Below are positions 1 to 64,000 of a stretch of 64,000 nucleotides of DNA, in pieces. Made by a program: the position numbers and the translations under genes. The notes beneath the pieces were generated by a model. The model worked only from the letters and a program-made list of their open reading frames with translations. It was not told the origin of the DNA and did not search any database. This DNA is from Candidatus Micrarchaeota archaeon. Lineage in GTDB: Archaea > Micrarchaeota > Micrarchaeia > Anstonellales > Anstonellaceae. The first letter of the stretch is position 1. The number at the start of each line of letters is the position of its first letter. The stretch covers positions 672 through 64,671 of the forward strand of contig CAZOMB010000004.1 of NCBI GenBank assembly GCA_964581105.1. The letters are read 5' to 3'.

Positions 1-677
1 CCTTTTTTCCCAATAAGAAGATGAAAGCCCTCTCTTTCCATTGAAAAGCTTTTTCCAAGCCTGCCCTTTTCAATTTGCCTGCAAAGAATATTGATTGCCC
101 TTGGCTCAATCAAATAAGCGCCAGTATTGAAAAGCCCTGTGCCCTTGCCCTGCTTTTCAAGAAACTGCTTTACCCTCATTGATTTTCCCAGCTTTATTTG
201 CCCTTTTCCAATTAGCGAGCCTTTCATTGCAAAAATCGTTGCAAGCGCTTTTTTCCTTTTATGGAACTTCAGGAACTTTTCTAAATCAAGGTCAATATAT
301 GTATCCCCATTCAGAACAAGGCATGTTTTCCTTATCTTTTGCCTTGCCATTGCAAGAGCGCCCCCTGTGCCAAGAGGCTTACTTTCCCTTGAATAGCTTA
401 TTCTCATTCCCCACTTTTTCCCTGTGCCGCAGTATTTTTTGATATCCTTGTGCCTGTATCCTGTGAGAAGCACTGCCTGTTTTATTCCTATTTTTGACAG
501 CTTTTCAAGCAAATGCCCCAAAAAAGGCCTTTTGCCTATTTTCACAAGGGGCTTTGGCACCTTGTAAGTGATGGGCCTTAGGCGCTTTCCAAAGCCGCCT
601 GCCAGTATTGCTGCCATTGCCTTATGCGAAGGTTTTTTTTCGCTTGCCAGAAGATTACCTCTTCCTAAAAGCAGCAT
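1..677 (-). CDS. Sugar-1-phosphate nucleotidyltransferase (NDP-sugar pyrophosphorylase). It is partial: the C-terminus lies beyond the window start. An alternative start is at 617.
   Basis: My own minus-strand translation gives ...MAAILAGGFGKRLRPITYKVPKPLVKIGKRPFL..., which carries the G-x-G-x-R-L-x-P nucleotidyltransferase signature. The frame stays open to position 1. This ORF is not in the supplied track. Confidence 0.6.
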   Translation of the reverse strand, partial: MLLLGRGNLLASEKKPSHKAMAAILAGGFGKRLRPITYKVPKPLVKIGKRPFLGHLLEKLSKIGIKQAVLLTGYRHKDIKKYCGTGKKWGMRISYSRESKPLGTGGALAMARQKIRKTCLVLNGDTYIDLDLEKFLKFHKRKKALATIFAMKGSLIGKGQIKLGKSMRVKQFLEKQGKGTGLFNTGAYLIEPRAINILCRQIEKGRLGKSFSMEREGFHLLIGKK

Positions 678-726
678 TAGTAACTTATTAAACTTGATGA
701 TTTGTAATAGTCAAGAGGCTTTGTAG

Positions 727-2367
727 ATGATTGATGAAAAGGAGCTTGCAAGCCCAAAGGAAATAGCAAAGGGCACAGCCTTTAGCCTTGCAGGAACCAT
801 GGTTTTCAAGCTGTTTTCCTTTCTTTACATAATATATATTGCGCGCGCAGTTTCACAAGGAGATATTGGCCTTTTTTGGCTTGCACTTGGGATAGTTGGG
901 CTTATAGGCGCATGGAGGGACATTGGCCTTCCTGCTGCCCTGACAAGGTATGTGCCTTTTTATGAGAGCAAAAAGCAGGCAGGAAAAATACTCGGGCTTT
1001 TGTACTCGTCATACATTGTAACTATTGCAACAGGCCTGCTTCTCACTGCATTGATGTGGCTTGGGGCTGAGCATATTGGTGCATTTTACCAAAACCCGCA
1101 GCTGGCAGATGCAATAAGGCTGATTTCATCATTCATGCTTCTTGAGACTGTTTTCAGGGTCAATGTCAGCTATTTGCAAGGAAGGGCAGACATAAAGTCA
1201 ATGCAGCTTTCGACAAACATACAAAATGTGCTGCGCTTTGCAATAACTGTCCTGTTTTTCCAGGTTTACGGAGTTTCGCTCTTCACCCTTATTGCAGCAT
1301 TCCTGAGCTCTTACCTTATTGCAATACTTGTTTCTGCGATTTTTGTGCACAGGAAGGTAACAGATTTGCCAAAAAGCAAGGCAACACTTTCCGCAAATGA
1401 GCTTATCAGTGAAATTGCGCCTTTTGGGCTTATGCTAAGCGCTTTGCAGCTTCTTTGGACAATCAGCTCTTATGCTGACAGGGTCATCCTTGGCTATTTA
1501 ATCCCCCCTCTTGAAGCAAGCTCTGCAGTTGCAATTTATTCAATGGCAGCGGCGCTTGCAATAAACATAATGGTATTTCCCGGGGCTGTTGGCTCTATTT
1601 TCATGCCAGTAATCTCCCGCATGTTTGGAAAAAATGACCTTGACTCAATGAGAAAGACGATGGGAACAGCGCAACGCTGGGTGCTTTTGCTCACTATTCC
1701 TGTTGCAATTGTAATGGTTGCATTTTCAGGGGAGATGATTTCCACCTTTTACGGAAGCGCATATTCCCCAGGCTCGATGGTAATGGCAATAATGGTGCTT
1801 GGCTTGCTTTGCTCTGCATTTGTTTATGCAATAATGCTGACCCTTGCAGGCATGAGGCTTGTAAAACTTGAGCTTAAGGTTGCCCTGATTGCAGGCATAA
1901 GCAATGTTGTGCTTGACTTTTTGCTTATACCCTATTTTGGCATTGAGGGCGCTGCAGCAGCATTTGCAATAAGCCTTTCCATATCTGCCATTCTCTTTAG
2001 CCATTATGGGTGGAAAGTCATAAAGTTCAGGACCCCGCCGGGCATTTATAGATTGTTTGCTGCAGGCGCAATAACCCTTGTTGCAGTATTGCTGCTAAAG
2101 CCAGCATTTGCATATGCTGCAACCCAGCTTCCTGCAATACAAATACAAGGGCTGCAGCAGTATTTTGCAAAAATACTTTACCTCGCACTTCTTGGAGTGG
2201 TTTCCCTGCTCTCGTCAATTGTTTTTGCTGCCCTTGCAATTGCCTTCAAGTGCTTTGAGGAACAGGATGCCACACTTGCGAAAAAGTTCTGCAAAAAGGC
2301 AAGAATCCCGAAGTTTGCAGCCAAACTTATTGAAACAGCGCTTCTGAAAGGGGTTGCAAATAAATAG
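727..2367 (+). CDS. Polysaccharide/oligosaccharide flippase, MOP (Wzx/RfbX-like) superfamily membrane protein
   Basis: It is a 546-aa polytopic membrane protein with about 12-14 hydrophobic helices. It lies in a locus of sugar-activation and glycosyltransfer genes. Confidence 0.55.
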   Translation: MIDEKELASPKEIAKGTAFSLAGTMVFKLFSFLYIIYIARAVSQGDIGLFWLALGIVGLIGAWRDIGLPAALTRYVPFYESKKQAGKILGLLYSSYIVTIATGLLLTALMWLGAEHIGAFYQNPQLADAIRLISSFMLLETVFRVNVSYLQGRADIKSMQLSTNIQNVLRFAITVLFFQVYGVSLFTLIAAFLSSYLIAILVSAIFVHRKVTDLPKSKATLSANELISEIAPFGLMLSALQLLWTISSYADRVILGYLIPPLEASSAVAIYSMAAALAINIMVFPGAVGSIFMPVISRMFGKNDLDSMRKTMGTAQRWVLLLTIPVAIVMVAFSGEMISTFYGSAYSPGSMVMAIMVLGLLCSAFVYAIMLTLAGMRLVKLELKVALIAGISNVVLDFLLIPYFGIEGAAAAFAISLSISAILFSHYGWKVIKFRTPPGIYRLFAAGAITLVAVLLLKPAFAYAATQLPAIQIQGLQQYFAKILYLALLGVVSLLSSIVFAALAIAFKCFEEQDATLAKKFCKKARIPKFAAKLIETALLKGVANK

Positions 2368-2413
2368 CAAAGGCAAGCGCACTATATTTATAACATTGCA
2401 CAAAACCTGTTAC

Positions 2414-3778
2414 ATGGCTTTATTTGGAACGAATGGGGTGCGCGGAAAGCTTGATGTTCTCACCCCCGGCCTTGCATTTGACCTTGCTTCTTCATTTGCC
2501 AGCCTGCAAAAGGGAAAAGAGCTTGTTTTGGCAATGGACATGAGAAAAACAAGTTCAATGATGCACTCTGCTGCAAAGGCAGGGATTCTTTCAGCTGGAA
2601 AAGATGTTCTTGACTTGGGGCTTGCCTCATCCCCTGTTTCTGAATACTTTCTTTCAAAAAGCCCTGCCTGCGGGCTGATAATAGTAACTGCATCTCACAA
2701 TGCCCCTGAATGGAATGCCCTGAAGTTTGTTGATGAAAACGGGGTTGCAATTTCACGCGAAAGAGGAGTTGTGATAGAAAAAATGGCGCTTGCAAAAAAC
2801 TATTCAAAAGCAGGGTGGAAAACCGTTGGAAAAACATCTGCTTGCAGCACAGCAACGCATGACCACTCATCAGCAGTGCTAAAGGCGGTTGATTCAGAAA
2901 AAATAAGGAAAAAAAACCTGAAAATTGCACTTGACTTTGGCAATGGCACCTCTGTCCTTTCAAAAAAGGTATTTGAGTCTCTTGGCTGTGAAATAGTTTT
3001 GCTCAATGGCAAGCTTGACGGAACTTTTCCAGGAAGGCCATCAGAGCCATCTGAGCAGAATGTACAGGAACTTTGCAAAGAGGTTGCCAAAGAATCTGCT
3101 GATTTTGGGGTTGCATGGGACGGCGACTCTGACAGGGTAATATTTGTTGACGAAAAGGGAAAATGGATTGTTGGTGACAAGGGGTTTGCAATATCTGCCA
3201 AAAAAGCATGCAAAGAAGATAAGGGAAAGGAAAAATTTGTTGTCACAACAGTTGCAACCAGCAGGGCAGTTGAAGAGGCATGCAAACCCTTTGGGGCAAA
3301 GACAGTTTATACAAAAGTAGGTGCCCCATATTTATCAGAAAAAATGCATGAACTGGGAAAAAAGGCAGCAAGCGGAGGAGAAGAGGTAGGTGGAATAATC
3401 TGGCCTGGCTTTTCAATTGCAAAGGACGGGATATTTGCAGCTGCAAAAATTGCTGAAATGGTCTGCGATTCCCCTCTTTCACAGCTTGTTTCAGAGCTTC
3501 CAATTTACTATAACTCAAAATGCGTGCTAAAAGTTTCACCAGAAAAAAAGAATGTGGTCCTTTTGGCTGCACAAAACCATGCAAAGCAGATGAAGGGCAA
3601 AATAACCTCAGTTGACGGAGTAAGGATAGATACTGATGGAGGATGGGCAATTGTCCGAGCCTCTGGAACTGAAAATGCCATAAGAATATTTGCAGAAGCC
3701 AAAACAATAAAGGCTTCTGAAAAACTGATGCAAGAATTCAAAAAAGTTGCTGAAGAGGAGCTCAGCAAATCCCCTTAG
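2414..3778 (+). CDS. Phosphohexomutase (phosphoglucosamine mutase / phosphomannomutase, GlmM/ManB family)
   Basis: The motif TASHNAPEWNALKF is the phosphoserine loop of alpha-D-phosphohexomutases. GVAWDGDSDR is the metal-binding loop. The N-terminus FGTNGVRG is typical. The likely start is the internal Met at 2414 rather than 2354. Confidence 0.85.
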   Translation: MALFGTNGVRGKLDVLTPGLAFDLASSFASLQKGKELVLAMDMRKTSSMMHSAAKAGILSAGKDVLDLGLASSPVSEYFLSKSPACGLIIVTASHNAPEWNALKFVDENGVAISRERGVVIEKMALAKNYSKAGWKTVGKTSACSTATHDHSSAVLKAVDSEKIRKKNLKIALDFGNGTSVLSKKVFESLGCEIVLLNGKLDGTFPGRPSEPSEQNVQELCKEVAKESADFGVAWDGDSDRVIFVDEKGKWIVGDKGFAISAKKACKEDKGKEKFVVTTVATSRAVEEACKPFGAKTVYTKVGAPYLSEKMHELGKKAASGGEEVGGIIWPGFSIAKDGIFAAAKIAEMVCDSPLSQLVSELPIYYNSKCVLKVSPEKKNVVLLAAQNHAKQMKGKITSVDGVRIDTDGGWAIVRASGTENAIRIFAEAKTIKASEKLMQEFKKVAEEELSKSP

Positions 3779-4127
3779 GGCTTTTGAGTTCAACCTCTTT
3801 TTCCCCAGCGCCAATTTCTTTTTCAAGATTTTGGGCTTTTGTTGATGCATATTCACACAGCTTTCCCTGTTCAACACTCTTTATAATCTCTGAAACATCT
3901 AGGGGCATGTCGAAAAATCTGCCAGCATTTTCTCCCTTATTTGCAAGCCCAATTCTTCTCAGGGCGAGTATTGCCATTTTTGCGTCTTGCTCAACATCTT
4001 CGCTGTCCCTCTGCTCAAGATTTCTTTTTGCTATGTTTTTCAGTATTCTTGCAACCTGGGCTTTTTTCTGGCTAATTGTTTTGTTTATCATAAAAATCAC
4101 TTCCTCTTCAGCAAAAAGAAGAAGCAC
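3762..4127 (-). CDS. Hypothetical small protein
   Basis: It is a 121-aa ORF that overlaps the next gene by 20 nt in operon-like fashion. I recognise no motif in it. Confidence 0.3.
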   Translation of the reverse strand: MLLLFAEEEVIFMINKTISQKKAQVARILKNIAKRNLEQRDSEDVEQDAKMAILALRRIGLANKGENAGRFFDMPLDVSEIIKSVEQGKLCEYASTKAQNLEKEIGAGEKEVELKSPKGIC

Positions 4128-4548
4128 TTGCAGAGGTAAGCGATTGTTTTTCTCCTGTCAGGATTTCAAAGTGCTTAAACTCCTCAGAGACCTTAAAGAC
4201 GAACATTGAAAAGTTCAAAACAATGGAGTGATTCTCATCCAAAACATCGCTTCCATTGTTCTTTGCATAGGTTTGTGCATCTTTGATTTTTACTTCAACA
4301 GAAGCACAAAGCTCTTCTAGGTCATGCCCTGCTGTTTTGACAAGTGCCCCGCCAGATATGTGCTTTTTCACCTTTGGAATTGCCCCATCACGGAGGATTT
4401 CTTTCAACTCTTCAGCGTAACCTATGAAATCCTTTATGCTAACTCTTGAGCCAAGCTTATCCTGAATTTCATACAGTTTTTGGATATGCGGCCTAAATTT
4501 GAATGCACCGTTTTTGCTGAACGGACTGATTTTGTTTTTGGTTTTCAT
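4108..4548 (-). CDS. Hypothetical protein
   Basis: It is a 146-aa ORF with coding-like composition. I recognise no motif in it. Confidence 0.35.
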   Translation of the reverse strand: MKTKNKISPFSKNGAFKFRPHIQKLYEIQDKLGSRVSIKDFIGYAEELKEILRDGAIPKVKKHISGGALVKTAGHDLEELCASVEVKIKDAQTYAKNNGSDVLDENHSIVLNFSMFVFKVSEEFKHFEILTGEKQSLTSASASSFC

Positions 4549-4611
4549 ACTATCACTATTTTCATGTGCTTAATGGTTGAAGCATATGATATGACCTCTT
4601 TTTAAACATTA

Positions 4612-5127
4612 TTGCACAGAAATATACATATGCTCAGATACCTTGAAGAGCACTTTGCAGGCCAGAGGGCAAAGCTGAAGGTTATTGCCTCTCTTCTTAG
4701 GCTTGGGATAAGGGTTGACATCAAGGGAAAGCTTTATTGCGACCAAATAGAGCTTGCTCCAGCAAAGGTTGCAAGAGCCCTTGAAGTGGACAGAAGGGTT
4801 GTTATAGAAACTGCAAAGGAAATTGCAGGCAATGAAAACCTAATGAAGGTATTTGAAGGAATGACCCCTATTGCCAATGTCTCACGCGCTGCAAAGCTGC
4901 TTGGCCATGATGTAATAGAAATCAATGCTGACCCAAATTCCATAGGAGTCGTAAAAAAGGTCTCATCTGTTCTTGCAAAAAACGGAGTAAAGATAAGGCA
5001 GATTATTGCTGATGACCCTGACTTATACCCAGAACCAAAGCTTAGCATAGTTGTTGAGGGAAAACTGCCCCAAAAGGCGCTGTCTTCGCTTCGTGAACTG
5101 AAGCTCCAGGCAATTTCACTTAAATAG
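4612..5127 (+). CDS. Putative ACT-domain regulator (COG2150-like: HTH plus ACT)
   Basis: The N-terminal segment looks like a helix-turn-helix (VARALEVDRRVV). The C-terminal region has a Gly-rich ACT-like fold pattern (VVKKVSSVLAKNGVKIRQI). Confidence 0.45.
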   Translation: MHRNIHMLRYLEEHFAGQRAKLKVIASLLRLGIRVDIKGKLYCDQIELAPAKVARALEVDRRVVIETAKEIAGNENLMKVFEGMTPIANVSRAAKLLGHDVIEINADPNSIGVVKKVSSVLAKNGVKIRQIIADDPDLYPEPKLSIVVEGKLPQKALSSLRELKLQAISLK

Positions 5128-5148
5128 CTTATCAGGCATAGTGGTTTT

Positions 5149-5853
5149 ATGACAAAAGCAATTGTACTTTGTGGAGGCATGGGCACAAGGCTGCGCCCAT
5201 ATACATATACAATGCCAAAGCCAATGCTACCAATAGGGAAAAAGCCAATACTCGAATATGTACTTAACAACATCAAAAGGGCAGGCATAACAGAGGTTTA
5301 CCTTACTGTTGGCTACCTTCATGAGCAGATAGAAAAATATTTTGGCAATGGGAAAAAGCTTGGCATGAAGATACACTATTCTGTTGAAAAGAAAAGCATG
5401 GGCACAGCAGGCTCAATACTGCCCCTAAAAGGCAATTTCACTGGCACATTTGTTGTGAAAATGGGAGACCACTTCTCAAATGCAGACATAAGAAAGATTG
5501 TTGACTTCCACAAAAAGAAAGGAGGGATTGCAACAGTTGCGCTGAACAAGAAAGGCGTCCCCATTGAGTACGGGGTTGCAGACATGAAAAATAATCAGAT
5601 TGTTCGCTTTCGGGAAAAGCCAATAATAGAAAACCTGGTAAACGCTGGAATCTATGTGCTTGAGCCAAAAATATTCAATTACATAAAAGAGGGAGAGGAC
5701 TTTGCGCGTGACGTTTTCCCAAGGCTTTTGGAAAAAAGGGAAAAGGTCTTTGGATTTGTTTTCTCAGACTATTGGCTTGACATTGGAAGGACCACAGACT
5801 ATGAGCAGATAAACCATCTTATGAGCATAATTGACCTGAAAAAAAAGGGATAG
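5149..5853 (+). CDS. Sugar-1-phosphate nucleotidyltransferase (glucose/mannose-1-P NDP-transferase family)
   Basis: AIVLCGGMGTRLRPYTYTMPKPMLPIGKKPILEY is the canonical G-G-x-G-T-R-L signature. The body has a Rossmann-like nucleotidyltransferase fold. Confidence 0.8.
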   Translation: MTKAIVLCGGMGTRLRPYTYTMPKPMLPIGKKPILEYVLNNIKRAGITEVYLTVGYLHEQIEKYFGNGKKLGMKIHYSVEKKSMGTAGSILPLKGNFTGTFVVKMGDHFSNADIRKIVDFHKKKGGIATVALNKKGVPIEYGVADMKNNQIVRFREKPIIENLVNAGIYVLEPKIFNYIKEGEDFARDVFPRLLEKREKVFGFVFSDYWLDIGRTTDYEQINHLMSIIDLKKKG

Positions 5854-5887
5854 GTTTAAAACAACTTTTGCCAGAATCTGCAACTGT

Positions 5888-6448
5888 GTGGTTCTAATGG
5901 TAAATCCTGCTTTGAAAGACCAAAGAGAAATCAGATGCGGCAGCCATCCAACAGTCTTGGCAAAGACTTTCAAGAAATTCAAACTCATGACCTTTAAAGG
6001 AAAATATGCAACTGACGAAAGCCTCACAACATTTAACTTTAGATTAATATTTGATCAAAACTATGGATTTGAGAGCCAGTATGACTCTGATCGCGTCCTT
6101 CTTTTGCTTGGCAAAAGGGATAAAATGCTGATAAAAGGAGGTATTGAAAAAATGAACAAGACTGCGCCTATTCCGAAAGGGGCGAGAAAACTTCTTCTTA
6201 GGGGGAGATGCTATCAGGCAAAAGGAATAGGAAAACTTTATGTTTTCGAGTATTCTGATGATTTTGATAAGATGTTCATGCAAGCTGGAAAAAGGAATGG
6301 AAACCCGCATATAATTGTCAATGATTGTCTTATTGTTCCGACAAGCCAAAAGGCAAGCAATTATGCAGATGGACTTGGCAACTTGCTGACAAACGGGACG
6401 ATTAATGAATTTTTTGTTTCTGCCCTGCCCTCAATGCAAAAGGCATGA
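5888..6448 (+). CDS. Hypothetical protein
   Basis: It is a 186-aa ORF. The start is uncertain and no motif is recognised. Confidence 0.3.
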   Translation: MVLMVNPALKDQREIRCGSHPTVLAKTFKKFKLMTFKGKYATDESLTTFNFRLIFDQNYGFESQYDSDRVLLLLGKRDKMLIKGGIEKMNKTAPIPKGARKLLLRGRCYQAKGIGKLYVFEYSDDFDKMFMQAGKRNGNPHIIVNDCLIVPTSQKASNYADGLGNLLTNGTINEFFVSALPSMQKA

Positions 6449-6463
6449 ATTAGGCTAGATTCT

Positions 6464-8065
6464 TCATCTGTAACAGCCAATATTGTATATGTCAAGTGAA
6501 ACGTCCTTTTTCCTCTCAAGCTCGCCGGCTATCTGCGAAAGCAATGACTTTTTTATTTGTGAATATTTTGAAGGCTCAATTGGAGCATTTCCTATTGCGC
6601 GCTTCAGGTTTTTTGCATTAAAGCAAAACATTGCATCCTGCATGTTTTCGCAGTTGTGGGAAAAGTAAATGTCAGAGCTTTTTTCGCATGAATCGACTTC
6701 AAATGCCCTGGTAAGCCTGTTTGAGTAAAAGGCCCTCATGCAAAATGATGACTCCCATGTTGCGCATGAGCCAAACATGTTTTCAGAGTGCCTTGCCCAC
6801 CAGCTGTATGCACATTTTTTCGAATAAACCACTGCTGATGCCTTGTAGCAGCTTTCTGAGTAGTGGTAGTTTGAACAGTCAATCAGGTTTATGTTTTCCC
6901 CTACCTGGTTGTCAAGGCTGATAAAGCATACCCTGTTCAGCACGTTTGCAAGAACACCAAGGTCAAGCGAGACAGACTCTGCCTTTTCAGTACCTATAGC
7001 CAGCTTTCCGACCTTTTCAAGCTCACCCTCTGTTGCAGCCCTGTCTTTTACATTATAGCTCTTAAATATGGGGGCCAAGTAGCCAGTAAAAAGAACCTGC
7101 TGGTTGCTAAAAGCTGATTTTGCAGCCATATCAACATACACATGCTTTAGCAGGAATTTTGAATAAGAGTCTATTCCTGACAGTTCCCTCCCAAGCAAAA
7201 GAGAGCTTGTCCTTGAAAATGCCTTTTCTATTGGCAGGGTGCTTTTGCCCTCTTGCTTTTGCCCTGTGCCCTCAAGCTTTGTTTCCATTGGCAAATCTGA
7301 GCAGCTTTGCACAATGTCAAAAAGAGAGAATATACTTTTGCCTTTTTCAAGCTTCAAAGCCATTTCAGAGAGAAGCCTTGCTTTTATTGCAAGGTATTTT
7401 TCCTTTGGCATCTCCTGGTTTCCTATTGCATACTGTTTGTTCCTTGCACCAAAGCAAAACATGCAGTTTTGGCAGTTCTGGCACCTGTTGCAATAATAGC
7501 AGTCAGACAGGTTTGCACAGCTGTGGCACTCAAAGCAGCGCATGTTCTTGTACCCGTCTGAGCAGCGCATTATGTGCGATGAATTGCCATCCCCATAAGT
7601 GCCAAACTCATACTCGCTGCTCCTTATGAATTTTGAGTAGGCAATGTGCTTTGAGTCTGAAACTATTGCAGAGCCAAAAACATAGTGGCTGTCAATGACA
7701 TTTGCAGAAGCCTCAATGAATTTTGAATTTCCCAAAATTACATTGCCAGTATAGCAGAGCCTCTCTTTCAGCGCGCCTAAAATTGAATCTATGTCCTTTG
7801 CCTCGTTTAAGCAAATAGGCTGGAATTTTTTCTCAAAATCAAGCTCTTCAAAGCTTGCAAAGCAAGCCCCTTTGCAATAGTCATTTATTCCAAGGCAGAC
7901 TTTTTTTCCTGAAGAGGCTGATTTTTCCTCTCTCAGAGAGCCGGTGTGCTCTGAAAGCCACCCCTCATAATCAGTAAGCTCGCCTAGCTCCTTTCCAAAA
8001 ACAACCCTGCAGGTTGACTTGAATGTCCTGTTTATTGCATCATATGCTGCTCCCATGTTTACCAA
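6464..8065 (-). CDS. Cysteine-rich protein of unknown function with an internal duplication
   Basis: It is a 533-aa protein whose two halves each end in the same motif, MFCFGARNKQYAIGNQ and MFCFNAKNLKRAIGNAP. A dense CxxCxxC run is present (RCFECHSCANLSDCYYCNRCQNCQNCMFC). The flanking sequence has an 8-residue Ser/aromatic periodicity suggestive of a beta-solenoid. Confidence 0.5.
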   Translation of the reverse strand: MVNMGAAYDAINRTFKSTCRVVFGKELGELTDYEGWLSEHTGSLREEKSASSGKKVCLGINDYCKGACFASFEELDFEKKFQPICLNEAKDIDSILGALKERLCYTGNVILGNSKFIEASANVIDSHYVFGSAIVSDSKHIAYSKFIRSSEYEFGTYGDGNSSHIMRCSDGYKNMRCFECHSCANLSDCYYCNRCQNCQNCMFCFGARNKQYAIGNQEMPKEKYLAIKARLLSEMALKLEKGKSIFSLFDIVQSCSDLPMETKLEGTGQKQEGKSTLPIEKAFSRTSSLLLGRELSGIDSYSKFLLKHVYVDMAAKSAFSNQQVLFTGYLAPIFKSYNVKDRAATEGELEKVGKLAIGTEKAESVSLDLGVLANVLNRVCFISLDNQVGENINLIDCSNYHYSESCYKASAVVYSKKCAYSWWARHSENMFGSCATWESSFCMRAFYSNRLTRAFEVDSCEKSSDIYFSHNCENMQDAMFCFNAKNLKRAIGNAPIEPSKYSQIKKSLLSQIAGELERKKDVSLDIYNIGCYR

Positions 8066-8119
8066 TAGAATATGGAATGGGCAGAATAAAATAATAACAT
8101 GGGCATATGCCCTGTTTGC

Positions 8120-8803
8120 TCAGAATTTTTTCTTTAAAAAATCGCGCAAAGCATAAGGCAGGAGCTTTGCCTCAGCCCTTCTCAGCCTTTCCTGCAGGCT
8201 TCTTCTGCTTACCTTTGACACCTTGGCAAGATCCTGGAGGGTTGAACCACGGGGCCATGAATAGTAGTTGTTCATAAGCGCAACCCTGAGGGCTTCTGCC
8301 TGCTTTTTGGTTATGCTTGGAGAATCCCTTTTTCTTGAAAAGTCGCCAATTCTCATGACTTTTACGTCGCCTATGCATGAAAGCTCATTGAGCATTTTCT
8401 GTATGTTTTTCGGGTCCTCTGCAACAAGGTTGTACACCTCATAGCCTGCCTTTGCAAACACAGGGGAGGTTTGTGTCACCTTGTTCTTGAGCACAGCATC
8501 ATAAGTAGAGCTTGTACCCTTAAAGCGAAGAAGTATGAGTGCATTGTTGTGCCCTTTCTCAAGCACGTGCATTCTTTTTGTTGCCTTGTCTTTTTTGACA
8601 TGGTTTAGGTATTCTTCAAGCTCAGAAGGGGAGTTGGCTCCTATTTCCCACATAAGGCTGTAGTCAAGGCTGGCTGGCTTTTTGGAAAGGTAAACAACTG
8701 GGCTAATCTGCTCAAGCGTAATTCCTGGAAATTTTTCTGAGGATAGGCTTGTCTGGCAGTCATGGTGAAAGACACCAATTGTTGCTGCTTTTATTTTCCC
8801 CAT
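8120..8803 (-). CDS. Transcriptional regulator with a C-terminal HTH_10 (bacterio-opsin-activator-type) domain
   Basis: The C-terminal sequence TKKQAEALRVALMNNYYSWPRGSTLQDLAKVSKVSRRSLQERLRRAEAKLL matches the HTH_10 pattern. A TATA-like TTTATATA sits about 25 nt upstream on the minus strand. Confidence 0.6.
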   Translation of the reverse strand: MGKIKAATIGVFHHDCQTSLSSEKFPGITLEQISPVVYLSKKPASLDYSLMWEIGANSPSELEEYLNHVKKDKATKRMHVLEKGHNNALILLRFKGTSSTYDAVLKNKVTQTSPVFAKAGYEVYNLVAEDPKNIQKMLNELSCIGDVKVMRIGDFSRKRDSPSITKKQAEALRVALMNNYYSWPRGSTLQDLAKVSKVSRRSLQERLRRAEAKLLPYALRDFLKKKF

Positions 8804-8841
8804 GATATTCTATTATTTATTACAGTATATAAAGGTTGCTC

Positions 8842-9735
8842 TTATTGTCTTTCTGACAGGATTTCTCGCAAACCCTCTTCAAATTCTATTTTTGGGTAAT
8901 AGCCAAGTTTTTGGCCTGCAAGCGAGATGTCTGGAATGCTCCTTTTTATTTCGCCTTTTCTTTGTGGCATGAATTTTGGGTTTGCTTCCTTGCTTGATAT
9001 TGCTGACATTTTCTCAAGAAGAGACAGCACTGAAATTTCCATGCCTGCACCAATGTTCAAAGGAAAATCAAAGCCCCCTCTTTGCAAGGAAAGTGAAAAA
9101 GCGTTTGCAACATCTTTTGCATGCACAAAATCCCTTGTCTGGCTGCCATCCCCGAAAATAATTGGCTGCCTGTTTGAGGAAATTGCATCTGTGAACTTTG
9201 TGATGACCCCAGAGTAAGGGCTTCCTGCGCTTTGCCCTTTCCCATAGACATTGAAAAGCCTCAATGCGTTGTTTTTCATGCCATAAAGCTTGTTATACAA
9301 AAGAACATATCTTTCAGCACAAAGCTTTGACAAGCCATAAGGTGAAGAAGGCTCAGTAGGATGGTCCTCAGAAATAGGGATTTGTACTGGCTCCCCATAA
9401 ACAGCTGCAGATGATGCATATGAGACTTTTTCTATTCCTGCTGACTTTGCAGCCTCAAGAACATTTAATGTGCCTTGCACATTGACCTGAAAATCTGAAA
9501 AAGGGTCTTCAACTGAAGCATTTACATCAACAAGCGCAGCCAAGTGGATTATTGCCTCAGCCCCTGGAACAAGCCTTGCCAGCCTTGCAACATCAAGGAC
9601 AGAAGCCCTGACAAACTCAGCCTTTACCCCAAAAGGGGGAGGCGCAATGTCAATTATCCTGACAGAATGCCCCTGCTCAGCAAGATGGTTGCATACATAA
9701 GCGCCAACAAAGCCAGAGCCACCTGTTACAACAAT
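8842..9735 (-). CDS. NAD-dependent nucleotide-sugar epimerase/dehydratase (GalE/UDP-glucose 4-epimerase-like SDR)
   Basis: MIVVTGGSGFVGAYV is the Rossmann GxxGxxG motif. YGxSK-type catalytic residues are present. The likely start is the internal Met at 9735. Confidence 0.85.
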   Translation of the reverse strand: MVVTGGSGFVGAYVCNHLAEQGHSVRIIDIAPPPFGVKAEFVRASVLDVARLARLVPGAEAIIHLAALVDVNASVEDPFSDFQVNVQGTLNVLEAAKSAGIEKVSYASSAAVYGEPVQIPISEDHPTEPSSPYGLSKLCAERYVLLYNKLYGMKNNALRLFNVYGKGQSAGSPYSGVITKFTDAISSNRQPIIFGDGSQTRDFVHAKDVANAFSLSLQRGGFDFPLNIGAGMEISVLSLLEKMSAISSKEANPKFMPQRKGEIKRSIPDISLAGQKLGYYPKIEFEEGLREILSERQ

Positions 9736-9749
9736 CATAAAACCAAGCC

Positions 9750-10736
9750 CTAATTGAATATCCCACTGTATAGGATAATCACAAGCAAAGCACATAATCC
9801 TTGTGCTACAATGAATGTAAGCACCAGTTTTTGCTCAGAAACTCCATTGTAAGCTTTCATGACAAGCTGGGCAGCCCCCCTTACTTTCCCTCCAGGCGCA
9901 TAAAGCTTTCCATTCTTTAGCCTTCCCCACCAGTTCTTGCTTGGGAAGCGGTTCCATGCTTTGATTGCAAAGTCAATTAAGTAAGGGATTACAAGTATTG
10001 CGCCAGCAGCCTCAAGGTTTCCTATTATGACTGTTGCTGCAAGGCTTGTGCCAATTGCAAGAGTTCCGATGTCACCCATGAAAACCTTTGCAGGGAACCA
10101 GTTGAAGCGCAAAAAAGCCAGCAAAGCGCCGAGCATTGCAGCAGAGAAAATTGCCATTTCAACTGAGCCGTTTGCAAGGGAAAGCAAGAGCGTTGCAGCA
10201 AAAATCACTGCCCCCATGCCTGCCTCCATTCCATTAAAGCCTGCCAGCATGTTTGTAAGGTTGGCAGAAACAGTGACCCCAAGCGGTATTAGCACAACAA
10301 TGTAAATTATGCCAAAGTCAACAAGCCCAATAAACGGTATGCTTATTGCAGTGCTTCCTGCAGCTGAAACCGCAACCAAAGGAAGGGCAGCAACCATTGG
10401 CAAAATTGTTTTCACATCCTTTCTCATTGTAAAAAGGTCGTCAAAAGTCCCGATAAGTGCAACAATCATTATTGTGAGCATTGCTGCAAGGACTTCAATC
10501 AGCTCAAACTCATAGCAAAAAAAGGTGTTAAATGCTATTGCAAGCAAAAGAGCCGCAATTACTCCCATTATTATGCCAAGCCCTCCCATTTCAGCTGCAG
10601 AGGGCCTGTTCCTTTTGTTGACATCCCTGCCAGTCATGCCTGCTGCAAAAAGTTTTCTTATCAAAAAAGGCATTGAAAGCAGAGTAACAGCAAGTGAGGC
10701 AAGGAAAATTGCTGCAACAAACTGCAAATCAGCCAT
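9750..10736 (-). CDS. UDP-GlcNAc:dolichyl-phosphate GlcNAc-1-P transferase-like (MraY/WecA/AglH family)
   Basis: It is a polytopic membrane protein carrying FDDLFTM and NMLAGFNGMEAGMG, which resemble the conserved cytoplasmic-loop motifs of the MraY/WecA/AglH polyprenyl-phosphate hexose-1-P transferases. Confidence 0.75.
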   Translation of the reverse strand: MADLQFVAAIFLASLAVTLLSMPFLIRKLFAAGMTGRDVNKRNRPSAAEMGGLGIIMGVIAALLLAIAFNTFFCYEFELIEVLAAMLTIMIVALIGTFDDLFTMRKDVKTILPMVAALPLVAVSAAGSTAISIPFIGLVDFGIIYIVVLIPLGVTVSANLTNMLAGFNGMEAGMGAVIFAATLLLSLANGSVEMAIFSAAMLGALLAFLRFNWFPAKVFMGDIGTLAIGTSLAATVIIGNLEAAGAILVIPYLIDFAIKAWNRFPSKNWWGRLKNGKLYAPGGKVRGAAQLVMKAYNGVSEQKLVLTFIVAQGLCALLVIILYSGIFN

Positions 10737-12460
10737 TATTCCACCCGGTAAACTGACACATCCCCAAATTCTGATACAAGTTCCATGCTAGAATCCTCTC
10801 CTGCATATATGCTAATAAAGTGGGGCGGCACTGTTCCTGAACCAAGCACAACAAGCCTGTTGCCTTTTTCCCAGTATGCCTTTTCTGAAGAGAGCATAAT
10901 CATGCTTGGGATTGGGATTGATGCATATGCCCTTCCAAATGAGTCAAGCGCAACTCCGTCTGAAAGCGCAAAAGAGCCGTCAACAGCAATTTCGCGCGAC
11001 ACAATCCTGCCTGACTTGGAAACAAAAAACGCAAACTCAGCCTCCTGGTTTGTGTAATTTCCCGCATAGGCATATGTTTCAAAACCAGTGTCTGCGCTTG
11101 ACATTCCATCAATCTCTGATGCAGAAACAATGGCATGGCTTTGCGCCTTTAGGTTTGGCTTGCCTGAAATAAGGTAAGATGAAAACCCCTGTTCACTGTT
11201 GAATTTGGCTGATGGAATGTAAAAGCCTGCAGCGTCCTGCCTGTCAAGCATGCTCAGGCTCTGAACTTTTTCATTTGAAAGGGAAAGCAGCGCATCTGTC
11301 AGGTCTTTGCCAGCATAAACAGGGTAAAACTCTTTTTGAGGCGGGAGCTGGTAAAAAACAGAGAAAAACAGGGAAAATGAAACAATGGCAAGGGCAAGCA
11401 ACGGGAAAAAGAATTTTGCATTGAGGCTGTAAAAGTGCATTACCAAAGGAGCAAGCACTGCTGTGACAGCTGCTATTGCAAGGGCCTGCTGCGCCTGGGC
11501 AGCAAGGCTTGCAATCCCTGCAATTGCAAAAAAGGAAAGTAAATAAGAGCCAATAAGGTATGCTGATTTTGGAAGATTTGAAGAACATGCCTTTGAAATC
11601 CCTTCTGCAGCTGCAAGCACAAGAAGCAATGCTCCAGCAAGAGGCAAAAAGCCTGAAACTATTATGCCTGCTGCAAAAAGGAGCAAATACTCGATTCGCG
11701 AACCAGAAAAAAAGAAAAATGCCGCGCAAACAGAGGCTGCTGCAAGCAAAAATGGAACAAGGACCAGGGATGACTGCAAAGTTTGGATGCTGAAAAACGG
11801 CAATGCCTCTGAAGAGAAAAATGCACCTGCGGCAAATGCAATGAAAACAATTGCAAAGCCGGCAATTTTTTCCCTTTTTCCCTTAAAATCAGGAACAGCA
11901 AATGCTATTGCAACTGCCATGCCTGCAAGCGCAAATGCTGCGTTTGTAAATGAAGCTAAAGCAGCAAAAATTATGCAAATGGCAAGCTGCAGGATATTGT
12001 TAGTCTTGATAAACCTGCAAAAGAAAAACAGGAATGCAGAGAAAAACAGTGCTGCAAGCTGGGCGCTTGAGTAAACCCCTGGCAAAAATGACAGTGACAC
12101 CAATGAAAATGCAAAGAGAATGGATGAAAATACTGAAATTCTTGTGCCAAACCCAAGAGAGAGCAGGGAAAAGTAAAGCAAAACTGCTGCCAAGCCAAGA
12201 GCAATTGAAGGGAAAACCAAAAGAAATGCTGCTATTGTTTCTGGCGAGGAGGCTGGCGTTCCTGAAACTGCTGCAAAAAGAGATTCAGCTGAGGCTGCGG
12301 CCTGTATGTAAAATGGCGCGCTTTCCCCTTGCAACGAATTGTAAATCTGCGTTGCAGCAGAAAACTGGGGCAACGTGCTTTTTTCCGGAAAGTGCCATAC
12401 CCCTAATGCTGCAAAAAAAACAATTAGCACTGCCAAAACTTGCTCTTTTTGAAATTCCAT
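10736..12460 (-). CDS. GT-C fold membrane glycosyltransferase (ArnT/PMT_2-like), putative
   Basis: It is a 574-aa protein with more than 10 TM helices. I found no WWDYG, so it is probably not AglB/STT3. It sits next to the AglH-like gene. Confidence 0.45.
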   Translation of the reverse strand: MEFQKEQVLAVLIVFFAALGVWHFPEKSTLPQFSAATQIYNSLQGESAPFYIQAAASAESLFAAVSGTPASSPETIAAFLLVFPSIALGLAAVLLYFSLLSLGFGTRISVFSSILFAFSLVSLSFLPGVYSSAQLAALFFSAFLFFFCRFIKTNNILQLAICIIFAALASFTNAAFALAGMAVAIAFAVPDFKGKREKIAGFAIVFIAFAAGAFFSSEALPFFSIQTLQSSLVLVPFLLAAASVCAAFFFFSGSRIEYLLLFAAGIIVSGFLPLAGALLLVLAAAEGISKACSSNLPKSAYLIGSYLLSFFAIAGIASLAAQAQQALAIAAVTAVLAPLVMHFYSLNAKFFFPLLALAIVSFSLFFSVFYQLPPQKEFYPVYAGKDLTDALLSLSNEKVQSLSMLDRQDAAGFYIPSAKFNSEQGFSSYLISGKPNLKAQSHAIVSASEIDGMSSADTGFETYAYAGNYTNQEAEFAFFVSKSGRIVSREIAVDGSFALSDGVALDSFGRAYASIPIPSMIMLSSEKAYWEKGNRLVVLGSGTVPPHFISIYAGEDSSMELVSEFGDVSVYRVE

Positions 12461-12464
12461 AAGC

Positions 12465-13727
12465 CTAACCCTGCATTTGCTTTAATATTTCTTGCGCCCT
12501 TTTGATTGATATCTGCTTTTCTTGTGCCATTTTTGCTGCAACTTTGTCCACCTGCTTTGCTTTTGCTCCTGCTGCAATTGCAATGTTTCTTGCATGAAGC
12601 GCCATGTGCCCCTTTTGTATTCCTTCTGCTGAAAGCGCCCTCACTGCAGCAAAATTCTGAGCAAGCCCGACTGACGCAATCACACAGGCAAGCTCTTGCG
12701 CTGACTTTACATTGAGGATTGATAGGGCTGCCTGTGCTGATGCAAGAGACTTTGTTGCGCCTCCAATTGTTGCAACTGCAAGAGGAAGCTCTATTTGCCC
12801 TTGCAAATCGCCGTTGTCAAGCTTTTTGTATGTTGTGAGAGAGCCATACTTTCCTTTTATTGCAGCATATGCATGTGCGCCTGCCTCAACTGCCCTCCAG
12901 TCATTGCCAGTTGCAACACATATTGCATCAATGCCATTCATTGCCCCTTTGTTATGGGTGCATGCCCTGAATTTGTCAGCATCTGCAAATGCCCATGCAT
13001 CCAAAATGCCCTCAACAGCGTCTTTTCCAATTGTTTCGCCTTTCCATACTGCTGTTGCTTTTGCAAGCCTCATTGTAGCAAGGTTTGTGATTATCCTAAG
13101 CCTTGCCTTTGCATTGCAAATCTTTTCTATGAATGGCGAAATCCCCTCAAGAATAGTATTCACAGTATTTGCGCCCATTGAGTCTTTTACATCAACATGC
13201 AAATGAGCAACAACCATTTTGCCCCTTTTGGTATGAATTGCCCTTGCCTCAAAGCCCCTCAATCCTCCCCCATAGCTTGCAATATTTGCAGCAAAAGGCT
13301 CTGCTTGCTTTAATATTTGCTCTTTTTTCAAGTTAAGCTCTTTTGCAGCCTGATTAGCATCCTCAAGGCCAACAATCTGTATCTGGCCAGTCATAATTGG
13401 CTTGTCAGCTGTTGCAACAAACCCACCTGTGTCCCTGCACAGCTTTGCAGCATAAGAGGCTGCTGCAACAACTGACGGCTCTTCTATTGCCATTGGAATT
13501 AGCATTTCTTTTTTGTTCACAATAAAATTTGTTGCAACTGAAAAAGGAAGGCAATGGAATGCTATGGCATTTTCAGTCATCCTGTCTGCAATCTGAAAGT
13601 CAAGAGGGTTGTTTGCCTCAAGAACTTTTCTTTGCTCAGCTGAAAGAGAGGCAAAGTCAGATACTGCCGCTAATCTCTTTTGCCTGTCAAGCTTGTAAAA
13701 GCCGGGCATTGCAGAAGTTTTTGCCAT
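12465..13727 (-). CDS. hmgA: Hydroxymethylglutaryl-CoA reductase (class II-like, about 420 aa)
   Basis: ENAIAFHCLPFSVATNF, DSMGANTVNT and GTIGG-like motifs identify HMG-CoA reductase. The likely start is the Met at 13727, which avoids overlap with the upstream gene. Confidence 0.9.
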   Translation of the reverse strand: MAKTSAMPGFYKLDRQKRLAAVSDFASLSAEQRKVLEANNPLDFQIADRMTENAIAFHCLPFSVATNFIVNKKEMLIPMAIEEPSVVAAASYAAKLCRDTGGFVATADKPIMTGQIQIVGLEDANQAAKELNLKKEQILKQAEPFAANIASYGGGLRGFEARAIHTKRGKMVVAHLHVDVKDSMGANTVNTILEGISPFIEKICNAKARLRIITNLATMRLAKATAVWKGETIGKDAVEGILDAWAFADADKFRACTHNKGAMNGIDAICVATGNDWRAVEAGAHAYAAIKGKYGSLTTYKKLDNGDLQGQIELPLAVATIGGATKSLASAQAALSILNVKSAQELACVIASVGLAQNFAAVRALSAEGIQKGHMALHARNIAIAAGAKAKQVDKVAAKMAQEKQISIKRAQEILKQMQG

Positions 13728-13731
13728 AAAC

Positions 13732-14589
13732 TCACTTTTTGTTTGCCTCAATATAAGAAATCAGCTTGTAAACAAGCTTTGCTGCAGCAAAATCTGACAA
13801 AATGCTGCCAGGAATTGGGCAAAGCTCAACAACATCAAACCCAACAACCTGCCTTTTGCTTGAAACCTGCTTTAACAGACCAAGAACCTGCTGCCATTGC
13901 AATCCACCAGGCTCAGGAGTGCCTACTCCTGGCACAACTGAGGGGTCAAATGCATCCAAGTCAATTGTAATGTATACTTTTTTCTTTAGCTTTTCTATTA
14001 CTTTTGCTTCATCAAAATCAATGCCAAAAACATCCAATACCTTTTCCTTTATCTCCTGCCCCTCTTCCTCTGAAAAGCTGCGAACCCCGACTGAAACTGC
14101 ATGAAGCTTTTCCCTGCACCTTCCCATAACGCAGGCATGGCTGTATTTTGTGCCATCATACTCTTTTCTCATGTCTGCGTGCGCATCAATGTGAAGAACT
14201 GAAATCTCCTTGTCCTTTTCTGCAAATGCTTCAAATGCTCCTATTGAAACAGAATGCTCGCCCCCTAAAAGAACAGGGATTTTGCCCTCACTTAGGACTG
14301 CTTTGACTGCTTGCTTTACATATTCACAGTTTTTTTCAGCAGAGCCTCTGTTTACTTCAAGCTCATCAGCAGTATAAATGCCAGCTTCTGAAAAATCTGC
14401 CTTTAAGTCAGTGTTCCATGTCTCAACCTGGTGTGATGCCTGCATTATTGCCTCAGGCCCATGCCTTGTGCCAGTTCTGTAAGAGCATGTTGAGTCATAA
14501 GGGCATGAAAGGACAACATATTTTGCCTTTTGCAGATTATTGTCCATGCCAAGAAATGTTCTAGGAAGGCCAATATGCTCTATGTCCAT
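13732..14589 (-). CDS. Agmatinase/arginase-family ureohydrolase
   Basis: GGEHSVSIG, HIDAHADM and SIDLDAFDPSVVPGVGTPEPGG are the Mn-binding motifs of the ureohydrolase family. Confidence 0.85.
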   Translation of the reverse strand: MDIEHIGLPRTFLGMDNNLQKAKYVVLSCPYDSTCSYRTGTRHGPEAIMQASHQVETWNTDLKADFSEAGIYTADELEVNRGSAEKNCEYVKQAVKAVLSEGKIPVLLGGEHSVSIGAFEAFAEKDKEISVLHIDAHADMRKEYDGTKYSHACVMGRCREKLHAVSVGVRSFSEEEGQEIKEKVLDVFGIDFDEAKVIEKLKKKVYITIDLDAFDPSVVPGVGTPEPGGLQWQQVLGLLKQVSSKRQVVGFDVVELCPIPGSILSDFAAAKLVYKLISYIEANKK

Positions 14590-14609
14590 GCTTTTCACCA
14601 TCCACACAA

Positions 14610-15530
14610 TTGGGAAAAAAAAGGGAAAACAGTGCTTTTAAAGCCACCGCTTCTATAATTTGGAATATGGGAAAACTGTTTGCATATGCAAGGCTTTTTC
14701 GGATAGAGCATGCTGTTCTTCTGGCAGTTGCAGTGCTGCTCTCTGAAGCACTGGTATCAAATGCCTATGAGATTCCTTTTCCTGCACTCTCAATTGTCTT
14801 GCTCTCATTGGCAGTGCCTGTATTCATAGAAATGGCTTCATTTTCTTTGAACGATTATCTTGACATAAAATCAGACAAGGAGAACAAGAGAAATGACCGG
14901 CCCCTTGTAACAGGGCAGATAAGCCCGAAGAATGCCATTTATGCCTCAGGGGCATTTTATTTGCTTGGCATTTTAGCTGCAGTTCCATTGCCAGCAGCAG
15001 CACTTTTCATAGCCATTGTTTTTGCAGCACTATCAATTGCCTATAACTACAAGCTCAAGGAAATGCCCCTTATAGGCAACCTTTACATTGCCTTATCAAT
15101 GGCAATCCCATTCATATTTGGGAACCTCGTAGTGTCTGACTCTATTTACCTGCCCTTGCTTGCAATTGCAGGAGTTGCACTTGTGGCAGGGCTTGGAAGA
15201 GAAATAATAAAGTCAGCAGAGGATGTGAAAGGGGATGTTTTGCACAGGAAAGCAAAAACATTGCCAGCGATAATTGGAACAAAGAGCTCTTGCTATGCTG
15301 CTGTAGCCTGCTATTTTGTTCTTGTGCCTATTTGCCTGCTTCCTTTCTCATATGGACTGCCAATAAACATTTTAGCAGCTGGCCTTGTGCTTCTTTCAGC
15401 AATCTCATTTGCAGCAATTGGCATAATGATTGCAAAAAGCCATGAGCAGAAAACCCTTAAGGCAGCAAGAAAAGCCTCATTGCTTGGCCTTGCAGTTGGC
15501 CTTGCAGGCTATGCTGCAAGCCTGATTTAA
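14610..15530 (+). CDS. UbiA-family prenyltransferase (digeranylgeranylglyceryl phosphate synthase-like)
   Basis: It is a polytopic membrane protein with NDYLDIKSDKENKRNDRP, the UbiA Asp-rich motif. It is adjacent to hmgA. The start may instead be the internal Met at 14667. Confidence 0.7.
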   Translation: MGKKRENSAFKATASIIWNMGKLFAYARLFRIEHAVLLAVAVLLSEALVSNAYEIPFPALSIVLLSLAVPVFIEMASFSLNDYLDIKSDKENKRNDRPLVTGQISPKNAIYASGAFYLLGILAAVPLPAAALFIAIVFAALSIAYNYKLKEMPLIGNLYIALSMAIPFIFGNLVVSDSIYLPLLAIAGVALVAGLGREIIKSAEDVKGDVLHRKAKTLPAIIGTKSSCYAAVACYFVLVPICLLPFSYGLPINILAAGLVLLSAISFAAIGIMIAKSHEQKTLKAARKASLLGLAVGLAGYAASLI

Positions 15531-15538
15531 TTCCTGCG

Positions 15539-16417
15539 TTACTTTTTCCTTATCTGCTCAAAAATCTCATCAGTGCTTATCTGTTCCTCAAAATCAGCCT
15601 GCTTCTTCTTTGATGCGCCAAAATACCAGTGCGGGTATTTCTTTATTCTCATAAGAATGAATGCAGCATAGGTAATAGCAAGGAAAAGAGGTAAAAGAAG
15701 GCTGGGAAATGCTGAGACAAAAGGCTGGAGAAAAACTGAGAGCAAGAGGGATGCGATGTAAACCAAGCCGATGCAGACTATTGCTATAAAACCAAATATC
15801 ATGTCATCTTTGCCTTTAGAGGTCCTAATTCTCGAGGCAATAGAACTGCCTATGAAAAGAGATGCAAAAAGCCTGAAAAAGTCTACTCCCTCAATATCAG
15901 AAATGTGCAACGCAAGGAAAGAAAAAATGAACAGCACTATAAAGCCTGAAAGGCTGGCTGAAATAAGCCTGTCTGCATATTTGTTCCACATGCTCCCTCC
16001 TGTGAAGAGATTCACGCTTGAACGGGGATTTTTAGCCACTTGGTAAAGTGAAACAATGAAAACAATTGCCCCTATAGGAGACAAAAGGTTTGTTCTTGTA
16101 GGCTCATCAAAGCCCCAATACATACTTGCCACAAGAGCAACCGATATAAGGAAAATTACAAAAACAAAGCCACTCAAAACCAGTCCAAAAAGGGCAGTCA
16201 CAGGCGAGCGCTTGTTTATGCTTTGTGCAATCCCGTTCAAAAAATAAACCAGAACCAAAAGGCCTAGTGCAATCACTGAAATTGAGACATAGGTGAAAAT
16301 AGGCATTGCGGTAAAGCTTGCAATGCCCAAATCCCCTGCGGCTGCTGCGTAGATTGAAAGAAGCGCCAAAATCCCAAGATAGGCAAGCTCCCATGAAAAG
16401 CGCTTTTGATTTACCAC
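15539..16417 (-). CDS. Integral membrane protein, unknown function
   Basis: It is a 292-aa protein with about 8 hydrophobic helices. Confidence 0.4.
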   Translation of the reverse strand: MVNQKRFSWELAYLGILALLSIYAAAAGDLGIASFTAMPIFTYVSISVIALGLLVLVYFLNGIAQSINKRSPVTALFGLVLSGFVFVIFLISVALVASMYWGFDEPTRTNLLSPIGAIVFIVSLYQVAKNPRSSVNLFTGGSMWNKYADRLISASLSGFIVLFIFSFLALHISDIEGVDFFRLFASLFIGSSIASRIRTSKGKDDMIFGFIAIVCIGLVYIASLLLSVFLQPFVSAFPSLLLPLFLAITYAAFILMRIKKYPHWYFGASKKKQADFEEQISTDEIFEQIRKK

Positions 16418-16479
16418 AAGCTGAAATAAGCCTGATTTGGTTTTAAAGATTTGCTACAAATTGTCAAACTGGTGGGAGA

Positions 16480-17349
16480 ATGCAGGTAATTACCAACACA
16501 GACCTGAAGCTCAAGCCATTTTCAAGAGGAAAAGTGAGGGAAACCTATGAGCTTGAGGATGGCAGCCTTCTCATGGTTGCAACTGACAGGCTCTCAGCAT
16601 TTGACGTTGTTTTTTCAGAAGGAATACCATACAAAGGAAAAGTGCTTACAGAGCTTTCCTTGTTCTGGTTCGAGAAACTCAAGGGCATTGTTGAGAATCA
16701 CCTTGTTTCATCAAATGTCCCAGAAGGATTGGCTGATTATCTTCAAGGAAGGAGCATGGTGGTGAAAAAGGCTGCGCCAATTATGCTTGAGTGCGTTGTT
16801 CGGGGCTATTTGGCAGGCTCTGGGCTAAAGGAGTACAATAAAAAAGGAACGGTTTGCGGCATAAAACTGCCTGCAGGGCTTCAAAACTCAAGCAAGCTGC
16901 CAGAGCCTATTTTTACCCCAAGCTCAAAAGCCACTGAAGGCCATGACATTAATTTGACTGAAGAGCAGGCAAAAAAAGAAGTAGGGGAAGAAACCTATGA
17001 AAAGCTAAAGCAACTGTCACTTAAAATCTACTCGACAGCAGCTGACTATGCAAAAGAAAAGGGGATAATTTTGGCAGACACAAAGTTTGAGTTTGGCATG
17101 CATGAGGATAAAATAATTTTGATTGATGAAGTATTGACTCCTGACTCAAGCAGGTATTGGCCTGCAAAAGAATATGAGGTTGGGAAAAACCAGCCTTCAT
17201 TTGACAAGCAGATTGTAAGGGATTATCTTGAAGGAACAGGTTGGAACAAATTGCCCCCAGCCCCAGCCCTTCCAAAAGAGGTAATAGAGAAAACTTCTAA
17301 AAAATACATGGAGGTTTATGAGCTTTTAACAGGAAAGAAATTTGAGTGA
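16480..17349 (+). CDS. purC: Phosphoribosylaminoimidazole-succinocarboxamide (SAICAR) synthase
   Basis: RGKVRETYELEDGSLLMVATDRLSAFD is the N-terminal PurC signature. Confidence 0.9.
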   Translation: MQVITNTDLKLKPFSRGKVRETYELEDGSLLMVATDRLSAFDVVFSEGIPYKGKVLTELSLFWFEKLKGIVENHLVSSNVPEGLADYLQGRSMVVKKAAPIMLECVVRGYLAGSGLKEYNKKGTVCGIKLPAGLQNSSKLPEPIFTPSSKATEGHDINLTEEQAKKEVGEETYEKLKQLSLKIYSTAADYAKEKGIILADTKFEFGMHEDKIILIDEVLTPDSSRYWPAKEYEVGKNQPSFDKQIVRDYLEGTGWNKLPPAPALPKEVIEKTSKKYMEVYELLTGKKFE

Positions 17350-17358
17350 GGTGTTTTT

Positions 17359-17784
17359 ATGGAACAAGTATTGATTTTGCTTGGGAGTAAATCAGATATG
17401 CCAATAGCAGAAAAAACAAAGCAAAAGCTTGACGAGCTTGGCATAGAAAATAAAGTTGAAATTGCCTCTGCGCACAGGACACCTGACTTGCTTGAAAAGC
17501 TGATTAAGCAAAGCAACGCAAAAGTGTTTATTGGAATAGCCGGGCTTTCGGCTGCTTTGCCAGGGGCAATAGCCTCAAAAACCAGCAAGCCAGTAATAGG
17601 AGTGCCTGTGAATGTGAAATTAGATGGGCTTGACGCTCTTCTTTCCACAATGCAAATGCCCCCAGGAGTGCCGGTTGCAACAGTGGGGATTGACAATGGA
17701 AAGAATGCAGCAATTTTAGCTGCCAGGATTCTTGCCCTGACCGACAAAAAGCTTGCTGAAAAGCTGACAACAACCCACGCCTAA
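17359..17784 (+). CDS. purE: N5-CAIR mutase / AIR carboxylase catalytic subunit
   Basis: [14 protein letters not shown]...[12 protein letters not shown] is the PurE signature. Confidence 0.9.
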
Positions 17785-17795
17785 AGGCGTGGGCT
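17775..17795 (+). terminator. Perfect 8-bp stem-loop (CCCACGCC-TAAA-GGCGTGGG) at the purE stop, the first of several hairpins followed by an oligo-T run
   Basis: The inverted repeat is visible directly. A T-rich tract lies at 17933-17950. Confidence 0.35.
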
Positions 17796-17939
17796 TAATT
17801 GTGCATTGAATGATAATGGGACATTCACGCCTTTACCCCCCTCTTTCTGCTTGCGGCAGAAAGGGGTGCACTGTTCGGTGCGCCGAACAGTTGCGCTGCA
17901 TAAAAGCAGGGGCTTCGGGCGTGGGTTGTTGGTGATTTT

Positions 17940-18503
17940 TTGTTTTTCCCTGAAATTCTCAAAAAGTGCAAAAGAGGCCCGCAAGTGGTCCTGCCAAAAG
18001 ACATAGGGGTAATACTTGCTTTTTCAGGTGTTGGGAAAAATTCCCTTGTAATTGATGCGGGGGCAGGGTCTGGCTGGCTTGCAATAGCACTTGCAAACAC
18101 TGCAAAAAAGGTTGTCACTTATGAGTGGAGAGAGGAGTTTGCCTCTCTTTGCGAAAAAAATGCAAAGCGCGCTGGTGTTGAAAAGACCCTTTTAGTGAAA
18201 AGAAAGGATGCTTTTAAGGGATTTGAAGAAAAAAATGCTGATTTGGTCACTCTTGACATGGCAGATTCTGACAAACTGGTAAAACATGCATACAAAGCAC
18301 TGAAAAAAGGAGGCATGGTATTTGGCTATTTGCCGCATGTCGGGCAGGCGCAAAGGTTTTTTTCTGCATGCGAAAAGTCTGGGTTTGAAAAAATACATAT
18401 GGTTGAAAGCATTATGAGAAACTATCTTGTAAGAGATGTTGGAATAAGGCCTGAAAACACTGGGCTTACTCATACAGCTTATATTGTTTTTGCAGCAAAG
18501 TAA
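17940..18503 (+). CDS. SAM-dependent methyltransferase, tRNA (m1A) methyltransferase TrmI/Gcd14-like
   Basis: VIDAGAGSGWLAIALA is SAM-binding motif I. The overall layout resembles TrmI (COG2519). Confidence 0.65.
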   Translation: MFFPEILKKCKRGPQVVLPKDIGVILAFSGVGKNSLVIDAGAGSGWLAIALANTAKKVVTYEWREEFASLCEKNAKRAGVEKTLLVKRKDAFKGFEEKNADLVTLDMADSDKLVKHAYKALKKGGMVFGYLPHVGQAQRFFSACEKSGFEKIHMVESIMRNYLVRDVGIRPENTGLTHTAYIVFAAK

Positions 18504-18526
18504 ACAAAACACTTGGAGGTGTATAA

Positions 18527-19513
18527 ATGAAAGGAATGATAATCGTTCTTCTGCTTGCAGGGGCGCTGCTTTTTGCTGGGTGCATAATGCCAGTTTCACA
18601 GCCAGTAGTGCCAGAGCAGGAGGAACAAGAGGAACAAATGCCAGAACAAGTTGAAGAGGAGCAAGAAATGCCAGAGCAAGAGGAAGAAGCTGAAGAGGAA
18701 GCTCCTGTAGAAGAAGAGGAGGAAGAGCAGCAAGTGCAAGAAGATGGGTGCACAGTCGAGTTTCAGAAAGACTCATCAAACACATATTATGTAATGGTAA
18801 AAACAGAGTCTGAAAAGGAGCTGACAGTAACCTGCCCGAATGAAAAGCCTGCTGAAAAGAGAGGAGAACTTTTCTTTTGCACGCAGCTTTACATTGAAAA
18901 CCCTGCAATAGCATACCTTGACGGAGTTGAATGTGACAGGGCCCAGTTTTCAGATGCTCTACAGACACAAACAGAGCCAACTGGCCAAAGCTGCACTGTA
19001 ACGCTTGCTCCAGCAAGGATAACTGCTGGTGAAACCAGCGTTGTCACAGTAAAGGCATACATAGGGGATACAACCTCAGAAGTAAGCTATTTGTGCGGAA
19101 ATGAGGAGTCAACTGAAACAGGAAGCGGCCTATTAGACACTGGAAAAATATGCCAGTTTGACGAGCCTGGGACAATTGAAGTATATGCAAAGCTTGACGG
19201 AGAGATTTGCGCAACTGAGCTTTTGGAAGTATTTGCTGAGTCAAAGGGCTGCTCTGTTTATGGGAGCGAATCTTCAGAGGTTTCAGGAAAATACACATAT
19301 ACTGCAATAGTTGCTGGCAGGGGTTATAGTGGAAATGATGACCTTGCCTACAAGTGCTATGATGTTCCTTATGCAATAAAGGTAAGGGACATTCCAAACT
19401 CCACTGACTTTGTGACAACCATTGAGTGCAGCTCACGCGACGGGCCAATGGAAGAGAATGTTGATGTAACAGTCGGCGGAGACTATTGTGGGCAGCTAAA
19501 AGTCCAAAGCTAG
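18527..19513 (+). CDS. Secreted/lipoprotein with an acidic E/Q-rich low-complexity linker and a Cys-containing domain
   Basis: A signal peptide and lipobox-like LLFAGC are present. A PEQEEQEEQMPEQVEEEQEMPEQEEEAEEEAPVEEEEEEQQ tract follows. A T-rich terminator comes after the stop. Confidence 0.5.
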   Translation: MKGMIIVLLLAGALLFAGCIMPVSQPVVPEQEEQEEQMPEQVEEEQEMPEQEEEAEEEAPVEEEEEEQQVQEDGCTVEFQKDSSNTYYVMVKTESEKELTVTCPNEKPAEKRGELFFCTQLYIENPAIAYLDGVECDRAQFSDALQTQTEPTGQSCTVTLAPARITAGETSVVTVKAYIGDTTSEVSYLCGNEESTETGSGLLDTGKICQFDEPGTIEVYAKLDGEICATELLEVFAESKGCSVYGSESSEVSGKYTYTAIVAGRGYSGNDDLAYKCYDVPYAIKVRDIPNSTDFVTTIECSSRDGPMEENVDVTVGGDYCGQLKVQS

Positions 19514-19592
19514 CCCCTTTTTTTCTTTTTCTTTTCTTTTTTCCCTTAAAGACAACGAATATAAACCAGTTGCACCAAGAAATTACCAATGA

Positions 19593-22271
19593 ATGAAAAC
19601 CTTGTTTTTGAAGGTGGTTTGCATGAAGTGGTTTAGTATAATAGTTATAGTAGCTTTGGCTTCGTCTTTGGCATTTGCAGGAGCATATCCTGCTGTTGCT
19701 GCAAGCTATGAAGCATTTTCTGCAGACACCTATAGATTAGCAAGCTCTGAAGGGGATGTTGCCTGTGCTCCGACCGCTTCTGGGGACTGGCTATATGAAG
19801 GGGCAAAGCTCATTGAAATAAGAGCAGGAGAAGCGATTTTCGGAGGCCCTGATGACGTTATGACTGGAGATGATTATTTTGACAAAGTGTATTTTGACCC
19901 AATTGGATTGACAGTAAACGGCCAAGTACTAAATGGCCAGTATTACCAGGATCCGAACGTAAACAACTGGAAGCCAAGAGTATTCTGGAAAGTACCGGGA
20001 AGGGATTGCTATAACTGGAACCACTTTAGCATTAATACTCGAATTGGGGTGCCTGTGCTTGGAACCCCATTGCAAGGAGCATCATCAGGCATTACATACG
20101 CCAATCAGGCATCATTCCCTAGTTTGCCTCTTGGCAATTATCTAGTTGTAAATGAATACATTGGAGGACACGAAGGAATGGCATCAACATGGGTTCCCTA
20201 TATCGCAGAAAATCCATCTTATTCAACACATCGCTTTAAGCTAGAATCCCCTATCTCGCAAGTTTATTACTGGTCAGCTATCAATGCAGCTCACACATCA
20301 TATGAGCCTACTCTTGTAACTGAAAGGGGAAGCAAGTGGACCTCAATTTCAACTACAGATGTTTCAATGCTGCTTGCAAAACAGGTGGCAGAGCCAAGCT
20401 TCACATTTTCACAGGAAGGCTTATCAGGCACGCATGTTTTTTCTACTTTGATTACAGATACTCTTGACAGGACAACAAAAAACAGGCAAAACACACTTGT
20501 TGAAGATGAGTGGCGAGCAGAAATGAGTTCTCCAGATACAAATGGTTTAATAACTTCTCCATTAAGGGCAGTTGAAGGCAATACTGCAAAAGCAAAAAAT
20601 CTATACAGAATTGGTGAAACAGAGTTTCTTGGATTTGCTGATTATACAATGGAAGACCCACAAGCATCAGTGACATATACTGAAAAGCAAAGCTTTTGGG
20701 CAGGCTCAAGCCCAAACGGAGTTGCCTATGATTCTGACGTGGGAATCAGGGATGTTGCAGTAAATAAGTACACTGGGATTGCCTATAGCTCAAAGGTTGA
20801 TGGCAATGATTATGGAATCCCTGTTTGCACAGGCGACCTTTCACCTGGAGATGACTGGGCCTCTTGCCCTGAAAACTCAAACTCAAGAACAGAAAACCAC
20901 AGGGTAAAGATAATGCACTTTGGCTCTGAGTGGATAATAAGCAAAATGCAAAACCCAGAAACTGCTCTTGCAAGCTCTGTTTCTGTTGTGAATGGCGGCT
21001 TAGTAAATCTTGCAAAAGAGAGTGCATATGATATACTGAATGAAGGAGGCCAGGGACTTGCTGGGGGATATTATACTCTAAAGCTTGCAGGGGTGTTGCC
21101 TGACAATATTGCAGTTATTGACTTGTATAACCCTGACAACCAGCTTGTTGGCCAAATACAGGTTTCTGCTGGCACCACCTACACATTTACTTATGGGCAG
21201 GAGAGCATCAAAATGCATGTTTACAGCACAAATGCTGTCACTATATATGATGTGCCTGGCTGGGCAGAAGTAGGAGTTTACTCTGAAGAGATAGGGCTTT
21301 CAGACGGGTCACGATACAACCATGTCCCATCAACACACAAGGACAAAAACTTCAGGATTTCCCTTCTTTGGAAAAACAGGGATTATACTGGGGCTGAATC
21401 AAGCACAACTCCAGACTGCCTGCGTGAAATTGTTGTTTACCATGACTATTTAGATGGAAAAACAAAAAAAGGAGAAGAAAAGCACATGCTTGAAAGCTCC
21501 CCAACATTCACTTTGAGGTTTGACGGCATTGAACCTGATGTTTCTCCAATGTCTCCAGAACTACCAGTGTATGCCAACAACACAACAAACAGCAATACAT
21601 TGACAGTGCTTCCAAGCCCAGCAAATGCAGGCACTACATTTGACTCTGCGTATAATTTGCCATATGGAGCAGTTGTGCCAATAGGAGTTTCCTCAAACCC
21701 TGGCTATTCGTTTGCAGGCTGGAAGAGCAGCACAGGAAACTGCCCAACAATACTTAGCCCTGCTTTTGGCTGGGCTGCAGTAATTACCCCTGATTATGGC
21801 AACCAATGCTTGATTTGGGGAAAGTTCAACAGAGTTGGCACAAAACAAAGCTCAAACAATACAACGCAGATAGGGCCTGCAAGTGGAAGAGAACCATGCC
21901 CAATACTCGGATATACGCATTATGACTGCGAAGTTGCAGGAGGCGAATGGACTGATTCCAATAACTGCTACCACAAATGCGTTAAAAAGCCAACTCCGTC
22001 TTCCATTGGAGTTGCTAAAGACAAGGAAAAAGAGGGCTCAAAAACAAGCACAGGAAGTGCATCTGAGGCAGCGCCTTCAACTGGTGCTGCGCCTTCCGGG
22101 GAAAAGGGAGGCGAAACAACTTCAACAGGAAGCGCCTCTGCCTCAAGCGGCTCATCAGAATCATCTGTAGACGTATCAGATGTTGCAGGTGCAATGGTTG
22201 ATGTTGAAACAGACACCTATGCCAAACTGATGAATATACTTGGCATATATGTTGAGCAGTACCAGGAGTAA
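19593..22271 (+). CDS. Large secreted surface protein, paralog of the 43472-46255 S-layer candidate
   Basis: It has a signal peptide. Its blocks YEAFSADTYRLASSEGDVAC...FWKVPGRDCYNWNHFS and TLITDTLDRT...GNDYGIPVCTGDL...GSEWIISKM align with the 927-aa protein but in the opposite domain order. The C-terminus is Ser/Thr/Gly-rich. Confidence 0.6.
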   Translation: MKTLFLKVVCMKWFSIIVIVALASSLAFAGAYPAVAASYEAFSADTYRLASSEGDVACAPTASGDWLYEGAKLIEIRAGEAIFGGPDDVMTGDDYFDKVYFDPIGLTVNGQVLNGQYYQDPNVNNWKPRVFWKVPGRDCYNWNHFSINTRIGVPVLGTPLQGASSGITYANQASFPSLPLGNYLVVNEYIGGHEGMASTWVPYIAENPSYSTHRFKLESPISQVYYWSAINAAHTSYEPTLVTERGSKWTSISTTDVSMLLAKQVAEPSFTFSQEGLSGTHVFSTLITDTLDRTTKNRQNTLVEDEWRAEMSSPDTNGLITSPLRAVEGNTAKAKNLYRIGETEFLGFADYTMEDPQASVTYTEKQSFWAGSSPNGVAYDSDVGIRDVAVNKYTGIAYSSKVDGNDYGIPVCTGDLSPGDDWASCPENSNSRTENHRVKIMHFGSEWIISKMQNPETALASSVSVVNGGLVNLAKESAYDILNEGGQGLAGGYYTLKLAGVLPDNIAVIDLYNPDNQLVGQIQVSAGTTYTFTYGQESIKMHVYSTNAVTIYDVPGWAEVGVYSEEIGLSDGSRYNHVPSTHKDKNFRISLLWKNRDYTGAESSTTPDCLREIVVYHDYLDGKTKKGEEKHMLESSPTFTLRFDGIEPDVSPMSPELPVYANNTTNSNTLTVLPSPANAGTTFDSAYNLPYGAVVPIGVSSNPGYSFAGWKSSTGNCPTILSPAFGWAAVITPDYGNQCLIWGKFNRVGTKQSSNNTTQIGPASGREPCPILGYTHYDCEVAGGEWTDSNNCYHKCVKKPTPSSIGVAKDKEKEGSKTSTGSASEAAPSTGAAPSGEKGGETTSTGSASASSGSSESSVDVSDVAGAMVDVETDTYAKLMNILGIYVEQYQE

Positions 22272-22323
22272 AACAAAGCCTTAAAATACTGTTCCAGCAT
22301 ATTCGGCACTCACAGTGATACAT

Positions 22324-22812
22324 ATGTCAAAAGTTAGCATACCTGCAATTGTAGAAGGGGGAAAAGCTTCAGCAGGCCCTCCTTTGGGACCAGCATTAGG
22401 GCCACTTGGAGTTGACATAAGCGGAATAATTGATGAAGTGAATAAAAAGACTGCAAACTTTGCCGGATTGAAAGTGCCTGTAAAAGTAATAGTTGACAAG
22501 CAAACAAAAAAATTCGAGATAGAGGTTGGCAGCCCTTCAACTGGCGAGCTTTTGAAAAAAGAGCTTGGAGTTGAAAAGGGGAGAAAAGGAGGCGCTGAGG
22601 AGCCAAAAGTGATTGGAGACCTGAAACTTGAGCAGATAGTGAAAGTTGCAAAAATGAAAATGGACGGCTCATTGGTAAAAAACCTGAAAAACGGGGCAAA
22701 GGAAGTTTTAGGCACATGCGTTTCATTGGGAATAACTGTTGAGGGAAAAGACGCCAAAAAGCTGATAGCAGAAGTTAACGAAGGCCAGCATGATTCAGTG
22801 CTTTCAGGCTAG
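22324..22812 (+). CDS. rpl11: 50S ribosomal protein uL11
   Basis: GGKASAGPPLGPALGPLGV...LGTCVSLGITVEGKD is the archaeal L11 signature. Confidence 0.9.
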   Translation: MSKVSIPAIVEGGKASAGPPLGPALGPLGVDISGIIDEVNKKTANFAGLKVPVKVIVDKQTKKFEIEVGSPSTGELLKKELGVEKGRKGGAEEPKVIGDLKLEQIVKVAKMKMDGSLVKNLKNGAKEVLGTCVSLGITVEGKDAKKLIAEVNEGQHDSVLSG

Positions 22813-22853
22813 GTTTTAAATACTCTTTTTGTGAATGCACATGAGGTAGTCAA

Positions 22854-24458
22854 ATGAGAGTCCTAATAGTTTGTTTGCTGCTTTTTTTGGCACCAATTTC
22901 ATTTGCAGGGGTTGAGTGGAGCTATTTGGCAACAGACTCAATAAACGGAAAAGTTGCAGTTGCCCAAAGCAGGGCGATTTTCACTTCTTATGACAACAAT
23001 GTTTATGCTGTAATGCTCCAAACAGGCACAATCTCATGGACCTATGACACTGGGGAAAAAATAATACTTGAGCCTGTGCTTGCAGATTCAAAAACAGTTG
23101 CAGTAGCAACAGAAACAGGCTCACTTATTTTCCTGAATGCCCAGGATGGCAGGAAAAAGCTGTCAATAGAAACCAGAAAACCGCCCCACTCAATCGCAGC
23201 AAGCTCTGGAATGGTTTTCCTTGCCTCAGAAAAAACAATAATGGCATTTGATTCATCAGGAGAATCAAAATGGAATGCAAGCTTTTCTGACATGCCAGGG
23301 CAAATAGGCACAAGCAATGAAGTTCTGTATGTCACTTCTGGGGGAAAAATGTATTGCATTGCAGCAAGCAGCGGGACAACAAAATGGATTTCAGCTTCTG
23401 AGGACTCTTTTCTTTCAAAGCCTGTTGAATACACTGGCACAGTTTACTTTGGGGCAACTGACCAGCGGCTTTATGCACTTGACCATTCGAGCGGAAAAGT
23501 GCGCTGGAGCTTTAAGACTGGTGGCTGGATCCTTTCAACCCCTGTGCAATCAGGAAATGCGATTTACTTTGGCTCAAATGACGGGTACCTTTACTCAATA
23601 ACAAAAGCAGGCCAGCTGCGCTTCAGGTTCAAGACAGGTGACGGCATATGGGGGGAGCCTTTGATACAAAATGATTTGGTGGTATTTGGCTCAAATGACG
23701 GCAACTTGTATGGAATTGACGCAAACACTGGGGAAGAGGCATGGTCATTTTCAGCAGGAGGAAGAATAGGCCCTCCTGTTGAGCACAATAATGCATTTTT
23801 GTTTGGAACAAGCAAAGGAAGGGTTTACCATCTTTCACCATCGCCAATCTGCAGCTTTACCTGGCCCTCAACAGGCGATGCTGTTGGAGACTGGCCACTT
23901 GATGTTGAGGGAAAGGCACGCTCTGATTCTGGAATATCAAAAGTCGAAATAAGGGTTGACAAAGGGGTTTGGGTGCCTGCTTATGGAGAGCAGGAGTGGC
24001 ATGCAAGCGCTGACTTTGCAGGCCTTGCCCAAGGAGCAGTAAAAGTTGAATGCAGGGCAACTGACAAATCAGGAAAAACTGAAACAGGGGATTATGCCTC
24101 AATAATACTTGTAAAAACAGAAAATGTACCTTTGCAGAAAATGTTTGTTTCAGCCCCATATGAGGTTGAGCCAAATGAGAGCTTTGAGCTTGGGATAAAG
24201 GACAGCAGGGGAAAGGATTTGCACAATGTTTTGCTGAAGATAGGGGAAACTGAAAAGCCTGGTGACAGCCCGTTTTTGATTACCCTTGGCAAAAGCGGTG
24301 AAGTGAAAATTGTGCTTGAAAAGCCTGGCTTTGGGCCTGAAGAGGCCATTATAAAGGGAAAAGGAGGGATTGACTTCACTCTTGTTCTTGGTGTATTGGT
24401 TGTCCTCATAATCGCAGGCGCTGCCTATATTGTGCTTGTGAAAAACAAAGGCACATAA
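22854..24458 (+). CDS. Secreted PQQ-like beta-propeller repeat protein with a C-terminal TM anchor
   Basis: It has a signal peptide. Repeated YAxD/GxxxW/F motifs (e.g. LYGIDANTGEEAWSF) are typical of PQQ/BamB-type propellers. The C-terminal hydrophobic helix is LVLGVLVVLIIAGAAYIVLV. Confidence 0.7.
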   Translation: MRVLIVCLLLFLAPISFAGVEWSYLATDSINGKVAVAQSRAIFTSYDNNVYAVMLQTGTISWTYDTGEKIILEPVLADSKTVAVATETGSLIFLNAQDGRKKLSIETRKPPHSIAASSGMVFLASEKTIMAFDSSGESKWNASFSDMPGQIGTSNEVLYVTSGGKMYCIAASSGTTKWISASEDSFLSKPVEYTGTVYFGATDQRLYALDHSSGKVRWSFKTGGWILSTPVQSGNAIYFGSNDGYLYSITKAGQLRFRFKTGDGIWGEPLIQNDLVVFGSNDGNLYGIDANTGEEAWSFSAGGRIGPPVEHNNAFLFGTSKGRVYHLSPSPICSFTWPSTGDAVGDWPLDVEGKARSDSGISKVEIRVDKGVWVPAYGEQEWHASADFAGLAQGAVKVECRATDKSGKTETGDYASIILVKTENVPLQKMFVSAPYEVEPNESFELGIKDSRGKDLHNVLLKIGETEKPGDSPFLITLGKSGEVKIVLEKPGFGPEEAIIKGKGGIDFTLVLGVLVVLIIAGAAYIVLVKNKGT

Positions 24459-24518
24459 CTAACATTTCCCTACTTTCTACCACAACATTTATATACTGTT
24501 TTACCAATAAGTGAGAAT

Positions 24519-25100
24519 ATGGCAACAAAGCTAACCATGGAAGAGATAAACGGCATGCTCAAAAGAAAGAGATTTACGAACAGCCTCAGCAAAAAGGAAA
24601 GAAGGGACCTTTTTCATCAAAAATTCCTGCGTGAAAGAGAGGGCCGTGATAAAAGGCTGTCAAAAATAACTGACTCCGGCACTACTACTAAACCAGCAGA
24701 ACTCACACTTTTCAAAATCAGCAGTGAAGGAATCAGAAACTTTGAAAATGAAGAACTGGTCAGAAAACTTGAAGAGAAAATAATTGCTGTTAAAAAGAAA
24801 ATCAAGAGCTTGTCACTGTTTGAAAGTGTTGATTTTGAGAATGGCAAAAATGGCATTGAGACAACAGTCCAGCTTCTTGACTGGATAATGGACATGGCTC
24901 ATGAGGAAGACTTTAATGGAATTGTCAGGCTCTTTGAAGACCTTCATAGCATAGTCATTGATTATAATTGGAGCAAAAAAAACCATCCTGAGATATTTTT
25001 TGCTGCAAACCAGTTTAAGAGAGACCCTGAGCTAAATAACATTTACTCTCAAGTGCTTATATGGCAAAACAGACATGTAAGGAGTAAAAAATCTGCTTAA
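24519..25100 (+). CDS. Hypothetical protein
   Basis: It is a 193-aa charged protein. It is convergent with spt5 and overlaps its stop by 4 nt. Confidence 0.4.
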   Translation: MATKLTMEEINGMLKRKRFTNSLSKKERRDLFHQKFLREREGRDKRLSKITDSGTTTKPAELTLFKISSEGIRNFENEELVRKLEEKIIAVKKKIKSLSLFESVDFENGKNGIETTVQLLDWIMDMAHEEDFNGIVRLFEDLHSIVIDYNWSKKNHPEIFFAANQFKRDPELNNIYSQVLIWQNRHVRSKKSA

Positions 25101-25555
25101 TTCTGCACATCTTTTGCCTTTTGGAATACTTTCAATGTATTTGCCTTTACTGTGACAGGTATTGGCACTGCAACTTCAGTAAGCTCAACTGTGACCTCGT
25201 CCTTGTTTGTGTCGATTTTTATTACCTTTGCCTTTTCACCTTTGAATGGGCCTGACACAAGCTCAACAACATCGCCTTTTGAGATTGAAAGCACAGCAGG
25301 CTTTGCTGCCTCAATCATGCTGCCAATGTCCTTTATGTCCATTGGCTTGTCAAGAACGCCCTTTATGTGCGGTATTCTCAACCCTGCCTGGCGCACAGAA
25401 ACCTCATCCTGGCCCTCAACTATCAAATAGCCCTTCAAATCCTCAAAATATGCTATTGAGATTATCTTCAGGCTTTCCTTTTTTGCCTTTTTTGCCAGCA
25501 TGTCAAGCACGACCTTTTCCTGGCCTGCTGTTACCCTGTATACATAAATCATCAA
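25097..25555 (-). CDS. spt5: Transcription elongation factor Spt5 (NusG homolog)
   Basis: An NGN domain is followed by a KOW motif (ISKGDVVELVSGPFKGEKAKV). It sits immediately downstream of secE and ftsZ. Confidence 0.85.
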   Translation of the reverse strand: MMIYVYRVTAGQEKVVLDMLAKKAKKESLKIISIAYFEDLKGYLIVEGQDEVSVRQAGLRIPHIKGVLDKPMDIKDIGSMIEAAKPAVLSISKGDVVELVSGPFKGEKAKVIKIDTNKDEVTVELTEVAVPIPVTVKANTLKVFQKAKDVQN

Positions 25556-25560
25556 AGCAC

Positions 25561-25725
25561 CTAAATCAGGTTGAATATTACTGAAAGCACCATGCCAAAC
25601 AAGCCAACCAAAATCACGCCAAGCCCCGTTATCTGCACTATTTTCTCAAACTCCTTTTGCCTTGGCCTTGCAGCAACATTCATAACCCTGATTGACTGCT
25701 TTATGAAACCTACTGCGTCAAACAT
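25561..25725 (-). CDS. secE: Preprotein translocase subunit SecE (Sec61 gamma), 54 aa. It is absent from the ORF track because it is shorter than 60 aa.
   Basis: My translation is MFDAVGFIKQSIRVMNVAARPRQKEFEKIVQITGLGVILVGLFGMVLSVIFNLI. It has a KPxxxEF element plus a single C-terminal TM, as in archaeal SecE. It starts 6 nt after the ftsZ stop and ends 5 nt before the spt5 start. Confidence 0.7.
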   Translation of the reverse strand: MFDAVGFIKQSIRVMNVAARPRQKEFEKIVQITGLGVILVGLFGMVLSVIFNLI

Positions 25726-25730
25726 TCAAA

Positions 25731-26834
25731 TTACCCCAATAAATCAAGGTCAAGCTCCTCAGCCTGCCCTGCTAATTGTGAAGCTTCCTTTTTCAGCTCA
25801 TAATGCGGGAATTTTGCCCCAGCAAGGACTGCCAAAACCTTGATTGAGCTCTTTTTTGCGCTTTTCTCAATCCTTGCGCCCCAAATAATGTGAGATGACG
25901 GGTCAATCCTCTTTGAGACTTCGCTCACAATAAGCTCAGCCTCCTTTAATGTCATGTCCTCCCCGCCAACAACATTGATAAGTGCCCTGCTTGCTGAAGT
26001 GACGTCAACATCCAAAAGAGGCGAATTCATTGCAGTGTCAACAGCAATAAGTGCCCGCTGGTCTGGCTTTGCCTCAACTGAAGCCTCTCCCATGCCAACA
26101 ACAGCACAGCCTGCTGCTGACAGGATTGTCCGCAAATCTGCAAAGTCAAGGTTCACAAGGCCTGCTTTTGTCACAAGCTCTGCAATCCCTTTTACAGCGC
26201 CTGCCAATACTTCGTCAGAAACCTTGAATGCTGTGTTAAGCGGAAGGTCTGGCACTATTGAGAGCAATTTGTCATTTGGTATTACAACCACTGTATCTGC
26301 ATGCTTTCTCAGTTTCTCAAGGCCTTCAAGCGCATTTTGCATCCTTATCTTCCCTTCAGATGAAAAAGGCAGGGTAACAACAGCTATTGTAAGCGCGCCT
26401 GCTGTTTTTGCATTTTCTGCTATTATGTGCGCGCTTCCTGTCCCTGTTCCTCCGCCCATTCCACAGGTAATGAAAAGCATCATTGAGTCTGACACTGCAT
26501 TTTTTATCTCAGAAGCCGACTCTTTTGCAGCAGCCTCCCCAAGCTGCGGGTTTGAGCCTGCGCCCATTCCTTTGGTTGTTTTTTTGCCAAGCAGTACTTT
26601 TTTGTCTGCCCTCATTTTCACCAAATGCTGAACATCAGTATTCATTGCAACCAATGTTACGCCGTCTATTTTCATCTCATGAAGCCTGCTCATTGTATTG
26701 CAGCCAGAGCCGCCAGCGCCAACAACAAATATGCGAGGCTTTGATGACTCTATGAACTTGAGTAGCTCCTCATCTTCCTTTGAGACAGTGACCCCTTCAG
26801 GGATCTGCTTTTCAACATTGTTCATGCTTGCCAT
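25731..26834 (-). CDS. ftsZ: Cell division GTPase FtsZ
   Basis: VVGAGGSGCNT and GMGGGTGTGSAHIIAE are the tubulin/FtsZ signatures. Confidence 0.9.
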   Translation of the reverse strand: MASMNNVEKQIPEGVTVSKEDEELLKFIESSKPRIFVVGAGGSGCNTMSRLHEMKIDGVTLVAMNTDVQHLVKMRADKKVLLGKKTTKGMGAGSNPQLGEAAAKESASEIKNAVSDSMMLFITCGMGGGTGTGSAHIIAENAKTAGALTIAVVTLPFSSEGKIRMQNALEGLEKLRKHADTVVVIPNDKLLSIVPDLPLNTAFKVSDEVLAGAVKGIAELVTKAGLVNLDFADLRTILSAAGCAVVGMGEASVEAKPDQRALIAVDTAMNSPLLDVDVTSASRALINVVGGEDMTLKEAELIVSEVSKRIDPSSHIIWGARIEKSAKKSSIKVLAVLAGAKFPHYELKKEASQLAGQAEELDLDLLG

Positions 26835-26903
26835 AGATATTCACGCGCATGCTAAGTATATTTCATTTCACCCCGAATATGCGTGCGAAAATTTATAATG
26901 GGG

Positions 26904-28457
26904 TCAGGCAATGCTTGAAAGCACTGTTTTTTCAAGGTCAACAGGCTCCCAGCCCTTTAATGCCTTTATTGCAAAATCAAGCTTTGACTCAGAGTCAGAA
27001 AATATCTCAAAAAGAGGGTCGCCTTTTTTCACCTTGTCCCCTCTTTCGCACTGCAAAAGAACACCTGCCGACTTGTCCCTTGGAGCGCCGGCAGCTCTTG
27101 CTATTTTTGAAATCATTTTGTTGTCAATGTGAAATACCCTGCCGGTTTTCCTTGCAACAACTTCATATTTGTGCTTTGCAATCGGAAGGTCAGCAATCTT
27201 CACATTTGGCTTGCCCCCCTGGAGCTCAACTATTTGCCTGAATTTTTGCAGCGCTTTTCCTGATGAGAGTATTCCTGACGCAACCTCAAAGCCCCTGCCC
27301 TTTTTGACTTTTCTTGAAAGCTCCAAAAGAGAGCCAGCAAGCTGGCATGACTTTATCCTAAGGTCATGCGGCCCCCCGTTGTTAAGAACAGTAAGAACAT
27401 CCATGCATTCAAGTGACGGGCCTATGCCAAACCCAACAGGCTCGCTGCCGTCTGTAAGCAGGACCTCTATTTTCATGCCAAGCTGCTTTCCTATTGAAAT
27501 AAAGTCATGGGCAAGTTCTTTTGCCTCTTTTTGGCCAGCTATTTTTGCACCTCTTCCAATTGGGATGTCAATAATAACATATTGTGCCTCTACGCTTTTT
27601 TTCTTTGCCAAAATTGAGGCAAGCATTACTCCTCTTGGGTCAAGCGAAAGCGGGTTTCTTATTTTTATGAGCTTGTCATCTGCTGATGCCAGCTTCAGCG
27701 CCCCTCCCCAAACCATGCACCCATGTGATTTTTTCACTATGCTCCTCATTTCATCCAGCTTAAATGAAACAGAGCAGATTGTTTCCAATGTGTCTGCTGT
27801 GCCTGATGCTGAGGTAATTGACCTGCTTGATGTTTTTGGTATGTATAGGCCAGCAGCAGCAATTATTGGCACAACAACCATGGTTGTCCTGTTTCCTGCA
27901 ACCCCTCCAATACAGTGCTTGTCGCATATTGGCTTTTTTCCAAGCTGCAAGGTTTGCCCTGTTGCAACAAGGCTTTTTGTAAGCCCAACAACTTCCTCAT
28001 CAGTCATGCCCCTTATGTACAAAGAGGTAATGAATGACGCAAGCTCTGCCTCTGACAGCCTGTTTTGCATAAGCTCGCGCATCACTGTTTCTATTTCCCA
28101 TTTTGAAAGTATGTGGCCATCCATTTTCTTTTTGATGAATTCGATTGATGAAGGCCGCTGCATGTGCTTTATTTCAATTCTCCCGTCCCCTTCAAGCCCG
28201 AGCTCAGCGCACACTTCTGAAAAAAGGCCGATTTCCCCTCTTTTCACCAAGTCATTGGACAAATCCAGTGTTGCAACTATCTGCTTGGTTCCTGCCTGAA
28301 GTATTACCCTGTGCGAGGCATAAAGGTCGTTTTCATGTGCCTCATCCTCATTAAGGACAACTATTTTGCCGCCTGCAATTAAGTCAAAGCACTTTGCTGT
28401 GCATATGAACTTCTTGTATTCCCAAACCTTTTCCTTTAGAGGAATCTGGCCTGCCAT
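26904..28457 (-). CDS. AMP phosphorylase / thymidine phosphorylase family protein
   Basis: It is 517 aa. DKHCIGGVAGNRTTMVV corresponds to the phosphate-binding region of pyrimidine-nucleoside phosphorylases. Archaeal AMP phosphorylases are about 500 aa with an extra N-domain. Confidence 0.8.
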   Translation of the reverse strand: MAGQIPLKEKVWEYKKFICTAKCFDLIAGGKIVVLNEDEAHENDLYASHRVILQAGTKQIVATLDLSNDLVKRGEIGLFSEVCAELGLEGDGRIEIKHMQRPSSIEFIKKKMDGHILSKWEIETVMRELMQNRLSEAELASFITSLYIRGMTDEEVVGLTKSLVATGQTLQLGKKPICDKHCIGGVAGNRTTMVVVPIIAAAGLYIPKTSSRSITSASGTADTLETICSVSFKLDEMRSIVKKSHGCMVWGGALKLASADDKLIKIRNPLSLDPRGVMLASILAKKKSVEAQYVIIDIPIGRGAKIAGQKEAKELAHDFISIGKQLGMKIEVLLTDGSEPVGFGIGPSLECMDVLTVLNNGGPHDLRIKSCQLAGSLLELSRKVKKGRGFEVASGILSSGKALQKFRQIVELQGGKPNVKIADLPIAKHKYEVVARKTGRVFHIDNKMISKIARAAGAPRDKSAGVLLQCERGDKVKKGDPLFEIFSDSESKLDFAIKALKGWEPVDLEKTVLSSIA

Positions 28458-28518
28458 GCTCTTTGCTATCCTTGTGAAATTTATAAAGCCAAAGCTCGGG
28501 CTAAGGGAAATTTAGATT

Positions 28519-28640
28519 GTGTCAGCAGCAACGTGCTTTCCCGCTCACAGAGCAGTACAGGCAGTGTCGTGAGAGGGCTTAACTTCCGAGTTCGGAATGG
28601 GTTCGGGTGTTTCCCCTCTCCTATGACCGCTGACAGGCAG
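28519..28640 (-). rRNA. 5S ribosomal RNA, about 122 nt, stand-alone
   Basis: The minus-strand sequence is CUGCCUGUCAGCGG...CCGAACUCGGAAGUUAAGCCCUC...GCUGCUGACA. It has the conserved loop C/helix III core CCGAAC...GGAAGUUAAGC. Helix I is formed by UGUCAGC/GCUGACA. An AAATAAAAA TATA-like box sits about 25 nt upstream at 28655-28672. Confidence 0.8.
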
Positions 28641-28695
28641 AATATGCTGGCAACTTGTTTTTATTTGTTTGCCTGGAGCAGTAATTTTTTGGACA

Positions 28696-28908
28696 TTACT
28701 CCAACTCGGACTTTTCCATTCCAACGGTTTTGATTATATGGCGCACAAGGCCGCGCTTTAGCTCCTTATGCAAAGGAATAGTGACTGGCGGCAGCTCCCT
28801 ATGGACAAGATTTACATGGCTTCCTTTCCTGCTTCGCACAACAAAGCCCTTGTACTTGATAAGAATTTTTGCCAGCTTCTCTCCGGAAACAACTGGAAGC
28901 TTAGGCAC
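28696..28908 (-). CDS. hicA: HicA-family toxin (YcfA-like mRNA interferase)
   Basis: MPKLPVVSGEKLAKILIKYKGFVVRSRKGSHVNLVH matches the HicA/YcfA pattern (...KGSHxxxxH...). It overlaps the upstream hicB by 8 nt. Confidence 0.75.
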   Translation of the reverse strand: MPKLPVVSGEKLAKILIKYKGFVVRSRKGSHVNLVHRELPPVTIPLHKELKRGLVRHIIKTVGMEKSELE

Positions 28909-29134
28909 TTAAAGACACCGTTGCTACCTGCAACTTTCCAGAATTTGCTGGTGTTTTGCGGTAGGAGCCAAGCGACTCAAGGTGCAGAAGAAGAGCCTCT
29001 TTTATGTTCTTGAGGGCACCCTTTTTGGTTTGTGCCTGGGAAAAACAGCCGGGAAGGGAAGGCACTTCTACCCAATAGCCTCCTTCGTCAGCCTTGTGCA
29101 AAACCACTTTCACATTGATTTTCTTGCCTGGCAT
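28901..29134 (-). CDS. hicB: HicB-family antitoxin (UPF0150)
   Basis: VVLHKADEGGYWVEVPSLPGCFSQAQTKKGALKNIKEALLLHLE matches the HicB N-terminal domain (...GGYxxxxPxLPGCxxxGxTxEEALxNxxEAI). Confidence 0.75.
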   Translation of the reverse strand: MPGKKINVKVVLHKADEGGYWVEVPSLPGCFSQAQTKKGALKNIKEALLLHLESLGSYRKTPANSGKLQVATVSLSA

Positions 29135-29273
29135 GCATTAGCTTTTGCTGCCTGAGTTTTTATACTTAAGCACAGTAACGTGCCGGTGAACATTAAGGAT
29201 GTCCTGAAAAACCTATCTCGTTGCCCATACAAAACCTTAATAAGCACAGCCAGAGAATTGCATTTGTGAGACT

Positions 29274-30080
29274 ATGATTAACGTGAAACATTATTCCTAC
29301 GGTGCCGGAGCCCTTGCAGTGCTTGGGGCAATGGGCGCATTTGTTGGAGGCACAGGGATTATTACCCTGATTTCTGGGTTTCTTTGCCTTGTTGGGGCAA
29401 TTGGCGCAGTTGCAATTTACAAATATGGCTACTTTATTGTGCCATTGCTTACTCAAAAGGGGAACATAGTACAGATAATAGAGGGCGGCTATGAAATACC
29501 GCCAACAAATGATGTTGTGCTCAAGAATGTTGGGGGAATTTACTATGCCTCAAAGTATTTGGGGGTCAGGATATATGAGTCTGCATCTGAAAAGACTGCT
29601 GAGGAAAATATTGTTTACTCTGAATATTTTGAAAGGGCAATATCATCAGTAAAGTACGTGACAAAATTCGCATTCATGGTTTACATGAAAGATGTAAGCT
29701 CTCACAGGAACAGGATTGAAACAAAGCATGCAGAGGCGCAACTCCGGCTTGCAAGGGAAAGGGACAAGCCAGACCCAGATGTATTGAAACTTGACAGGTT
29801 TGAAAAAGAAGTTGCAATGTGGGAAAACCAGATAAACAAGCTGACACGGGGCATAAAGCCAATGGGAGTCCTCTCCTATGTAATGACAACTGCAGTAGGG
29901 GTGAGCAAAGAGGCTGCAATGGCAGGCGCTGCTGCACAGGCAAAAGAGCTCAAGGCAACAATTGCAAATGCCCTGAATGTGCAGGTTGATGTGCTTACTG
30001 GAGATGAGATGCTGCGCTGCTTTCAGTGGGAAACAATGATACCTCCAACACCTGCAGAGATGGAGCAGGCAGTGCTCTGA
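29274..30080 (+). CDS. Membrane protein with two N-terminal TM helices plus a soluble domain. It is the first gene of the ATPase cluster.
   Basis: GAGALAVLGAMGAFVGGTGIITLISGFLCLVGAIGAVAIY is hydrophobic. It is followed by about 200 aa of soluble sequence. No motif is recognised. Confidence 0.45.
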   Translation: MINVKHYSYGAGALAVLGAMGAFVGGTGIITLISGFLCLVGAIGAVAIYKYGYFIVPLLTQKGNIVQIIEGGYEIPPTNDVVLKNVGGIYYASKYLGVRIYESASEKTAEENIVYSEYFERAISSVKYVTKFAFMVYMKDVSSHRNRIETKHAEAQLRLARERDKPDPDVLKLDRFEKEVAMWENQINKLTRGIKPMGVLSYVMTTAVGVSKEAAMAGAAAQAKELKATIANALNVQVDVLTGDEMLRCFQWETMIPPTPAEMEQAVL

Positions 30081-30091
30081 AGAGTGATACA

Positions 30092-31699
30092 ATGGGGCGC
30101 CTAAGTCTTTCTGGAATTGACAATGTGGATTTGGCAAGGCGGAACATATTTGTCCGCCCTCCAGAGCCTCCAGAAGACGTGCTAATGGCAGACCCGACAA
30201 ATGCAATATATGTTGGCAGGACAAAAATTTTCCATGTTCCTTTTTACTGGACTTTTCAAAAAACTACAAACCCGCACATATGCGTTGTTGGGATAACTGG
30301 CTCAGGAAAATCCTATTTTGTGAAAACATTCCTTACCAGGGCATCATATGTATGGGGAACAAATGCTTTCATAATTGACTGGGCAGGCGAATACAAGGAA
30401 TGGGTAAAGCAGGTAGGGGGAAAAGTAATCTCATTGGGCAGGGGCTCGTCAATAAACCTTCTGGATACTGGGGGCATGAAGCCAAATGACAGGATAAAAC
30501 AAGTGATGAGGACCTTGGATATTTTGACAGACATTGGAAGGTATCCAGAACAAAGAAGGCTGACAGAAATAGCAATTGAAAAGTCATATGTAAAGGCAAA
30601 ATTCAAGCTTGACTCAAAAATGCATGTGGACGGGCTTGGAAGGCCCTTAAGGCCGCCAACCCTGAAAGACGTGCAAAAGCACCTTGAGGACATGAGCGAG
30701 GCAGGCGGCTATGAGTTTCCTGCAGAGCTTGAAAATGCTATTTACAGGCTAAAGCAGTTTACAAGGGAAGGGGAGGACTTTTTTGCCAAGCACTCTACAA
30801 TTGATTTGGAAAAGTTAACAAGAGGGGGATTGGTTGACCTTGACTTGTCAGGATTGCCAGATGAGACTTTCAGGGGCCTGGCAGCTCTATCAATGCTTCA
30901 ATTCATAAAGGAAAAGATGAGGGAAGAGGGCTGGTCATCAACAAAAGGCCTGAAGCTCATGGTTGTGCTTGACGAGGCATGGAAAATTGCAAAAGATGAC
31001 AACTCTGATGCTGTAATGATTGTAAGGGAAGGAAGAAAATACCAGTTTGGTCTTATAGTTGCATCACAAAACCCAACAGACATATCTGAGGCGATTTTCT
31101 CAAACGTTGGGACAACTTTCATATTCAGGGTCAAGTTTGAAAGGTTTTTGGACTATTTGCAGAGCACTCTGAATTTCTCAGATTATATGAGGGGCGAAAT
31201 TGCAAAGTTTGGAGTGGGGCAGGCTGCTGTTAACATGGCATTTCAGACAACCTCTGACTTTTCTGACACTTTCCTTGTTGACAGGATAGAAGGAGAAGAG
31301 CCAATGCAGGAGTTTTTCCTTGACATGGAAAATGTGCTTACACAAGAGGAGCTTGCAATGGAAGGGTCCCAGCACGCAGTTTCATTTGAAAAGGACGAGC
31401 TTAAGAAAAAGCTGCGCTCATATGGCATGAGTGAGGAGCATTCTGATGAAATAGTGAGGCTGTTTGCAAAAAAGGGAAGAAGGATGGGGATTTCGCCCTT
31501 TGTAGTCCTGCTTTCCCGCTATGGGATTGCAAGGAAAAACATTTCAGCATTCTTAAAGGAGCTTGGGCTTGAGGACAATACCACTATAACCGTGCTCTCA
31601 AAGGCAAAAGAGCTTGAGATACTGCTTGGCAATGATGACATTTCAGATTACATAATAAACCCTGCTGGAGGGAAAAAAACAAAAAGAGGAAGGAGATAG
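30092..31699 (+). CDS. FtsK-HerA superfamily ATPase (HerA/VirB4/DUF87-like) with a C-terminal about 90-aa extension
   Basis: The Walker A motif is VVGITGSGKS at about 30288. Walker B is KLMVVLDEAWK. LIVASQNPTDI is the typical HerA/VirB4 arginine-finger region. The likely start is MGRLSL at 30092. Confidence 0.7.
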   Translation: MGRLSLSGIDNVDLARRNIFVRPPEPPEDVLMADPTNAIYVGRTKIFHVPFYWTFQKTTNPHICVVGITGSGKSYFVKTFLTRASYVWGTNAFIIDWAGEYKEWVKQVGGKVISLGRGSSINLLDTGGMKPNDRIKQVMRTLDILTDIGRYPEQRRLTEIAIEKSYVKAKFKLDSKMHVDGLGRPLRPPTLKDVQKHLEDMSEAGGYEFPAELENAIYRLKQFTREGEDFFAKHSTIDLEKLTRGGLVDLDLSGLPDETFRGLAALSMLQFIKEKMREEGWSSTKGLKLMVVLDEAWKIAKDDNSDAVMIVREGRKYQFGLIVASQNPTDISEAIFSNVGTTFIFRVKFERFLDYLQSTLNFSDYMRGEIAKFGVGQAAVNMAFQTTSDFSDTFLVDRIEGEEPMQEFFLDMENVLTQEELAMEGSQHAVSFEKDELKKKLRSYGMSEEHSDEIVRLFAKKGRRMGISPFVVLLSRYGIARKNISAFLKELGLEDNTTITVLSKAKELEILLGNDDISDYIINPAGGKKTKRGRR

Positions 31700-31702
31700 A
31701 AA

Positions 31703-31999
31703 ATGGCAAAAACGCTTTTCTTTGCAAAAGAGGAACTGAGAAAAAGGCTGAGGATGTTTGGCCTTGATGAGGTGCATGTGGCAGACGTGACAGGAGTGTT
31801 TGACAGGAACAACAGGCACATTGACGTTGTTTCATTCGTTATAATGATGGAGCGCTATGGAGTGCAGCGCTCAGACATCTCATCATTCCTGCATGACGTT
31901 GGGATTGATGAGAGCACAATGATAAATATATTTTCCAAGGCAGACTTCACCCGCCTTGGGGTAGGAAACAGGGAAGTCACGCAAGTGGTGCTTGCGTAA
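31703..31999 (+). CDS. Small protein homologous to the C-terminal extension of the upstream ATPase
   Basis: FAKEELRKRLRMFGLDEVHV...FVIMMERYGVQRSDISSFLHDVGIDESTMINIFSKA aligns with the ATPase tail FEKDELKKKLRSYGMSEEHS...VVLLSRYGIARKNISAFLKELGLEDNTTITVLSKA. Confidence 0.5.
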   Translation: MAKTLFFAKEELRKRLRMFGLDEVHVADVTGVFDRNNRHIDVVSFVIMMERYGVQRSDISSFLHDVGIDESTMINIFSKADFTRLGVGNREVTQVVLA

Positions 32000-32005
32000 A
32001 GAGGT

Positions 32006-32392
32006 GTGAAAATGGCAAAGGTATGCATAATTTCAGGGGAAAGGGTGCAAAAAGGCTACCCAGTGGCTGATGACTTTGTTATAAGGTCAATAAGGTCAGT
32101 GAAAAAAAGGCTTGGCATTGCAAAAAACAATACTTTGGTGGTGTCGCATGAAAAGCTTGAAGAGTACAGGAAAAAGAGGGAAAAATACGAAAAAGACCTT
32201 GTCATGCACATAGTTCTAGCCGGCTTTGTTCTTGTGCTGTTTGTGCTTTTGCCAATCTTCACAACAGGATTTTCAATAACAGCGCTTTTGCTTGGGATTG
32301 TGCTTGCAGCAATGATTGTAGGGCTTTCAGTGTTTTCCCATTGCCCAAGGATTGAGGCAAAGGGAATAGGAAAGAAAAAGAGGAAGAGGTAG
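32006..32392 (+). CDS. Small 2-TM membrane protein
   Basis: The hydrophobic hairpin is HIVLAGFVLVLFVLLPIFTTGFSITALLLGIVLAAMIVGLSVF. The tail is basic. Confidence 0.4.
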   Translation: MKMAKVCIISGERVQKGYPVADDFVIRSIRSVKKRLGIAKNNTLVVSHEKLEEYRKKREKYEKDLVMHIVLAGFVLVLFVLLPIFTTGFSITALLLGIVLAAMIVGLSVFSHCPRIEAKGIGKKKRKR

Positions 32393-32395
32393 CAA

Positions 32396-33169
32396 ATGGT
32401 CAGAATAAAACTGCCGCAAAAAGGGGGCAAGTCAAGGACTTCAAAGGCTCCGCCAAGGCCTACAAAGCCAACTGTGAGCGGCTTTAGGGTGCATGGCAAA
32501 AGGCAGGCCAACCCAAAAGAGCTTTCCAAAAAGCTTTCTGAGCTGTCATTCCTTGAGATGAGCGTTGAGGGGGATTCCCTTGCAGTGCTGAATGTGGAGT
32601 CAAGGGACATACAAAAAAATCCGTATCTGTTCTCAATAGTTTACTTTAGGCCTGCAATGATAGAGGCAACCTATACATGCCTTGCAAACATGAGCCCGAA
32701 AAAAAGAAGGATAGATGTTTTGCGGCATTTTCTCAACCTGATGACAATAACAGAAGATTGCTATGAAATTGAGATACGCGAAGTTTACCAGCTTCTTGAG
32801 GCTGCGGTTGCGCACATGACCCAGTATGTTTCTGTTGACTATGACCGGCTTTTTTCTCTTTATGACAATTTGCAGACAGAATTTTCCAGCCTGAAGAAAA
32901 AGGCTGCCGAGGCAACTGAGGCAAACGCATCGCTTTCAAAAGAAAATTATGAGCTCAAGAGCAAAAATGACGAGCTCACCCTTAAGCTTGAGTCCCTTGA
33001 AACCTTTTCAGACTCTGTGCTTTCTGTCAAAATACAGGAATGGCTCTCAGAACACAAGGGCGAGATAAATATTGCTGACTTTTCCAAGGTATACAATGTC
33101 CCTGAGACACGGGTCGAGCAGATTCTCAACAAGCTTGTGACTGAAGGCTATATTGAGACAAAAGGCTAG
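32396..33169 (+). CDS. Coiled-coil protein with a C-terminal winged-helix-like domain
   Basis: A heptad-like segment is LQTEFSSLKKKAAEATEANASLSKENYELKSKNDELTLKLESLE. The C-terminal sequence is FSKVYNVPETRVEQILNKLVTEGYIE. Confidence 0.45.
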   Translation: MVRIKLPQKGGKSRTSKAPPRPTKPTVSGFRVHGKRQANPKELSKKLSELSFLEMSVEGDSLAVLNVESRDIQKNPYLFSIVYFRPAMIEATYTCLANMSPKKRRIDVLRHFLNLMTITEDCYEIEIREVYQLLEAAVAHMTQYVSVDYDRLFSLYDNLQTEFSSLKKKAAEATEANASLSKENYELKSKNDELTLKLESLETFSDSVLSVKIQEWLSEHKGEINIADFSKVYNVPETRVEQILNKLVTEGYIETKG

Positions 33170-35786
33170 GCACAAACCAAAGGTTATTCGCATGGTTGAA
33201 AAGGACAAGCTTCTCAAGCTGAAAATTTCAAAAAACGCATATGTTTTCGACGTGAGGAGAAAGTACAATGCAAAAAGGAGCTTTAGGGTGAAAAAAAAGC
33301 CTGACACGCCTTTTGATGACTTGAAGGGAACTGCCCTTTCTCTTTTAAAGAAAAAAAAGCAGGAGAAAAAGCAAGAAAAAAAGCCAAAAGCCCCACTCGG
33401 GGCAAAGCTGCCTGAAAGCCCAAAATCTGCAATTGCAAAGACAGCTGCGATTGTTGTCCTTATTTTCATTTTACTTGGCGCTGCATTTGTATGGCTAATG
33501 CTCCAAGGGCCTGGTGCAGGGCCAGAGGAAATTGAAGCGCCTGATGTTTTCTCAGGGTCATTCGGCTATTCAATAGAGCAGTCAATGGTCCTGTCTTCCA
33601 GCCAAGAGGATGAACTTTCTAGGTCTGCCTATTTTTTGGTTGACTTTGATGCAAGGAACCTTGGCGGGCTTAACTTTTCTGCATCTGTTTTCTCGCAAAA
33701 GCCCTCAGTCCAGGTATTTTTGCTTGACTATGCAAGGGACAGCGCTGACTCCTACCCTGTTTTCAGGAGGAATTTGATTGACAAGCTTAAAGAGAATGGG
33801 ATTTCTGTGAATGAGATAGACATTGAGGCGCTTTCTTCTTTGCCAGGAGGCGCCCTGGTTGTTGTGCCAACAGGCTATTTGCCAAAAGAGCTTTTGGGAA
33901 TTGGCAGCCAGCTTGACTTCAAAAAGCTTCTTTCGAGAGGGGTAACAATAGTTTACATTGGAAGGGAATTTGACTCGCTTGCCCTTGACCAGGCAGGCTC
34001 AGCAATCCCTGTTTCTTATAATGAGCTTTTGTTTGCAAAATCAAAGCCAGAGTCAGAGGATGGGTTTGGGCTGTATGACGCCCAGTATGTTGTTGGCCAG
34101 ATTGCAGGAAGAAATGACATTGACCTGGCTTTTTTTGGCAAAATATATGGCTCTGTTTCAGTCATAGGAAACAAAAACGGCTCTATTTTGTTCCTTCCCC
34201 AGTCGCTTGACGGAGGCTGGAGAACAGACGGCAAGGCAGCTGCACAAGATGTTGTAAGGCTTATAACAGAGGAAAGATGGCTTTCGCTTATTGCCTATGC
34301 CTCAAAGGAGATTGACCTTGAGGAAGAGCAATCAGGCATGGTGTCACTTTACTCAACCAGTTTTCCCAGTGACTCTGCGTATGTGAAATTCACTGCAAAA
34401 GCGCTTGACCTTGAGGGTAATGAAAGAAGCTCAACAGAAGTTCTCAAGCTAAAGAAAGTCCAGAAAGGGGAAATGACCCAGCCTGAGCCTGAGGCAGTCC
34501 CATATTACCTTTCAGGAGAGAGGACCAGGTTTAACATAGAGCTTAGGGAAACAGACCCCACGCCTGTAAAGCTTTATATCAGCATGTACAAGGACGGAAC
34601 TGAGCTTCAGCGCTCTGACCTTGAGCTTGGCCTTACAAACCCAACAATAGACAAGTCAGTTGATTTTCAGGTAAATGCAGAGCCAGGAAATTACACTGCA
34701 TATGTGGTAAACTCAAAAGGCAAAATATATGCTGCAACAAGGCTGGATGTTATTGACCTGCAAATATACACAAACAGCAGCGACTGGCAGCAAGGGAAGT
34801 TCACTTTCCTTCTTTCTGCAGCAGGAAAGCCTGTTGTTCCGCGCAGCCTTTCAATCTCCCTGGATGGGAAAGGGAAAAGGCAATACACCCCCTCTTCATT
34901 CGCATACTCAGGAACAAGCACTGCCATAACTTATGAATATGCAGGGGAGATAAAGCCTGGCTTGCATGAATTCATTTTTACTGCAGGCGACTGGAGCAAA
35001 AAATATGAGCAGGATTATTTTGCTGCCAAAAACTTTTGGGAAAACCCTGTTGTTATTTTTCTTGCAATTGTCTCGTTGGCTGTTTTTGGAATAGGCCTTA
35101 GCCTAAGAAGGCCAGAAGTCCTGAGATATGGGCTTGATGTTCCGGACTTTCCCCCTCTTTCAACAATAAAAATACCTGTGAAAAAGGAAACTGTGCTCGA
35201 TATACTTGACACTGTTAATGCCTCTTACTCATGGAAATGGATGCCGCTTGGCACTGATGAGATAAAAAAAGGCTTTAGAAAGCTGACTTACAACGGCAAG
35301 CCCATCCTAATAGGGGACTTTAACCTTGACATGGTGCTTGTCAAGCTTCGGGATGCCGGGCTTGTTAAAGAGGAGCTTGGCTATTGGGGCAGGGCTGAAT
35401 GGGAAAAGCAAAGCAACCATTCAATGCATTACCTTGCAATGTACAGGATTTTGCGCAATGTATTTGTGAACAATGCTGTGAAATTCTCAAAGCTGGATGC
35501 AATGAATGACTGTGACATAAAGGCAATTGTAGGGAAAGAAAGGCTGTATCTCCACATAATGGAAGAGCCAAAGGAAAGGGTTGTGCACAGGGCGCTTGCA
35601 ACCTCTGGCAAGGGCAAGACACTCATAGTATTCAGGTCAAAAGATGAGGCATCCTCCTTCCGCTCTTCTCTTACCTCAACCTCAAGGCTTGCTGTCGGGC
35701 TTAAGATGGAGGTCAACAGCAGGAACATATTGCTGCTTCCTGTGAAAAGAGGGGTTTCCGGGTATTTGAGGGGCCTTTCAAGGTAG
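33153..35786 (+). CDS. Large bitopic membrane protein of 877 aa. It has a basic N-terminus, TM1, an extracytoplasmic domain of about 470 aa, TM2 and a C-terminal cytoplasmic domain of about 230 aa.
   Basis: The hydrophobic helices are AAIVVLIFILLGAAFVWLML and VVIFLAIVSLAVFGIGLSL. It overlaps the upstream gene, which suggests translational coupling. Confidence 0.5.
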   Translation: MRQKARHKPKVIRMVEKDKLLKLKISKNAYVFDVRRKYNAKRSFRVKKKPDTPFDDLKGTALSLLKKKKQEKKQEKKPKAPLGAKLPESPKSAIAKTAAIVVLIFILLGAAFVWLMLQGPGAGPEEIEAPDVFSGSFGYSIEQSMVLSSSQEDELSRSAYFLVDFDARNLGGLNFSASVFSQKPSVQVFLLDYARDSADSYPVFRRNLIDKLKENGISVNEIDIEALSSLPGGALVVVPTGYLPKELLGIGSQLDFKKLLSRGVTIVYIGREFDSLALDQAGSAIPVSYNELLFAKSKPESEDGFGLYDAQYVVGQIAGRNDIDLAFFGKIYGSVSVIGNKNGSILFLPQSLDGGWRTDGKAAAQDVVRLITEERWLSLIAYASKEIDLEEEQSGMVSLYSTSFPSDSAYVKFTAKALDLEGNERSSTEVLKLKKVQKGEMTQPEPEAVPYYLSGERTRFNIELRETDPTPVKLYISMYKDGTELQRSDLELGLTNPTIDKSVDFQVNAEPGNYTAYVVNSKGKIYAATRLDVIDLQIYTNSSDWQQGKFTFLLSAAGKPVVPRSLSISLDGKGKRQYTPSSFAYSGTSTAITYEYAGEIKPGLHEFIFTAGDWSKKYEQDYFAAKNFWENPVVIFLAIVSLAVFGIGLSLRRPEVLRYGLDVPDFPPLSTIKIPVKKETVLDILDTVNASYSWKWMPLGTDEIKKGFRKLTYNGKPILIGDFNLDMVLVKLRDAGLVKEELGYWGRAEWEKQSNHSMHYLAMYRILRNVFVNNAVKFSKLDAMNDCDIKAIVGKERLYLHIMEEPKERVVHRALATSGKGKTLIVFRSKDEASSFRSSLTSTSRLAVGLKMEVNSRNILLLPVKRGVSGYLRGLSR

Positions 35787-35825
35787 CTTTTTTAAACCTC
35801 AAAAGAGCTTTCAGACTGACTGTTT

Positions 35826-37010
35826 ATGCGAATAGCAATGCTTGGGTGGGAGTTTCCCCCATTCATATCTGGGGGCCTTGGTGTCCACTGCTTTGAGCTT
35901 ACAAAGGCGCTTTGCGAGAAAGGCGCGCAAATAGATTTTTTCATGCCTGTGTCAGGCAAGAAAATAAGCTCGCCACACAAGGGGCTGCGGATAGTGGAGG
36001 TTGCAAAAACAGTGCTTAAGCCATATATGTTTTTCTCGAAAACCGGGAAAAGGGCAGGCTATGGCAAGAACCTTGTGAATGCAGTAAAGGAATACTGGTC
36101 ACATTGCATTTCCTCAGTCCTTGCCTATTCACAGGAAAACAGGTATGACATCATACATGCGCATGACTGGCTTGCCTCAAGGGCAGGAATAGAGCTTAAG
36201 CAAAAGCTCTCAATCCCCCTAGTACAGACTTTCCATTCAACTGAATTTGACAGAACCAGCTGGCCTTGGCAATACATTCTTGACATTGAAAGGTCTGCAA
36301 CTGAAAATGCTGACCTGATAATAGCAGTGAGCAAAAGGACCGGCGACCAGGTAGAAAGGCTTGGCGCGCAAAAGCAAAGAATAAGGGTTGTTTACAATGG
36401 GGTTGACCGGGAGAAATTTTCCTCTTCCCAGGTTGAAAAACTTGGAAGCTTTAGGAAAAAAAGGAAAATAGTCCTGTTTTTGGGAAGGTTAACAGAGCAA
36501 AAAGGGCCTGTGCAGTTCCTTCATGCAGCAAAAAGGGTGCTTGCAAAAGAGCCTGACACCCTGTTTGTAATTGCAGGCAAAGGCGAGCTTCTCCCCCTTC
36601 TGATAAATATGAGCCTTGGCATGGGAATTTCAAAAAATGTACGTTTCCTAGGGTATATACCTGATGAGGAGCAGAGGAAAATATACAAGGTTGCAGACGT
36701 TTATGTAATGCCCTCAACTTCAGAGCCTTTTGGCATAACTGCACTTGAGGCAATGAGCAGTGGAGTGCCAGTAATAATATCAAAAACCTCTGGAGTTGCT
36801 GAAATAGTAAAGTCTGCAATAAAGGTTGACTTTTGGGATATAAACTCAATGGCTGACAAAATACTTGCCCTGCTTAAGTACAGGCCCCTTGCAAAAACAA
36901 TGGCAGGCATGTCATTAGGCGAGGCTGGAAAATGGACATGGGAAAGGACAGCTGCTGAGACATTGAAGGTGTATGAGGAAGCGATAAATAGTAGGAAGAG
37001 CAATAATTAA
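35826..37010 (+). CDS. Glycosyltransferase family 4/5 (glycogen-synthase-like, GT-B)
   Basis: The N-terminal IAMLGWEFPPF..GGLG is glycogen/starch-synthase-like. SEPFGITALEAM is the EX7E motif. Confidence 0.7.
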   Translation: MRIAMLGWEFPPFISGGLGVHCFELTKALCEKGAQIDFFMPVSGKKISSPHKGLRIVEVAKTVLKPYMFFSKTGKRAGYGKNLVNAVKEYWSHCISSVLAYSQENRYDIIHAHDWLASRAGIELKQKLSIPLVQTFHSTEFDRTSWPWQYILDIERSATENADLIIAVSKRTGDQVERLGAQKQRIRVVYNGVDREKFSSSQVEKLGSFRKKRKIVLFLGRLTEQKGPVQFLHAAKRVLAKEPDTLFVIAGKGELLPLLINMSLGMGISKNVRFLGYIPDEEQRKIYKVADVYVMPSTSEPFGITALEAMSSGVPVIISKTSGVAEIVKSAIKVDFWDINSMADKILALLKYRPLAKTMAGMSLGEAGKWTWERTAAETLKVYEEAINSRKSNN

Positions 37011-37011
37011 C

Positions 37012-38202
37012 TTGGTGAGATGCTTGCAAGTCTGCATATATTTCCAGGTCCATCAGCCAATGAGGCTTTCCTTATTCTCAATGTTTTCTGACAATGGGGA
37101 CTCTGGAGGGGCTTATTTTGACAAAGATTTGAACAGCAAAATAATGCAAAAGGTTGCTGAAAAGTGCTATATCCCTGCAAATCAGCTCATGCTTGAGCTT
37201 TTGGAAAACCACCCTGACTTTAAGATAAGCTATTCACTGACAGGGGTATTTATTGAGCAGTGCAAGCAGTTTGCGCCGCAAGTTTTGGAGTCTTTTGCTT
37301 CCCTTGCAAAAACAGGCAAAGTAGAGTTTTTGTCAGAGACCTATTATCACTCGCTTTCATACCTGTTTTCAGACAAGGACGAGTTTTTGGAGCAAATAAA
37401 GCTTCACAGCAAGGAAATCTCCTCATTTGCAAAGCCCTCAAAAGTATTCAGGAATACTGAGGCAATGTTTTCAAATGACATTGCCTATTTGGTTGAAAGG
37501 CTTGGGTATGAAGGCATACTTGCAGAAGGGCTTGAGCACATACTTGGCTGGCGCTCGCCAAACTACCTCTATACTGTGAATGGCTGCGAAAAAATCAAAG
37601 CCCTGCTTCGCCACTTCAAGCTTTCAGATGACATTGGCTACAGATTTTCTGCAAAATGGTGGAATGAACACCCGCTTACTGCAGACAAGTATGCGCGCTG
37701 GCTGTCAACCCTTCAGGGAGACTGTGTGAACATATTCATGGACTATGAGACATTTGGCGAGCACCACTGGAAAGACACAGGGATATTTGAGTTTTTAAGG
37801 CACTTGCCAACTGAGGTCGAAAAGCACAAGGATTTGCGGTTTGCAACCCCAACTGAGCTTGTGAAAAACATAGGGCCAAGGGATGACATAGATGTGCCCA
37901 ATTTGACCTCATGGGCAGACATGGAAAGGGACACATCTGCATGGCTTGGCAATGAAATGCAGAAAAACGCGTTTTCAGAGCTTGAAGCGCTTGGCGAAAA
38001 GGTAAAAGAGGCAAAGCATGATGGCTTGATGAGGACTTGGAGGATGCTTGGCAATTCAGACCATTTTTACTATATGTGCACAAAGTCATTGTCAGACCAG
38101 GATGTCCACAATTACTTTTCGCCCTATGACTCGCCTTTTGATGCCTACATAAACTACATGAACATATTGAATGATTTTCGGGAAAAAATTGGGAAAGTCT
38201 AA
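37012..38202 (+). CDS. Glycoside hydrolase family 57 protein
   Basis: The N-terminal CIYFQVHQPMR is the GH57 HQP motif. Its size and the adjacent GT are consistent with alpha-glucan metabolism. Confidence 0.6.
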   Translation: MVRCLQVCIYFQVHQPMRLSLFSMFSDNGDSGGAYFDKDLNSKIMQKVAEKCYIPANQLMLELLENHPDFKISYSLTGVFIEQCKQFAPQVLESFASLAKTGKVEFLSETYYHSLSYLFSDKDEFLEQIKLHSKEISSFAKPSKVFRNTEAMFSNDIAYLVERLGYEGILAEGLEHILGWRSPNYLYTVNGCEKIKALLRHFKLSDDIGYRFSAKWWNEHPLTADKYARWLSTLQGDCVNIFMDYETFGEHHWKDTGIFEFLRHLPTEVEKHKDLRFATPTELVKNIGPRDDIDVPNLTSWADMERDTSAWLGNEMQKNAFSELEALGEKVKEAKHDGLMRTWRMLGNSDHFYYMCTKSLSDQDVHNYFSPYDSPFDAYINYMNILNDFREKIGKV

Positions 38203-39206
38203 AGGCCACTCAGGTCAAATGCATCGTTCTTCTTGCCTATGCGGTAATTTCCAAAATTAGTGTTAATCTCCATATTAGTGCCTTTATGGTTTGAAGACAA
38301 ATAAAGCCGACCATTGCTCAGAACAAATTCTCTTTGCAAAAACCCAGTTCTAAGAGCAACTCTCACGTCTGATGAGACTGCAAAATCATTTGTGTGGGTG
38401 AGGAAACTAAAGCTCTCTGGCTCAATTGTTCCAAGATAAAAATCTTTACACGCTTCGTCAAACGAGTAACCGTACTCAGCCAGCCTGCTTTTAAGGTGCC
38501 AAAGATGCGGTGTTTCATCCAAGCCAGGGACCTGCTTGCCATTAAGGGAAAGTAAAAAGCCATATTCATTTCTTGGCCGTCCGTCAATATCTGTAATCGC
38601 AAAGACAAAATCCCCTATTTTGCCGTGCTTTTTGTGCCATACCTCATAGTTGCACTCTGATTCTGTGCTGGTTGTTTTGTTCAAGTAAGTCCGGCTGCCC
38701 CCAAGAAGAAGGTAATCTGCCTCAAAGTCAGCAATCTTCTTTATCTCATGAATTGAGTCTTCTGGGGCAAAAAAACCAATGTGCTCAAGCGCAAATGTGA
38801 CAAGCGATGAACTGTTTGATTTGACCACAGGCCCAGGCTCGATGCTTCTTTTCTCCATATATTTAAGCCAACTGGACAGGGATTCATACTGGTTTTCAAA
38901 AAGGCTGTCATTCTGAAGATATTCGAGGATGTGCAGGCCTATGCGCATTAATTGATCATCCTGATAACTTATTGACAGGCTATCAACAAGCTTTTGCTTT
39001 TCTTTTGCAAACCTTGGCTCTGTGCTTAGCGGATTTTTTTGCATGAAGTCAAGCAGCTCCTTGGAGTTGTTAAGTATCCTCTGCCTTGCATCTGACAAAC
39101 GCCTGGATACTGCAGTGCATGAGCCCCTAATCTGCCCTAATGCCTGCTTTCTTTCTTCTGGTGTACTGAATTTTGATGACATAACAATCAATCCCTTTTG
39201 TAGCAA
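38199..39206 (-). CDS. Hypothetical protein (335 aa) in a low-GC islet
   Basis: I recognise no motif. It overlaps the upstream gene by 19 nt. Confidence 0.4.
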   Translation of the reverse strand: MLQKGLIVMSSKFSTPEERKQALGQIRGSCTAVSRRLSDARQRILNNSKELLDFMQKNPLSTEPRFAKEKQKLVDSLSISYQDDQLMRIGLHILEYLQNDSLFENQYESLSSWLKYMEKRSIEPGPVVKSNSSSLVTFALEHIGFFAPEDSIHEIKKIADFEADYLLLGGSRTYLNKTTSTESECNYEVWHKKHGKIGDFVFAITDIDGRPRNEYGFLLSLNGKQVPGLDETPHLWHLKSRLAEYGYSFDEACKDFYLGTIEPESFSFLTHTNDFAVSSDVRVALRTGFLQREFVLSNGRLYLSSNHKGTNMEINTNFGNYRIGKKNDAFDLSGL

Positions 39207-40294
39207 CTCCTTGTAAGCTCTGATGATTTTTCTCCATTTTCATAAAGCCAAAGCTCGTTATTTCCAGGCTCAAGCCTTACTGAAAAATCCCCACTCTCAT
39301 CCTTAAGCTCAATTTTTGCTGAAGGCACTATTTTAAGGGAGCCAGCATCAGGCCATGACTCAATTGAAAACTGGAAAGCATCCGGCTTAACATCTTTCAT
39401 GTCAACGCAAAGGGCTTCATGGGTATAGCGTTTGACTCCCGGGGCTTTTGCTGATTTTAGAGGTATGCCCTGCTTCAGGTTTTTGTAGAGCAGCTCAAGG
39501 TCAAGCCTTGCTGTTTCAAGAAACAGCCGTAAAATAGCTTGGCAGTGCATACCCAATTTCTCAACCTGCAAGCCAGATACTTTCAGGTTAAAATCAAGTG
39601 TTTGAGCATCAATTATTTCTTTGCCCTTCTCATGAATAAGCTCATAAGAAAGAAGAGGCATTTTCAAAAGCCTGTCGGTTTCTTTCTTATTCTCGCAGGC
39701 AATCTTATGGGTTTGTACCCTTATCTCTCCAACTCTGTCCTTGAGTTCTTCGGAAAATATTCTATAAGTTTTCGCAGTTGGTCTGGCTGGAGGAGGAAAT
39801 ATCCAATCCACATGAAGGTCAATTGGAAGGAACAGCCTACTTGTGAAACTGAAAACATAGTTCATTGCTTCATCTCCAGCCCCATAATATGCAAGAAGAG
39901 GAAGGAGAGACTTGTTCTTTTTCATCAAATAATCGTTTTTTGCATCTGCAAAATAGCTTGGCTGGACTTTCTGGACATTCTCTTTATCTCCATGTATTGC
40001 TTTTCCAAAAATAGATACTTTCTGCAAATCATCGCTTGTTTTGACAACATGGTAAGAATAAGACAACCAATGCCTAGCCTCAAACTCAAAAGCCCTGAAG
40101 TTGCGCACCATCCTTTTATTGTCTTCTGATTTGGCACTACCTTCATCCAGGAAACTTCCTTTGACACACCTGTCAATAGCAAGAGTTCTGCCTAATTCTT
40201 CATCTACTCTTTTCTTAAGAACTCCAAAAGCTTGCCTAGTTTCTTCCACGTCTTTTGCTGCCTTATTCCTAATGTTTTCCAATACTTTTTGCAT
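39188..40294 (-). CDS. Hypothetical protein (368 aa) in a low-GC islet
   Basis: I recognise no motif. Composition is AT-richer than the neighbours. Confidence 0.4.
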   Translation of the reverse strand: MQKVLENIRNKAAKDVEETRQAFGVLKKRVDEELGRTLAIDRCVKGSFLDEGSAKSEDNKRMVRNFRAFEFEARHWLSYSYHVVKTSDDLQKVSIFGKAIHGDKENVQKVQPSYFADAKNDYLMKKNKSLLPLLAYYGAGDEAMNYVFSFTSRLFLPIDLHVDWIFPPPARPTAKTYRIFSEELKDRVGEIRVQTHKIACENKKETDRLLKMPLLSYELIHEKGKEIIDAQTLDFNLKVSGLQVEKLGMHCQAILRLFLETARLDLELLYKNLKQGIPLKSAKAPGVKRYTHEALCVDMKDVKPDAFQFSIESWPDAGSLKIVPSAKIELKDESGDFSVRLEPGNNELWLYENGEKSSELTRSCYKRD

Positions 40295-40412
40295 GGGGAA
40301 AATATGCTCTCTTCCCTTTTTAAATGTAATGCTGTTCCACTAATAACCACTACTATAATCTTATGCCAAACCCAAGCATTAGCAGTAAGTATATAATCCT
40401 CTTTTCCGATTT

Positions 40413-43118
40413 GTGAGCATGGCAGCAGCAAGGCAGGTAAAAGGCATGGGCAGGCAGAAAATGCTTGCAATGGTGCAAATGCTCAAAAGCGATGAAAACC
40501 TCGGGGATGCACTGCTGGTTGCGCTTGGCACGCTTTTCCTGCTTTCATCATTCATTTTTTATCCCCTTTATCTGGTGCCAGTGCTTGCTGCAATAACAGG
40601 CGCAATTGCTTACAAAAAGCCGCCATTAGGGACAATTGCTGCAATGTTCATAGCATTTCCAGCAGTTGCATATCAGGCGCCTGTTCTTGCCTGGGTATTT
40701 ACCCTGGCAATAGCAATAACCTTGTTTGAGGCATGGAACCATTGGAGCACAATCTCATTTTTGCAAATAGCAATACTTGCGCCGTTTGCCGCCTTTCCAT
40801 TTTCTCTGCTTTCCGGCTTTTTGTTCTTGGCCTTGGGAATTGCTGCCTTAAGGTTTGGAAGCAGTCACAGCTTTGCAGTCTCATTGCCAGCAATTTTTGT
40901 TGTTCTTTTGCTCTCTTCAGTATGGATGCAGCCAACAGAATCTTTCATAACAATATCAAACCAGTACTTGTCGCTTTATTCGCCAGCAATGGCCCAGCTT
41001 CAGAACAGCGCTTTGCCAGAGGTTGGGATTTTTGAGATGGCACCAGCAGCAGGAGGGGCAATTGCATCGATTTTCAGTGCGCAAAGCATAATTGCAGTTT
41101 CCCCTGCCCTTGGAAAACTTGTGAGCAATGCCTATCTTCTGATTTTCCAGGACTATGCAATTATCCAGCTGCTGGTATGGGCTGTTGCACTTTTTGTTTG
41201 CGCATTTTTGCCTGCAAGGCTTGACAGAGAGTACAAGCAGTCAATCTCATGCCTTGCCCTGTTCCTTGTGCCAATAACAAACTTTTTTGTTGCGCCTGCT
41301 TTTAACAACCCGTTTGACAGCATTTCATTTGCCTATTGCGCAGCATCAGTTGCAATAGTATTTGCAATGGAGCACTATGGCTTCAAGCTGAGCAGGGAAA
41401 GGATTGTGATGAGAAGGCAAAAGCAAAAGGCATTTGGAAAGTTTGGCATCCAAGACCTTGGAGATTCAGCAGGAGTTGAGTCGCTTGAGGATGTTGGGGG
41501 CTATAAGGACGTAAAAACAGAGCTGCAGGAGGCAATAATATCCCCAATAAAGAAAAAAGAGCTTGCCTATACATATGGGATAAAGCCCCCAAACGGAATT
41601 TTGCTTTTTGGCCCGCCTGGCACAGGAAAAACTTTGCTGATGAAAGCCCTTGCAAAGGAGCTGAATATTGGGTTTTATTATGTCAAGTGCTCTGACCTTT
41701 TGTCAGAGTGGTACGGGGAAAGCGAAAAAAACCTTTCAGAGGTATTTGCAAGCGCAAGAAAGAATGCGCCTTGCGTGCTTTTTTTTGATGAGATAGATTC
41801 CATTGGAAAAAAGAGAGACTCTTACACTTCTGACGACGTAGCCCCAAGAATAATGAGTGTGCTGCTGCAAGAGCTTGACGGATTTAGGGAAAAGAAAAAG
41901 ACTGTGATAACTATAGGGGCAACAAACATACCTGACCAGCTGGACCCTGCCTTGATGAGGCCTGGCAGGTTTGACAAGATAATTTACATGCCATTGCCAG
42001 ATGAGGCAGCAAGAAAAGCAATCTTTAAGGTGCATTTGAAAAAGCTGCCAGTTGACCAGGACCTTGACTTTGCAAAGCTGGCTGCAAAAACAAAAAGATA
42101 TTCTGGGGCAGACATAAAAAATATCTGCACAGAGGCAACCCGCCTTGCTGCAAAAGAGGCAGTAAAATCAGACGTTGTTGTGCCTGTGTCAATGAAACAC
42201 ATTCTTTCAACAATAAAAAAGCTCAAGCCTTCTGTCTCGCTATCCTCAATTGAGACTTACAAGAAGTTTAGGATGGATTATGAAAGAAGAAGCGAGGCAC
42301 AGGAAAAAAGCCCTGATGCAAAAGGAGTGCGCTGGGAAGATGTTGCAGGCCTTAAAGAGGTCAGAAGAGAGCTGCTTGAATCTATTGAGATTCCTCTTCT
42401 CCACGAGGACTTGATGAAAGACATGGATGTCCAGCCAAGCAAAGGATTGCTTCTTTTTGGCCCGCCTGGCTGCGGAAAAACAATGATAGTAAAGGCAGCT
42501 GCAAATGAGCTTAATGCAAACTTTCTCACAATATCAGGCGCAGAGCTTATGAAAGACAGGAGCAAAAGTCCCTCAGCCCATGTAAAGGAGATATTTAACA
42601 GGGCAAGAGAATCAGCGCCAGCCCTGATTTTCATTGACGAAATAGAAGCCTTGGCACCAAGCAGGGACCAGTACAGGGGGGGAATCCTTACTGAGCTTTT
42701 GCAGGAGCTTGACGGGATAAATGAGCTGAAAAATGTGCTTCTTGTCGGCGCAACAAACAAGCCAGGCACACTTGATGCTGCAATTTTAAGGCCTGGCAGG
42801 TTTGACAAGATAATTTACATACCGCCTCCAGACGAGCCTGCAAGGAAAAAGATATTTACAATAAATTTGGCAAAATTCCTGAAAGCAGTGAGCCTTGACA
42901 GGCTGGCAAAAGCAAGCGAGGGCTTTTCAGGCGCTGACATTGCCTCTGTATGCCAAAAGGCAAAAATGCAGATGGTAAGAAACAGGTTGAGAGGAAAGCC
43001 CTCAGCACTGAAAACAGCAGACGTAATAAGGATAATTGAAAAGAGAAGGCCATCAATAACGCAAAAGGCCTTGAGAAACTATTTTGCATTCATGCAGGAA
43101 TATGGCGAAAGAAAGTAA
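40413..43118 (+). CDS. Membrane-anchored Cdc48/VCP-like double-AAA ATPase (N-terminal polytopic domain, then D1 and D2 AAA modules)
   Basis: About 330 aa carrying 8-10 hydrophobic helices come first. [14 protein letters not shown]...[12 protein letters not shown] is D1 and [14 protein letters not shown]...[10 protein letters not shown] is D2. Both have second-region-of-homology arginines (PGRFDKIIY twice). Confidence 0.8.
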
Positions 43119-43262
43119 GCTATTATAGCTTTGTTATAAGTTTGCTTTTTTCAGGGGAAATAAGGCGAGGAAAACAGAAATTGACTTTATTTGCCTTTTT
43201 TAACAACCAAACTTCGTCAGTTTTATGGTGATTAATACTGGCATTGTCGATATTAAACCTTT

Positions 43263-43305
43263 TATTTATAAACTATTTTTTAAAAAACTCATAAAAATTT
43301 ATAAA
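43263..43305 (+). promoter_or_regulatory. Two TTTATAAAC TATA-like boxes in an AT-rich leader upstream of the S-layer candidate
   Basis: ttttatttataaac and aaatttataaacat are visible. A leader of about 170 nt precedes the start codon. Confidence 0.4.
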
Positions 43306-43471
43306 CATAGCTCAAGACATCCTTCCTGCCTTCCTATGAGGGGCGCTTGACCACGCTCTGAGGTTAAGGGGTATGAAAAAGAAAAATTGAATGAAATCGA
43401 TACAGGGCAAAAAATACATGTCGTCGATAAATTTTGTACCATGCCCTGAAAGACGACATTGAGGTGAAAAA

Positions 43472-46255
43472 ATGAAAGGGATAAACGTAAAGAAAATTGC
43501 GGCCCTTGCCGGCACGGGTATCCTTTTGGGAGCCAGCTTAGGTTTCGCCGATGTAGTATATGGCGACACCCAGGTTGTTGACCAGAATGGACAACCGACA
43601 GTAAAGGTTTATGTCGGCAGCGCAGCAGCAATCTCTGACGGTGTGGCAGCAGCCAACATCGCAGCAAAGATTGCAAACGAGGCATATATGAGCTCGACTC
43701 TGACTGCCTCAGTGAGCGGAGACCCGACCTGCACAGTCGGATCTGACGTTGGTGGAACTGGAACTTGCGAACTCGTTGAGAGCAGCAAGACAGTTACTCT
43801 TGAAGTAACCCTGCCAGGAAGCATTGCAGGAACCCACCAGTTTAAGACGCTCATAACAGACACGGTTGACAGGACCCTGCAAAACAGGAATGCCACAAGG
43901 TCTGAGGACAACTATACCTCAACCATGGGCTCTTCTGACACGTCAGGTGCACTTACTTCACCGCTTAGGGCGGTAGAAGGAGACACTGCAAGGGCAAAGA
44001 ACCTTTACAAGATTGGTTCTGGCCAATTCACTGGCTTTGCTGACTACTCTATGGTAGACACACAGGCAGTGAGCACCACGTACACTGAAGAGCAGAACTT
44101 TTGGGTTGGCTCTACTGTGGGCGGTGTTAAGTATGATTCCTCTTCAGCATATAGGGACATCATAGTTAACAAGTTCAGAGCAATGGCCTATAACCTGAAG
44201 TTCACTGGTAATGACTATGGTATTCCAGTGTGCACTGGAGACCTTAACTCAACCCTATCTGACGACTGGACGAGTTGCGCAACTGACTCCAACTCAAGGA
44301 CTGACAGGCACAGGCTTAAGCTTAAGTTCCTGGGTTCTGAGTGGATAATCAGTGAAATGAATGACCCTGTCCTCACAATGAGGAGCCAGGTCAATGCAAC
44401 CAGCGGAGGAACTGTCAAGCTTGCCAAAGAGGCAAAGTATGGCATTGTCCAGGTCGGAGGAGTGCTCGACGCAGGAACATTCCAGATCAGGCTGTCAGAC
44501 ATTTCAGTCGCAGTCGGAGCTGCAAATGTGCACCCTGCAATCATTGACGTGCTCGACGCCAACGAGGCAGTCGTAGGACAGATTCAGGTCGACCCAGGCT
44601 CTACCTATACTTTCACTCAGAGCGGAACTGGCAACACAGTGAAGATTCACGTGTATAAGACTGCGCCAGGTTTCACACTGAACGCAAAGTGGGCAGAGAT
44701 GGCAATCTACTCTGATGAGGTTACCCTTAAGGATGGCCAGAGATACAACCTTGTTTCATCCACTGACACTGACAAGAACTTTAAGGTGTCTTTGATTTGG
44801 AAGAACAGGGACTTTACTGGCTCAACAGGAGGAAACGACTCATCTGCAGACTCACTTCGTGAGATCGTTGTGTATAACATTGACGGTCTTGACAGCAAAG
44901 TGGCTGCAGGAGATGTTGTAAACTTCCTTGAGGCAGCACCAACATTTAAGCTGACCTACAATGGGCTTGACCTTACTGACGACGACTACCAGCCTCTTAC
45001 ATATGACGCTCTGTCACCAGACACATACCGTGTTGCAACCACCACAGGTGATGTTGCATGCGGCGCAACAAGTGCTGCTGACTGGTCATATGCAGACGCC
45101 AAGTGGGTTGAGATAAAGACTGGCGGAGTCCAGCTTCTCGGAGGAAGTGGCACCAACCTTATCAATGGTGGCTACTTGCTTGAGAAGGTTTACTTTGACC
45201 CAATCGGTAGATACAACAACAGCAGCTCAACCTTTAATGGGACCTTTAACCAGAGCGTGCGGAAGGAGATGTGGAACCCCACTATCTTCTGGAAGGTTTC
45301 AGGAAGGGACTGCTATAACTGGAACAGCTTTAGCTACGAAGGTGCAGCATACACAACCACTGACTCAAACGCAGTTAGGTTTGAGACAGCCGGCGACAAC
45401 ACTGCTGCACTTGGTGGAATCTTCTTCACCAACAATTCAACCCTTACGACAACTGCCTCTGATACGGCAAGTTTCCAGGGAGCAATTGTTCTGAAAGAAG
45501 ACGCTGGCTACTATGGATTGACCAGCAACAACGCAGTGTACACTGCTATACCGTATATTGCAAACGGAAGCAGCAGCACAAGCGGAACCAACCCCTTCAG
45601 GTTTAGGACTGCGGACTCATCTACTCAGCAGGCATATTACAACTCGCTTGCTGGCGGTATCTGGTTCACAGGCTATGAGCCAACATTTGTAAGTGAGAGG
45701 GGATCAAAGGTTACCAGCGTTGGAACCACTGACGCAGACTTCAAGGTTGCAAAGAGAGTCGGACTCGCGGAGTTCAACTTTGCCTTTGCAGACACCTCAG
45801 CCGCAACCGGCGGAGAGGAATATGTGCTTGGAGTTGGCGACAGCAAAGTGTTTGGTGGCGTGACTGTATTGGTCAAGGCCATTGACGCTGATTGCGGAAG
45901 CTGCTCAGTTCTCGGCCCAGGCGGAACACCTGCATGCACTGTTGACACAACAGACCTTACTGCTGTGATTAACCCGAACAACGCGGCATCTGTTGAGGTA
46001 ACTGAACCTTACAAGCTGACCTCTAACATGGTCATGCTTGACACAGATGGCCCAAGCGCTGGCGTGGCAATTACAGTCGGTGGACCTGCTGTCAACACAA
46101 TGACTGCAGACGCTCTCCAAGACTCAAGTGTTGACTTCAACGTTGACACTGTAGTCGTTAAGGAGGTCGGCAACAAGATAGTTGTTGCAGGACTGACTGC
46201 TGAGGACACTTTGACTGCTGCAGACCAGTTTATTGCTGGTGTGAAGAGGCAGTAA
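43472..46255 (+). CDS. Major cell-surface (S-layer candidate) protein, 927 aa
   Basis: It has a signal peptide. Codon usage is strongly NNC/NNG-biased (GAC, AAC, AAG, TTC, TAC), unlike the rest of the window. It has a long leader and strong promoter. A hairpin plus oligo-T terminator follows. A paralog lies at 19593-22271. Confidence 0.6.
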   Translation: MKGINVKKIAALAGTGILLGASLGFADVVYGDTQVVDQNGQPTVKVYVGSAAAISDGVAAANIAAKIANEAYMSSTLTASVSGDPTCTVGSDVGGTGTCELVESSKTVTLEVTLPGSIAGTHQFKTLITDTVDRTLQNRNATRSEDNYTSTMGSSDTSGALTSPLRAVEGDTARAKNLYKIGSGQFTGFADYSMVDTQAVSTTYTEEQNFWVGSTVGGVKYDSSSAYRDIIVNKFRAMAYNLKFTGNDYGIPVCTGDLNSTLSDDWTSCATDSNSRTDRHRLKLKFLGSEWIISEMNDPVLTMRSQVNATSGGTVKLAKEAKYGIVQVGGVLDAGTFQIRLSDISVAVGAANVHPAIIDVLDANEAVVGQIQVDPGSTYTFTQSGTGNTVKIHVYKTAPGFTLNAKWAEMAIYSDEVTLKDGQRYNLVSSTDTDKNFKVSLIWKNRDFTGSTGGNDSSADSLREIVVYNIDGLDSKVAAGDVVNFLEAAPTFKLTYNGLDLTDDDYQPLTYDALSPDTYRVATTTGDVACGATSAADWSYADAKWVEIKTGGVQLLGGSGTNLINGGYLLEKVYFDPIGRYNNSSSTFNGTFNQSVRKEMWNPTIFWKVSGRDCYNWNSFSYEGAAYTTTDSNAVRFETAGDNTAALGGIFFTNNSTLTTTASDTASFQGAIVLKEDAGYYGLTSNNAVYTAIPYIANGSSSTSGTNPFRFRTADSSTQQAYYNSLAGGIWFTGYEPTFVSERGSKVTSVGTTDADFKVAKRVGLAEFNFAFADTSAATGGEEYVLGVGDSKVFGGVTVLVKAIDADCGSCSVLGPGGTPACTVDTTDLTAVINPNNAASVEVTEPYKLTSNMVMLDTDGPSAGVAITVGGPAVNTMTADALQDSSVDFNVDTVVVKEVGNKIVVAGLTAEDTLTAADQFIAGVKRQ

Positions 46256-46267
46256 AGGTAGCCAAAC

Positions 46268-46313
46268 GGGAAAGTGAAAGCTTTCCCACCCTTTTTTCTT
46301 TTTCTGTTTTTTT
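46268..46313 (+). terminator. Hairpin (GGGAAAG...CTTTCCC) followed by a T-tract (CTTTTTTCTTTTTCTGTTTTTTT)
   Basis: This is visible directly downstream of the 927-aa gene. Confidence 0.5.
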
Positions 46314-46423
46314 ACAATTCTTAGCAAGAGCCCTGCCAAAACTAATACTTATATAAATTCTGGGAGGCGAAATTTAGGTAGCGCGCTTGCTGCGACCAAA
46401 AGCGCGCATAAGGTGGTGCTTGA

Positions 46424-48529
46424 ATGAGAATTTTTGCTTTGATGCTTTGCTTTGTGCTGCTCTTGCAGCCTACTTTTTCAGCTGAGTTTTCAATAGACCC
46501 TTACCTTTACTCAGGTGAAACTGCGTCAATGGTTGAGACTACTATATTTACTTCAAACAACAGCACTGCAAAACTTCTGAAAATTGACAATGAGGAAATA
46601 ATGCTTGTTGTTGACGACAAGATAATTGAGGACAGGGGGCAGATAAAGGGGCTGATAACAGAATACTATAAAAAGAACTTTTATGCGTCTGACGAGGAGC
46701 TTAAAGAGCTCAAAGGGTTTGCAGACGACTTTAATGACAGCAGGAATTACAAGACAAGGTATGGGCCTGTAGAATATGTTTGCTATACTTCTGGCACGTT
46801 TCTTGCGCATATTCCCTGCCATGACATGGGAAGCTGCATACAGACTGCGTCCACTTATTGCGCTATAACAGGTGCACAAGGCTGCATTGTTGACCTTCTT
46901 GCCACCCATATACTTGAGTACAAGAATGACCTGGACAAGCTGAACAGTGCATATGAAAAATTTGACATTGCTTACACCACCTTTTCCCCTGAGACTGCTT
47001 CATTATCCCTTGACAATATGGACGATGCGTTTAATGAAATGAAAGACGCTGCAGACAGCATTGCAGACAGCAAGCTGCGGTTCCCTGAGACCACATCTTG
47101 CATGGACTGCATAGGCGTGTGCCCTGAGGCGCATTTTGATTATGGGGCAATAAGCTCAGGAAAGAGCAAGGTTGCCCAGCTAAGGGAAAAAATAGGCCCT
47201 CTTGCAAGCCTTGGGACTGCTGTTGACAGGATTTTGCTTTCAACAGAGGAGAGGATAAAATACAGGGAAGGCGAGGAAAAAGCCCTGATTTTTGAGCCAA
47301 AATACGAGGCTGTGAAAACAAAATTTGAGGATTTGAAGGCACAGGCAGTTGAAGCAAAGGCACTTGTTGCAGACAAGAGCTTTGTTGACAGCGCTGATTT
47401 GTTTTTGGACAAGGCTGAAGAGCTTGAGCAAAGGGTTTTGGCGCGCGATTTTGATGGGTTTAACCCCCTGCTCTCAAGCTATGAGACTGCTGGCTGGACT
47501 TTGGCTGCAAAAATAAACAATTCCACTTCTGCCTATAAGACGGCATTTGAAACCCAGGATGATGCAGGAGACAAAGTGCTGCTTGCCCAGTGGGGAGTCA
47601 ACAGGCTTTCGCCAGCATCTGTTGACTCATACAACTCTCTTGCAAAGAGAAAAAATACTCTTGACTCTGATTTTGACCCCCCAATGACCTCTGCCCAGTA
47701 TTATGCGCTTTCATCGAATTATGATGACCTTGCCTCAGATGCACAGGCATTTGTAGCAGCTTCAGGAGGAATACAAGACTCAATATTTGGGGCAGGCAAT
47801 GCAATCTCAAGGGATGCCATTGACGGCACAATGACCTTGGCTTCAAATATTATGCCTGTGTCATTCAAGACAAGAAAAGAATATGCACCATATATACTGC
47901 CATTTGTCATTGCTGTTGTTGACCTTTCTTTGCTTTCAGTCGGCCTGCTGGCATTTGCAGCCGTGTTTTACTATTTCCATGGGTTTTTCAAAAGCAAGCT
48001 TGCAGTATCAGGCTGGGCAATTTCAATGCTTGCATTTGTCTTCATAATGCTCATAGGCTCTGCAGGCATTTACGCAGTTGTGTTCAGCACTGAGAGTTAC
48101 ACTGATTTTGTTGACTTTATGGGCACAGTAAAGGCTTCTAACAGCGTTGCAGTCATAGTTGACGAGAGTGGCGTGCCGTCAGGGGCTTCTGACTCAATGA
48201 AAGCATGCGCAGGCCAGATACAGGACCAGCTTGATGAGCTTGACAAGCAAACATTGAAGTATTATATCAACACAAACAAGTGCACATCAATAATCCCAAA
48301 GCCTTCTGCAAACAATTCAAGTGAAACTGTATATGAAACTCTTCATAACCTGGTTGCAGAAGACTGCCTTGACTCAATACCCGACATCCCTGTGATTGAG
48401 CTTAGGTACTCAAGCGAGAACAAGGTGCCAAGCTTCACAACAGTTGTCACACAGCAGGCAATCTTTAAAGGCAATGCTGCCTATTATGACAAAGCGCCTA
48501 TGTGCGACCCTGCAAATGTATTGAATTAG
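46424..48529 (+). CDS. Secreted protein with two C-proximal TM helices, unknown function
   Basis: It has a signal peptide (MRIFALMLCFVLLLQPTFSA) and hydrophobic helices around aa 490-560. Confidence 0.45.
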   Translation: MRIFALMLCFVLLLQPTFSAEFSIDPYLYSGETASMVETTIFTSNNSTAKLLKIDNEEIMLVVDDKIIEDRGQIKGLITEYYKKNFYASDEELKELKGFADDFNDSRNYKTRYGPVEYVCYTSGTFLAHIPCHDMGSCIQTASTYCAITGAQGCIVDLLATHILEYKNDLDKLNSAYEKFDIAYTTFSPETASLSLDNMDDAFNEMKDAADSIADSKLRFPETTSCMDCIGVCPEAHFDYGAISSGKSKVAQLREKIGPLASLGTAVDRILLSTEERIKYREGEEKALIFEPKYEAVKTKFEDLKAQAVEAKALVADKSFVDSADLFLDKAEELEQRVLARDFDGFNPLLSSYETAGWTLAAKINNSTSAYKTAFETQDDAGDKVLLAQWGVNRLSPASVDSYNSLAKRKNTLDSDFDPPMTSAQYYALSSNYDDLASDAQAFVAASGGIQDSIFGAGNAISRDAIDGTMTLASNIMPVSFKTRKEYAPYILPFVIAVVDLSLLSVGLLAFAAVFYYFHGFFKSKLAVSGWAISMLAFVFIMLIGSAGIYAVVFSTESYTDFVDFMGTVKASNSVAVIVDESGVPSGASDSMKACAGQIQDQLDELDKQTLKYYINTNKCTSIIPKPSANNSSETVYETLHNLVAEDCLDSIPDIPVIELRYSSENKVPSFTTVVTQQAIFKGNAAYYDKAPMCDPANVLN

Positions 48530-48538
48530 GGGATTTTT

Positions 48539-49009
48539 ATGAAGCTTAAAGAAAAGGACAAGTTAGCCTTGTTTGCGCTTATTGGAGTGCTTGCAATTGC
48601 AGCAGGAGCATATGTGCTGCTTTTCTCAGAAGAGCCGGACAATCCTTCTGACATTGACGGCTTTGTCTCTTCTGTTATGCGCTCAAGCTCTGTTTCCCTG
48701 TTTTTTGATGTCAGAGGGGCAGATGCTGACTCTTCAAGGCTGATTTACCAGTGCGGGGTTGACCTTGTAGGCGGCAAGCTGCTTGGGGCAAAGACAATAA
48801 ACACATATGCATGCGATGATAAGGGATGCCTTTCAGCAAGCTCTGCTGCAAACGGGAGCAATTCTTTGACATATGAGCAGGTGAAAAACAATCTCAAAAA
48901 AGAGCCATATGTCCTGATAGCTAAAGGCACTCCTGAAACCAAATTCTTTGAAAGGCATATGGAAATCTACATAGACCAGAGCTTTATCTCAACCTGCAAG
49001 CTTGGCTAA
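48539..49009 (+). CDS. Small N-terminally anchored protein, unknown function
   Basis: A single TM is present (LALFALIGVLAIAAGAYVLLF). Confidence 0.4.
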   Translation: MKLKEKDKLALFALIGVLAIAAGAYVLLFSEEPDNPSDIDGFVSSVMRSSSVSLFFDVRGADADSSRLIYQCGVDLVGGKLLGAKTINTYACDDKGCLSASSAANGSNSLTYEQVKNNLKKEPYVLIAKGTPETKFFERHMEIYIDQSFISTCKLG

Positions 49010-49048
49010 GCAACAACTATCTTAATCCTTGCCCCCCACTTATTTTGC

Positions 49049-50128
49049 ATGGACATAGAGGGAAAACTAGCTCTTGTGAGGAAAAAGCCTGTTTGCGAGA
49101 TAGTCACAGAAACAGAGCTGCAAGAGCTTTTTGAGGCAAATTCCCATCCAAAGCACTATATTGGATTTGAAATCTCAGGAAATTTGCATTTAGGAAGCGG
49201 GCTTGTTACTTCCCTTATTCTAAAGGACTTTATTGCAGCAGGAATAAGGCCAACAATACTTTTGGCAGATTATCATGCATGGATAAACAAGAAAATGGGT
49301 GGGGATTTAGAGAAAATACAAAACATTGCAAAAGGCTATTTCAAGTCAGCATTTGTCTCCCTTGGCCTTCCTGAGAATAAGGTAAACTATGTTCTTGCCT
49401 CTGAGCTTTACAAAAAGCTTGGCAATGACTACTGGAAAGAAGTGTTGGCCGTATCAAAGTCAACTACTATGAAAAGGATGCTACGCTGCACAACAATAAT
49501 GGGACGGACGAAAAAAGAGTCTGTTGACTGCTCTTCTGTGCTTTACCCTGCAATGCAGACAGCTGACATTTTTGCTCTTGGAATTGACATTGCGCATTCT
49601 GGCATTGACCAGAGAAAAGTGCACATGCTTGCAAGGGAAGCAGCTGAAAAGCAAAAGAAAAAGAAAGTGGTTGCAATACACCACAAGTTGCTTATGGGCC
49701 TTTTAGGGCCGCAAAAGATGGGCTTTGAGGAAAATGAAAAGCAGGACATTGAAATATCCTCAAAAATGAGCAAAAGCAGGCCAGAGTCAATAATATGCAT
49801 ACATGATTCTGAAAAAGAGATTCAAGACAAGCTGAAAAAAGCCTATTGCCCTGAAAAGCAGGCTGAAAACAACCCTGTGCTTGAGATGTGCGACAATTTC
49901 CTGCTCAGGGACGAAAAATCCTCTCTTAAAATTGAAAGGCCCTCAAAATTCGGGGGAAACGTTGAGTTTTCCTCTTACAATGAGCTTGAAAAGGCGTATT
50001 TGTCAGGAAAGCTCCACCCAGCTGACCTGAAAGGGGCTGTAACAAAGTCAATTACCAAAATGCTAGAGCCGTCAAGAAAATATTTTGAACAGCACAAACA
50101 GCTGCTTTCTGGGCTGCAGCAAAAATAG
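49049..50128 (+). CDS. tyrS: Tyrosyl-tRNA synthetase (archaeal type)
   Basis: YIGFEISGNLHLGSG is the HIGH-class motif and KMSKS is present. The C-terminal half (RKVHMLAREAAEK...KAYCPEKQAENNPVLEMCDNF...PSKFGGNVEFSSYNELE) is strongly similar to M. jannaschii TyrRS. Confidence 0.85.
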   Translation: MDIEGKLALVRKKPVCEIVTETELQELFEANSHPKHYIGFEISGNLHLGSGLVTSLILKDFIAAGIRPTILLADYHAWINKKMGGDLEKIQNIAKGYFKSAFVSLGLPENKVNYVLASELYKKLGNDYWKEVLAVSKSTTMKRMLRCTTIMGRTKKESVDCSSVLYPAMQTADIFALGIDIAHSGIDQRKVHMLAREAAEKQKKKKVVAIHHKLLMGLLGPQKMGFEENEKQDIEISSKMSKSRPESIICIHDSEKEIQDKLKKAYCPEKQAENNPVLEMCDNFLLRDEKSSLKIERPSKFGGNVEFSSYNELEKAYLSGKLHPADLKGAVTKSITKMLEPSRKYFEQHKQLLSGLQQK

Positions 50129-50135
50129 GGAAAAA

Positions 50136-51887
50136 ATGGGCAAGATAAGTCTTTTTGCACTGATGCTTTTGCTTTTTGCTAGCCATGCTTTTGCAGCCTG
50201 CCCGCAAGAAACAAGGGAAATATATGTTGCAGCAGTCACAGGCGAAAACTCAGGGGGCATATTCCAGCTTGAGGTTGAAGTAAAGCCAGGGGACGGCTCA
50301 ATATACACGTCAATAGTGCCAAGGACAGGCTTTTCCACGCAAGAATCAGAGCAAATGGCAGTTGACTATGCATTTGGCAAAACAAGCATAACAAAGCAAG
50401 AATGCGATGTTCTCTTCAGGGTAAAGGGGAATTTTGGGGATAATGTGATTAATGGCCCGTCCGCAGGCGGGGCAATGGCAGCTGCAACAACTGCTGCGCT
50501 TCTTAACAAGAGCATAAGGCAGGATGTTGTTATGACAGGCACTGTTTCGCCTGAAGGCAATGTTGGCGAGGTTGGAGGGGTAATTGAAAAGTCAATAGCA
50601 GCAGCTGATGCTGGCGCAAAATATATACTTGTGCCAAAGCTCAAGATTTACGAGGCATTGCTTCTTTCATCAATTTCACAGGACCATGGGTTCAATGCTT
50701 TGGAAGTTTCAAGCATTGAAGAGGCCGAAAAAGTGCTTTTTTCAGATTATGATGATGAGTTTTCAACCAAATTTTCCCCAGAAAGTGGCCCAATCCCGGC
50801 AAACCTTGAGCCAATAGCCAAAGACTCAGACATTTCCCGGTTTTCCCTTGTAGCGCAAGAAGTTGTAAACAGGCTCAAGCAAAAAACAAGTGAAATGCTC
50901 TCAGAAAATGTTAGTAGCCAGAGCATAGAGGGATTAAAGCATTATTTTGAGGAAGAAATATCAAAGTATGACAAGCTGATTATAATGGGCTATCCATTCA
51001 CAGCAGCAAACTCTGCTTTTTTGCTTTCAATTGACGCAGAATATGTGATAATAGGCAATGCAGATGTTGACCTTGACGGAAGCATTGAAGAGGTGTCAGG
51101 CTGCATCTCATCGCTTAACCCTTCTGAAAAGACTTATGAAAATTTCCATTGGGCCATTGGCTCTGACCTAAGAAGGCTTTGGGCACAGGAAAAGCTGCAA
51201 GGCACTGTTGAGAGTCGGCCTGCGCAAGGAGGCTATACCACTTTAAGGGACCTTCTTTTTGCCTATAGCTGGTGCTCAATATCAGATGACCTTGCAGGCC
51301 AGGCAGAAACAATAGGCGGAGAAAAAGCAAATGAATCGCTTTTATACTCTCTTGCACAGGAAAAGCTTGAGGAAGCCCATGAGGCGGTTTCAACAGCCTC
51401 AATGCTAAATTATGATGCCCTGTGGCATTACTCAAATGCTCTTTCTGCAAATGAGACTGGCCTTTATGGCGCAGCAATTTATGAGTCAACATATGCCAGC
51501 ACAATGCAGAGGATTTCAAGCACATCTTCTGAAAACCTGAGCATGGCTGCAGAAAAGCTTGCTTCTGGGAAGAGGAAAAGCCTTTGGGGAAAAATATATT
51601 TTGGCCAGGGAAAATACCTTTACTCGGAAGATAAGGAAAATGCTGCTTCCCCAACTGACAGCTACCGGATATTCAAATACTCTTATGAGCTTGACAAAGT
51701 GGCAAGAGAGATTGACGAAGAACTTTTAAAGGGCAAAAAGCAAACAATTCAACCAATACCAGCAGTTGAAGAGCAGGAGGCACCAAGCGAGGAAGATATT
51801 CTTGTGTCGGCATTCCTTGCAGCCTCTGTTGCAGTGCTTGGGATTGCAATTGCGTACAGGATTTTAAGAAGAAAGAGGAGTGATTGA
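50136..51887 (+). CDS. Extracytoplasmic Lon-like (S16) peptidase-domain protein without an ATPase module. It has a signal peptide and a C-terminal TM.
   Basis: VINGPSAGGAMAAATTAALLNKSIRQDVVMTGTVSPEGNVGEVGGVIEKSIAAADAGAKYILVPK matches the Lon proteolytic domain (Ser in GPSAG, downstream Lys). The signal peptide is MGKISLFALMLLLFASHAFA. The C-terminal helix is LAASVAVLGIAIAYRIL. Confidence 0.65.
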   Translation: MGKISLFALMLLLFASHAFAACPQETREIYVAAVTGENSGGIFQLEVEVKPGDGSIYTSIVPRTGFSTQESEQMAVDYAFGKTSITKQECDVLFRVKGNFGDNVINGPSAGGAMAAATTAALLNKSIRQDVVMTGTVSPEGNVGEVGGVIEKSIAAADAGAKYILVPKLKIYEALLLSSISQDHGFNALEVSSIEEAEKVLFSDYDDEFSTKFSPESGPIPANLEPIAKDSDISRFSLVAQEVVNRLKQKTSEMLSENVSSQSIEGLKHYFEEEISKYDKLIIMGYPFTAANSAFLLSIDAEYVIIGNADVDLDGSIEEVSGCISSLNPSEKTYENFHWAIGSDLRRLWAQEKLQGTVESRPAQGGYTTLRDLLFAYSWCSISDDLAGQAETIGGEKANESLLYSLAQEKLEEAHEAVSTASMLNYDALWHYSNALSANETGLYGAAIYESTYASTMQRISSTSSENLSMAAEKLASGKRKSLWGKIYFGQGKYLYSEDKENAASPTDSYRIFKYSYELDKVAREIDEELLKGKKQTIQPIPAVEEQEAPSEEDILVSAFLAASVAVLGIAIAYRILRRKRSD

Positions 51888-53126
51888 ATGGAACCCCTTG
51901 AAATGCGGGCAAGAGCTTATGCAGGCCATTACCCAAAGGTAAAAAAAGTGGCACTTTCTTACTCAGGCGGCCTTGATTCGGTTGTAGCCGGCAGTCTGCT
52001 TGCAATGTCAGGCTTTGAGGTTTTGCCGATTGTTGTTGACCTTGGGCAAAAAAGCGACTTTAAAAGGATTGAAAAAAATGCAAGGAAAATGTTTGGCTCA
52101 TGCTCAGTTGTTGACACAAAAGAGCATTTTGCAGAGAATATTTTGAGGGGAATAAAGGCAAGCTGCAATATTGAGGGCCATGTAAATGTCAGTGGAATGG
52201 CAAGGCCTGCGCTTGCCAGGGCGCTTGCAGAAGAGGCAAGGAAAAGCAAATGCAATGCAATTGCCCATGGCTCTCCAGGAACAGGGAATGACCATTTGAC
52301 AATGGAAAATGCCCTGAGAGTACTTGCCCCTGAAATGAGGATAATGGCCCCTGTAAGGGACTTGGACATGAAAAGGGATGAGGCGCTTGAGTTTGCAAAA
52401 AAACACAAGCTTGCAACCAACCTTCCAAGGGCAAAACAGTTTTCTTCTGATGAGAACCTTTTTGCGAGGATAATAAGGCAGGGAATATCGCTTGACCCTA
52501 CTTCCCCATTGCCAGAAGGTGTATACAAGTGGACAAATGAGCCAAAAAAGGCGCCCTCAAAGGGAGTAAACCTTGAGGTTGAGTTTTCAAACGGGATACC
52601 GGTAATGGTAAAAGTCGAAGGCAAAAAGTTTTCTGGCACTGTTGCGCTCATTGAAAAGCTCAATGAAATAGGCGGAAAGCATGCAGTTGGCAGGATAGAT
52701 GCAATGGATGACAAAGTAGCAGGGCTTAAGATAAGGGAAGTATATGAATGCCCTGCTGCCCTCATACTGCTGACTGCGCACAAAAAGCTTGAGAGCATTG
52801 TGCTTACTGCAAAAGAGCTTGACATAAAGCACCAGGTTGACTGCTGGTGGAACAGAGTAGTGCATGACGGCGGCTGGTATACTAGGCTTCGCCGCTCTTT
52901 GGATGCATTGATAGACCAGATAGAAAAGCCTGTTGACGGTGTTGTGAGCCTGCAGCTTCACAAAGGCGCAATAATTGTCAGGGGAAGGAAGAGCAGACAT
53001 GCCTTGTATGACCAGAGGCTTTCAGCAAGGGACAGGAACGGGGTATTTTCGCAAAAAGAGGCAAGGCATTTTGCAAAGCTTTACAGCCTTCAGGACAATA
53101 TAGCATACATGATTGACAGCGACTGA
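51888..53126 (+). CDS. argG: Argininosuccinate synthase
   Basis: ALSYSGGLDS is the PP-loop. HGSPGTGNDHLTMEN corresponds to the GxTGKGNDQxRFE motif. The C-terminal half aligns well with bacterial ArgG (LNEIGGKHAVGRIDAMDDKVAGLKIREVYE). Confidence 0.85.
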   Translation: MEPLEMRARAYAGHYPKVKKVALSYSGGLDSVVAGSLLAMSGFEVLPIVVDLGQKSDFKRIEKNARKMFGSCSVVDTKEHFAENILRGIKASCNIEGHVNVSGMARPALARALAEEARKSKCNAIAHGSPGTGNDHLTMENALRVLAPEMRIMAPVRDLDMKRDEALEFAKKHKLATNLPRAKQFSSDENLFARIIRQGISLDPTSPLPEGVYKWTNEPKKAPSKGVNLEVEFSNGIPVMVKVEGKKFSGTVALIEKLNEIGGKHAVGRIDAMDDKVAGLKIREVYECPAALILLTAHKKLESIVLTAKELDIKHQVDCWWNRVVHDGGWYTRLRRSLDALIDQIEKPVDGVVSLQLHKGAIIVRGRKSRHALYDQRLSARDRNGVFSQKEARHFAKLYSLQDNIAYMIDSD

Positions 53127-53281
53127 GGAATGCTTTAAATAACCTTTTGGGCAGAAACGAAATAGAAAACACTTAGAGAAAATAATAAAGGTGAAAAAAT
53201 GGAGCACAAAACATGTGGGGAAGAAAATACAGACGAAACCCATGTGAAAGTTGATTTCAAAAACAAAAAAAGGAAAAACAG

Positions 53282-53848
53282 GTGGTTAACTTGAAGGCAG
53301 ATGAAGCACTCCAAAAGCTAAAAGATGGGAACTGGCGCTATGTTAATGACAAGATGAAAGAAAGAGACTTTAAAGAAGAGAGAGAAAAAGTGCTTGACGG
53401 ACAGCAACCATATGCAACAATACTAACATGCTCAGATTCAAGAGTTGTTCCACACTATATATTTGACGAAGGGTTAGGGAATCTTTTTGAGGTTATGAAC
53501 GCTGGAAATGTCGCTGACAAAGACGCTCTTGGGTCAATGGAATACGCGGCAGGACACTTGAACACCCCTCTGCTTGTTGTACTAGGCCATGAAAAATGCG
53601 GAGCAGTGACTGCTGCTTGCTCTGGCGCAAAGGTAGAGGGAAACCTCGAGGAAACAATGAAAAAGTTAAAAAAGCCAGTGGAAATTGCAAAAGGAGATGT
53701 CAACTCTGCCATTCGGGAGAATATATTTCATGTAATAGATGAAATAAGGAAGGAAAGCCCAAAACTTGCCAAGCTTGAAACAGATGAAAAGCTGAAAATA
53801 GTTGGGGCGCATTATTCCCTTATGACCGGAGAAGTGGAGTTTTTCTAG
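53282..53848 (+). CDS. Beta-class carbonic anhydrase
   Basis: CSDSRV ... HEKCGAV are the Zn ligands (Cys, His, Cys). The start is GTG. Confidence 0.8.
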   Translation: MVNLKADEALQKLKDGNWRYVNDKMKERDFKEEREKVLDGQQPYATILTCSDSRVVPHYIFDEGLGNLFEVMNAGNVADKDALGSMEYAAGHLNTPLLVVLGHEKCGAVTAACSGAKVEGNLEETMKKLKKPVEIAKGDVNSAIRENIFHVIDEIRKESPKLAKLETDEKLKIVGAHYSLMTGEVEFF

Positions 53849-53898
53849 CCTGCCTTAATTTAAAGCTAAAACACCCTAGTGTAAAGAAGGTTTTTCGC

Positions 53899-55593
53899 AT
53901 GAAAGAATCAACAAAGCTCAAGTATGAGCTCAAAAAGCAGCTTGCCCATTTGCGCGGCATGAAAGGCAGTGGAACTGAGCTGATATCAGTTTACATACCT
54001 GCAAACCAGGCAGTGCATGAGACCTCAAGCAAGCTTAAGGGGGAATCAGGCCAGGCATCAAACATAAAGAGCAAAAGCACAAGGAAAAATGTAGGAGACG
54101 CGCTTGAGAAGATAATTCATCATTTGAAAAGCTATGGAAACAAGGCGCCAAGCACAGGGGTTGCAATATTTTGCGGCAATGTTTCTGACAGCCCTGCAAA
54201 AACAGACATTTCTCTTTTCACTGTGTTTCCCCCTGAGCCGTTGGGAGTCCAGCTTTACCGCTGTGACTCTCGCTTTTTCTTGGAGCCGCTTGAAAGGATG
54301 CTGGAATCAGACGAAACATACGGGCTTGTAGTGCTTGACGGAAGGGAATGCACAATTGCAGAGCTTCGGGGGACAGTTGTCAGGACATTGCACAGGCTAA
54401 ACTCCACTGCGCATGCAAAAATCCGGAAGGGAGGACAATGCCTTGCGCCTGATACTCTTGTTCAGACTTCAGATGGTGAGCTGGTACCTGTTTCTGAGGT
54501 TGTCCCGGGAATTAAAATAAAAGGAGCAGATTTGTCAAAGCTTAAGATATGCGATTGGGAGTGTTCCGACAAATTCAAAACAAAGTCAAAAAAAGCATAT
54601 AGGATAGCTGTTCAGAACTCAAAGATGGAAATTGTCGCAACTGCATGGCATCGGTTCTTTACAGTCGGAAAAAAAGGCATTGAAGAAATCTATGCAAAAA
54701 ACTTGAAGATAGGAAGTGTTCTACTTATTGCCAGAAAAGCGTTCAAGAATGACCCTGACACAAAGCATGGTGAGCCATCTGAAAAAATGCTCAAAAAATG
54801 GCTGTCTGAAGACATTGGAGTGGCAAGAGTGGCAAAACTAATACCAATAGAAGGAGAAAAAGAATATATTGACCTTACTGTGCCAAATGCATTCAACTTT
54901 GTGGCAAATGGCTTTATTGTGCACAACAGCGCCCGCAGATATGAGAGACTGATTGAAGAGTCAATTGAAAAGTATTACAAAAGGGTGGGAGTGTCAATGG
55001 ACAGGTATTTTGTTAACAAGGTAAAAGGAGTGATAGTTGGAGGCCCTGGCCCCACAAAGGAGAATTTTGTGAAAATGTCGCCATTTAATTACCAGATAAA
55101 AGTGCTTGGAGTGGTTGACACTGGCTATACTGATGACTATGGGGTAAGGGAGGTAATGGCAAAAAGCAAGGACATTATAGCAGAGCAGGCTGCAATAAAG
55201 GAAAAAGCGCTTGTTGAAAGGTTCATAAAAGAAGTTGTGTCAAACGGGCTTGCCACTTATGGGGAAAAAGAAGTAAGGCAAGCCTTAAAGGTAAAAAAGG
55301 CATCAAAGCTGCTTGTATCAGAAGGCTTGGAATACAAGAGGGCAAAGCTTGTTGATACTACTACAAAAGAAGTTCATTATGCAACCACAAAAAGCCCTTC
55401 TGAGCTTGAGGAAAAAATAAAGAAAATTGGCGGCACAGTAAAAGTTGAGGAGCAAATACCGCTTATTGATGACTTGATTGCCCTTGCTGAGGAAAAGAAC
55501 ATTGAAGTAATTGTAATTTCCCCTGACACTGCAGAAGGAGCGCAATTTTTAGGCTCATTTTACGGCATAGGCGCATTTTTGAGGTACCGCTAG
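53899..55593 (+). CDS. prf1: Peptide chain release factor aRF1 precursor interrupted by a mini-intein
   Basis: The N-terminal GSGTELISVYIP and the GGQ motif are present. The C-terminus ...FLGSFYGIGAFLRYR is typical aRF1. The extein lengths sum to about 401 aa. Confidence 0.85.
   Translation: MKESTKLKYELKKQLAHLRGMKGSGTELISVYIPANQAVHETSSKLKGESGQASNIKSKSTRKNVGDALEKIIHHLKSYGNKAPSTGVAIFCGNVSDSPAKTDISLFTVFPPEPLGVQLYRCDSRFFLEPLERMLESDETYGLVVLDGRECTIAELRGTVVRTLHRLNSTAHAKIRKGGQCLAPDTLVQTSDGELVPVSEVVPGIKIKGADLSKLKICDWECSDKFKTKSKKAYRIAVQNSKMEIVATAWHRFFTVGKKGIEEIYAKNLKIGSVLLIARKAFKNDPDTKHGEPSEKMLKKWLSEDIGVARVAKLIPIEGEKEYIDLTVPNAFNFVANGFIVHNSARRYERLIEESIEKYYKRVGVSMDRYFVNKVKGVIVGGPGPTKENFVKMSPFNYQIKVLGVVDTGYTDDYGVREVMAKSKDIIAEQAAIKEKALVERFIKEVVSNGLATYGEKEVRQALKVKKASKLLVSEGLEYKRAKLVDTTTKEVHYATTKSPSELEEKIKKIGGTVKVEEQIPLIDDLIALAEEKNIEVIVISPDTAEGAQFLGSFYGIGAFLRYR
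54439..54927 (+). mobile_element. Mini-intein (163 aa) inserted directly after the GGQ motif of aRF1
   Basis: In KIRKGGQ|CLAPDTLV... the intein starts with Cys (block A). VATAWHRFF is block B TxxH. It ends ...NFVANGFIVHN|SARRYERL, with HN plus a +1 Ser (block G). There is no homing-endonuclease domain. Confidence 0.75.
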
Positions 55594-56546
55594 CGTTTCC
55601 CAAGAGAAGTAGGCATGTTAAGCCCAGTGAAAATTGCCATTGCCTGAAGCTTGCCTGCAAAGCTTTCTTCCATCCTTGCGCCATAAATTACATTTGCATG
55701 CGGGTCTATCTGCTCTGTCAAAAGCTCTCCTGCCCTTGTTGCATCGCCAAGCGTCAGGTCAGCACCGCCTGTAATATGCAAAAGAACGCCTTTTGAGCCT
55801 TCTATGTCAACGTCAAGCAGCCTGTTTTTCAGAGTGTTTTTCACCAAATCATCCACCCTTCCAACGCCAGCTGCCTCGCCAACTGCAATCATTGAAATTC
55901 CTCCCCCTTGTGCAACTGTCCTGACATCCATATAATCCAGATTCAGAAGGGATGGCTCAAGTATGGTTTTTGAAATGCATCTTACAGCCCTTGCCATTAT
56001 CTCGTCAAGAAGCTCAAATGACTTTTCAATTGGCATGTTAGGCGCATACTCTAAAAGGCGGTTGTTGTCAATAAGCACAAGTGTGTCTGCAACTTTTTTC
56101 AGGTTTTCAATTCCTTGCTGAGCCTTTTGCAGCCTTGCCCTTTCAATTGTAAAAGGATAAGTTACAAATGCTATTACTATTGCGCCCTGCTCTTTTGCTA
56201 TTTGGGCAATAACCGGAGATGCGCCTGTTCCAGTTCCGCCCCCCATTCCGCATGTTATGAAAACAAGGTCTTTGTCAGACAGTATTTCCTGTATTTTCCT
56301 TTTTGAAGAGGTTGCTGCCTTTGCTGCAACCTCAGGAAAGCCCCCAGCCCCAAGGCCTCTTGTGACTGCCCCTCCGATAAGGCAGCGCTTTGCCTTTTCA
56401 GAAACAATGTTAAGGTGCTTTTTGTCTGTATTAAACGCTGCAAGCTCTGTTTTTCCAACTCCCATCCTGACTAGCCTGTTTATTGTGTTGCAGCCTGCTC
56501 CTCCAACTCCTGCTACTGCGATTGCTGGCTTGCCTTCCTCATCCAT
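55590..56546 (-). CDS. FtsZ/tubulin-family GTPase (second paralog, FtsZ2/CetZ-like, 318 aa)
   Basis: AVAGVGGAGCNT and GMGGGTGTGASPVIAQ are the tubulin/FtsZ signatures. Confidence 0.8.
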   Translation of the reverse strand: MDEEGKPAIAVAGVGGAGCNTINRLVRMGVGKTELAAFNTDKKHLNIVSEKAKRCLIGGAVTRGLGAGGFPEVAAKAATSSKRKIQEILSDKDLVFITCGMGGGTGTGASPVIAQIAKEQGAIVIAFVTYPFTIERARLQKAQQGIENLKKVADTLVLIDNNRLLEYAPNMPIEKSFELLDEIMARAVRCISKTILEPSLLNLDYMDVRTVAQGGGISMIAVGEAAGVGRVDDLVKNTLKNRLLDVDIEGSKGVLLHITGGADLTLGDATRAGELLTEQIDPHANVIYGARMEESFAGKLQAMAIFTGLNMPTSLGKR

Positions 56547-56593
56547 TCTCCCACCTAGGGAAAAAGAACAGACAAACTATAAAAATCAGGTGC

Positions 56594-57142
56594 TCAGGCT
56601 TTTCGCATGTTTGGGAATGGGGAAGGGCCTATTGAGCTTGCCTTTACATCAGGGACAAGGTCGGAAATGCCAATAAGGGCAGCATTCTTTCTCTTTTCAG
56701 CAAGGTTAAGAAAGTCCATATGCTGATAGTCTTCCAGCTGCTTCTTAAGGCCTTGTGCAATCTTGTCAAACAATGAAACGTCATAATAAGCCTGCGCCCT
56801 CTTTGTGTCAGGGTTAAGCATCCTTTTGTTGTAATCAGAAATGCGAAGCACATATTTGTATGCCTTGTCCTCCAAGAGCCAAAAACTGACAACAGGCCCA
56901 GGGAACTGCCCGCTCTTTTTAGCCATTAATAGGATGTGCTCAGAATGCTCTGACTTATCATAAAGCTTTGCTGCAAATTTGCAGTTCTTGTTTTTGAAAT
57001 TAAAGTAAAAAGAATAATAGTTGGAAATTGTTTCCATGAGCTCGTGCTTTAATTTTGCTTTTGGCTCGCCTGAAGCATACTCAAGAAGCTTTAGCTTGTA
57101 GGAAACCTCTTTGTTAGGAGGTTTCATATGAACTTTACTCAT
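56594..57142 (-). CDS. Hypothetical protein
   Basis: It is a 182-aa ORF. A TATA-like TTTATAT overlaps the first ATG, so the true start may be the Met at 57127 on a leaderless transcript. Confidence 0.4.
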   Translation of the reverse strand: MSKVHMKPPNKEVSYKLKLLEYASGEPKAKLKHELMETISNYYSFYFNFKNKNCKFAAKLYDKSEHSEHILLMAKKSGQFPGPVVSFWLLEDKAYKYVLRISDYNKRMLNPDTKRAQAYYDVSLFDKIAQGLKKQLEDYQHMDFLNLAEKRKNAALIGISDLVPDVKASSIGPSPFPNMRKA

Positions 57143-57204
57143 ATAAACACACCAACCAATTTACTACAACATACAGTATTTAAAGGTTGTGCTTCAGAAT
57201 TGCT

Positions 57205-57474
57205 GACGGCAGGATAGGTCAGGAGAGTAGGGGCCTCCTTTACTACAAATCCCCTTTGGTAGGGCCGAATGTCCGGCAGAGTCTCAGGTGAGGCTGCAAG
57301 GCTCAGGCTTTAAGCGTCGACGTTTTGCCTTGCCGGACGGTTCATTGTGCCAAACGGGTCAGGCCGGAAGGAGCAGCCCTACGCATTCTGTCCCGTGCTG
57401 GCAAGTACCAAGACTGAGCAGCGGTCTGATTCACCTTGCATTTTTGTCTTTGGCCCTCTGGAAATCCTGCCGCA
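57205..57474 (+). ncRNA. Signal recognition particle RNA (7S RNA), about 270 nt
   Basis: GGGUCAGGCCGGAAGGAGCAGCC matches the universally conserved SRP helix 8 region (GGUCAGGUCCGGAAGGAAGCAGCC). The 5' CGGCAGGAU (57207-15) pairs with the 3' AUCCUGCCG (57464-72) to form helix 1. GCUGCAAGG pairs with CCUUGCA in helix 5. A TATTTAAAGG box lies at 57177-86, about 25 nt upstream. Confidence 0.7.
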
Positions 57475-57516
57475 CACTAACTAGTTTTGAAAAAAAGAAA
57501 GAAAAAAGAAAAAAAA

Positions 57517-58206
57517 TCAGTAGGGCATCTGAGGCATTCCTCCCATTGCCCCTAAGCCCATTCCTGCAAGCATTACTGCCAATGCAGCTGCAAGCATTGC
57601 TGCAAGAACTATTGCAACCACTATTGGAAGCAGTATTACTATTGCAGCTTTTATTGACGAGAGCTTGTGCACGCCTTTAATCAGCCTATAGTATGAGTAA
57701 AGTGCATACAGGGCGACAAGCAGTGCAATTAAGCTAAATGCCCAGCCAATGAATGGTATTGCTGCAAGCACTGTCAGAGGCGCATCAATCAGCGTATATC
57801 CCCCGAAAACCAAACTAATTCCAAGCGTCTGTTCCATAAAGCCTCCTTTTGCGCCAAGCACTTTTGCAATCACAAACAAAATTGCTGAGCCTATGAAAGC
57901 AGCGATTACCAGGAATATTGGGGTTACTATTACTCCGGGAAGCATGAACATTGCTGTTGTCATCCCTCCGCTGATAATAGTAGCAATGAAAGAAGCAGCC
58001 CAAATCACCACGCCTGCAATGGCAAGGTGCACTATTATTTTTCCAGCATTAGAATCCTTCTTGTTTGCGTCAAACTCCTTCATAGGATTAAAGTATGCAG
58101 AAGCCCAAGTCATAAACCTGGATTTGCACACAGGCATGTTTGACATAATTCCCATCACAAAGTCTTCTACAGGCGCAAGAGCACCTGATTTTGTCTTACC
58201 TGCCAA
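57517..58206 (-). CDS. Yip1-domain-like integral membrane protein
   Basis: It has 5 TM helices after a soluble N-terminus and a Gly/Ala/Met-rich C-terminus. A T-rich terminator follows on the minus strand. Confidence 0.45.
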   Translation of the reverse strand: MAGKTKSGALAPVEDFVMGIMSNMPVCKSRFMTWASAYFNPMKEFDANKKDSNAGKIIVHLAIAGVVIWAASFIATIISGGMTTAMFMLPGVIVTPIFLVIAAFIGSAILFVIAKVLGAKGGFMEQTLGISLVFGGYTLIDAPLTVLAAIPFIGWAFSLIALLVALYALYSYYRLIKGVHKLSSIKAAIVILLPIVVAIVLAAMLAAALAVMLAGMGLGAMGGMPQMPY

Positions 58207-58221
58207 TAAACCACCTCAACT

Positions 58222-58434
58222 TTATTTTCGGAATTTTTCAGAATAGCATTTTTTGCAAAAGCTGTGCACAAAGCCTGAATTGTCAATGTGCTGCTTTTGG
58301 GTTTGCTTGCTAAGCTCTGTTTTGCATATTTCACATGCAAGGTAATTGTTGTACATTTTTGCCCCTCTGCCACAAATCAGCCCAAAAGGGCTTAGAGGTA
58401 TTTTTCGGCAAACAAATAAAAGCTTGCTTTCCAC
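58222..58434 (-). CDS. Small zinc-ribbon protein. The likely start is the internal Met at about 58356.
   Basis: Two Cys pairs are present (CEICK ... CKKCY). Confidence 0.35.
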   Translation of the reverse strand: MESKLLFVCRKIPLSPFGLICGRGAKMYNNYLACEICKTELSKQTQKQHIDNSGFVHSFCKKCYSEKFRK

Positions 58435-58449
58435 CTAAAAGCCTTGTGC

Positions 58450-58592
58450 TGGGGTCGCATAGCCCGGTTAGTGCGGCAGGTTGCTAACCTGTTGGGGATT
58501 TTCCCCTCGCGAGTTCAACGAAGCTTTTTCGGTTTGCCTAAAAAGCTTCAGCAAAAACCAGAAAAGCTCGAACAAATCTCGCCCCCGGCGCT
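58450..58592 (+). tRNA. tRNA-Ser (anticodon GCU) with a 57-nt non-canonical intron in the T-loop (58521-58577)
   Basis: The acceptor GCUGGGG/CCCCGGC has one G.U pair. The D-stem is GCAU/GUGC with a GG-containing loop. The anticodon stem is GCAGG/CCUGU with loop UUGCUAA. A 16-nt variable arm carries a GGGGA-UUU-UCCCC hairpin (class II). The T-stem GCGAG/CUCGC encloses a TTCAAAT loop only after removing the 57-nt insert, which itself forms a 10-bp hairpin (GAAGCUUUUU/AAAAAGCUUC). The discriminator is G and an oligo-T follows. Confidence 0.7.
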
Positions 58593-58702
58593 TTCTTTTT
58601 TGAAAGCGACGGACCAGTGGAGTGAAGCTCCAGTAGGGCCGGCGTTTTTTTTCAAAAGAAATATAAGCATGCCCATATAACAAAAATAGGAGGCTTGATT
58701 AC

Positions 58703-59032
58703 TTGGGAAAAATTGCATTCATACTTTCCGCAGCCCTTTTGCTGAATGTCCTGGCAGCAGCTACAATGCTTACCTCTGTCCAGGAAGCAGTTTCAGAGAT
58801 GTGCATAAGCCTGAAAAGCCTTTTGCCAGTGGTTGCAATGACAATGCTTATCCTCGGCGGGGTAATTTATGCTGCTGGGCAGATGATGGGTGCTGAGACA
58901 AGGGCAAGGGGAAATGTGTGGGCAACTGCCTGCTTAACAGGGGCATTGATTGCAATCCTCATAGTAATAGTCGCACAGCCTGTTCTTCAGATGATTTACG
59001 GTGACCTTGGCACAGTTGCCTGCGAGCTTTAG
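58703..59032 (+). CDS. Small secreted 2-TM protein, VirB2/TrbC-pilin-like architecture (paralog 1)
   Basis: A signal-like N-terminus is followed by two hydrophobic helices separated by the conserved loop AAGQMMGAETRARGNVWATA. Confidence 0.5.
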   Translation: MGKIAFILSAALLLNVLAAATMLTSVQEAVSEMCISLKSLLPVVAMTMLILGGVIYAAGQMMGAETRARGNVWATACLTGALIAILIVIVAQPVLQMIYGDLGTVACEL

Positions 59033-59100
59033 GGGAGCCGGCTCCAGTGCAGTTTAAAAAGATTAGCAACATTATTTTCTATAACAGATAAAGGAGGGAT

Positions 59101-59454
59101 TTGATGAGAAAATTAATGGTATTTGTGATGTTTGCAATGCTGGCAGCAACAGTTTTTGCCCAGACAGTTCCAACAAGTAGGATCTACGATGCAGCTGAGG
59201 CCTTGTACTGCGGACTTCGAGACGTCCTCCCAGTAATTGCAATGCTTATGATAATCGTTGCAGGAGTGATTTATGCTGCTGGGCAGATGATGGGTGCTGA
59301 GACAAGGGCAAGGGCAAATGTATGGGCAACTGCTGCTCTTACAGGAGCATTGATTGCAATACTGATTGTTGTAATTGCACCTTCTGTGTTCAGCATAATT
59401 TACGGAACAGGTTGGGAAGTGCCACCATGTTCTGGAATAACTTCAAGAAACTAG
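59101..59454 (+). CDS. Small secreted 2-TM protein, VirB2/TrbC-pilin-like architecture (paralog 2)
   Basis: It shares VIYAAGQMMGAETRARANVWATAALTGALIAILIV nearly identically with paralog 1. Confidence 0.5.
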   Translation: MMRKLMVFVMFAMLAATVFAQTVPTSRIYDAAEALYCGLRDVLPVIAMLMIIVAGVIYAAGQMMGAETRARANVWATAALTGALIAILIVVIAPSVFSIIYGTGWEVPPCSGITSRN

Positions 59455-59540
59455 GACCTATAAGTGGCCTTTTTCTTTTTTTCTATTTTTTCTTTTTACC
59501 TCTTCGTTATCCTTAAAAGGGTTGCCAGAGCATTCTGCTC

Positions 59541-60284
59541 ATGGCAATAGAGTTTCACTTGACTGCAAAGCCTAAGCTGAAAAAGCCTGTTCTTGTTGAG
59601 GGATTCCCAGGCTTAGGGCTTGTTGGCACTATTTCTGCCAGTTATCTTGTTGAAAAATTAAAGATGCAGCCCTTAGGGTATATTACAGGGGACAAATTCC
59701 CGCCATTGGCAGCAGTGCATGGCTATGTGCCTCTTTTCCCTGCAAGGATGTATTTTTCAAAAAAGCATAACCTCATAGTATTCATATCTGAGTTTGTCAT
59801 ACCAATAGGCGCAGTAAATGAGCTTGCAGACAAAATATATGATTTTGCAAAAAAGAACAAGGTTGGGAAAATAATCTCGCTTGGCGGCATAACAATCAAA
59901 GGGGTGCAGGACAAAGTATATGAAATCTCCTCAATTCCTGAGCTTACGAAAAAGCTTGAGAAAAGTGTTGGAGTAAAGCCAATAAAAGAAGGCGCAACTA
60001 CAGGGGTGACTGGCGTTCTTCTTGCAAAAGGCGCAATTGACAAATACCCTGTTATCTCGCTTCTTGCAGAGTCGCAAAAGGGATATATGGACCCAAAGGC
60101 AGCTGCAATGGTAATAGAAGCACTTAAAAAAATAGTCAAGTTTGACATTGATACCAAAGCTCTTGAAAATGAGGCAAAAATAATTGACAACAAGGTAAAG
60201 GACATAATGAGCAAGGCAAAGGCAGCGCACACTGAATACAAGAAAGTTGACGATGAAACAAGCTTAGGCTCAATGTATGGCTGA
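59541..60284 (+). CDS. PAC2-family proteasome assembly chaperone (PbaA/PbaB-like) with a C-terminal HbYX motif
   Basis: The N-terminal VLVEGFPGLGLVGTIS is a PAC2 hallmark. The C-terminus ...GSMYG is a hydrophobic-Tyr-X motif. Confidence 0.6.
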   Translation: MAIEFHLTAKPKLKKPVLVEGFPGLGLVGTISASYLVEKLKMQPLGYITGDKFPPLAAVHGYVPLFPARMYFSKKHNLIVFISEFVIPIGAVNELADKIYDFAKKNKVGKIISLGGITIKGVQDKVYEISSIPELTKKLEKSVGVKPIKEGATTGVTGVLLAKGAIDKYPVISLLAESQKGYMDPKAAAMVIEALKKIVKFDIDTKALENEAKIIDNKVKDIMSKAKAAHTEYKKVDDETSLGSMYG

Positions 60285-60347
60285 TTTTCCTGTAGAAAGC
60301 GTTTAAATTGTGCTGTTAGTGAAGCTAAGCCTAAAAGAGGTGTTTTT

Positions 60348-60950
60348 ATGGAACAGTACAAACTGCCTGACTTGCCTTATGAGTACAATGCTTTAGAGCC
60401 ATATATAGACGAGGAAACAATGAAGCTGCACCATGGCAAGCACCATGCAGCATATGTAAATGGATTGAATTCTGCCCTTGCAAAGCTTGAGGAGGCCAGA
60501 GAAAAAGGGGATTTTTCCAATATACAGGCTTTGACAAGGCTTTTGGCATTTCATGGGTCTGGCCATATAATGCACTGCCTTTTTTGGGAGAGCATGTGTG
60601 CTGCATCAAAAAGCAAAGAGCCAACTAATGGAGCGCTATTTGAAGCGCTTGTGCGTGACTTTAGCTCCTTGGAATCCTTTAAGAAACAGTTTTCCGCAGC
60701 TGCAGCAGCAGTTGAAGGAAGCGGATGGGCTGCCCTTGCATATGAGCCCAAGGCAAAAAAGCTGATTATCCTTCAGATTGAAAACCATCAAAAGCAGGTT
60801 TTCCAGGGAAGCGTGCCATTGCTTGTGCTTGACGTATGGGAACATAGTTATTATGTCAAATACCAGAACAGGCGGCCTGAATATATCAAAAACTGGTGGA
60901 ATGTAGTGAACTGGGAAAAAATAGAAAAAAGCCTGCAAAGCCAGGTTTAG
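60348..60950 (+). CDS. sod: Fe/Mn superoxide dismutase
   Basis: LPDLPYEYNALEPYIDEETMKLHHGKHHAAYVNGLN is the SOD N-terminal signature. DVWEHSYY is the C-terminal metal-binding motif. Confidence 0.9.
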   Translation: MEQYKLPDLPYEYNALEPYIDEETMKLHHGKHHAAYVNGLNSALAKLEEAREKGDFSNIQALTRLLAFHGSGHIMHCLFWESMCAASKSKEPTNGALFEALVRDFSSLESFKKQFSAAAAAVEGSGWAALAYEPKAKKLIILQIENHQKQVFQGSVPLLVLDVWEHSYYVKYQNRRPEYIKNWWNVVNWEKIEKSLQSQV

Positions 60951-60953
60951 GCT

Positions 60954-63776
60954 TTAGCAGACTTGTTCTGGGTCTGGGCACACAGGGTTTTGGCCTGGGC
61001 AGTCTGAGCATGGGTACTCGTCTTTCCATGCAGTTACTGGTCCAATGCAGCAGCAGCCATATGTGACCTGATTCATGCCGATTGAATAATACATGCTGTC
61101 AGTTTCAGCATATTTGCAGGTAGTATAGCACTGCTCTTCTGTCAATGCATTAAGCGCATCTTCAAGGTCTTGGTCTATTTTTGCCTCGCATGCCAGCCTG
61201 TCATTTTCGCCTTGTGCATATGAGTCAAGAGCATATGCAGAGCATTCTGCTGCGCAGTTTACAGGCACTGGGTCGCAGGCATCTCCTATTCCATCACTGT
61301 CTCGGTCACCTTGGCCTGGGTTGTAATCTCCTGGGCAGTTGTCATAGTCATCGCATACATTGTCCTCATCAGTGTCAATGCATACGCACAGGCAGTTTTC
61401 GCACACTTCATCCTGCATACAGTCTGAAGTCTCTTCGCACTCTTCACCGCCGTAGATTATGCCGTCGCCGCAATAAAGCTCATAATTGCACTCTGTGCAG
61501 TCAGCTGAGCAGCTGCCTTGTATTGTCTGGCCCTGCATTTGCATTATGCAGTCTGCATCGCTTTCACATGCCTCGCCTGACTCCAGTATTTGGTTGCCGC
61601 ACTCTGCTGCAGGAAGCTCACATGTGCAATACTCGCTGCAATATGCTTCTGCGCTGCACAAGCCAGTGTCATTGCCGTCGCACTCCTCTGTGCCTTCCCT
61701 GACCCCGTTTCCGCACTCTTGCACTGCTTCCTGGCACTGGTAATCATATGTGCATAAGTCCTGCCCAGTGCCTGATATGTTCACGCAGGCGCCGTTCAGG
61801 CATTCTTTGTGATAATTGACTGTTTCATTCGCCTGCTTTTTTGTGCATGTGCATGAGCTTGCATGGCACTCATAAGCTGCTCCTGTCATCCTGTCACAGT
61901 CATCTATGCAGGTCATTGTGCCAAGCTTGAAGTTGTTTATGTCTGTTTGTATTACTTCCCCTGTATTGTCTGCGCAGCTCACTTCCTCTCTCTTTGTGCA
62001 TGTGCATGAGCTTGCATAGCACTCATAAGCAGAGCCAAGCTGCTTTACACAGTCATCCTTGCAGGTCATTTTGCTTGCGTCAAAGTCATTTACATCTGTT
62101 TCAATCACTTTTGCAGTATGCTCTGCGCAGCTCACTGGCTCTTCTTCTGGCTTTTTGGTACAGGTGCATGAACCAGTGTTGCACTCATACTCATCTCCAA
62201 GAACGCTCTTGCAGTCATCTTTGCAGATTTGCGGCGGCTTAAAAGTATTCTTGTCTGTTGCATCAACTTTTTGTGTATTTGTTGCGCAGCTTATTGTTTC
62301 ATTCTTAGGAGTTTCGTTCTGTGGTGGTGTTTCATTTTTTGGGGGCTGCTCTTCCTTTCTGCAAACGCATGGAGGTATTATGCATTTCTCAGCCGGGTCT
62401 AAGCAAGGAATGCCAACTTCGCATTCCTCAAACCATTCAAGCACCTTGTTGCCGCACCATGCTTCCTCCTGAGGATAGCACATGCAGTCAAGCCAGCATA
62501 TGTCGGCTGCGTTTGGGCATGGGATTCCGACTTCGCACTGCTCAGGCGGCTGCAGCACCTTGTCCCCGCAATATGGGCCTGGCTTTCTAAGCTCGCGAAG
62601 CGGGCTGACTGCTGGGTTTCTTTCATATGAATTCATCAGAAGAGGGTCAAGCTGTGCTGGGGCTGACCACATTCCTGCCTCAAGGTATGAGTAATATATC
62701 TCTCCAGGGGGAATTGTCTGGCCCCACCATACAACAAGGCCAATTGACCTGTCTTTTATGAATACTAGCGACGGCCTGTCATCAGAATCAGAAAGCCCTG
62801 ATGAGACCAAAGCCTCTGCTGCAGGCGAATTAACGTCAGGCTGGTGGAATATGTCCTTGCCTTTTGCAAATGCGCTGTTTGCCTTTTCAGAAGCAGAGTA
62901 ATAAACGTCTGGCATTGCTCCGCTTGCAAATTTGCTTGGTGTTGCTCCAAGCTTCACAGAGTAAACAGTGCCAGAGTCAGGGTAAACTGCTGTTGTTTCC
63001 TTTTTTGTCTTTGCTGCTGCAATTCCTGTCCTTTGGTCTGTTGGCACATTGTTGTCAACAACAGCTGAGCCTGAGACTGCAACTGCATTTGACCATGCGT
63101 TTACTGCATATACTGCTGCATGCGCACCTTTGTTGCTTGTGAAAACAAGGTAATAGCCTCCATCATACTCGCTGTATGTGAGTTCAGGCAGGGAAACTTT
63201 TTCCACTTCGCCAATGTCTATCTTTTTTGGCAATGTCCAGTCTTTGCTGCTTACATAATAGGAATAGTAAAGCTCCTTGTTATTTCTCACCCATACTGCA
63301 AGTGCGTCTCCTGATGGGCCCACTGCAACTGTTGGGTCAGTGCCAATTGCGCTTTCCTTTATTTTTGCAGGAGGGTACCAGGCGTCATTTTGCCATATTG
63401 AATAGTAAATCATGCTCTGGCTGCTGTGCTCTTTTGACCAGACTGCAACCGCTGTCTTAAGATTTGAGGATACGTCAGGGTCATGGTCATTTCCAAAGTC
63501 AACTGCAATTGGCTTTGAGGTCTTGCCTGTGCTTGTATACCATGCTTTTGCGTCATGGTCCCAAAGGGAATACCAGATGTCAAATGTCTCATCCTTGTGC
63601 TGCCATACTGCTATTGCATCAGGAGACCTATCCTCTGAAACCTGAAGATATGGGCACCCTGACAAAAAAACAAAAGCAAGCACAGCAGAAATTAGAATTA
63701 TACCCTTGGCATACAAGCAAAACCACCCCGCACGAGATAGATTGAATGACAAAACCTTAAAAAGCCTGTGCTGCAT
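60954..63776 (-). CDS. Large secreted/lipoprotein-like Cys-rich surface protein with a W-rich repeat domain, tandem Cys-rich repeats and a TSP3-like Ca-binding repeat
   Basis: The N-terminus has a TM/lipobox-like LSGC. Three AVW...YYS.W...AW units follow. Three tandem copies of about 50 aa follow the pattern SCA..T..V..TD.N.F......C.DDC....G..YEC...SCTCTK. The motif CGNKVLEWFEECEVGIPC appears twice. DNCPGDYNPGQGDRDSDGIGDACDP is thrombospondin-type-3-like. Confidence 0.6.
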   Translation of the reverse strand: MQHRLFKVLSFNLSRAGWFCLYAKGIILISAVLAFVFLSGCPYLQVSEDRSPDAIAVWQHKDETFDIWYSLWDHDAKAWYTSTGKTSKPIAVDFGNDHDPDVSSNLKTAVAVWSKEHSSQSMIYYSIWQNDAWYPPAKIKESAIGTDPTVAVGPSGDALAVWVRNNKELYYSYYVSSKDWTLPKKIDIGEVEKVSLPELTYSEYDGGYYLVFTSNKGAHAAVYAVNAWSNAVAVSGSAVVDNNVPTDQRTGIAAAKTKKETTAVYPDSGTVYSVKLGATPSKFASGAMPDVYYSASEKANSAFAKGKDIFHQPDVNSPAAEALVSSGLSDSDDRPSLVFIKDRSIGLVVWWGQTIPPGEIYYSYLEAGMWSAPAQLDPLLMNSYERNPAVSPLRELRKPGPYCGDKVLQPPEQCEVGIPCPNAADICWLDCMCYPQEEAWCGNKVLEWFEECEVGIPCLDPAEKCIIPPCVCRKEEQPPKNETPPQNETPKNETISCATNTQKVDATDKNTFKPPQICKDDCKSVLGDEYECNTGSCTCTKKPEEEPVSCAEHTAKVIETDVNDFDASKMTCKDDCVKQLGSAYECYASSCTCTKREEVSCADNTGEVIQTDINNFKLGTMTCIDDCDRMTGAAYECHASSCTCTKKQANETVNYHKECLNGACVNISGTGQDLCTYDYQCQEAVQECGNGVREGTEECDGNDTGLCSAEAYCSEYCTCELPAAECGNQILESGEACESDADCIMQMQGQTIQGSCSADCTECNYELYCGDGIIYGGEECEETSDCMQDEVCENCLCVCIDTDEDNVCDDYDNCPGDYNPGQGDRDSDGIGDACDPVPVNCAAECSAYALDSYAQGENDRLACEAKIDQDLEDALNALTEEQCYTTCKYAETDSMYYSIGMNQVTYGCCCIGPVTAWKDEYPCSDCPGQNPVCPDPEQVC
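61830..62295 (-). repeat. Three tandem coding repeats of about 150 bp inside the 940-aa gene
   Basis: There is DNA-level repetition, e.g. tgtgcatgtgcatgagcttgcat(g/a)gcactcataagc at about 61845 and about 61998. Coordinates are approximate. Confidence 0.6.
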
Positions 63777-63780
63777 GTAG

Positions 63781-64000
63781 TTGATTCAGGGTGAGTGCTT
63801 GTCATTTGCAAGAGGGGCTGCAATTACCATTGCAGCAATACTGATTGTCCTGATACTAATAGCTGGCTATTTGGGGTTTATACCTGGGCTTTCTGACATA
63901 ATGGGCTCTGGCCCCCGTGACCTTGGAATTTCCTATAATGAAGGGGATTATTTGAACAGCCTTGCAAAAGTGCCTGGTCACTCTGTGTCAAATGCAGAGC
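63781..64000 (+). CDS. Membrane protein, 5' partial view (it continues beyond the window end)
   Basis: The frame is open from the TAG at 63778 to the window end. It encodes the hydrophobic segment AAITIAAILIVLILIAGYLGFIPGL. The start is uncertain (TTG 63781/63799 or ATG at about 63898). Confidence 0.3.
   Translation, partial: MIQGECLSFARGAAITIAAILIVLILIAGYLGFIPGLSDIMGSGPRDLGISYNEGDYLNSLAKVPGHSVSNAE

Follow-up and report, generated by a model that had tools for sequence, protein, structure and literature searches.

A secreted paralog of the Micrarchaeota S-layer protein with permuted modules and without the anchor domain

Introduction

Two genes of one protein type, lying in a stretch of 64,000 nucleotides from a Candidatus Micrarchaeota archaeon (hereafter the window), raise the question of how the second came to carry the modules of an S-layer protein in another order, and of what such a protein could do at the cell surface. 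The S-layer protein of Micrarchaeota is represented by SLP_Mh of Ca. Micrarchaeum harzensis, with 52 homologues in 38 genomes; permuted paralogs are not described in that study (Gfrerer et al., bioRxiv 10.1101/2021.04.28.441871). Micrarchaeota and other DPANN archaea live attached to host cells, and their surface proteins are obvious candidates for host contact. Almost nothing is known about Micrarchaeota surface proteins other than the main S-layer protein.

The gene, its copies and its codon usage

The window holds just two copies of this protein type, the 892-aa paralog and the 927-aa S-layer protein, as found by tblastn with each of them as query. The longer open reading frame of the paralog is present as called in an ORF check of the window, and the second ATG, at 19623, is the likelier start and the one used in public gene calls (P0001). 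Ahead of it is GAAGGTGG, similar to a Shine-Dalgarno site, and a TATA-like AATATAAA is located at 19558-19565. Table 1 presents the features of both genes.

Table 1. Features of the permuted paralog, of its upstream context and of the S-layer gene in the window
Feature	Position	Strand	Remarks
purC	16480-17349	+	syntenic context upstream of the paralog, common to A→B genes P0097 and P0003
purE	17359-17784	+	syntenic context upstream of the paralog, common to A→B genes P0097 and P0003
GCD14-like methyltransferase	17940-18503	+	syntenic context upstream of the paralog, common to P0097 and P0003
Permuted paralog ORF	19593..22271	+	892 aa from ATG 19593; 882 aa from ATG 19623
Signal peptide MKWFSIIVIVALASSLAFA, aa 11-29	19623..19679	+	predicted cleavage after A-F-A motif; hydropathy scan
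Block A, aa 38-273	19704..20411	+	homologous to S-layer aa 510-771
A-B junction Q-E-G, three residues	20412..20420	+	last A strand PSFTFS to first B strand THVFSTLITDT
Block B, aa 277-654	20421..21554	+	homologous to S-layer aa 118-510
'b' sub-domain of block B, about aa 494-584	21072..21344	+	beta-sandwich
Variable C-terminal tail, aa 655-892	21555..22268	+	pLDDT below 30 (AF2)
Sub-family-specific C-terminal peptide ...DTYAKLMNILGIYVEQYQE	22188..22268	+	unique within the window
S-layer protein gene, 927 aa	43472..46255	+	unpermuted paralog, architecture N-B-A-C
Anchor/dimerisation domain, N-terminal half, about aa 27-75	43550..43696	+	profile 37-73 ~ 9FSA 14-50
Block B in S-layer protein, aa 118-510	43823..45001	+	alignment to paralog
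Block A in S-layer protein, aa 510-771	44999..45784	+	alignment to paralog
Anchor/dimerisation domain, C-terminal half, about aa 830-927	45959..46252	+	profile 832-912 ~ 9FSA 58-148

The possibility that the gene is an artefact or a decaying pseudogene has a negligible probability. An identical protein is encoded on 9 contigs from several samples, and the intact homologs, about 21 in number, retain conserved cysteines and 70-plus invariant residues. Since these homologs are independent metagenomic sequences with the same module order, an assembly artefact is ruled out.

The preliminary description had credited the paralog with ordinary codons, and codon statistics agree with it: the paralog has a GC3 of 0.356 and lies at an RSCU distance of 0.32 from the background, whereas the S-layer gene, the most deviant of 17 genes, reaches 0.517 and 0.49. 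This codon usage suggests that the paralog is expressed less than the S-layer gene.

Swapped order of the modules

BLASTP of the two proteins against each other yields two alignments that are not collinear. Block B aligns residues 277-654 of the paralog with residues 118-510 of the 927-aa protein (50% identity, E=2e-120), and block A aligns residues 38-273 with residues 510-771 (35% identity, E=4e-40). An internal repeat or a register shift was considered as the cause of the swapped order and rejected: the hhalign probability of block A against block B is 0.3%, so the two blocks are mutually unrelated and the swap is real. The paralogy and the circular permutation put forward in the preliminary description are thus upheld by the pairwise alignment, in which the similarity is permuted and no collinearity is seen, by the block order mapped on 94 homologs, and by the lack of self-similarity between A and B. 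The same description had block B following block A in the paralog, which is correct, and had it at the N-terminus of the 927-aa protein, which is not strictly so: 117 residues precede it there, with the signal peptide, the N-terminal anchor half and a connector.

The gene is a paralog of the Micrarchaeota S-layer protein, and its product is secreted and not membrane-anchored. Its architecture is signal peptide, block A, block B and tail. The N-terminal signal peptide is the sole hydrophobic segment of the protein, and secretion without a transmembrane anchor is read from the hydropathy scan and the A-x-A motif only. All family members have an equivalent N-terminus, with a conserved A-x-A motif, followed by YPVVPxTYxALSADTYR.

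The similarity to the central module of the S-layer protein is significant over the full length of A and B and includes two conserved cysteine pairs, with Cys58/Cys139 of block A aligning with Cys530/Cys614, and Cys412/Cys425 of block B with Cys254/Cys269. These cysteine pairs are also in line with a secreted protein. In block B, 77 alignment columns are at least 90% conserved with an identical residue in the S-layer and A→B families, beside 66 positions specific to the S-layer proteins and 38 specific to the A→B proteins. The AF2 models of both proteins are confident in A and B, pLDDT being mostly 75-92 in block A of the paralog. No Pfam or PDB relative of block A was found. The 'b' sub-domain of block B has been amplified in relatives to tandem arrays (ABbbb, bbABbbbbbb, bbbbb).

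The boundaries of the blocks carry the signature of a circular permutation, in that the old termini are closed by a short linker and the new termini lie at the old inter-module linker. The junction reads PSFTFS-QEG-LSGTHVFSTLITDT and is flanked by strands at residues 269-274 and 280-285 in the AF2 model; it represents the closure of the old ends of the nested module, the end of A and the start of B. The new termini fall exactly at the old linker between B and A: the mature N-terminus YPAVAASYEAFSADTYR is the counterpart of the S-layer linker YQPLTYDALSPDTYR, and the end of block B, ...TFTLRFDGI, is the counterpart of ...TFKLTYNGL.

The C-terminal tail has a stretch (aa 676-716) that weakly resembles InlB-B repeats, another rich in Cys, a low-complexity linker rich in S/T and a conserved C-terminal peptide, which is common to the paralog, P0003, P0008, P0015, P0120, P0167 and P0180. 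This peptide (DTYAKLMNILGIYV) bears only a vague resemblance to the S-layer C-terminal helix, a resemblance on which no claim rests. The A and B blocks of the paralog harbor no sequon, versus 12 in the S-layer protein. A difference in N-glycosylation was dropped as a family trait, since the absence of sequons is not general in the family.

A conserved family with the A→B order

The paralog belongs to a conserved and previously undescribed family. An exhaustive search gave 319 cluster representatives, 26 of them with the A→B order, and the core family comprises about 21 members, all from Micrarchaeota. In a neighbour-joining tree of block B, the core members group apart from the S-layer proteins (99/100 and 98/100 bootstraps). 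The window protein is placed within their group and has the same succession of signal peptide, block A, short junction and block B. In all core members, a signal peptide is the single hydrophobic segment, a membrane anchor is lacking and the tail is variable. All A→B proteins have 2-8 aa between the last strand of A and the first strand of B. Tail length ranges from 3 to >580 aa across the family, many members being nearly tail-less. These proteins form a conserved second family built from the S-layer's own lattice modules, without the anchor.

The A→B unit is also found inside giant beta-helix and DsbA-containing surface proteins. The cargo carried by relatives includes PKD domains (P0007), DsbA together with CARDB (P0098), and NosD-like beta-helix arrays (P0095, P0099). 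The modules occur in other combinations as well, namely AA, AAaA, b-arrays, B-b-b-A and B-A without an anchor.

A→B proteins are confined to a subset of the Micrarchaeota in which the S-layer gene occurs; a contig scan for homologous loci gave 12 loci, which are too few for a taxonomic census. Two conserved A→B loci were recognized, purC/purE-methyltransferase-A→B gene, which is that of the window, and GT2-CTP-transferase-A→B gene-aaRS-KaiC-MJ0538. Their flanks are mainly housekeeping genes, and neither provides a conserved-operon clue to function. The A→B gene evolves fast, whereas its neighbours are 87-94% identical.

The split anchor domain and its loss

The 927-aa protein carries the anchor of its class, matching PF05124 and TIGR01564 and resembling 9FSA. 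PF05124 matches it as a single stretch over aa 38-922, and the S-layer family profile matches 9FSA in two pieces, an N-terminal one (37-73) and a C-terminal one (832-912). In the engineered protein 9FSA, aa 24-75 and aa 484-576 of the Methanococcus voltae S-layer protein are fused through GGS, and the construct is described as the dimeric anchor of that protein (PMC11410804). It is also the top Foldseek match of the model of the 927-aa protein (probability 1.00). The N- and C-terminal ends of the S-layer protein form one discontinuous anchor/dimerisation domain, with the B-A module nested inside it.

No PF05124, TIGR01564 or PDB match was obtained for the 892-aa protein, which therefore lacks the anchor typical of the Methanococcales-type family. 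An anchor remnant hidden in the tail was searched for with hmmsearch and rejected, as profiles of the N and C parts, made from 64 S-layer proteins, gave E>0.2 for all A→B proteins. At the level of sequence profiles, the paralog has completely lost the anchor/dimerisation domain.

This loss bears on the suggestion, made in the preliminary description, that the paralog may be an alternative or minor envelope protein. An alternative S-layer would build its own two-dimensional lattice and replace the main S-layer protein in some conditions. Both lattice-type modules are kept, as this reading requires. However, the domain responsible in this S-layer class for two-fold (dimer) contact and for cell attachment is wholly gone, and the paralog is thus not a like-for-like alternative S-layer. 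The codons are ordinary, unlike those of a very abundant protein, the gene is restricted to part of the S-layer-bearing Micrarchaeota, and tails of such unequal length are hard to fit into a regular lattice. An alternative S-layer is, on these grounds, very unlikely. A minor envelope protein is a plausible reading.

Sequence exchange with the S-layer gene

Sequence comparison shows repeated exchange of block A or B between A→B genes and the S-layer gene at conserved loci (P0019, P0097). P0019 is at a conserved locus, but along its block A all 40-aa windows are S-layer-like. P0097 sits in the same purE-methyltransferase locus as the gene studied here, and its blocks share 56-63% identity with the S-layer protein P0079, whose own block A reaches no more than 52% with other S-layer proteins. 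Copy and parent are thus shown to be still exchanging sequence.

General concerted evolution was considered and rejected. In the two known same-genome pairs, the paralog shows no excess similarity to its own S-layer protein, and the DNA of the two genes of the window shares only patches of 66-69%. Conversion therefore appears episodic and not continuous, and co-evolution with the S-layer is episodic at best.

Origin of the permutation

The nesting of the central module explains why the permutation is structurally easy. As B-A is inserted in the anchor domain, its two ends would be spatial neighbours; a duplication of the gene, followed by deletion of the C- and N-terminal anchor halves, would then give a circular permutant, which could fold because the ends of nested B-A adjoin in space. 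The nesting in a domain whose insertion points can be bridged by GGS, as in 9FSA, lends indirect support to a similar three-dimensional arrangement of the modules in both proteins. Module nesting in a split domain would thus be a structural reason why domain order could rotate.

Another origin, possible though doubtful, is that A and B are modules with independent mobility, which recombined to A→B, perhaps several times, by fission/fusion or exon-shuffling-like recombination, with no duplication and closure. The many combinations of modules described above fit such mobility, as do the signal peptide of the paralog, which has no relation to the one in the S-layer protein, and the lack of tandem S-layer genes in the loci examined and of B-A-B-A intermediates. 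In addition, trees do not unite the A→B proteins in a single group (7/100 bootstrap). Against this, all A→B proteins share the same strand boundaries and a junction of 2-8 residues, and the termini lie at the old linker, which is the signature expected of closing spatially adjacent ends. The shared gene neighbourhood of P0097 and the window gene favours one old locus with gene conversion over many origins. On a common origin of the A→B proteins as a whole, the evidence is divided between the low bootstrap value of the tree and a synteny that suggests one old locus.

Proposed role of the paralog

A secreted, anchor-less paralog that keeps the lattice modules is probably an accessory or cargo-display subunit associated with the S-layer, and not a second S-layer. 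The paralog keeps the lattice ('canopy') modules and would be unable to make the anchor-mediated two-fold contact. Most likely, it would associate with the S-layer of its own cell or insert into it at low stoichiometry. A-B might serve as a docking scaffold from which the C-terminal tail, or large beta-helix, DsbA or PKD cargo in relatives, is presented. As many members are almost tail-less, cargo display is not the whole function.

A rather unlikely alternative is that the protein is a free secreted effector or adhesin, either released or host-binding, in which A-B is a mere stable beta-rich scaffold and acts independently of the cell's own S-layer. The signal peptide combined with the lack of any kind of anchor, the variable and fast-evolving tails, the adhesin-like cargo of relatives (PKD, beta-helix, CARDB), the rapid evolution of the gene beside well-conserved neighbours, the lack of general co-evolution with the S-layer protein of the same genome and the ectosymbiotic lifestyle of Micrarchaeota are all in line with it. 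However, the conservation of block B at the same positions as in the S-layer family exceeds what a scaffold needs, many members carry no cargo at all, and the repeated replacement of blocks by S-layer sequence makes more sense if the protein needs to fit the S-layer.

The S-layer-associated role can be extended further, in a form that is speculative and in itself unlikely. A→B proteins would be dedicated 'plug-in' S-layer subunits, in which the permutation shifts the termini from the membrane-facing side, the site of anchor attachment, to a different face of the canopy, so that a lattice-seated subunit shows variable cargo (adhesins, beta-helix arrays, a DsbA-like oxidoreductase) to the environment or the host, and block-wise conversion keeps the fit to a fast-evolving lattice. 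If true, an archaeal S-layer would be functionalised here in a manner not described before, and DPANN archaea would have a candidate system for host contact. Concrete targets for further study are the two blocks, their junction and the C-terminal peptide.

Comparison with known systems

The closest known system is the Micrarchaeota S-layer protein itself, represented here by the 927-aa ORF. The paralog resembles it in blocks A and B and their two cysteine pairs, in its Sec-type signal peptide, in the absence of a transmembrane helix and in its acidic pI. It differs in the swapped order of A and B, the absence of the split N- and C-terminal anchor and of two connectors, a different signal peptide, an added variable C-terminal tail and ordinary codons.

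Through its N- and C-terminal segments, the 927-aa protein also belongs to the Methanococcales/Thermococcales-type S-layer proteins (M. voltae Q50833, 9FSA; PF05124/PF05123, TIGR01564; SymProFold, PMC11410804), whereas the 892-aa paralog fails every model that defines the Methanococcales-type family. Modules A and B have no detectable sequence relative in Methanococcales/Thermococcales-type S-layer proteins, Pfam or PDB.

Arbing et al. reportedly described in 2012 the Methanosarcina S-layer tile protein (MSTP, DUF1608), of which many paralogs are said to be fused to other surface domains. These paralogs are similar to the A→B family in concept, as domains of the type found in the main S-layer lattice are reused with other domains in accessory surface proteins. 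To our knowledge, they have not been described as permuted in order or as having lost a split anchor domain. An MSTP-like fold has been stated for Micrarchaeota S-layer proteins (bioRxiv 10.1101/2024.05.28.596244). In the present analysis, neither sequence searches nor Foldseek gave a match to DUF1608 structures.

Finally, Weiner and Bornberg-Bauer are said to have described in 2006 how circular permutation at the domain level arises by duplication and fusion, for example in DNA methyltransferases. The paralog shares with such multidomain permutations the rotated modules, the old termini joined by a short linker and the new termini at an inter-domain linker. It is unlike them in that the permuted unit was nested in a domain that was lost at the same time, and in that the permuted copy and its parent still exchange sequence block by block. 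The paralog provides a clean natural example of a domain-level circular permutation coupled to the loss of the enclosing domain.

Permuted order of two modules

The 892-aa protein and the 927-aa S-layer protein are paralogs whose two large modules, blocks A and B, stand in swapped order, as the preliminary description had proposed. Their pairwise alignment is permuted rather than collinear, and BLASTP returns two strong non-collinear matches, residues 277-654 against 118-510 for block B (50% identity, E=2e-120) and residues 38-273 against 510-771 for block A (35% identity, E=4e-40). Since hhalign shows no relationship between A and B (probability 0.3%), the swap is genuine and does not come from a shift in the register of repeats. 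The same description's claim that the paralog gene uses ordinary codons also holds; the S-layer gene (GC3 0.517) has the most biased and deviant codon usage of the 17 genes tested. No further copies or fragments of either protein occur within the 64-kb window, which is archaeal with a G+C content of about 44%. All named homologs of both proteins come from Candidatus Micrarchaeota/Micrarchaeia metagenome bins, and nine contigs from several samples carry the identical paralog protein.

The paralog lies in a small surface-protein gene cluster interleaved with housekeeping genes, a placement that follows from the adjoining 328-aa and PQQ beta-propeller proteins. The former has no Pfam match and is missing from the syntenic locus of P0097, a homologous protein.

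Features of the paralog, the S-layer protein and other genes (window positions unless stated otherwise)
Feature	Location	Strand	Description
purC	16480
purE	17359-17784
Methyltransferase	17940
328-aa secreted protein	18527-19513	+	Directly upstream of paralog; lipobox-like signal (…LLFAGC), long Glu/Gln-rich acidic linker, Cys-rich body
Paralog	19593-22271	+	ORF of 892 aa
Paralog, public start	ATG 19623	+	Internal ATG of public gene calls (P0001, 882 aa); GAAGGTGG just ahead
Signal peptide	aa 11-29
Block A			After signal peptide
Junction			Three residues between A and B: …PSFTFS-QEG-LSGTHVFSTLITDT…
Block B			After junction
Tail			238 aa, left disordered by AF2
C-terminal peptide	22188-22268 (aa 866-892)	+	DTYAKLMNILGIYVEQYQE; one occurrence in window
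Ribosomal protein L11	22315-22812	+	Downstream of paralog
PQQ-type beta-propeller	22854-24458	+	After L11; secreted, Big_7 domain, C-terminal transmembrane helix
Double-AAA ATPase	40413-43118		Upstream of S-layer gene; Cdc48-like, long multi-pass membrane N-terminus
S-layer gene	43472-46255	+	927 aa; strong ribosome-binding site GAGGTGA
Anchor, N piece	profile 37-73		9FSA chain residues 14-50
Anchor, C piece	profile 832-912		9FSA chain residues 58-148
701-aa secreted protein	46424-48529		Downstream of S-layer gene; C-terminal membrane segments, no Pfam match
aRF1 (peptide chain release factor)	53899-55593	+	Interrupted by mini-intein; Pfam Intein_splicing at aa 193-343, between eRF1 domains 1 and 2
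940-aa secreted protein	60954-63776	-	Cys-rich, no Pfam match; repeated 'SCA.NT..V..TD.N.F…C.DDC…YEC..SSCTCTK' units, thrombospondin-type-3-like Asp-rich stretch
771-aa S-layer variant	L012 3402-5717		Homolog locus of uncultured archaeon LFW-35

The split anchor of the parent and its loss in the paralog

Matches to Pfam PF05124 and TIGR01564, together with the S-layer annotation carried by dozens of orthologs, identify the 927-aa product as the Micrarchaeota S-layer protein, in agreement with the one that has experimental support in Ca. Micrarchaeum harzensis (bioRxiv 10.1101/2021.04.28.441871). The PF05124 match forms one stretch from residue 38 to 922, and a profile of 64 S-layer orthologs matches a single PDB entry, 9FSA, in two pieces. 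This entry, an engineered fusion via Gly-Gly-Ser of Methanococcus voltae S-layer residues 24-75 and 484-576, is the solved structure of the "dimeric anchor", which makes up the two-fold axis in the M. voltae lattice (PMC11410804). It is also the top Foldseek match (probability 1.00) of the AF2 model of the 927-aa protein (pLDDT 78.9). The B-A module is therefore nested in a discontinuous domain, with insertion points a few ångströms apart, and the parent architecture is signal peptide, N half of the anchor, connector, B-A, connector, C half of the anchor. Model confidence is low in both connectors (residues 73-118 and 777-850), as would suit flexible tethers.

The paralog has lost this anchor completely: it gives no PF05124, TIGR01564 or PDB match, and the anchor N and C profiles score E>0.2 against it. 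Translated from ATG 19623, it opens with a typical signal peptide, its sole hydrophobic segment, and it keeps both cysteine pairs of the S-layer modules, which fits an extracellular protein. Its mature N-terminus, YPAVAASYEAFSADTYR, corresponds to the linker between B and A in the S-layer protein, YQPLTYDALSPDTYR, and block B ends at the same point in both (…TFTLRFDGI in the paralog, …TFKLTYNGL in the S-layer protein). The protein was thus opened precisely where the linker between the modules had been, and its closure joins the two former ends of the nested module. In its tail, a weak InlB-B-repeat-like stretch, a Cys-rich stretch and an S/T-rich linker are recognisable besides a conserved C-terminal peptide. 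This peptide stands at the extreme C-terminus in a subset of the family (also P0003, P0008, P0015, P0120, P0167 and P0180), always behind a linker rich in S/T or Cys, and may act as a signal for sorting or docking.

The A→B family

Among 94 homologs at 90% clustering, about 21 have the order signal peptide-A-B-tail and 68 the N-B-A-C order of the parent. Across 1.84 billion cluster representatives, an exhaustive HMM search gave 319 relatives, and the block HMMs were mapped onto 235 of them. Some 125 are of S-layer type and 26 have the A→B order; the others include several anchor-less but unpermuted B-A proteins (e.g. P0064 and the L012 ORF of 771 aa), A-only repeats and arrays of the "b" sub-domain of B. 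Neither block has a family in Pfam or a solved relative in the PDB.

The junction is conserved in all A→B proteins, with the last strand of A (xFxF), 2-8 residues and the first strand of B (xxFxTLIxD). Their tails vary from 3 residues (P0019) to more than 580, and may be short and Lys/Ala/Glu-rich, carry Cys-rich repeats with the C-terminal peptide D[TS]YAK[LI]MN[IV]LG[IV]YV, or contain PKD domains. The unit also occurs inside very large secreted proteins, with DsbA-like thioredoxin and CARDB domains in P0098 (1803 aa) and with NosD-type beta-helix arrays in P0095 (3729 aa) and P0099 (2836 aa).

Two further arrangements were seen. The "b" sub-domain (about 90 aa, block-B profile positions about 494-584) recurs in tandem, 3-7 copies per array, in P0005, P0095, P0126, P0156, P0208 and P0235, whether or not the remainder of B is present, and behaves as an independently amplifiable beta-sandwich repeat. 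The L012 variant retains the S-layer-type signal peptide, here directly before B, and the last residues …AQAAIKRQ, with a Pro/Gln/Val-rich repeat in place of most of the anchor; it looks like an independent, unpermuted anchor loss.

Origin of the permutation and exchange with the S-layer gene

Nesting in the anchor domain would place the two ends of B-A next to each other. A duplication could then have joined A from the first copy to B from the second, and deletion of the intervening C and N anchor halves would leave a foldable protein. The short, invariant A-B junction fits this proposed duplication-deletion origin. Shuffling of autonomous modules, which would also yield the A→B order, remains a rival, since neither B-A-B-A intermediates among the mapped homologs nor tandem S-layer genes at the loci examined were found.

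In block-B trees, the core A→B family, including the paralog, stands apart from all S-layer proteins (99/100 and 98/100 bootstraps). The family evolves fast: identity is 87-94% for the neighbouring genes but about 45-76% for the A→B proteins at the conserved locus GT2-CTP-transferase-A→B gene-aaRS-KaiC-MJ0538. Mosaicism with the S-layer gene in P0019 and P0097 shows that sequence has been exchanged. P0019 occupies this conserved locus (L005, compared with L001, L002, L004 and L006-L008); each 40-aa window of its block A resembles S-layer proteins more than it does any A→B protein (0.60-0.82 vs 0.47-0.68), and its block B begins with A→B-like sequence (0.78 vs 0.65). A short S-layer-like tract was also noted in block B of P0014 (windows 241-300). 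P0097, of A→B order, lies directly 3' of purE and a GCD14-like methyltransferase gene, an arrangement like that of the window, where the extra secreted-protein gene separates methyltransferase and paralog; P0003 lies between ubiA and purC, both of which also flank the window locus. Despite this synteny, the P0097 blocks share 56-63% identity with a single S-layer protein, P0079, whose own block A reaches no more than 52% with other S-layer proteins and 42% with that of the window.

Most simply, a single old A→B locus would have been overwritten blockwise in some lineages with sequence from the S-layer gene. Independent permutation on several occasions is a viable alternative, because the A→B proteins taken together do not come out as one group in the trees (7/100 bootstraps). 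Between the paralog and the S-layer gene of the window genome, no sign of recent conversion was seen.

Function

The modules kept by the paralog build the canopy in this S-layer class (PMC11410804; bioRxiv 10.1101/2024.05.28.596244). The domain that makes the two-fold contact and cell attachment is absent, from which we infer that the paralog is not able to act as a second S-layer of the same kind. Most economically, it would be an accessory subunit that docks to the S-layer, or fills occasional lattice positions, and presents its own tail or cargo. The 77 block-B positions identical in both families, the cargo-bearing relatives and the recurrent homogenisation with the S-layer gene indirectly support such an accessory subunit; its main rival is a free adhesin or effector.

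Comparison with known systems

Circular permutation at the domain level is a known evolutionary process, and accessory surface proteins that reuse S-layer lattice domains are known in principle, as in the DUF1608 paralogs of Methanosarcina. Full-text searches on circular permutation in archaeal S-layer proteins and on DPANN S-layer paralogs gave no account of the A→B family, and the Micrarchaeota S-layer paper, with 52 homologues in 38 genomes, does not mention permuted ones (bioRxiv 10.1101/2021.04.28.441871). The parent is a member of the Methanococcales-type S-layer family. The models that define that family do not match the paralog, which should be kept out of it and belongs to a new family, specific to Micrarchaeota, whose defining feature is the A→B unit.

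Follow-up and report, generated by a model that had tools for sequence, protein, structure and literature searches.

A Micrarchaeota (DPANN) chromosome carries six tightly packed, co-directional genes at positions 29274-35786 (+ strand) of the 64,000-nucleotide stretch analysed here (the window). These genes most likely encode the core of a T4SS-derived envelope machine of the Ced/Ted type that probably moves DNA, a reading to which we assign a probability of about 0.6. A translocation, DNA-transfer or pilus-like system resembling Ced and Ted had been proposed by a sequence-only reading; our analysis supports that proposal, and we infer DNA as the substrate. No earlier description of the six-gene cluster was found in the searchable literature. 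The features to which we refer are as follows.

29230-29244, + strand: candidate archaeal promoter, BRE-like caaaacc followed by TATA-like ttaataag, as read from the sequence
29274-30080, + strand: g1, 268 aa
30092-31699, + strand: g2 (ATPase), 535 aa from the conserved ATG at 30092
31703-31999, + strand: g3, 98 aa
32006-32392, + strand: g4, 128 aa
32396-33169, + strand: g5, 257 aa
33192-35786, + strand: g6, 864 aa from the implied ATG at 33192
58703-59032, + strand: VirB2/TrbC-like pilin paralogue A, with signal peptide, two hydrophobic helices and a GAETRAR loop
59101-59454, + strand: VirB2/TrbC-like pilin paralogue B, TrbC 25.4 bits, T4SS_pilin 17.2 bits

Two of the gene starts were revised. 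The open reading frame of g2 begins at GTG 30026, and the conserved ATG agrees with the orthologues; that of g6 begins at TTG 33153, and its start is the one implied by the 864-aa database protein P0121. With these starts the spacers from g1 to g6 are 11, 3, 6, 3 and 22 nt, and the tight packing described earlier stands. The candidate promoter would lie ~30 nt 5' of the g1 ATG, and GC content is uniform.

The motor protein g2 consists of a FtsK-HerA superfamily P-loop ATPase (aa ~60-410) followed by a C-terminal domain (CTD) of ~100 aa that is all-helical. Its motifs, Walker A (GITGSGKS), Walker B (VVLDEAWK) and VASQNPTDI, are present as first noted and do not vary among 13 orthologues. Pfam matches are to AAA_10, DUF87 and the TraG P-loop. 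In NCBIfam the models for CedB (76 bits, E = 2.7e-21), CedD (73 bits, 2.3e-20), TraC (65 bits, 4e-18) and VirB4 all rank above HerA (~42 bits, 3e-11), and every score is far below the corresponding equivalog cut-off (700 for CedB, 600 for CedD and 800-970 bits for HerA). On these scores, g2 is not an orthologue of CedB or CedD. By sequence, HerA structures match the ATPase domain about as well as VirB4 does, a point against our preferred reading. Some relatives carry inteins within the ATPase at the Walker A and Walker B regions. The CTD aligns with g3 over g2 aa 432-522 (33% identity, E = 8e-22), which bears out the suggestion that g3 is a free-standing copy of this extension; judged by sequence it is a true paralogue, produced by lineage-specific duplication. 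It is free-standing in 19 of 78 loci, the remainder having the fused CTD only. Otherwise g3 resembles EF-hand pairs and Topo V HhH repeats, and these only weakly.

The upstream gene, g1, encodes a 2-TM hairpin (aa 4-51) at the N-terminus, followed by a cytoplasmic α/β domain, much as had been predicted. Fusions of VirB3 to VirB4 exist, and in them VirB3 holds the position of the hairpin before the VirB4 N-domain. No Pfam family matches g1. When its AF2 model (pLDDT 78) was compared with the PDB by Foldseek, however, all top seven matches were to R388 TrwK/VirB4 (probability 0.87-1.00), at 8-12% sequence identity to the TrwK/VirB4 N-domain. Unsplit relatives of ~870-910 aa cover positions 13-587 of the 590 in the CedB model (1e-27 to 1e-41), and g1 aligns with the N-termini of these CedB-like proteins both by hhalign (probability 84%, E = 8e-6, 231 collinear columns) and by HMM search (E = 1.5e-4). 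Modelled fold and profile alignment thus identify the g1 soluble domain as a homologue of the VirB4/CedB N-terminal domain, and g1 as the motor's N-terminal half in detached form. Because g1 has this fold and is collinear with the unsplit N-terminus, g1 and g2 together constitute a split VirB3/VirB4 (CedB)-type ATPase of the hexameric class, encoded by two genes. The published architecture of CedB and CedD, a TM segment, a VirB4-like N-terminal domain and a HerA/VirB4 ATPase, is the same as that of g1 plus g2 (PMC11868833). The g1 family comprises 362 protein clusters, and all taxon-named ones are from Micrarchaeota or an uncultured archaeon.

The earlier statement that none of the non-ATPase components falls in a known family must therefore be amended for g1, but it holds for g4, g5 and g6, which belong to no described family. 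The small 2-TM protein g4 has, as its sequence had suggested, two TM helices, preceded by a Zn-ribbon-like cytoplasmic N-domain and followed by a basic C-tail; searches of Pfam and NCBIfam gave no match. A CxxC...CxxC pattern is present in most of 25 aligned orthologues and is degenerate in the window copy, which has lost the cysteines. The cytoplasmic protein g5 has an N-domain that is conserved, then a coiled coil and, at the C-terminus, a winged helix; the latter two were anticipated from sequence and are now backed by coiled-coil matches and by weak winged-helix matches (Rrf2, 7.8e-4; TrmB, 1.6e-3; CdvB wH 2xvc, 0.0027). It recurs in a reduced g1-g2-g5 triad (L083, E = 3.9e-37) and in a Marsarchaeota-attributed cluster (L081, E = 2.4e-5), and counts among the motor's core partners. 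For g6, the AF2 model (pLDDT 82) predicts a basic disordered N-tail, a TM helix (77-104), an ectodomain (~105-618), a second TM helix (619-638) and a cytoplasmic domain (665-863). The predicted ectodomain and cytoplasmic C-domain match the first description of this protein; its bitopic topology and length of 877 aa do not survive. The ectodomain, ~510 aa, is modelled as a β-sandwich, a ThuA/GATase1/IFT52-like α/β domain and three Ig-like β-sandwiches, and the C-terminal side as a highly conserved cytoplasmic linker leading to a winged helix and an α/β domain. Identity is 44-48% in the ectodomain, 81% in the linker and 60-65% in the cytoplasmic domains; basic flanking residues suggest an N-in/C-in topology. 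No Pfam or NCBIfam family matches g6.

Relatives of the ATPase were confirmed in 314 species genomes, and the best 80 loci were examined. Every label among these is Micrarchaeota or a Micrarchaeota-lineage archaeon; two titles read only 'archaeon' and one 'ainarchaeum sp.'. The cluster is present in all 80 species-level genomes, and the order g1-g2-g4-g5-g6 is retained in 67-80 of the 80 loci (g4 in 74, g5 in 75) between variable flanks. This fixed order, which the first reading had named as a check on its proposal, confirms that the cluster is not a chance association. Across Micrarchaeota g2 is 63-87% identical, and its conservation exceeds that of adjacent housekeeping genes: at one related locus (L004) the ATPase is 86% identical to that of the window, AMP phosphorylase 75% and Cdc48 ~72%. 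Conservation this high is unusual for known T4SS ATPases, which counts against our preferred reading and could indicate another essential role. The surrounding genes are housekeeping ones (FtsZ, AMP phosphorylase, 5S rRNA, Cdc48 and an S-layer protein), with FtsZ 2.4 kb upstream of the cluster, a neighbourhood kept in close relatives only. The HicAB pair noted upstream is real but is incidental to the system, lying on the opposite strand next to the cluster, with HicA at only one of 80 relatives' loci. The cluster is best read as vertically inherited and chromosomally fixed.

The two VirB2/TrbC-like paralogues reported at 58.7-59.5 kb proved genuine, although the window pilins score just under Pfam cut-offs and lie 25 kb from the cluster, which weighs against the preferred reading. 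Paralogue A matches the pilin profile at 1.6e-41. Paralogue B falls just under the TrbC cut-off of 27.9 bits (E = 1.6e-5), and its orthologue at L026:7742-8083 exceeds that of T4SS_pilin (29.6 > 26.6); its best PDB match, TrwL/VirB2, is not significant (E = 0.23). Synteny in other genomes bears out the suspected tie of these distant genes to the cluster. A pilin gene lies on the same strand within 600 bp 5' of g1 in 7 of 65 loci, and within 10 kb in four more; orthologues of paralogue A are directly upstream of g1 in seven loci. Several lineages thus have VirB2-like pilin genes in physical linkage with g1, at least seven Micrarchaeota besides this one having them immediately upstream. Between pilin and g1, a polytopic family is inserted in a Micrarchaeon (L076: pilin, six polytopic paralogues, two copies of g1, ATPase, g3, g4, g5, g6) and in the Marsarchaeota-attributed locus (L081: pilin, polytopic protein, g1, ATPase with CTD, g5, a 2-TM Ig-ectodomain protein). 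The attribution of the latter follows P0350, encoded there, whose 90%-identity cluster has one named member, a Marsarchaeota protein. A polytopic protein of this family is encoded near the ATPase in L084. The family has no match in Pfam or the PDB, but the pilin resembles its N-terminus (E = 0.003), and the same resemblance has been reported for VirB2/VirB6 and CedA1/CedA (PMC9905601). We regard it as a candidate VirB6/CedA analogue; neither the cluster nor the 64-kb window holds a VirB6/CedA-like channel gene, which tells against the preferred reading.

Among the known systems closest to the cluster is Ced of the Sulfolobales (CedA, CedA1, CedA2, CedB, CedD/CedE). Both are chromosomal and not mobile; both combine a motor of TM segment, VirB4-like N-domain and HerA/VirB4 P-loop, for which CedB and CedD are the top NCBIfam matches to g2, with a VirB2-like pilin (CedA1) and small 2-TM proteins, and both lack a relaxase and outer-membrane parts (PMC9905601, PMC11868833). 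They differ in that g2 scores 76/73 bits against cut-offs of 700/600, N-domain and ATPase are separate genes, and the 6-7-TM CedA-like channel is missing from the operon. Ced has nothing equivalent to g4, g5, g6 or the helical CTD/g3, and it belongs to thermophilic crenarchaea, the cluster to a mesophilic DPANN lineage. Ted of the Thermoproteales (TedA, TedB, TedC) likewise has an ATPase resembling VirB4 and a VirB2-like pilin with cleavable signal peptide, as in the window pilins, along with a polytopic protein like VirB6; its components have no sequence similarity to those of Ced, a measure of the divergence among systems of this kind (PMC9905601). Unlike the Micrarchaeota motor, the VirB4 of Ted, TedB, is unsplit. 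ParA/VirC1, HerA and Rad50, none of which was seen at the Micrarchaeota cluster, are often encoded in Ted loci, and Ted has no analogues of g5 or g6.

With the VirB3-VirB4 pair of R388 (TrwM/TrwK) the cluster shares a hairpin followed by a domain that superposes on the TrwK/VirB4 N-domain, but its motor is split between NTD and CTD and diverges to the low identity given above. VirB8, VirB10, outer-membrane core proteins, VirD4 and VirB11 of bacterial T4SS are absent from the cluster. The T4SS of Patescibacteria (CPR) likewise belongs to ultra-small, host-dependent organisms, with VirB4 in most genomes of the phylum, VirB2-like pilins (T4SS_pilin, PF18895) and no relaxases, an absence suggesting co-option for host interaction (PMC12102498). 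That system is derived from bacterial MPF-FATA, its VirB4 is unsplit and its accessory proteins are bacterial; what the two have in common reflects independent (analogous) fixation, not orthology. In Nanohaloarchaeota, also DPANN, SPEARE proteins unite an ATPase of VirB4-like type and an Ig-rich surface protein of very large size, for which an action on hosts has been proposed (PMC10266531). There the ATPase domain and ~75 Ig domains are fused in one giant protein, an architecture unlike that of the cluster, and g6 showed no sequence relationship to it.

A machine of the same class, with a split VirB4 motor, could instead build a pilus for adhesion or some structure for attachment, or move proteins or other material of the host (RNA, nucleotides, lipids) at the symbiont-host interface; we consider this possible, if rather unlikely. 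Pfam and NCBIfam recognise no relaxase, nuclease or DNA-processing enzyme in the cluster, and the large, fast-evolving, Ig-rich g6 ectodomain is typical of contact and adhesion proteins. Precedents are the relaxase-free Patescibacteria T4SS, with its proposed host-interface role, reported to be essential for epibiotic growth (PMC12102498), whose T4SS-like tubes have been linked to an RNA-feeding proposal (bioRxiv 2026.06.21.733656), and the SPEARE proteins, giant adhesins fused to a VirB4/TraG-like ATPase domain (PMC10266531). Against a non-DNA role, CedB and CedD, the closest characterised relatives of the motor, import DNA, and the two cytoplasmic winged-helix domains and polybasic tails suit nucleic acid handling, although not decisively. 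A housekeeping, membrane-anchored DNA pump analogous to FtsK, acting in segregation or division with g5 and g6 as DNA-binding and scaffold proteins at the septum, is improbable: FtsK_SpoIIIE is below cut-off (21 versus 24 bits), the N-domain is VirB4-like and not FtsK-like, several lineages have pilin and polytopic genes linked to the cluster, the extracellular domain has no obvious segregation role and FtsZ adjacency is lost outside close relatives. These points outweigh the phylum-wide occurrence, extreme sequence conservation, inteins and FtsK-HerA membership of the ATPase, the housekeeping surroundings with FtsZ nearby, and the coiled coil and winged helix of g5 with its weak CdvB match.

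A HerA-type repair helicase or HerA-based antiphage module, beside membrane neighbours by chance, has very little to recommend it. Some databases label the orthologues 'DNA double-strand break repair helicase HerA', and there are partial HerA matches in the PDB and PADLOC; yet the HerA equivalogs reach only ~40 bits, the PADLOC matches span the P-loop core only, none of five partner proteins matches a defence family, and the distribution is universal and syntenic rather than patchy. NurA, Mre11, Rad50, Sir2 and a nuclease effector are all absent from the cluster. The ATPase does not group with NurA-associated HerA, an identity that we rejected on the higher CedB, CedD and TraC scores, the missing NurA, Mre11 and Rad50, and the VirB4-NTD-like g1 upstream. 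We give equally little credence to an integrated conjugative element, whether active or a remnant (archaeal conjugation genes of MPF-FATA type), to which the VirB4-like ATPase, the VirB2-like pilins and the adjoining toxin-antitoxin pair might point: integrase, relaxase, VirD4 and tRNA target were not found, composition does not shift, the same locus occurs in 80 species with vertical-looking divergence, and HicAB is missing from relatives.

If the cluster is the core of a Ced/Ted-like machine, g1 and g2 would assemble at the membrane, and VirB2-like pilins would be extracted from it to polymerise as a pilus of conjugative type or as a short conduit. The ectodomain of g6 could serve as a scaffold or contact element across the pseudoperiplasm and S-layer, while motor docking and substrate handling may fall to the g6 linker and winged-helix/α-β domain, the g5 winged helix, the CTD/g3 and the polybasic tails. 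A polytopic protein with its gene at another place in the genome, from the family found beside the pilin in L076, L081 and L084, could provide the channel; alternatively, 2-TM subunits could oligomerise to form it. Ced, Ted and bacterial T4SS contain nothing equivalent to g4, g5 and g6; much of this mechanism is therefore conjectural, and the point also speaks against the reading itself. The substrate would most likely be DNA, which the cell would take up from a host or a neighbour, or exchange with it, as happens in Ced and Ted. Such a machine may let Micrarchaeota exchange DNA or other large molecules with their hosts or neighbours.

ORF calling resolves the region 29274-35786 into six genes:

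29274-30080, + strand: g1
30092-31699, + strand: g2, encoding the ATPase
31703-31999, + strand: g3
32006-32392, + strand: g4
32396-33169, + strand: g5
33192-35786, + strand: g6

The start of the ATPase was set at ATG 30092 from its orthologues, and a g6 start at ATG 33192 is implied by an 864-aa database protein; with these orthologue-supported starts the spacers from g1 to g6 are 11, 3, 6, 3 and 22 nt. The ORFs and their short spacers confirm the six closely packed genes described in the sequence-only reading, and the motifs it attributed to the ATPase (Walker A, Walker B and VASQNPTDI) are present and invariant among orthologues. The ATPase has one 100% identical database entry and orthologues of 63-87% identity, which, where a taxon is named, are assigned to Candidatus Micrarchaeota, Micrarchaeia, Anstonellaceae or uncultured archaeon.

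The g2 protein belongs to the FtsK-HerA superfamily by its Pfam matches (AAA_10, DUF87 and the TraG P-loop). Its NCBIfam matches are headed by CedB (2.7e-21), followed by CedD, TraC and mycoplasma/clostridial VirB4, all above HerA (3e-11), with every match far under its equivalog cut-off, and profiles of PDB sequences match HerA and VirB4 about equally. An exhaustive HMMER search with g2 recovered unsplit relatives of approximately 870-910 aa in which the ATPase begins at about residue 280 and which cover positions 13-587 of the 590 in the CedB model (1e-27 to 1e-41). The N-terminal 250 residues of these proteins comprise a two-transmembrane (2-TM) hairpin and a domain, and are collinear with g1 (hhalign probability 84%, E 8e-6, 231 columns); g1 also matches P0344, a database relative of the ATPase (HMM E 1.5e-4). 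Because the N-termini of the unsplit relatives align with g1, and because the architecture of CedB and CedD agrees (a TM segment, a VirB4-like N-terminal domain and a HerA/VirB4 ATPase; PMC11868833), we conclude that g1 and g2 correspond to a single predicted VirB3/VirB4-like protein divided in the linker between its N- and C-domains, an instance of VirB4 split in nature where NTD meets CTD. The membrane-associated VirB4/CedB-type ATPase of a Ced/Ted system, with its TM segment, VirB4-like N-domain and HerA/VirB4 P-loop, is therefore found here distributed over two genes. A profile search of PDB sequences gave no match for g1, and we grade the fold evidence for its VirB4-NTD-like character as moderate. 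It had been proposed that no component other than the ATPase has a known family; this was mistaken for g1 and correct for g4, g5 and g6. An apparent g1-g2 fusion at one related locus, L001, is a scaffold gap.

To examine the gene order of the cluster, each GTDB species was represented by one genome; 314 of the genomes scanned had a confirmed ATPase relative. The best 80 loci from these 314 genomes, compared by tblastn with the window's proteins, all carry the label Micrarchaeota or belong to archaea of the Micrarchaeota lineage (two titles read only 'archaeon' and one 'ainarchaeum sp.'), and the order g1-ATPase-g4-g5-g6 is kept in them wherever the contig is long enough. Within these 80 loci g1 was detected in 75, the ATPase in 80, g4 in 74, g5 in 75 and g6 in 67; among the flanking genes, HicA was detected in 1, AMP phosphorylase in 11 and GH57 in 8. 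An unconserved gene order, which had been named as grounds for abandoning the proposal, is thus not what the best 80 of 314 loci contain. The fixed order of the cluster, set against the rarity of these flanking genes, indicates that the cluster has been inherited vertically as a unit, with HicAB as an incidental neighbour. Identity to the window's copy drops from the cytoplasmic motor towards the surface.

Identity of homologues to the window's copy
ATPase: 62-89%
g1: 45-83%
g5: 34-71%
g4: 26-62%
g6: 26-55%

Within the same genome pairs, conservation of the ATPase exceeds that of the co-located Cdc48 or AMP phosphorylase. It is conserved enough to host inteins: in two relatives (P0297 and P0298) it is interrupted by a LAGLIDADG intein, in one case shortly after Walker A (~aa 79-85), in the other at Walker B (~aa 298). 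Such sites are typically occupied by inteins in highly constrained proteins. Judged from these comparisons, the core is five genes, six in the window when the g3 duplicate is counted, and this set occurs at all Micrarchaeota loci examined. At L083:7196-10198, in the lineage of GCA_040960315.1, only g1-ATPase-g5 is retained, adjoining phenylalanyl-tRNA synthetase, which suggests that g1, the ATPase and g5 form the minimal conserved core.

The cluster lies among housekeeping genes, including those for FtsZ, AMP phosphorylase, 5S rRNA, a GT4/GT5 glycosyltransferase, a GH57 enzyme, Cdc48, an S-layer protein and an intein-containing aRF1. Three features of this neighbourhood are as follows:

28520-28634, - strand: stand-alone 5S rRNA (Rfam 78 bits), between AMP phosphorylase and the cluster
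28696-29134, - strand: HicA/HicB toxin-antitoxin pair, between AMP phosphorylase and the cluster
53899-55593, + strand: aRF1/eRF1 release-factor gene with an intein separating eRF1 domains 1 and 2 (aa 193-343, Pfam Intein_splicing)

The HicAB pair noted beside the cluster is real, but with HicA in 1 of the 80 related loci it is not part of the system. Directly 3' of g6 in approximately 30 distant loci (among L016-L078) lies a GT4-type glycosyltransferase gene, mostly on the opposite strand and with 23-30% identity to window 35826-37010; close relatives have the GT and GH57 pair of the window after g6, in the same direction. This GT4-type gene may be a conserved neighbour of g6, possibly glycosylating surface components, or its position may be coincidence.

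A pilin and a possible channel are encoded outside the operon. The window features concerned are:

57517-58206, - strand: Yip1-domain polytopic membrane protein, divergent from the two pilin-like genes
58703-59032, + strand: VirB2/TrbC-like pilin gene
59101-59454, + strand: second VirB2/TrbC-like pilin gene

Both pilin-like proteins have a signal peptide, two hydrophobic helices and a GAETRAR loop. One of them scores 25.4 bits on Pfam TrbC/VirB2, just under the cut-off of 27.9, and the pilin orthologue at locus L026 exceeds the T4SS_pilin cut-off; against PDB sequences the top match of the pilins, TrwL, falls short of significance (E 0.23). Among the 65 loci with enough upstream sequence, seven, from at least three sub-lineages, carry a pilin gene on the same strand no more than 600 bp upstream of g1, and four more loci have pilin genes within 10 kb; by a rough estimate, random placement would give ~0.04 such adjacencies. 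The two VirB2-like paralogs pointed out elsewhere in the window are thereby borne out, and, judged from its genes, the system includes a VirB2/CedA1/TedC-like pilin. No homologue of the Yip1-domain protein occurs in the 80 related loci, so a functional link between it and the pilins is unsupported.

At the Micrarchaeota locus L076 the order is pilin, six polytopic paralogues, two g1 copies, ATPase, g3, g4, g5 and g6, with the tandem polytopic paralogues at 720-6915 and the tandem g1 duplication at 6916-8562. The polytopic paralogues share the motif LRxFPFTRxAGG..LIA...YP...LGxDxDxxGLxxLI. Another locus, L081, encodes the ATPase relative P0350, whose 90%-identity cluster has Candidatus Marsarchaeota as its sole named member; it carries a pilin (E 2.4e-13) and a g1 homologue (5e-18) with one member of the polytopic family between them, the ATPase with its C-terminal domain (CTD) and a g5 homologue (2.4e-5). 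The locus further encodes a 329-aa protein with the topology of g6, in which two TM segments flank an Ig-like ectodomain and a cytoplasmic domain follows, as well as a pair of small TM proteins and another P-loop ATPase. In a third lineage, represented by L084, a member of the polytopic family is encoded close to the ATPase. Two members of the family lie at L076:3903-4841 and L081:6216-7238. The family matches nothing in Pfam or PDB. At its N-terminus it shows a weak similarity to the pilin (E 0.003), the kind of relation reported for VirB2/VirB6 and CedA1/CedA (PMC9905601). Apart from L076, it is missing from the Micrarchaeota loci (79 of 80) and from the window. We regard it as a candidate new channel family that may be VirB6-like.

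Pfam, NCBIfam and PADLOC searches with all six proteins gave significant matches for the ATPase alone, and g4, g5 and g6 fall in no family of these collections; we therefore class them as three putatively new component families. The g3 protein duplicates the ~100-aa helical CTD of the ATPase (33% identity, E 8e-22), and a separate copy occurs in 19 of 78 loci, which marks it as a lineage-specific duplication; against PDB sequences CTD/g3 gave weak matches to an EF-hand and to the Topo V HhH. The g4 protein combines a cytoplasmic domain resembling a Zn ribbon (CxxC...CxxC) with two TM helices and a tail of basic residues. In the window's g4 N-domain (32006-32200) and in a few others the cysteines kept in most orthologues are replaced (here CIIS ... 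VSHE), which indicates that metal binding is dispensable for g4. The g5 protein pairs a conserved N-domain with a coiled coil and ends in a winged helix; its matches to PDB sequences were coiled-coil noise and a weak one to the CdvB winged helix (0.0027), which we did not count as evidence for an ESCRT link. The AF2 model of g6 (pLDDT 82) has a disordered basic N-tail, TM1, an ectodomain, TM2 and a conserved linker; its two TM helices correct the earlier description of g6 as bitopic. The modelled ectodomain consists of a β-sandwich, an α/β domain like the ThuA / GH42-middle / IFT52 (GATase1-like) fold and three Ig-like sandwiches. Identity is 44-48% among the ectodomains and 81% in the 22-residue cytoplasmic juxtamembrane linker. 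No segment of g6 is more conserved than this linker (aa 641-662, window 35112-35177, LRRPEVLRYGLDVPDFPPLSTIKIPV), yet the model shows it as disordered (pLDDT <50); it probably acts as a peptide on which a partner docks.

The nearest known systems are Ced of the Sulfolobales and Ted of the Thermoproteales, which have a like motor and kind of pilin. Here, in contrast, the motor is split and the operon has no channel gene; g2 scores 75.8 and 72.8 bits on the CedB and CedD equivalogs, against cut-offs of 700 and 600. With scores an order of magnitude short of these cut-offs, a divided motor and no channel gene in the operon, the cluster is not orthologous to either system, and we consider g2 a distant relative of CedB/CedD. 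The 'novel secretion system' of Makarova 2015 (MoxR/arCOG01314) is a different system. Database names for the relatives are 'ATP-binding protein', 'HerA', 'CedB' or 'hypothetical', and a full-text literature search on Micrarchaeota or DPANN with VirB4, CedB, HerA, pilin or conjugation found no account of the cluster in the papers covered.

Comparison of the loci shows a split VirB4/CedB-type ATPase inherited in fixed order with three uncharacterised membrane or cytoplasmic proteins, to which VirB2-like pilins and the polytopic family are genomically linked. We consider the cluster to be a T4SS-derived envelope machine of the Ced/Ted class, with a probability of roughly 0.8. This supports the proposal of an undescribed translocation, DNA-transfer or pilus-like system built on a VirB4/HerA-type ATPase, with the corrections made here to g6, g1 and HicAB. 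By analogy with Ced/Ted, its most likely activity would be DNA exchange or import, an assignment that we hold at somewhat short of even odds. The complex would sit in the cytoplasmic membrane, where ATP-driven extraction and polymerisation of the VirB2-like pilins would produce a conjugative-type pilus or a short conduit. The g6 protein, extending across the pseudoperiplasm and S-layer, would act as a scaffold or contact element whose conserved linker docks on the motor, and the winged-helix domains, CTD/g3 and polybasic tails would handle the nucleic-acid substrate. More speculatively, the cluster might be the DPANN counterpart of the Patescibacteria T4SS (PMC12102498), essential and vertically inherited, through which nucleotide-auxotrophic Micrarchaeota take up DNA or RNA from the host. 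In this tentative scheme g6 would span the envelope and contact the host, a VirB2-like pilus would serve as conduit, and a previously unseen cytoplasmic module for substrate handling would be formed by g5, g3/CTD and the C-domain of g6.

Several other functions have been weighed for the same genes. The machine could serve adhesion or carry protein, RNA or other material, uses of the kind suggested for Patescibacteria and the nanohaloarchaeal SPEARE (PMC12102498; PMC10266531; RNA-feeding proposal, bioRxiv 2026.06.21.733656); we judge this rather unlikely. A DNA pump for division or segregation would accord with the high conservation and with FtsZ nearby; against it stand an N-domain of VirB4 type, the linkage to pilins and the size of the ectodomain, and we consider it highly improbable. 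An FtsK/SpoIIIE translocase assignment was rejected at 21.1 bits against a cut-off of 24, the match being confined to the P-loop region. A HerA function in repair or defence is contradicted. HerA models score the ATPase at 39-42 bits against cut-offs of 800-970, and NurA, Mre11 and Rad50 are absent from the cluster and from the 80 loci, so that the ATPase does not group with NurA-associated HerA, as it would if the sequence-only reading were wrong. PADLOC models of HerA antiphage defence gave partial P-loop matches alone, with no effector (Sir2, DUF4297); four partners had no match and g5 had a marginal one to CARF_TM (E 0.0018). A mobile conjugative element of the MPF-FATA type is likewise contradicted: relaxase, VirD4 and integrase are missing, a tRNA scan of the window found none, GC is flat across the region, and the chromosomal synteny is fixed in 80 species.

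The envelope machine proposed here extends T4SS-derived systems of the Ced/Ted type beyond thermophilic Crenarchaeota to DPANN, with a related form at the Marsarchaeota-attributed locus, and adds to the parts list three new protein families (g4, g5 and g6) and a candidate channel family. Very little molecular machinery has been linked to the acquisition of host material by DPANN, and the cluster offers a concrete candidate gene set. Micrarchaeota co-cultures exist (Ca. Micrarchaeum harzensis and Ca. Mancarchaeum acidiphilum), so a direct test of the prediction is possible. The parallel with the near-universal T4SS of Patescibacteria suggests, by analogy, a convergent dependence of ultra-small symbionts on conjugation-derived machines. 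If the cluster does take up host nucleic acid, it would be central to life as a symbiont and not a device for sex or repair.

Follow-up and report, generated by a model that had tools for sequence, protein, structure and literature searches.

A free-standing paralogue of an ATPase tail domain in Micrarchaeota, with a probable origin as a nested gene

The 98-aa gene that directly follows an ATPase gene in the window (the whole analysed stretch of 64,000 nucleotides from a Candidatus Micrarchaeota archaeon) encodes a second copy of the C-terminal tail domain of that ATPase (Table 1). Most relatives of the ATPase lack this separate gene nearby and carry instead an in-frame start codon, preceded by a Shine-Dalgarno (SD)-like motif, at the boundary between the motor and its tail. 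We consider it probable that the ATPase family as a whole holds an ancient nested gene, un-nested by duplication at least seven times and once by fission, whose product would be a free subunit of a T4SS-like machine. For the window itself, we hold it somewhat probable that the 98-aa gene is at once a tandem duplicate of the tail domain of a VirB4/HerA-like ATPase, a descendant of such a nested start, and the source of a free domain that co-assembles with the tethered one.

Table 1. Features of the ATPase locus and of the pilin candidates in the window.
Feature	Coordinates	Strand	Basis
268-aa membrane protein, conserved partner upstream of the ATPase	29274..30080	+	Homologues directly upstream of the ATPase in 150 loci
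HerA/FtsK/VirB4-superfamily ATPase, 535 aa, with C-terminal tail domain of ~90 aa	30092..31699	+	Pfam, homologue alignment
In-frame ATG (Met445, 'AMEG')	31358..31360	+	3 codons upstream of the internal start position of fused-only relatives
Fused tail-domain copy	31385..31657	+	33% identity over 91 aa with the free protein
Shine-Dalgarno-like GAGGAAGGAGA of the free gene	31686..31696	+	Within the last ATPase codons (..RGRR*), read from the sequence
Free-standing tail-domain copy, 98 aa	31703..31999	+	89 homologues at 69-100% identity
128-aa membrane protein, conserved operon member	32006..32392	+	Homologues downstream of the ATPase in 108 loci
257-aa protein, coiled coil and weak C-terminal winged-helix-like match	32396..33169	+	Homologues in 112 loci
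877-aa membrane protein, conserved operon member	33153..35786	+	Homologues in 90 loci, same position
Two tandem VirB2/TrbC-like pilin candidates, 109 and 117 aa	58703..59454	+	HMM match; 27 kb from the ATPase

The original prediction, that the ATPase tail and the small downstream ORF align along their whole length, is borne out: in BLASTP the ATPase C-terminus (31352-31699) and the 98-aa ORF (31703-31999) match over 91 residues without a gap, with 30 identities (33%), 67% positives and E=3e-24. Set against shuffled controls, by which that prediction was to stand or fall, the Smith-Waterman score of 186 stands far above that of 2000 shuffles (26.0 +/- 4.6, maximum 52; z=34.8). Nucleotide identity is 51% (52, 69 and 32% at codon positions 1, 2 and 3); the saturation of third positions rules out a recent repeat or an assembly artefact as the origin of the pair, which by these measures is an old duplication maintained at the protein level. 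Both copies are under purifying selection. Homologues of the free protein form 89 cluster representatives (69-100% identity), and 60 of these have a length of exactly 98 aa; the tail is found in all 118 of 118 near-full-length ATPase homologues, where it is less conserved than the core; and within the window's clade identity is 0.79 among free copies, 0.71 among fused copies and 0.90 among ATPase cores. The free copy of this clade is also closer to the tails of relatives that have only the fused domain (0.63 vs 0.51 for the fused copy), and the fused copy forms a long branch in the domain tree, a pattern which identifies the fused copy as the diverged paralogue and the free copy as the keeper of the ancestral-type sequence. 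The free gene has signals of its own, namely an AGGAG 7 nt before its ATG at 31703 and an SD duplex energy of -8.4 kcal/mol. It is short, matches no family and begins 3 nt after the ATPase stop (TAG, 31697-31699), and might for these reasons be taken for the decaying leftover of a duplication, or for a functionless artefact of annotation; we find this hardly credible, and conservation effectively refutes it, given the number and constant length of the homologues, the saturated third positions, the proper SD and start, a conservation above that of the fused copy and the recurrence of free copies in 7 independent clades.

Do other clusters keep both copies, the question raised with the original prediction? 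Some do and others do not: 42 loci have the free gene, and 88 de-duplicated loci are fused-only, meaning that no free gene lies within 7-10 kb either side of the ATPase. These ~130 related loci form our comparison set, and in it the fused-only arrangement is both ancestral and commonest: no separate gene, and an SD-like motif with an ATG, GTG or TTG in frame at the motor/tail boundary. At the position of Met1 of the free protein, 84 of the 88 fused-only loci have an aligned start codon in register, and all 88 have one within 2 codons; among the 42 loci with a free gene the numbers are 7 and 13, respectively (Fisher p=3e-19, with loci treated without phylogenetic correction). Raw counts at this position in fused-only loci are ATG 54, GTG 31 and TTG 3; valine there is always GTG and leucine always TTG, whereas elsewhere in the genes GTG makes up 36% of Val codons. 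L083 (GTT) and L089 (GTA) look like exceptions, but in both the alignment is shifted and an ATG lies two codons downstream. The same usage extends to very distant relatives (~30% ATPase identity; found with a full-length ATPase profile search), whose non-Met residues are encoded by GTG (L085, L086, L088) or TTG (L087, L090).

The start codons come with a matching SD-like motif. The predicted duplex with the 3' end of 16S rRNA is -10.5 kcal/mol at the internal start vs -3.7 +/- 2.7 at other in-frame positions (median percentile 1.4%), at least as strong as at the real starts of free genes (-7.7). Compared with synonymous recodings of the same peptide, it is stronger in 80 of 88 loci (-10.2 vs -7.2; Wilcoxon p=5e-15, loci again treated without phylogenetic correction), and it persists where the linker peptide is not conserved. 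Fused-only loci thus display two marks expected of a nested gene: a conserved boundary start codon that the amino acid alone does not explain and, in the form of the predicted SD, a ribosome-binding site upstream of it. A plainer reading is that the free copy is a neofunctionalised paralogue which took a new job, the boundary Met, Val or Leu of fused-only relatives being structural and no free domain being made there. Part of the conservation at the start position could indeed be structural, since the aligned residue is still mostly hydrophobic (I, L, V, F) in duplicate lineages; the first residues form a short strand (E4-6) in the AF2 model, the G-[GD]-x-M motif resembles a beta-turn, and the 'G-[GDE]-x-M' motif of the distant relatives could be such a turn rather than an SD imprint alone. 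Structure leaves the choice of codons unexplained, however: all 31 valines are GTG and all 3 leucines TTG, while duplicate clades use ATA, CTT, GTA, GTC, GTT, ATT, TTC and CTG at the same place. Together with a motif that exceeds its synonymous recodings, even where the linker varies, and with the loss of the start after each of 7 independent duplications, this makes the structural explanation quite improbable.

The duplications themselves point the same way as the codons. Fitch parsimony on a neighbour-joining (NJ) tree of ATPase cores gives 7 independent transitions from fused-only to duplicate with a fused-only root, that is, duplication of the tail region in the window's lineage and at least 6 other times, the downstream copy becoming an independent gene each time. 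By comparison, this downstream copy is translationally coupled and retains the ancestral sequence, including its C-terminal '..ITQVVLA' segment, while the fused copy lost the internal start and diverged or was truncated at its C-terminus (in the window it is also more basic). In the domain tree, likewise NJ, free copies cluster with fused-only tails; the fused copies found in duplicate lineages sit on long branches and have lost their last 15-20 residues. In each of the 7 duplicate clades, most or all members no longer have the start in register. A further locus, L171, is split: a tail-less ATPase is followed by a 123-aa gene for the free domain (E=2.4e-12). A single old duplication followed by losses was considered and rejected, because free copies cluster with tails from their own fused-only relatives and 7 gains are counted by parsimony; NJ trees and rate asymmetry leave some doubt on this rejection. 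The best reading of these sequences would be an ancient nested gene repeatedly un-nested by tandem duplication. They indicate that a free form of the domain may be required throughout the ATPase family, supplied by an internal start or by a separate gene.

In the window's clade the loss of internal initiation is probably not clean, given that an in-frame ATG at 31358 persists. The window has TCC at the aligned ancestral start position; the nearby ATG is kept in the clade, with a weak and variable SD-like match (mean -6.3 kcal/mol, range -2.1 to -12.2), and is a possible, weak residual internal start.

What does the tail domain look like? Neither the free protein nor any of 35 diverse tails scanned matches a Pfam or NCBIfam model above threshold, and the domain occurs only with this ATPase family, throughout which it is found, in agreement with the expectation that a module both fused to the motor and made separately would be specific to this system. 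Sub-threshold matches are to AIF-1, NOD2_WH, DUF3867, UBA_3 and RecX_HTH2. The AF2 model of the free protein (pLDDT 78) has five helices and two short strands, with residues 88-98 disordered; that of the full-length ATPase (pLDDT 60, the tail region alone 80-88) is too poor for a fold search and for judging how the tail docks. With its helix-loop-helix units and two short paired strands, the monomer model resembles EF-hand pair lobes such as the C-lobe of calmodulin and AIF-1, and the tail-domain profile repeatedly matches calmodulin residues ~99-147 (E 4e-4 to 1e-2) and AIF-1 (best E=6.4e-5, 19.4 bits vs a cut-off of 50). Membership in the EF-hand family was nevertheless rejected: the AIF-1 score lies below the cut-off, the calmodulin matches are weak, and loop position 12, read by eye in the alignment, is S, V, K or F in most members. 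Ca2+ binding is unlikely because the conserved acidic residue is absent from this position. Foldseek with the monomer model returned no significant structural neighbour, EF-hand included.

We hypothesize that two proteins are made from a fused-only gene, the complete ATPase and a separate tail domain of ~10-11 kDa, as an in-frame internal start at the boundary would imply. A nested gene that is un-nested by tandem duplication in turn suggests that the free and the tethered domain act jointly: on the cytoplasmic side of the ATPase oligomer, the free domain would join the tethered ones as a pairing partner, an adaptor or a platform, by analogy with SctQ-C and SctQ of type III secretion. The ratio of free to tethered domains would depend on the internal start or on the separate gene. 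The homo- or hetero-oligomerisation raised by the original prediction may take place. Alternatively, the free protein might be a regulator or competitor: the tail, with the FtsK gamma domain as a comparison, would bind a ligand, a peptide or a nucleic acid, and the free copy would titrate it or block docking and so tune the motor. The charges of the two copies in the window would suit this, the fused one being basic (KKGRR, C-terminal KKTKRGRR) and the free one about neutral as read from the sequences, as would the conservation of two distinct copies and a weak, non-significant likeness to helix-turn-helix or three-helix proteins (RecX, Mor, MarR-type) and to EF-hand lobes. No DNA-binding family was matched significantly, however, and a family-wide need for the free form suits a stoichiometric partner at least as well, so that we regard a regulator as unlikely.

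Co-assembly as a subunit would place the free domain in a larger apparatus. The ATPase is, from its sequence, a member of the HerA/FtsK/VirB4 superfamily: it scores 53.1 bits on AAA_10 (gathering 27.5), 49.5 on DUF87 (23.2) and 37.7 on the TraG P-loop domain (25.8), and its Walker motifs GITGSGKSY and VVLDEAW are invariant in the alignment. Its nearest solved sequences are HerA proteins first and VirB4 second. VirB4-type NCBIfam models stay far below their cut-offs (TIGR00929 39.4 bits vs 643, TraC 64.7 vs 567), as does the HerA model, and the N-terminal CagE/TrbE/VirB (VirB4) domain was not found in Pfam and NCBIfam scans. The CedB and CedD equivalogs of NCBIfam, at 75.8 bits (cut-off 700) and 72.8 bits (600), likewise fall short of membership, so that likeness to CedB/CedD holds at the superfamily level only. 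The start of the ATPase is most likely the ATG at 30092, which is preceded by a GAGTGAT motif, rather than the GTG at 30026 that opens the mechanical ORF, given that homologues begin to align at Met23 of that ORF; this gives a length of 535 aa. A search of the literature for a VirB4-like system in DPANN archaea or Micrarchaeota, or for the tail domain, found nothing specific.

The predicted ATPase operon has five genes, including membrane proteins, and is conserved across Micrarchaeota (DPANN archaea). Its 268-aa membrane protein has no Pfam family in our scan, and homologues reach even the most distant operons (E 1e-8 to 1e-41). The 128- and 877-aa membrane proteins match no Pfam or NCBIfam family; the 257-aa protein, with weak Rrf2 and TrmB matches below the Pfam cut-off, is related to a gene downstream of the ATPase in the distant operons (E=2e-11). 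Rfam and tRNA scans of the locus gave no RNA element. Pilin-like genes complete the picture: in the distant operons the first gene exceeds the PF18895 T4SS_pilin cut-off in L089 (30.2 vs 26.6) and comes close to it in L086 (25.2), and an HMM of this gene matches the 109- and 117-aa proteins of the window (E=2.6e-12 and 7.7e-13), the latter of which reaches 25.4 bits on Pfam TrbC/VirB2 (E=1.6e-5), below the gathering score of 27.9. As for a polytopic channel protein of the VirB6/CedA type, a hydrophobic protein of ~345 aa without a Pfam match is conserved after the pilin gene in the distant operons; no homologue of it was found in the window. We propose that the ATPase belongs to a Micrarchaeota-wide, membrane-associated T4SS/Ced-like apparatus.

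If this is true, the sampled genomes of these symbiotic archaea hide a ~10-11 kDa subunit of a T4SS-like machine, and most Micrarchaeota genomes are predicted to encode a small protein that is not annotated. In annotation terms, what would be called a 'hypothetical 98-aa protein' is probably a genuine subunit of the ATPase machine. The need for a free and a tethered domain would have been met in three ways, by an internal start, a duplicate gene and a fission, and the ~7 transitions would amount to a natural experiment on how overlapping genes evolve and how duplicates subfunctionalise, in effect a series of natural replicates of the un-nesting of a nested gene. This also singles out the tail domain as one that should matter for a conserved T4SS/Ced-like apparatus of host-dependent DPANN archaea.

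Small accessory domains on a flexible linker behind a HerA/FtsK-class motor are familiar from the FtsK gamma domain and the C-terminal winged helix of TraB. The tail domain differs from these in having no sequence or fold similarity to them, and its free copy is not basic; no gamma domain is known to be produced on its own. With VirB4, TraC and TrbE of bacterial type IV secretion, the window ATPase shares the superfamily's P-loop core (AAA_10, TraG P-loop), an association with membrane proteins and possibly one with pilin-like proteins; it differs in that the VirB4 N-terminal domain is undetected and the NCBIfam models score far below their cut-offs. Also comparable are the Ced and Ted systems of Crenarchaeota, reduced chromosomal T4SS-derived machines for DNA import with a VirB4/HerA-like ATPase and VirB2-like pilins (PMC9905601, PMC11868833). 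Among their components (the ATPases CedB, CedD and TedB, the pilins CedA1 and TedC), CedB and CedD give the window ATPase its highest NCBIfam scores, and the VirB2-like pilin candidates may be a common element; there are also a number of differences: (i), the window ATPase scores at about one tenth of the equivalog cut-offs; (ii), the 268-, 128-, 257- and 877-aa partners have no detectable Ced/Ted counterparts; (iii), no such C-terminal domain or nested gene was found mentioned in the Ced/Ted papers (PMC9905601, PMC11868833).

A precedent for the nested gene itself comes from type III secretion: SctQ (YscQ, SpaO, Spa33, HrcQ) is a cytoplasmic machine component whose C-terminal domain is in addition produced separately, from an internal in-frame start, and the SctQ-C product of YscQ/SctQ binds to the full-length protein and is required for assembly (PMC4295842). 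In the flagellar FliM/FliN pair the separate domain comes from a paralogous gene, FliN; both solutions appear to occur within the single ATPase family described here. The domains are unrelated in fold and family, SPOA domains in SctQ and FliN and a helical, possibly EF-hand-like domain in the ATPase, and the carriers differ: a C-ring or pod protein there, and here, in archaea, the motor ATPase itself.

The C-terminal ~90-aa tail of the ATPase and the free 98-aa protein encoded downstream are homologous along their length, as the original prediction held: BLASTP of the 98-aa protein against the 115 C-terminal residues of the ATPase aligns 91 residues without gaps, 33% identical and 67% positive (E=3e-24), and the local alignment score is 186 versus 26 +/- 4.6 in 2000 shuffles (z=35). 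DNA identity between the copies is 51%, and 32% at third codon positions, so the duplication is old and selection at the protein level has kept it. The Shine-Dalgarno (SD) sequence of the free gene lies inside the last ATPase codons, a translational coupling signal. Cluster representatives of the free protein number 89 (69-100% identical, nearly all 98-99 aa); their sources name them as hypothetical proteins only, from Candidatus Micrarchaeota or Anstonellaceae. Two antisense ORFs (57-83 aa) span the junction of the domain copies; they have low-complexity, Cys/Leu/Ser-rich translations, and we took them as spurious.

The tail is present in 118/118 close ATPase homologues and in 76 of the 85 aligned distant full-length representatives. 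Searching the stop-to-stop ORFs of retrieved loci with domain HMMs revealed three states: (i), fused-only, 88 de-duplicated loci where the ATPase has its tail and a free copy is absent within 7-10 kb; (ii), duplicate, 42 loci where a free gene lies next to the tailed ATPase on its downstream side; (iii), a single locus (L171) where the ATPase lacks the tail and a 123-aa gene for the free domain (E=2.4e-12) comes after it. Within that range, homologous clusters keep both copies at the 42 duplicate loci and not at the 88 fused-only ones. L171 may be a mobile element, given its neighbours: an IS605 OrfB/Cas12f-like gene, an N6/N4 methyltransferase and a T2SSE-like ATPase. Two long proteins, P0210 (1196 aa) and P0211 (1026 aa), join ATPase and tail to extra N- or C-terminal sequence and may be gene fusions or read-through calls.

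On a neighbour-joining tree of ATPase cores, the duplicate loci form 7 separate clades, and Fitch parsimony places the fused-only state at the root with 7 changes to the duplicate state. In the domain tree, free copies adjoin the tails of their fused-only relatives; in duplicate lineages the fused copies sit on long branches. In the window's clade the free copy is more similar to fused-only tails than the fused copy (0.63 vs 0.51), with identities of 0.79 free-free, 0.71 fused-fused and 0.90 for the ATPase core. The last 15-20 residues of the fused copy ('..ADFKRLG..ITQVILE') are lost in duplicate clades C1-C3 and rewritten in the window's clade. Asymmetric divergence of the fused copy, paralogy, both-copy conservation and operon context are established by the comparisons.

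Fused-only tails open 'MAK[ST]..', as the free protein does, and the codon aligned to its Met1 is ATG, GTG or TTG (raw counts 54, 31 and 3). A start codon is in register in 84/88 de-duplicated fused-only loci and at most two codons off in 88/88; the four out-of-register loci include L083 and L089, where apparent GTT/GTA are alignment shifts with ATG two codons downstream. Where Val is aligned its codon is GTG, although GTG accounts for only 36% of the Val codons in the rest of these genes. Among the most distant relatives, the boundary motif is G-[GDES]-x-M; apart from L089, the non-Met cases with retrieved DNA are GTG (L085, L086, L088) or TTG (L087, L090). Duplicate loci carry ATA, ATT, ATC, CTT, CTC, CTG, GTA, GTC, GTT, TTC, TTT, GCN and others in this column, with an in-register start in 7/42 free-gene loci versus 84/88 fused-only loci (Fisher p=3e-19, uncorrected for phylogeny), and the start is lost in most or all members of each of the 7 independent duplicate clades.

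The internal start is preceded, 3-7 nt upstream, by a G-rich SD-like motif (GGAGG, GAGGG, GGTGAT, AGGTGA), which persists despite completely different linker peptides. Paired with the 16S 3' end, the site has a duplex energy of -10.5 kcal/mol, where other in-frame positions have -3.7 +/- 2.7 (median percentile 1.4%); it is at least as strong as true free-gene starts (-7.7). When its seven codons are recoded synonymously, the pairing is weaker than in the real sequence in 80/88 loci (-7.2 vs -10.2, Wilcoxon p=5e-15). Alternatively, the boundary Met could be purely structural, which is hard to reconcile with these codon and SD data. In the window, the ancestral position reads TCC; an in-frame ATG three codons upstream ('AMEG') is conserved in its clade, with a weak, variable SD (mean -6.3).

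Features of the window and of related loci (L-numbers)
Feature	Position	Strand	Remark
ATPase ORF	30026-31699	+	probable true start ATG 30092
In-frame ATG	31358		'AMEG'
Free-domain ORF	31703-31999	+	98 aa; starts 3 nt past ATPase stop
Antisense ORFs	31584-31835, 31643-31821	-	taken as spurious
Pilin-like pair	58703-59032, 59101-59454	+	VirB2/TrbC resemblance
5S rRNA gene	28520-28634	-	Rfam 78 bits
HicA/HicB-like pair	28696-28908, 28901-29134	-	overlapping
FtsZ paralogues	25731-26834, 55590-56546	-	
Cys-rich protein	60954-63776	-	940 aa
~745-aa P-loop proteins	L084:10948-13200, L086:9240-11507, L087:5464-7680, L090:8382-10595		at distant operon ends
FtsZ gene	L086:2057-3094		
Split state	L171:2353-4111		tail-less ATPase relative (450 aa) and 123-aa tail-domain gene

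More than 1000 relatives of the ATPase were identified; the best 120 are 63-100% identical and come from Micrarchaeota. It passes the Pfam AAA_10, DUF87 and TraG P-loop models, matches the NCBIfam CedB, CedD, TraC, VirB4 and HerA models far below their cut-offs, and its nearest solved sequences are HerA proteins, then VirB4; it is thus a member of the HerA/FtsK/VirB4 superfamily and the equivalog of no named ATPase. Of 80 species-level Micrarchaeota loci, 67-76 keep the order [268-aa membrane protein]-[ATPase]-([free domain])-[128-aa membrane protein]-[257 aa]-[877-aa membrane protein]; contig ends account for the remainder. Distant ATPases (360-510 aa, roughly 30% identical; source names Micrarchaeia, Micrarchaeaceae, Bilamarchaeaceae and two 'Marsarchaeota') have their own conserved operon, [~125 aa]-[~345 aa]-[~243 aa]-ATPase-[~220]-[~200]-[~62]-[~95]-[~745 aa], whose ~243-aa protein is homologous to the window's 268-aa protein (E 1e-8 to 1e-19). 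Its ~125-aa protein is VirB2/TrbC-like (the L089 member passes PF18895) and is matched by two window genes, 27 kb from the ATPase, for tandem paralogous small membrane proteins with a common motif, GVIYAAGQMMGAETRAR; no VirB6-like gene was seen beside this pair (58703-59454). The ~745-aa protein has a P-loop, scores 21.5 bits with Pfam Zot, just above gathering, and weakly matches HerA_C; it may serve as a second motor or as the analogue of a coupling protein. Its positional counterpart in the window, the 877-aa protein, has no Walker A motif and no similarity to it. Such operon content, including the VirB2/TrbC-like genes, points to a chromosomal, T4SS-derived apparatus resembling Ced/Ted, in which archaea use domesticated T4SS parts (PMC9905601; PMC11868833); literature searches found no description of such an apparatus in Micrarchaeota.

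Just upstream of the cluster region lies a 5S rRNA gene; no tRNA genes were found across the 64-kb window. The stretch from the 5S rRNA gene to the ATPase operon, which in distant relatives is occupied by the pilin and ~345-aa genes, holds a small ORF pair resembling, by eye, HicA/HicB-type toxin-antitoxin genes. FtsZ genes, two paralogues in the window and one close to the L086 ATPase operon, may recur by chance. The window also encodes a secreted-looking protein with numerous Cys-rich repeats (CxxxC motifs, repeated 'SCTCTKK').

AF2 models the free protein (pLDDT 78, pTM 0.63) as one short strand, four helices accompanied by another short strand, and a long fifth helix; the conserved C-terminal residues 88-98 are disordered. 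Foldseek of the model against the PDB gave nothing significant. A profile of 35 diverse tails repeatedly but weakly matches the calmodulin C-lobe (E 4e-4 to 1e-2) and also, weakly, topoisomerase V HhH repeats; Pfam matches (AIF-1, NOD2_WH, UBA_3, RecX) are all sub-threshold. An EF-hand-pair-like N-terminal half is a lead rather than a result, and Ca2+-ligating position 12 of the loop is not conserved.

The comparison of loci establishes an internal start signal conserved in fused-only genes and lost after duplication. The simplest reading of these sequences is that the ATPase gene ancestrally held a nested gene for the free domain, so that a fused-only gene would yield two proteins, and that the internal start was no longer maintained once a separate gene supplied the domain. 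The window locus is one instance of this broader pattern, of which literature searches found no description. The proposal that the tail is an oligomerisation or adaptor module is supported in part, the module being both fused and separate at 42 loci; co-assembly with the ATPase is argued by analogy. We hypothesize that free and tethered domains assemble together on the oligomeric motor, the free one as partner, adaptor or platform, with its conserved disordered C-terminus perhaps docking onto a partner; alternatively, the free copy could be titrating or regulatory. Release of a C-terminal domain by an internal in-frame start occurs in CheA and others. The same is already known for SctQ, and SctQ/SctQ-C and FliM/FliN are the models for co-assembly of a free domain with the full-length protein (PMC4295842). 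What distinguishes Micrarchaeota from the known cases is that the carrier is the VirB4/HerA-like motor ATPase itself, that the domain belongs to no family, and that the arrangement spans a whole archaeal phylum, with the nested gene apparently resolved repeatedly by duplication.
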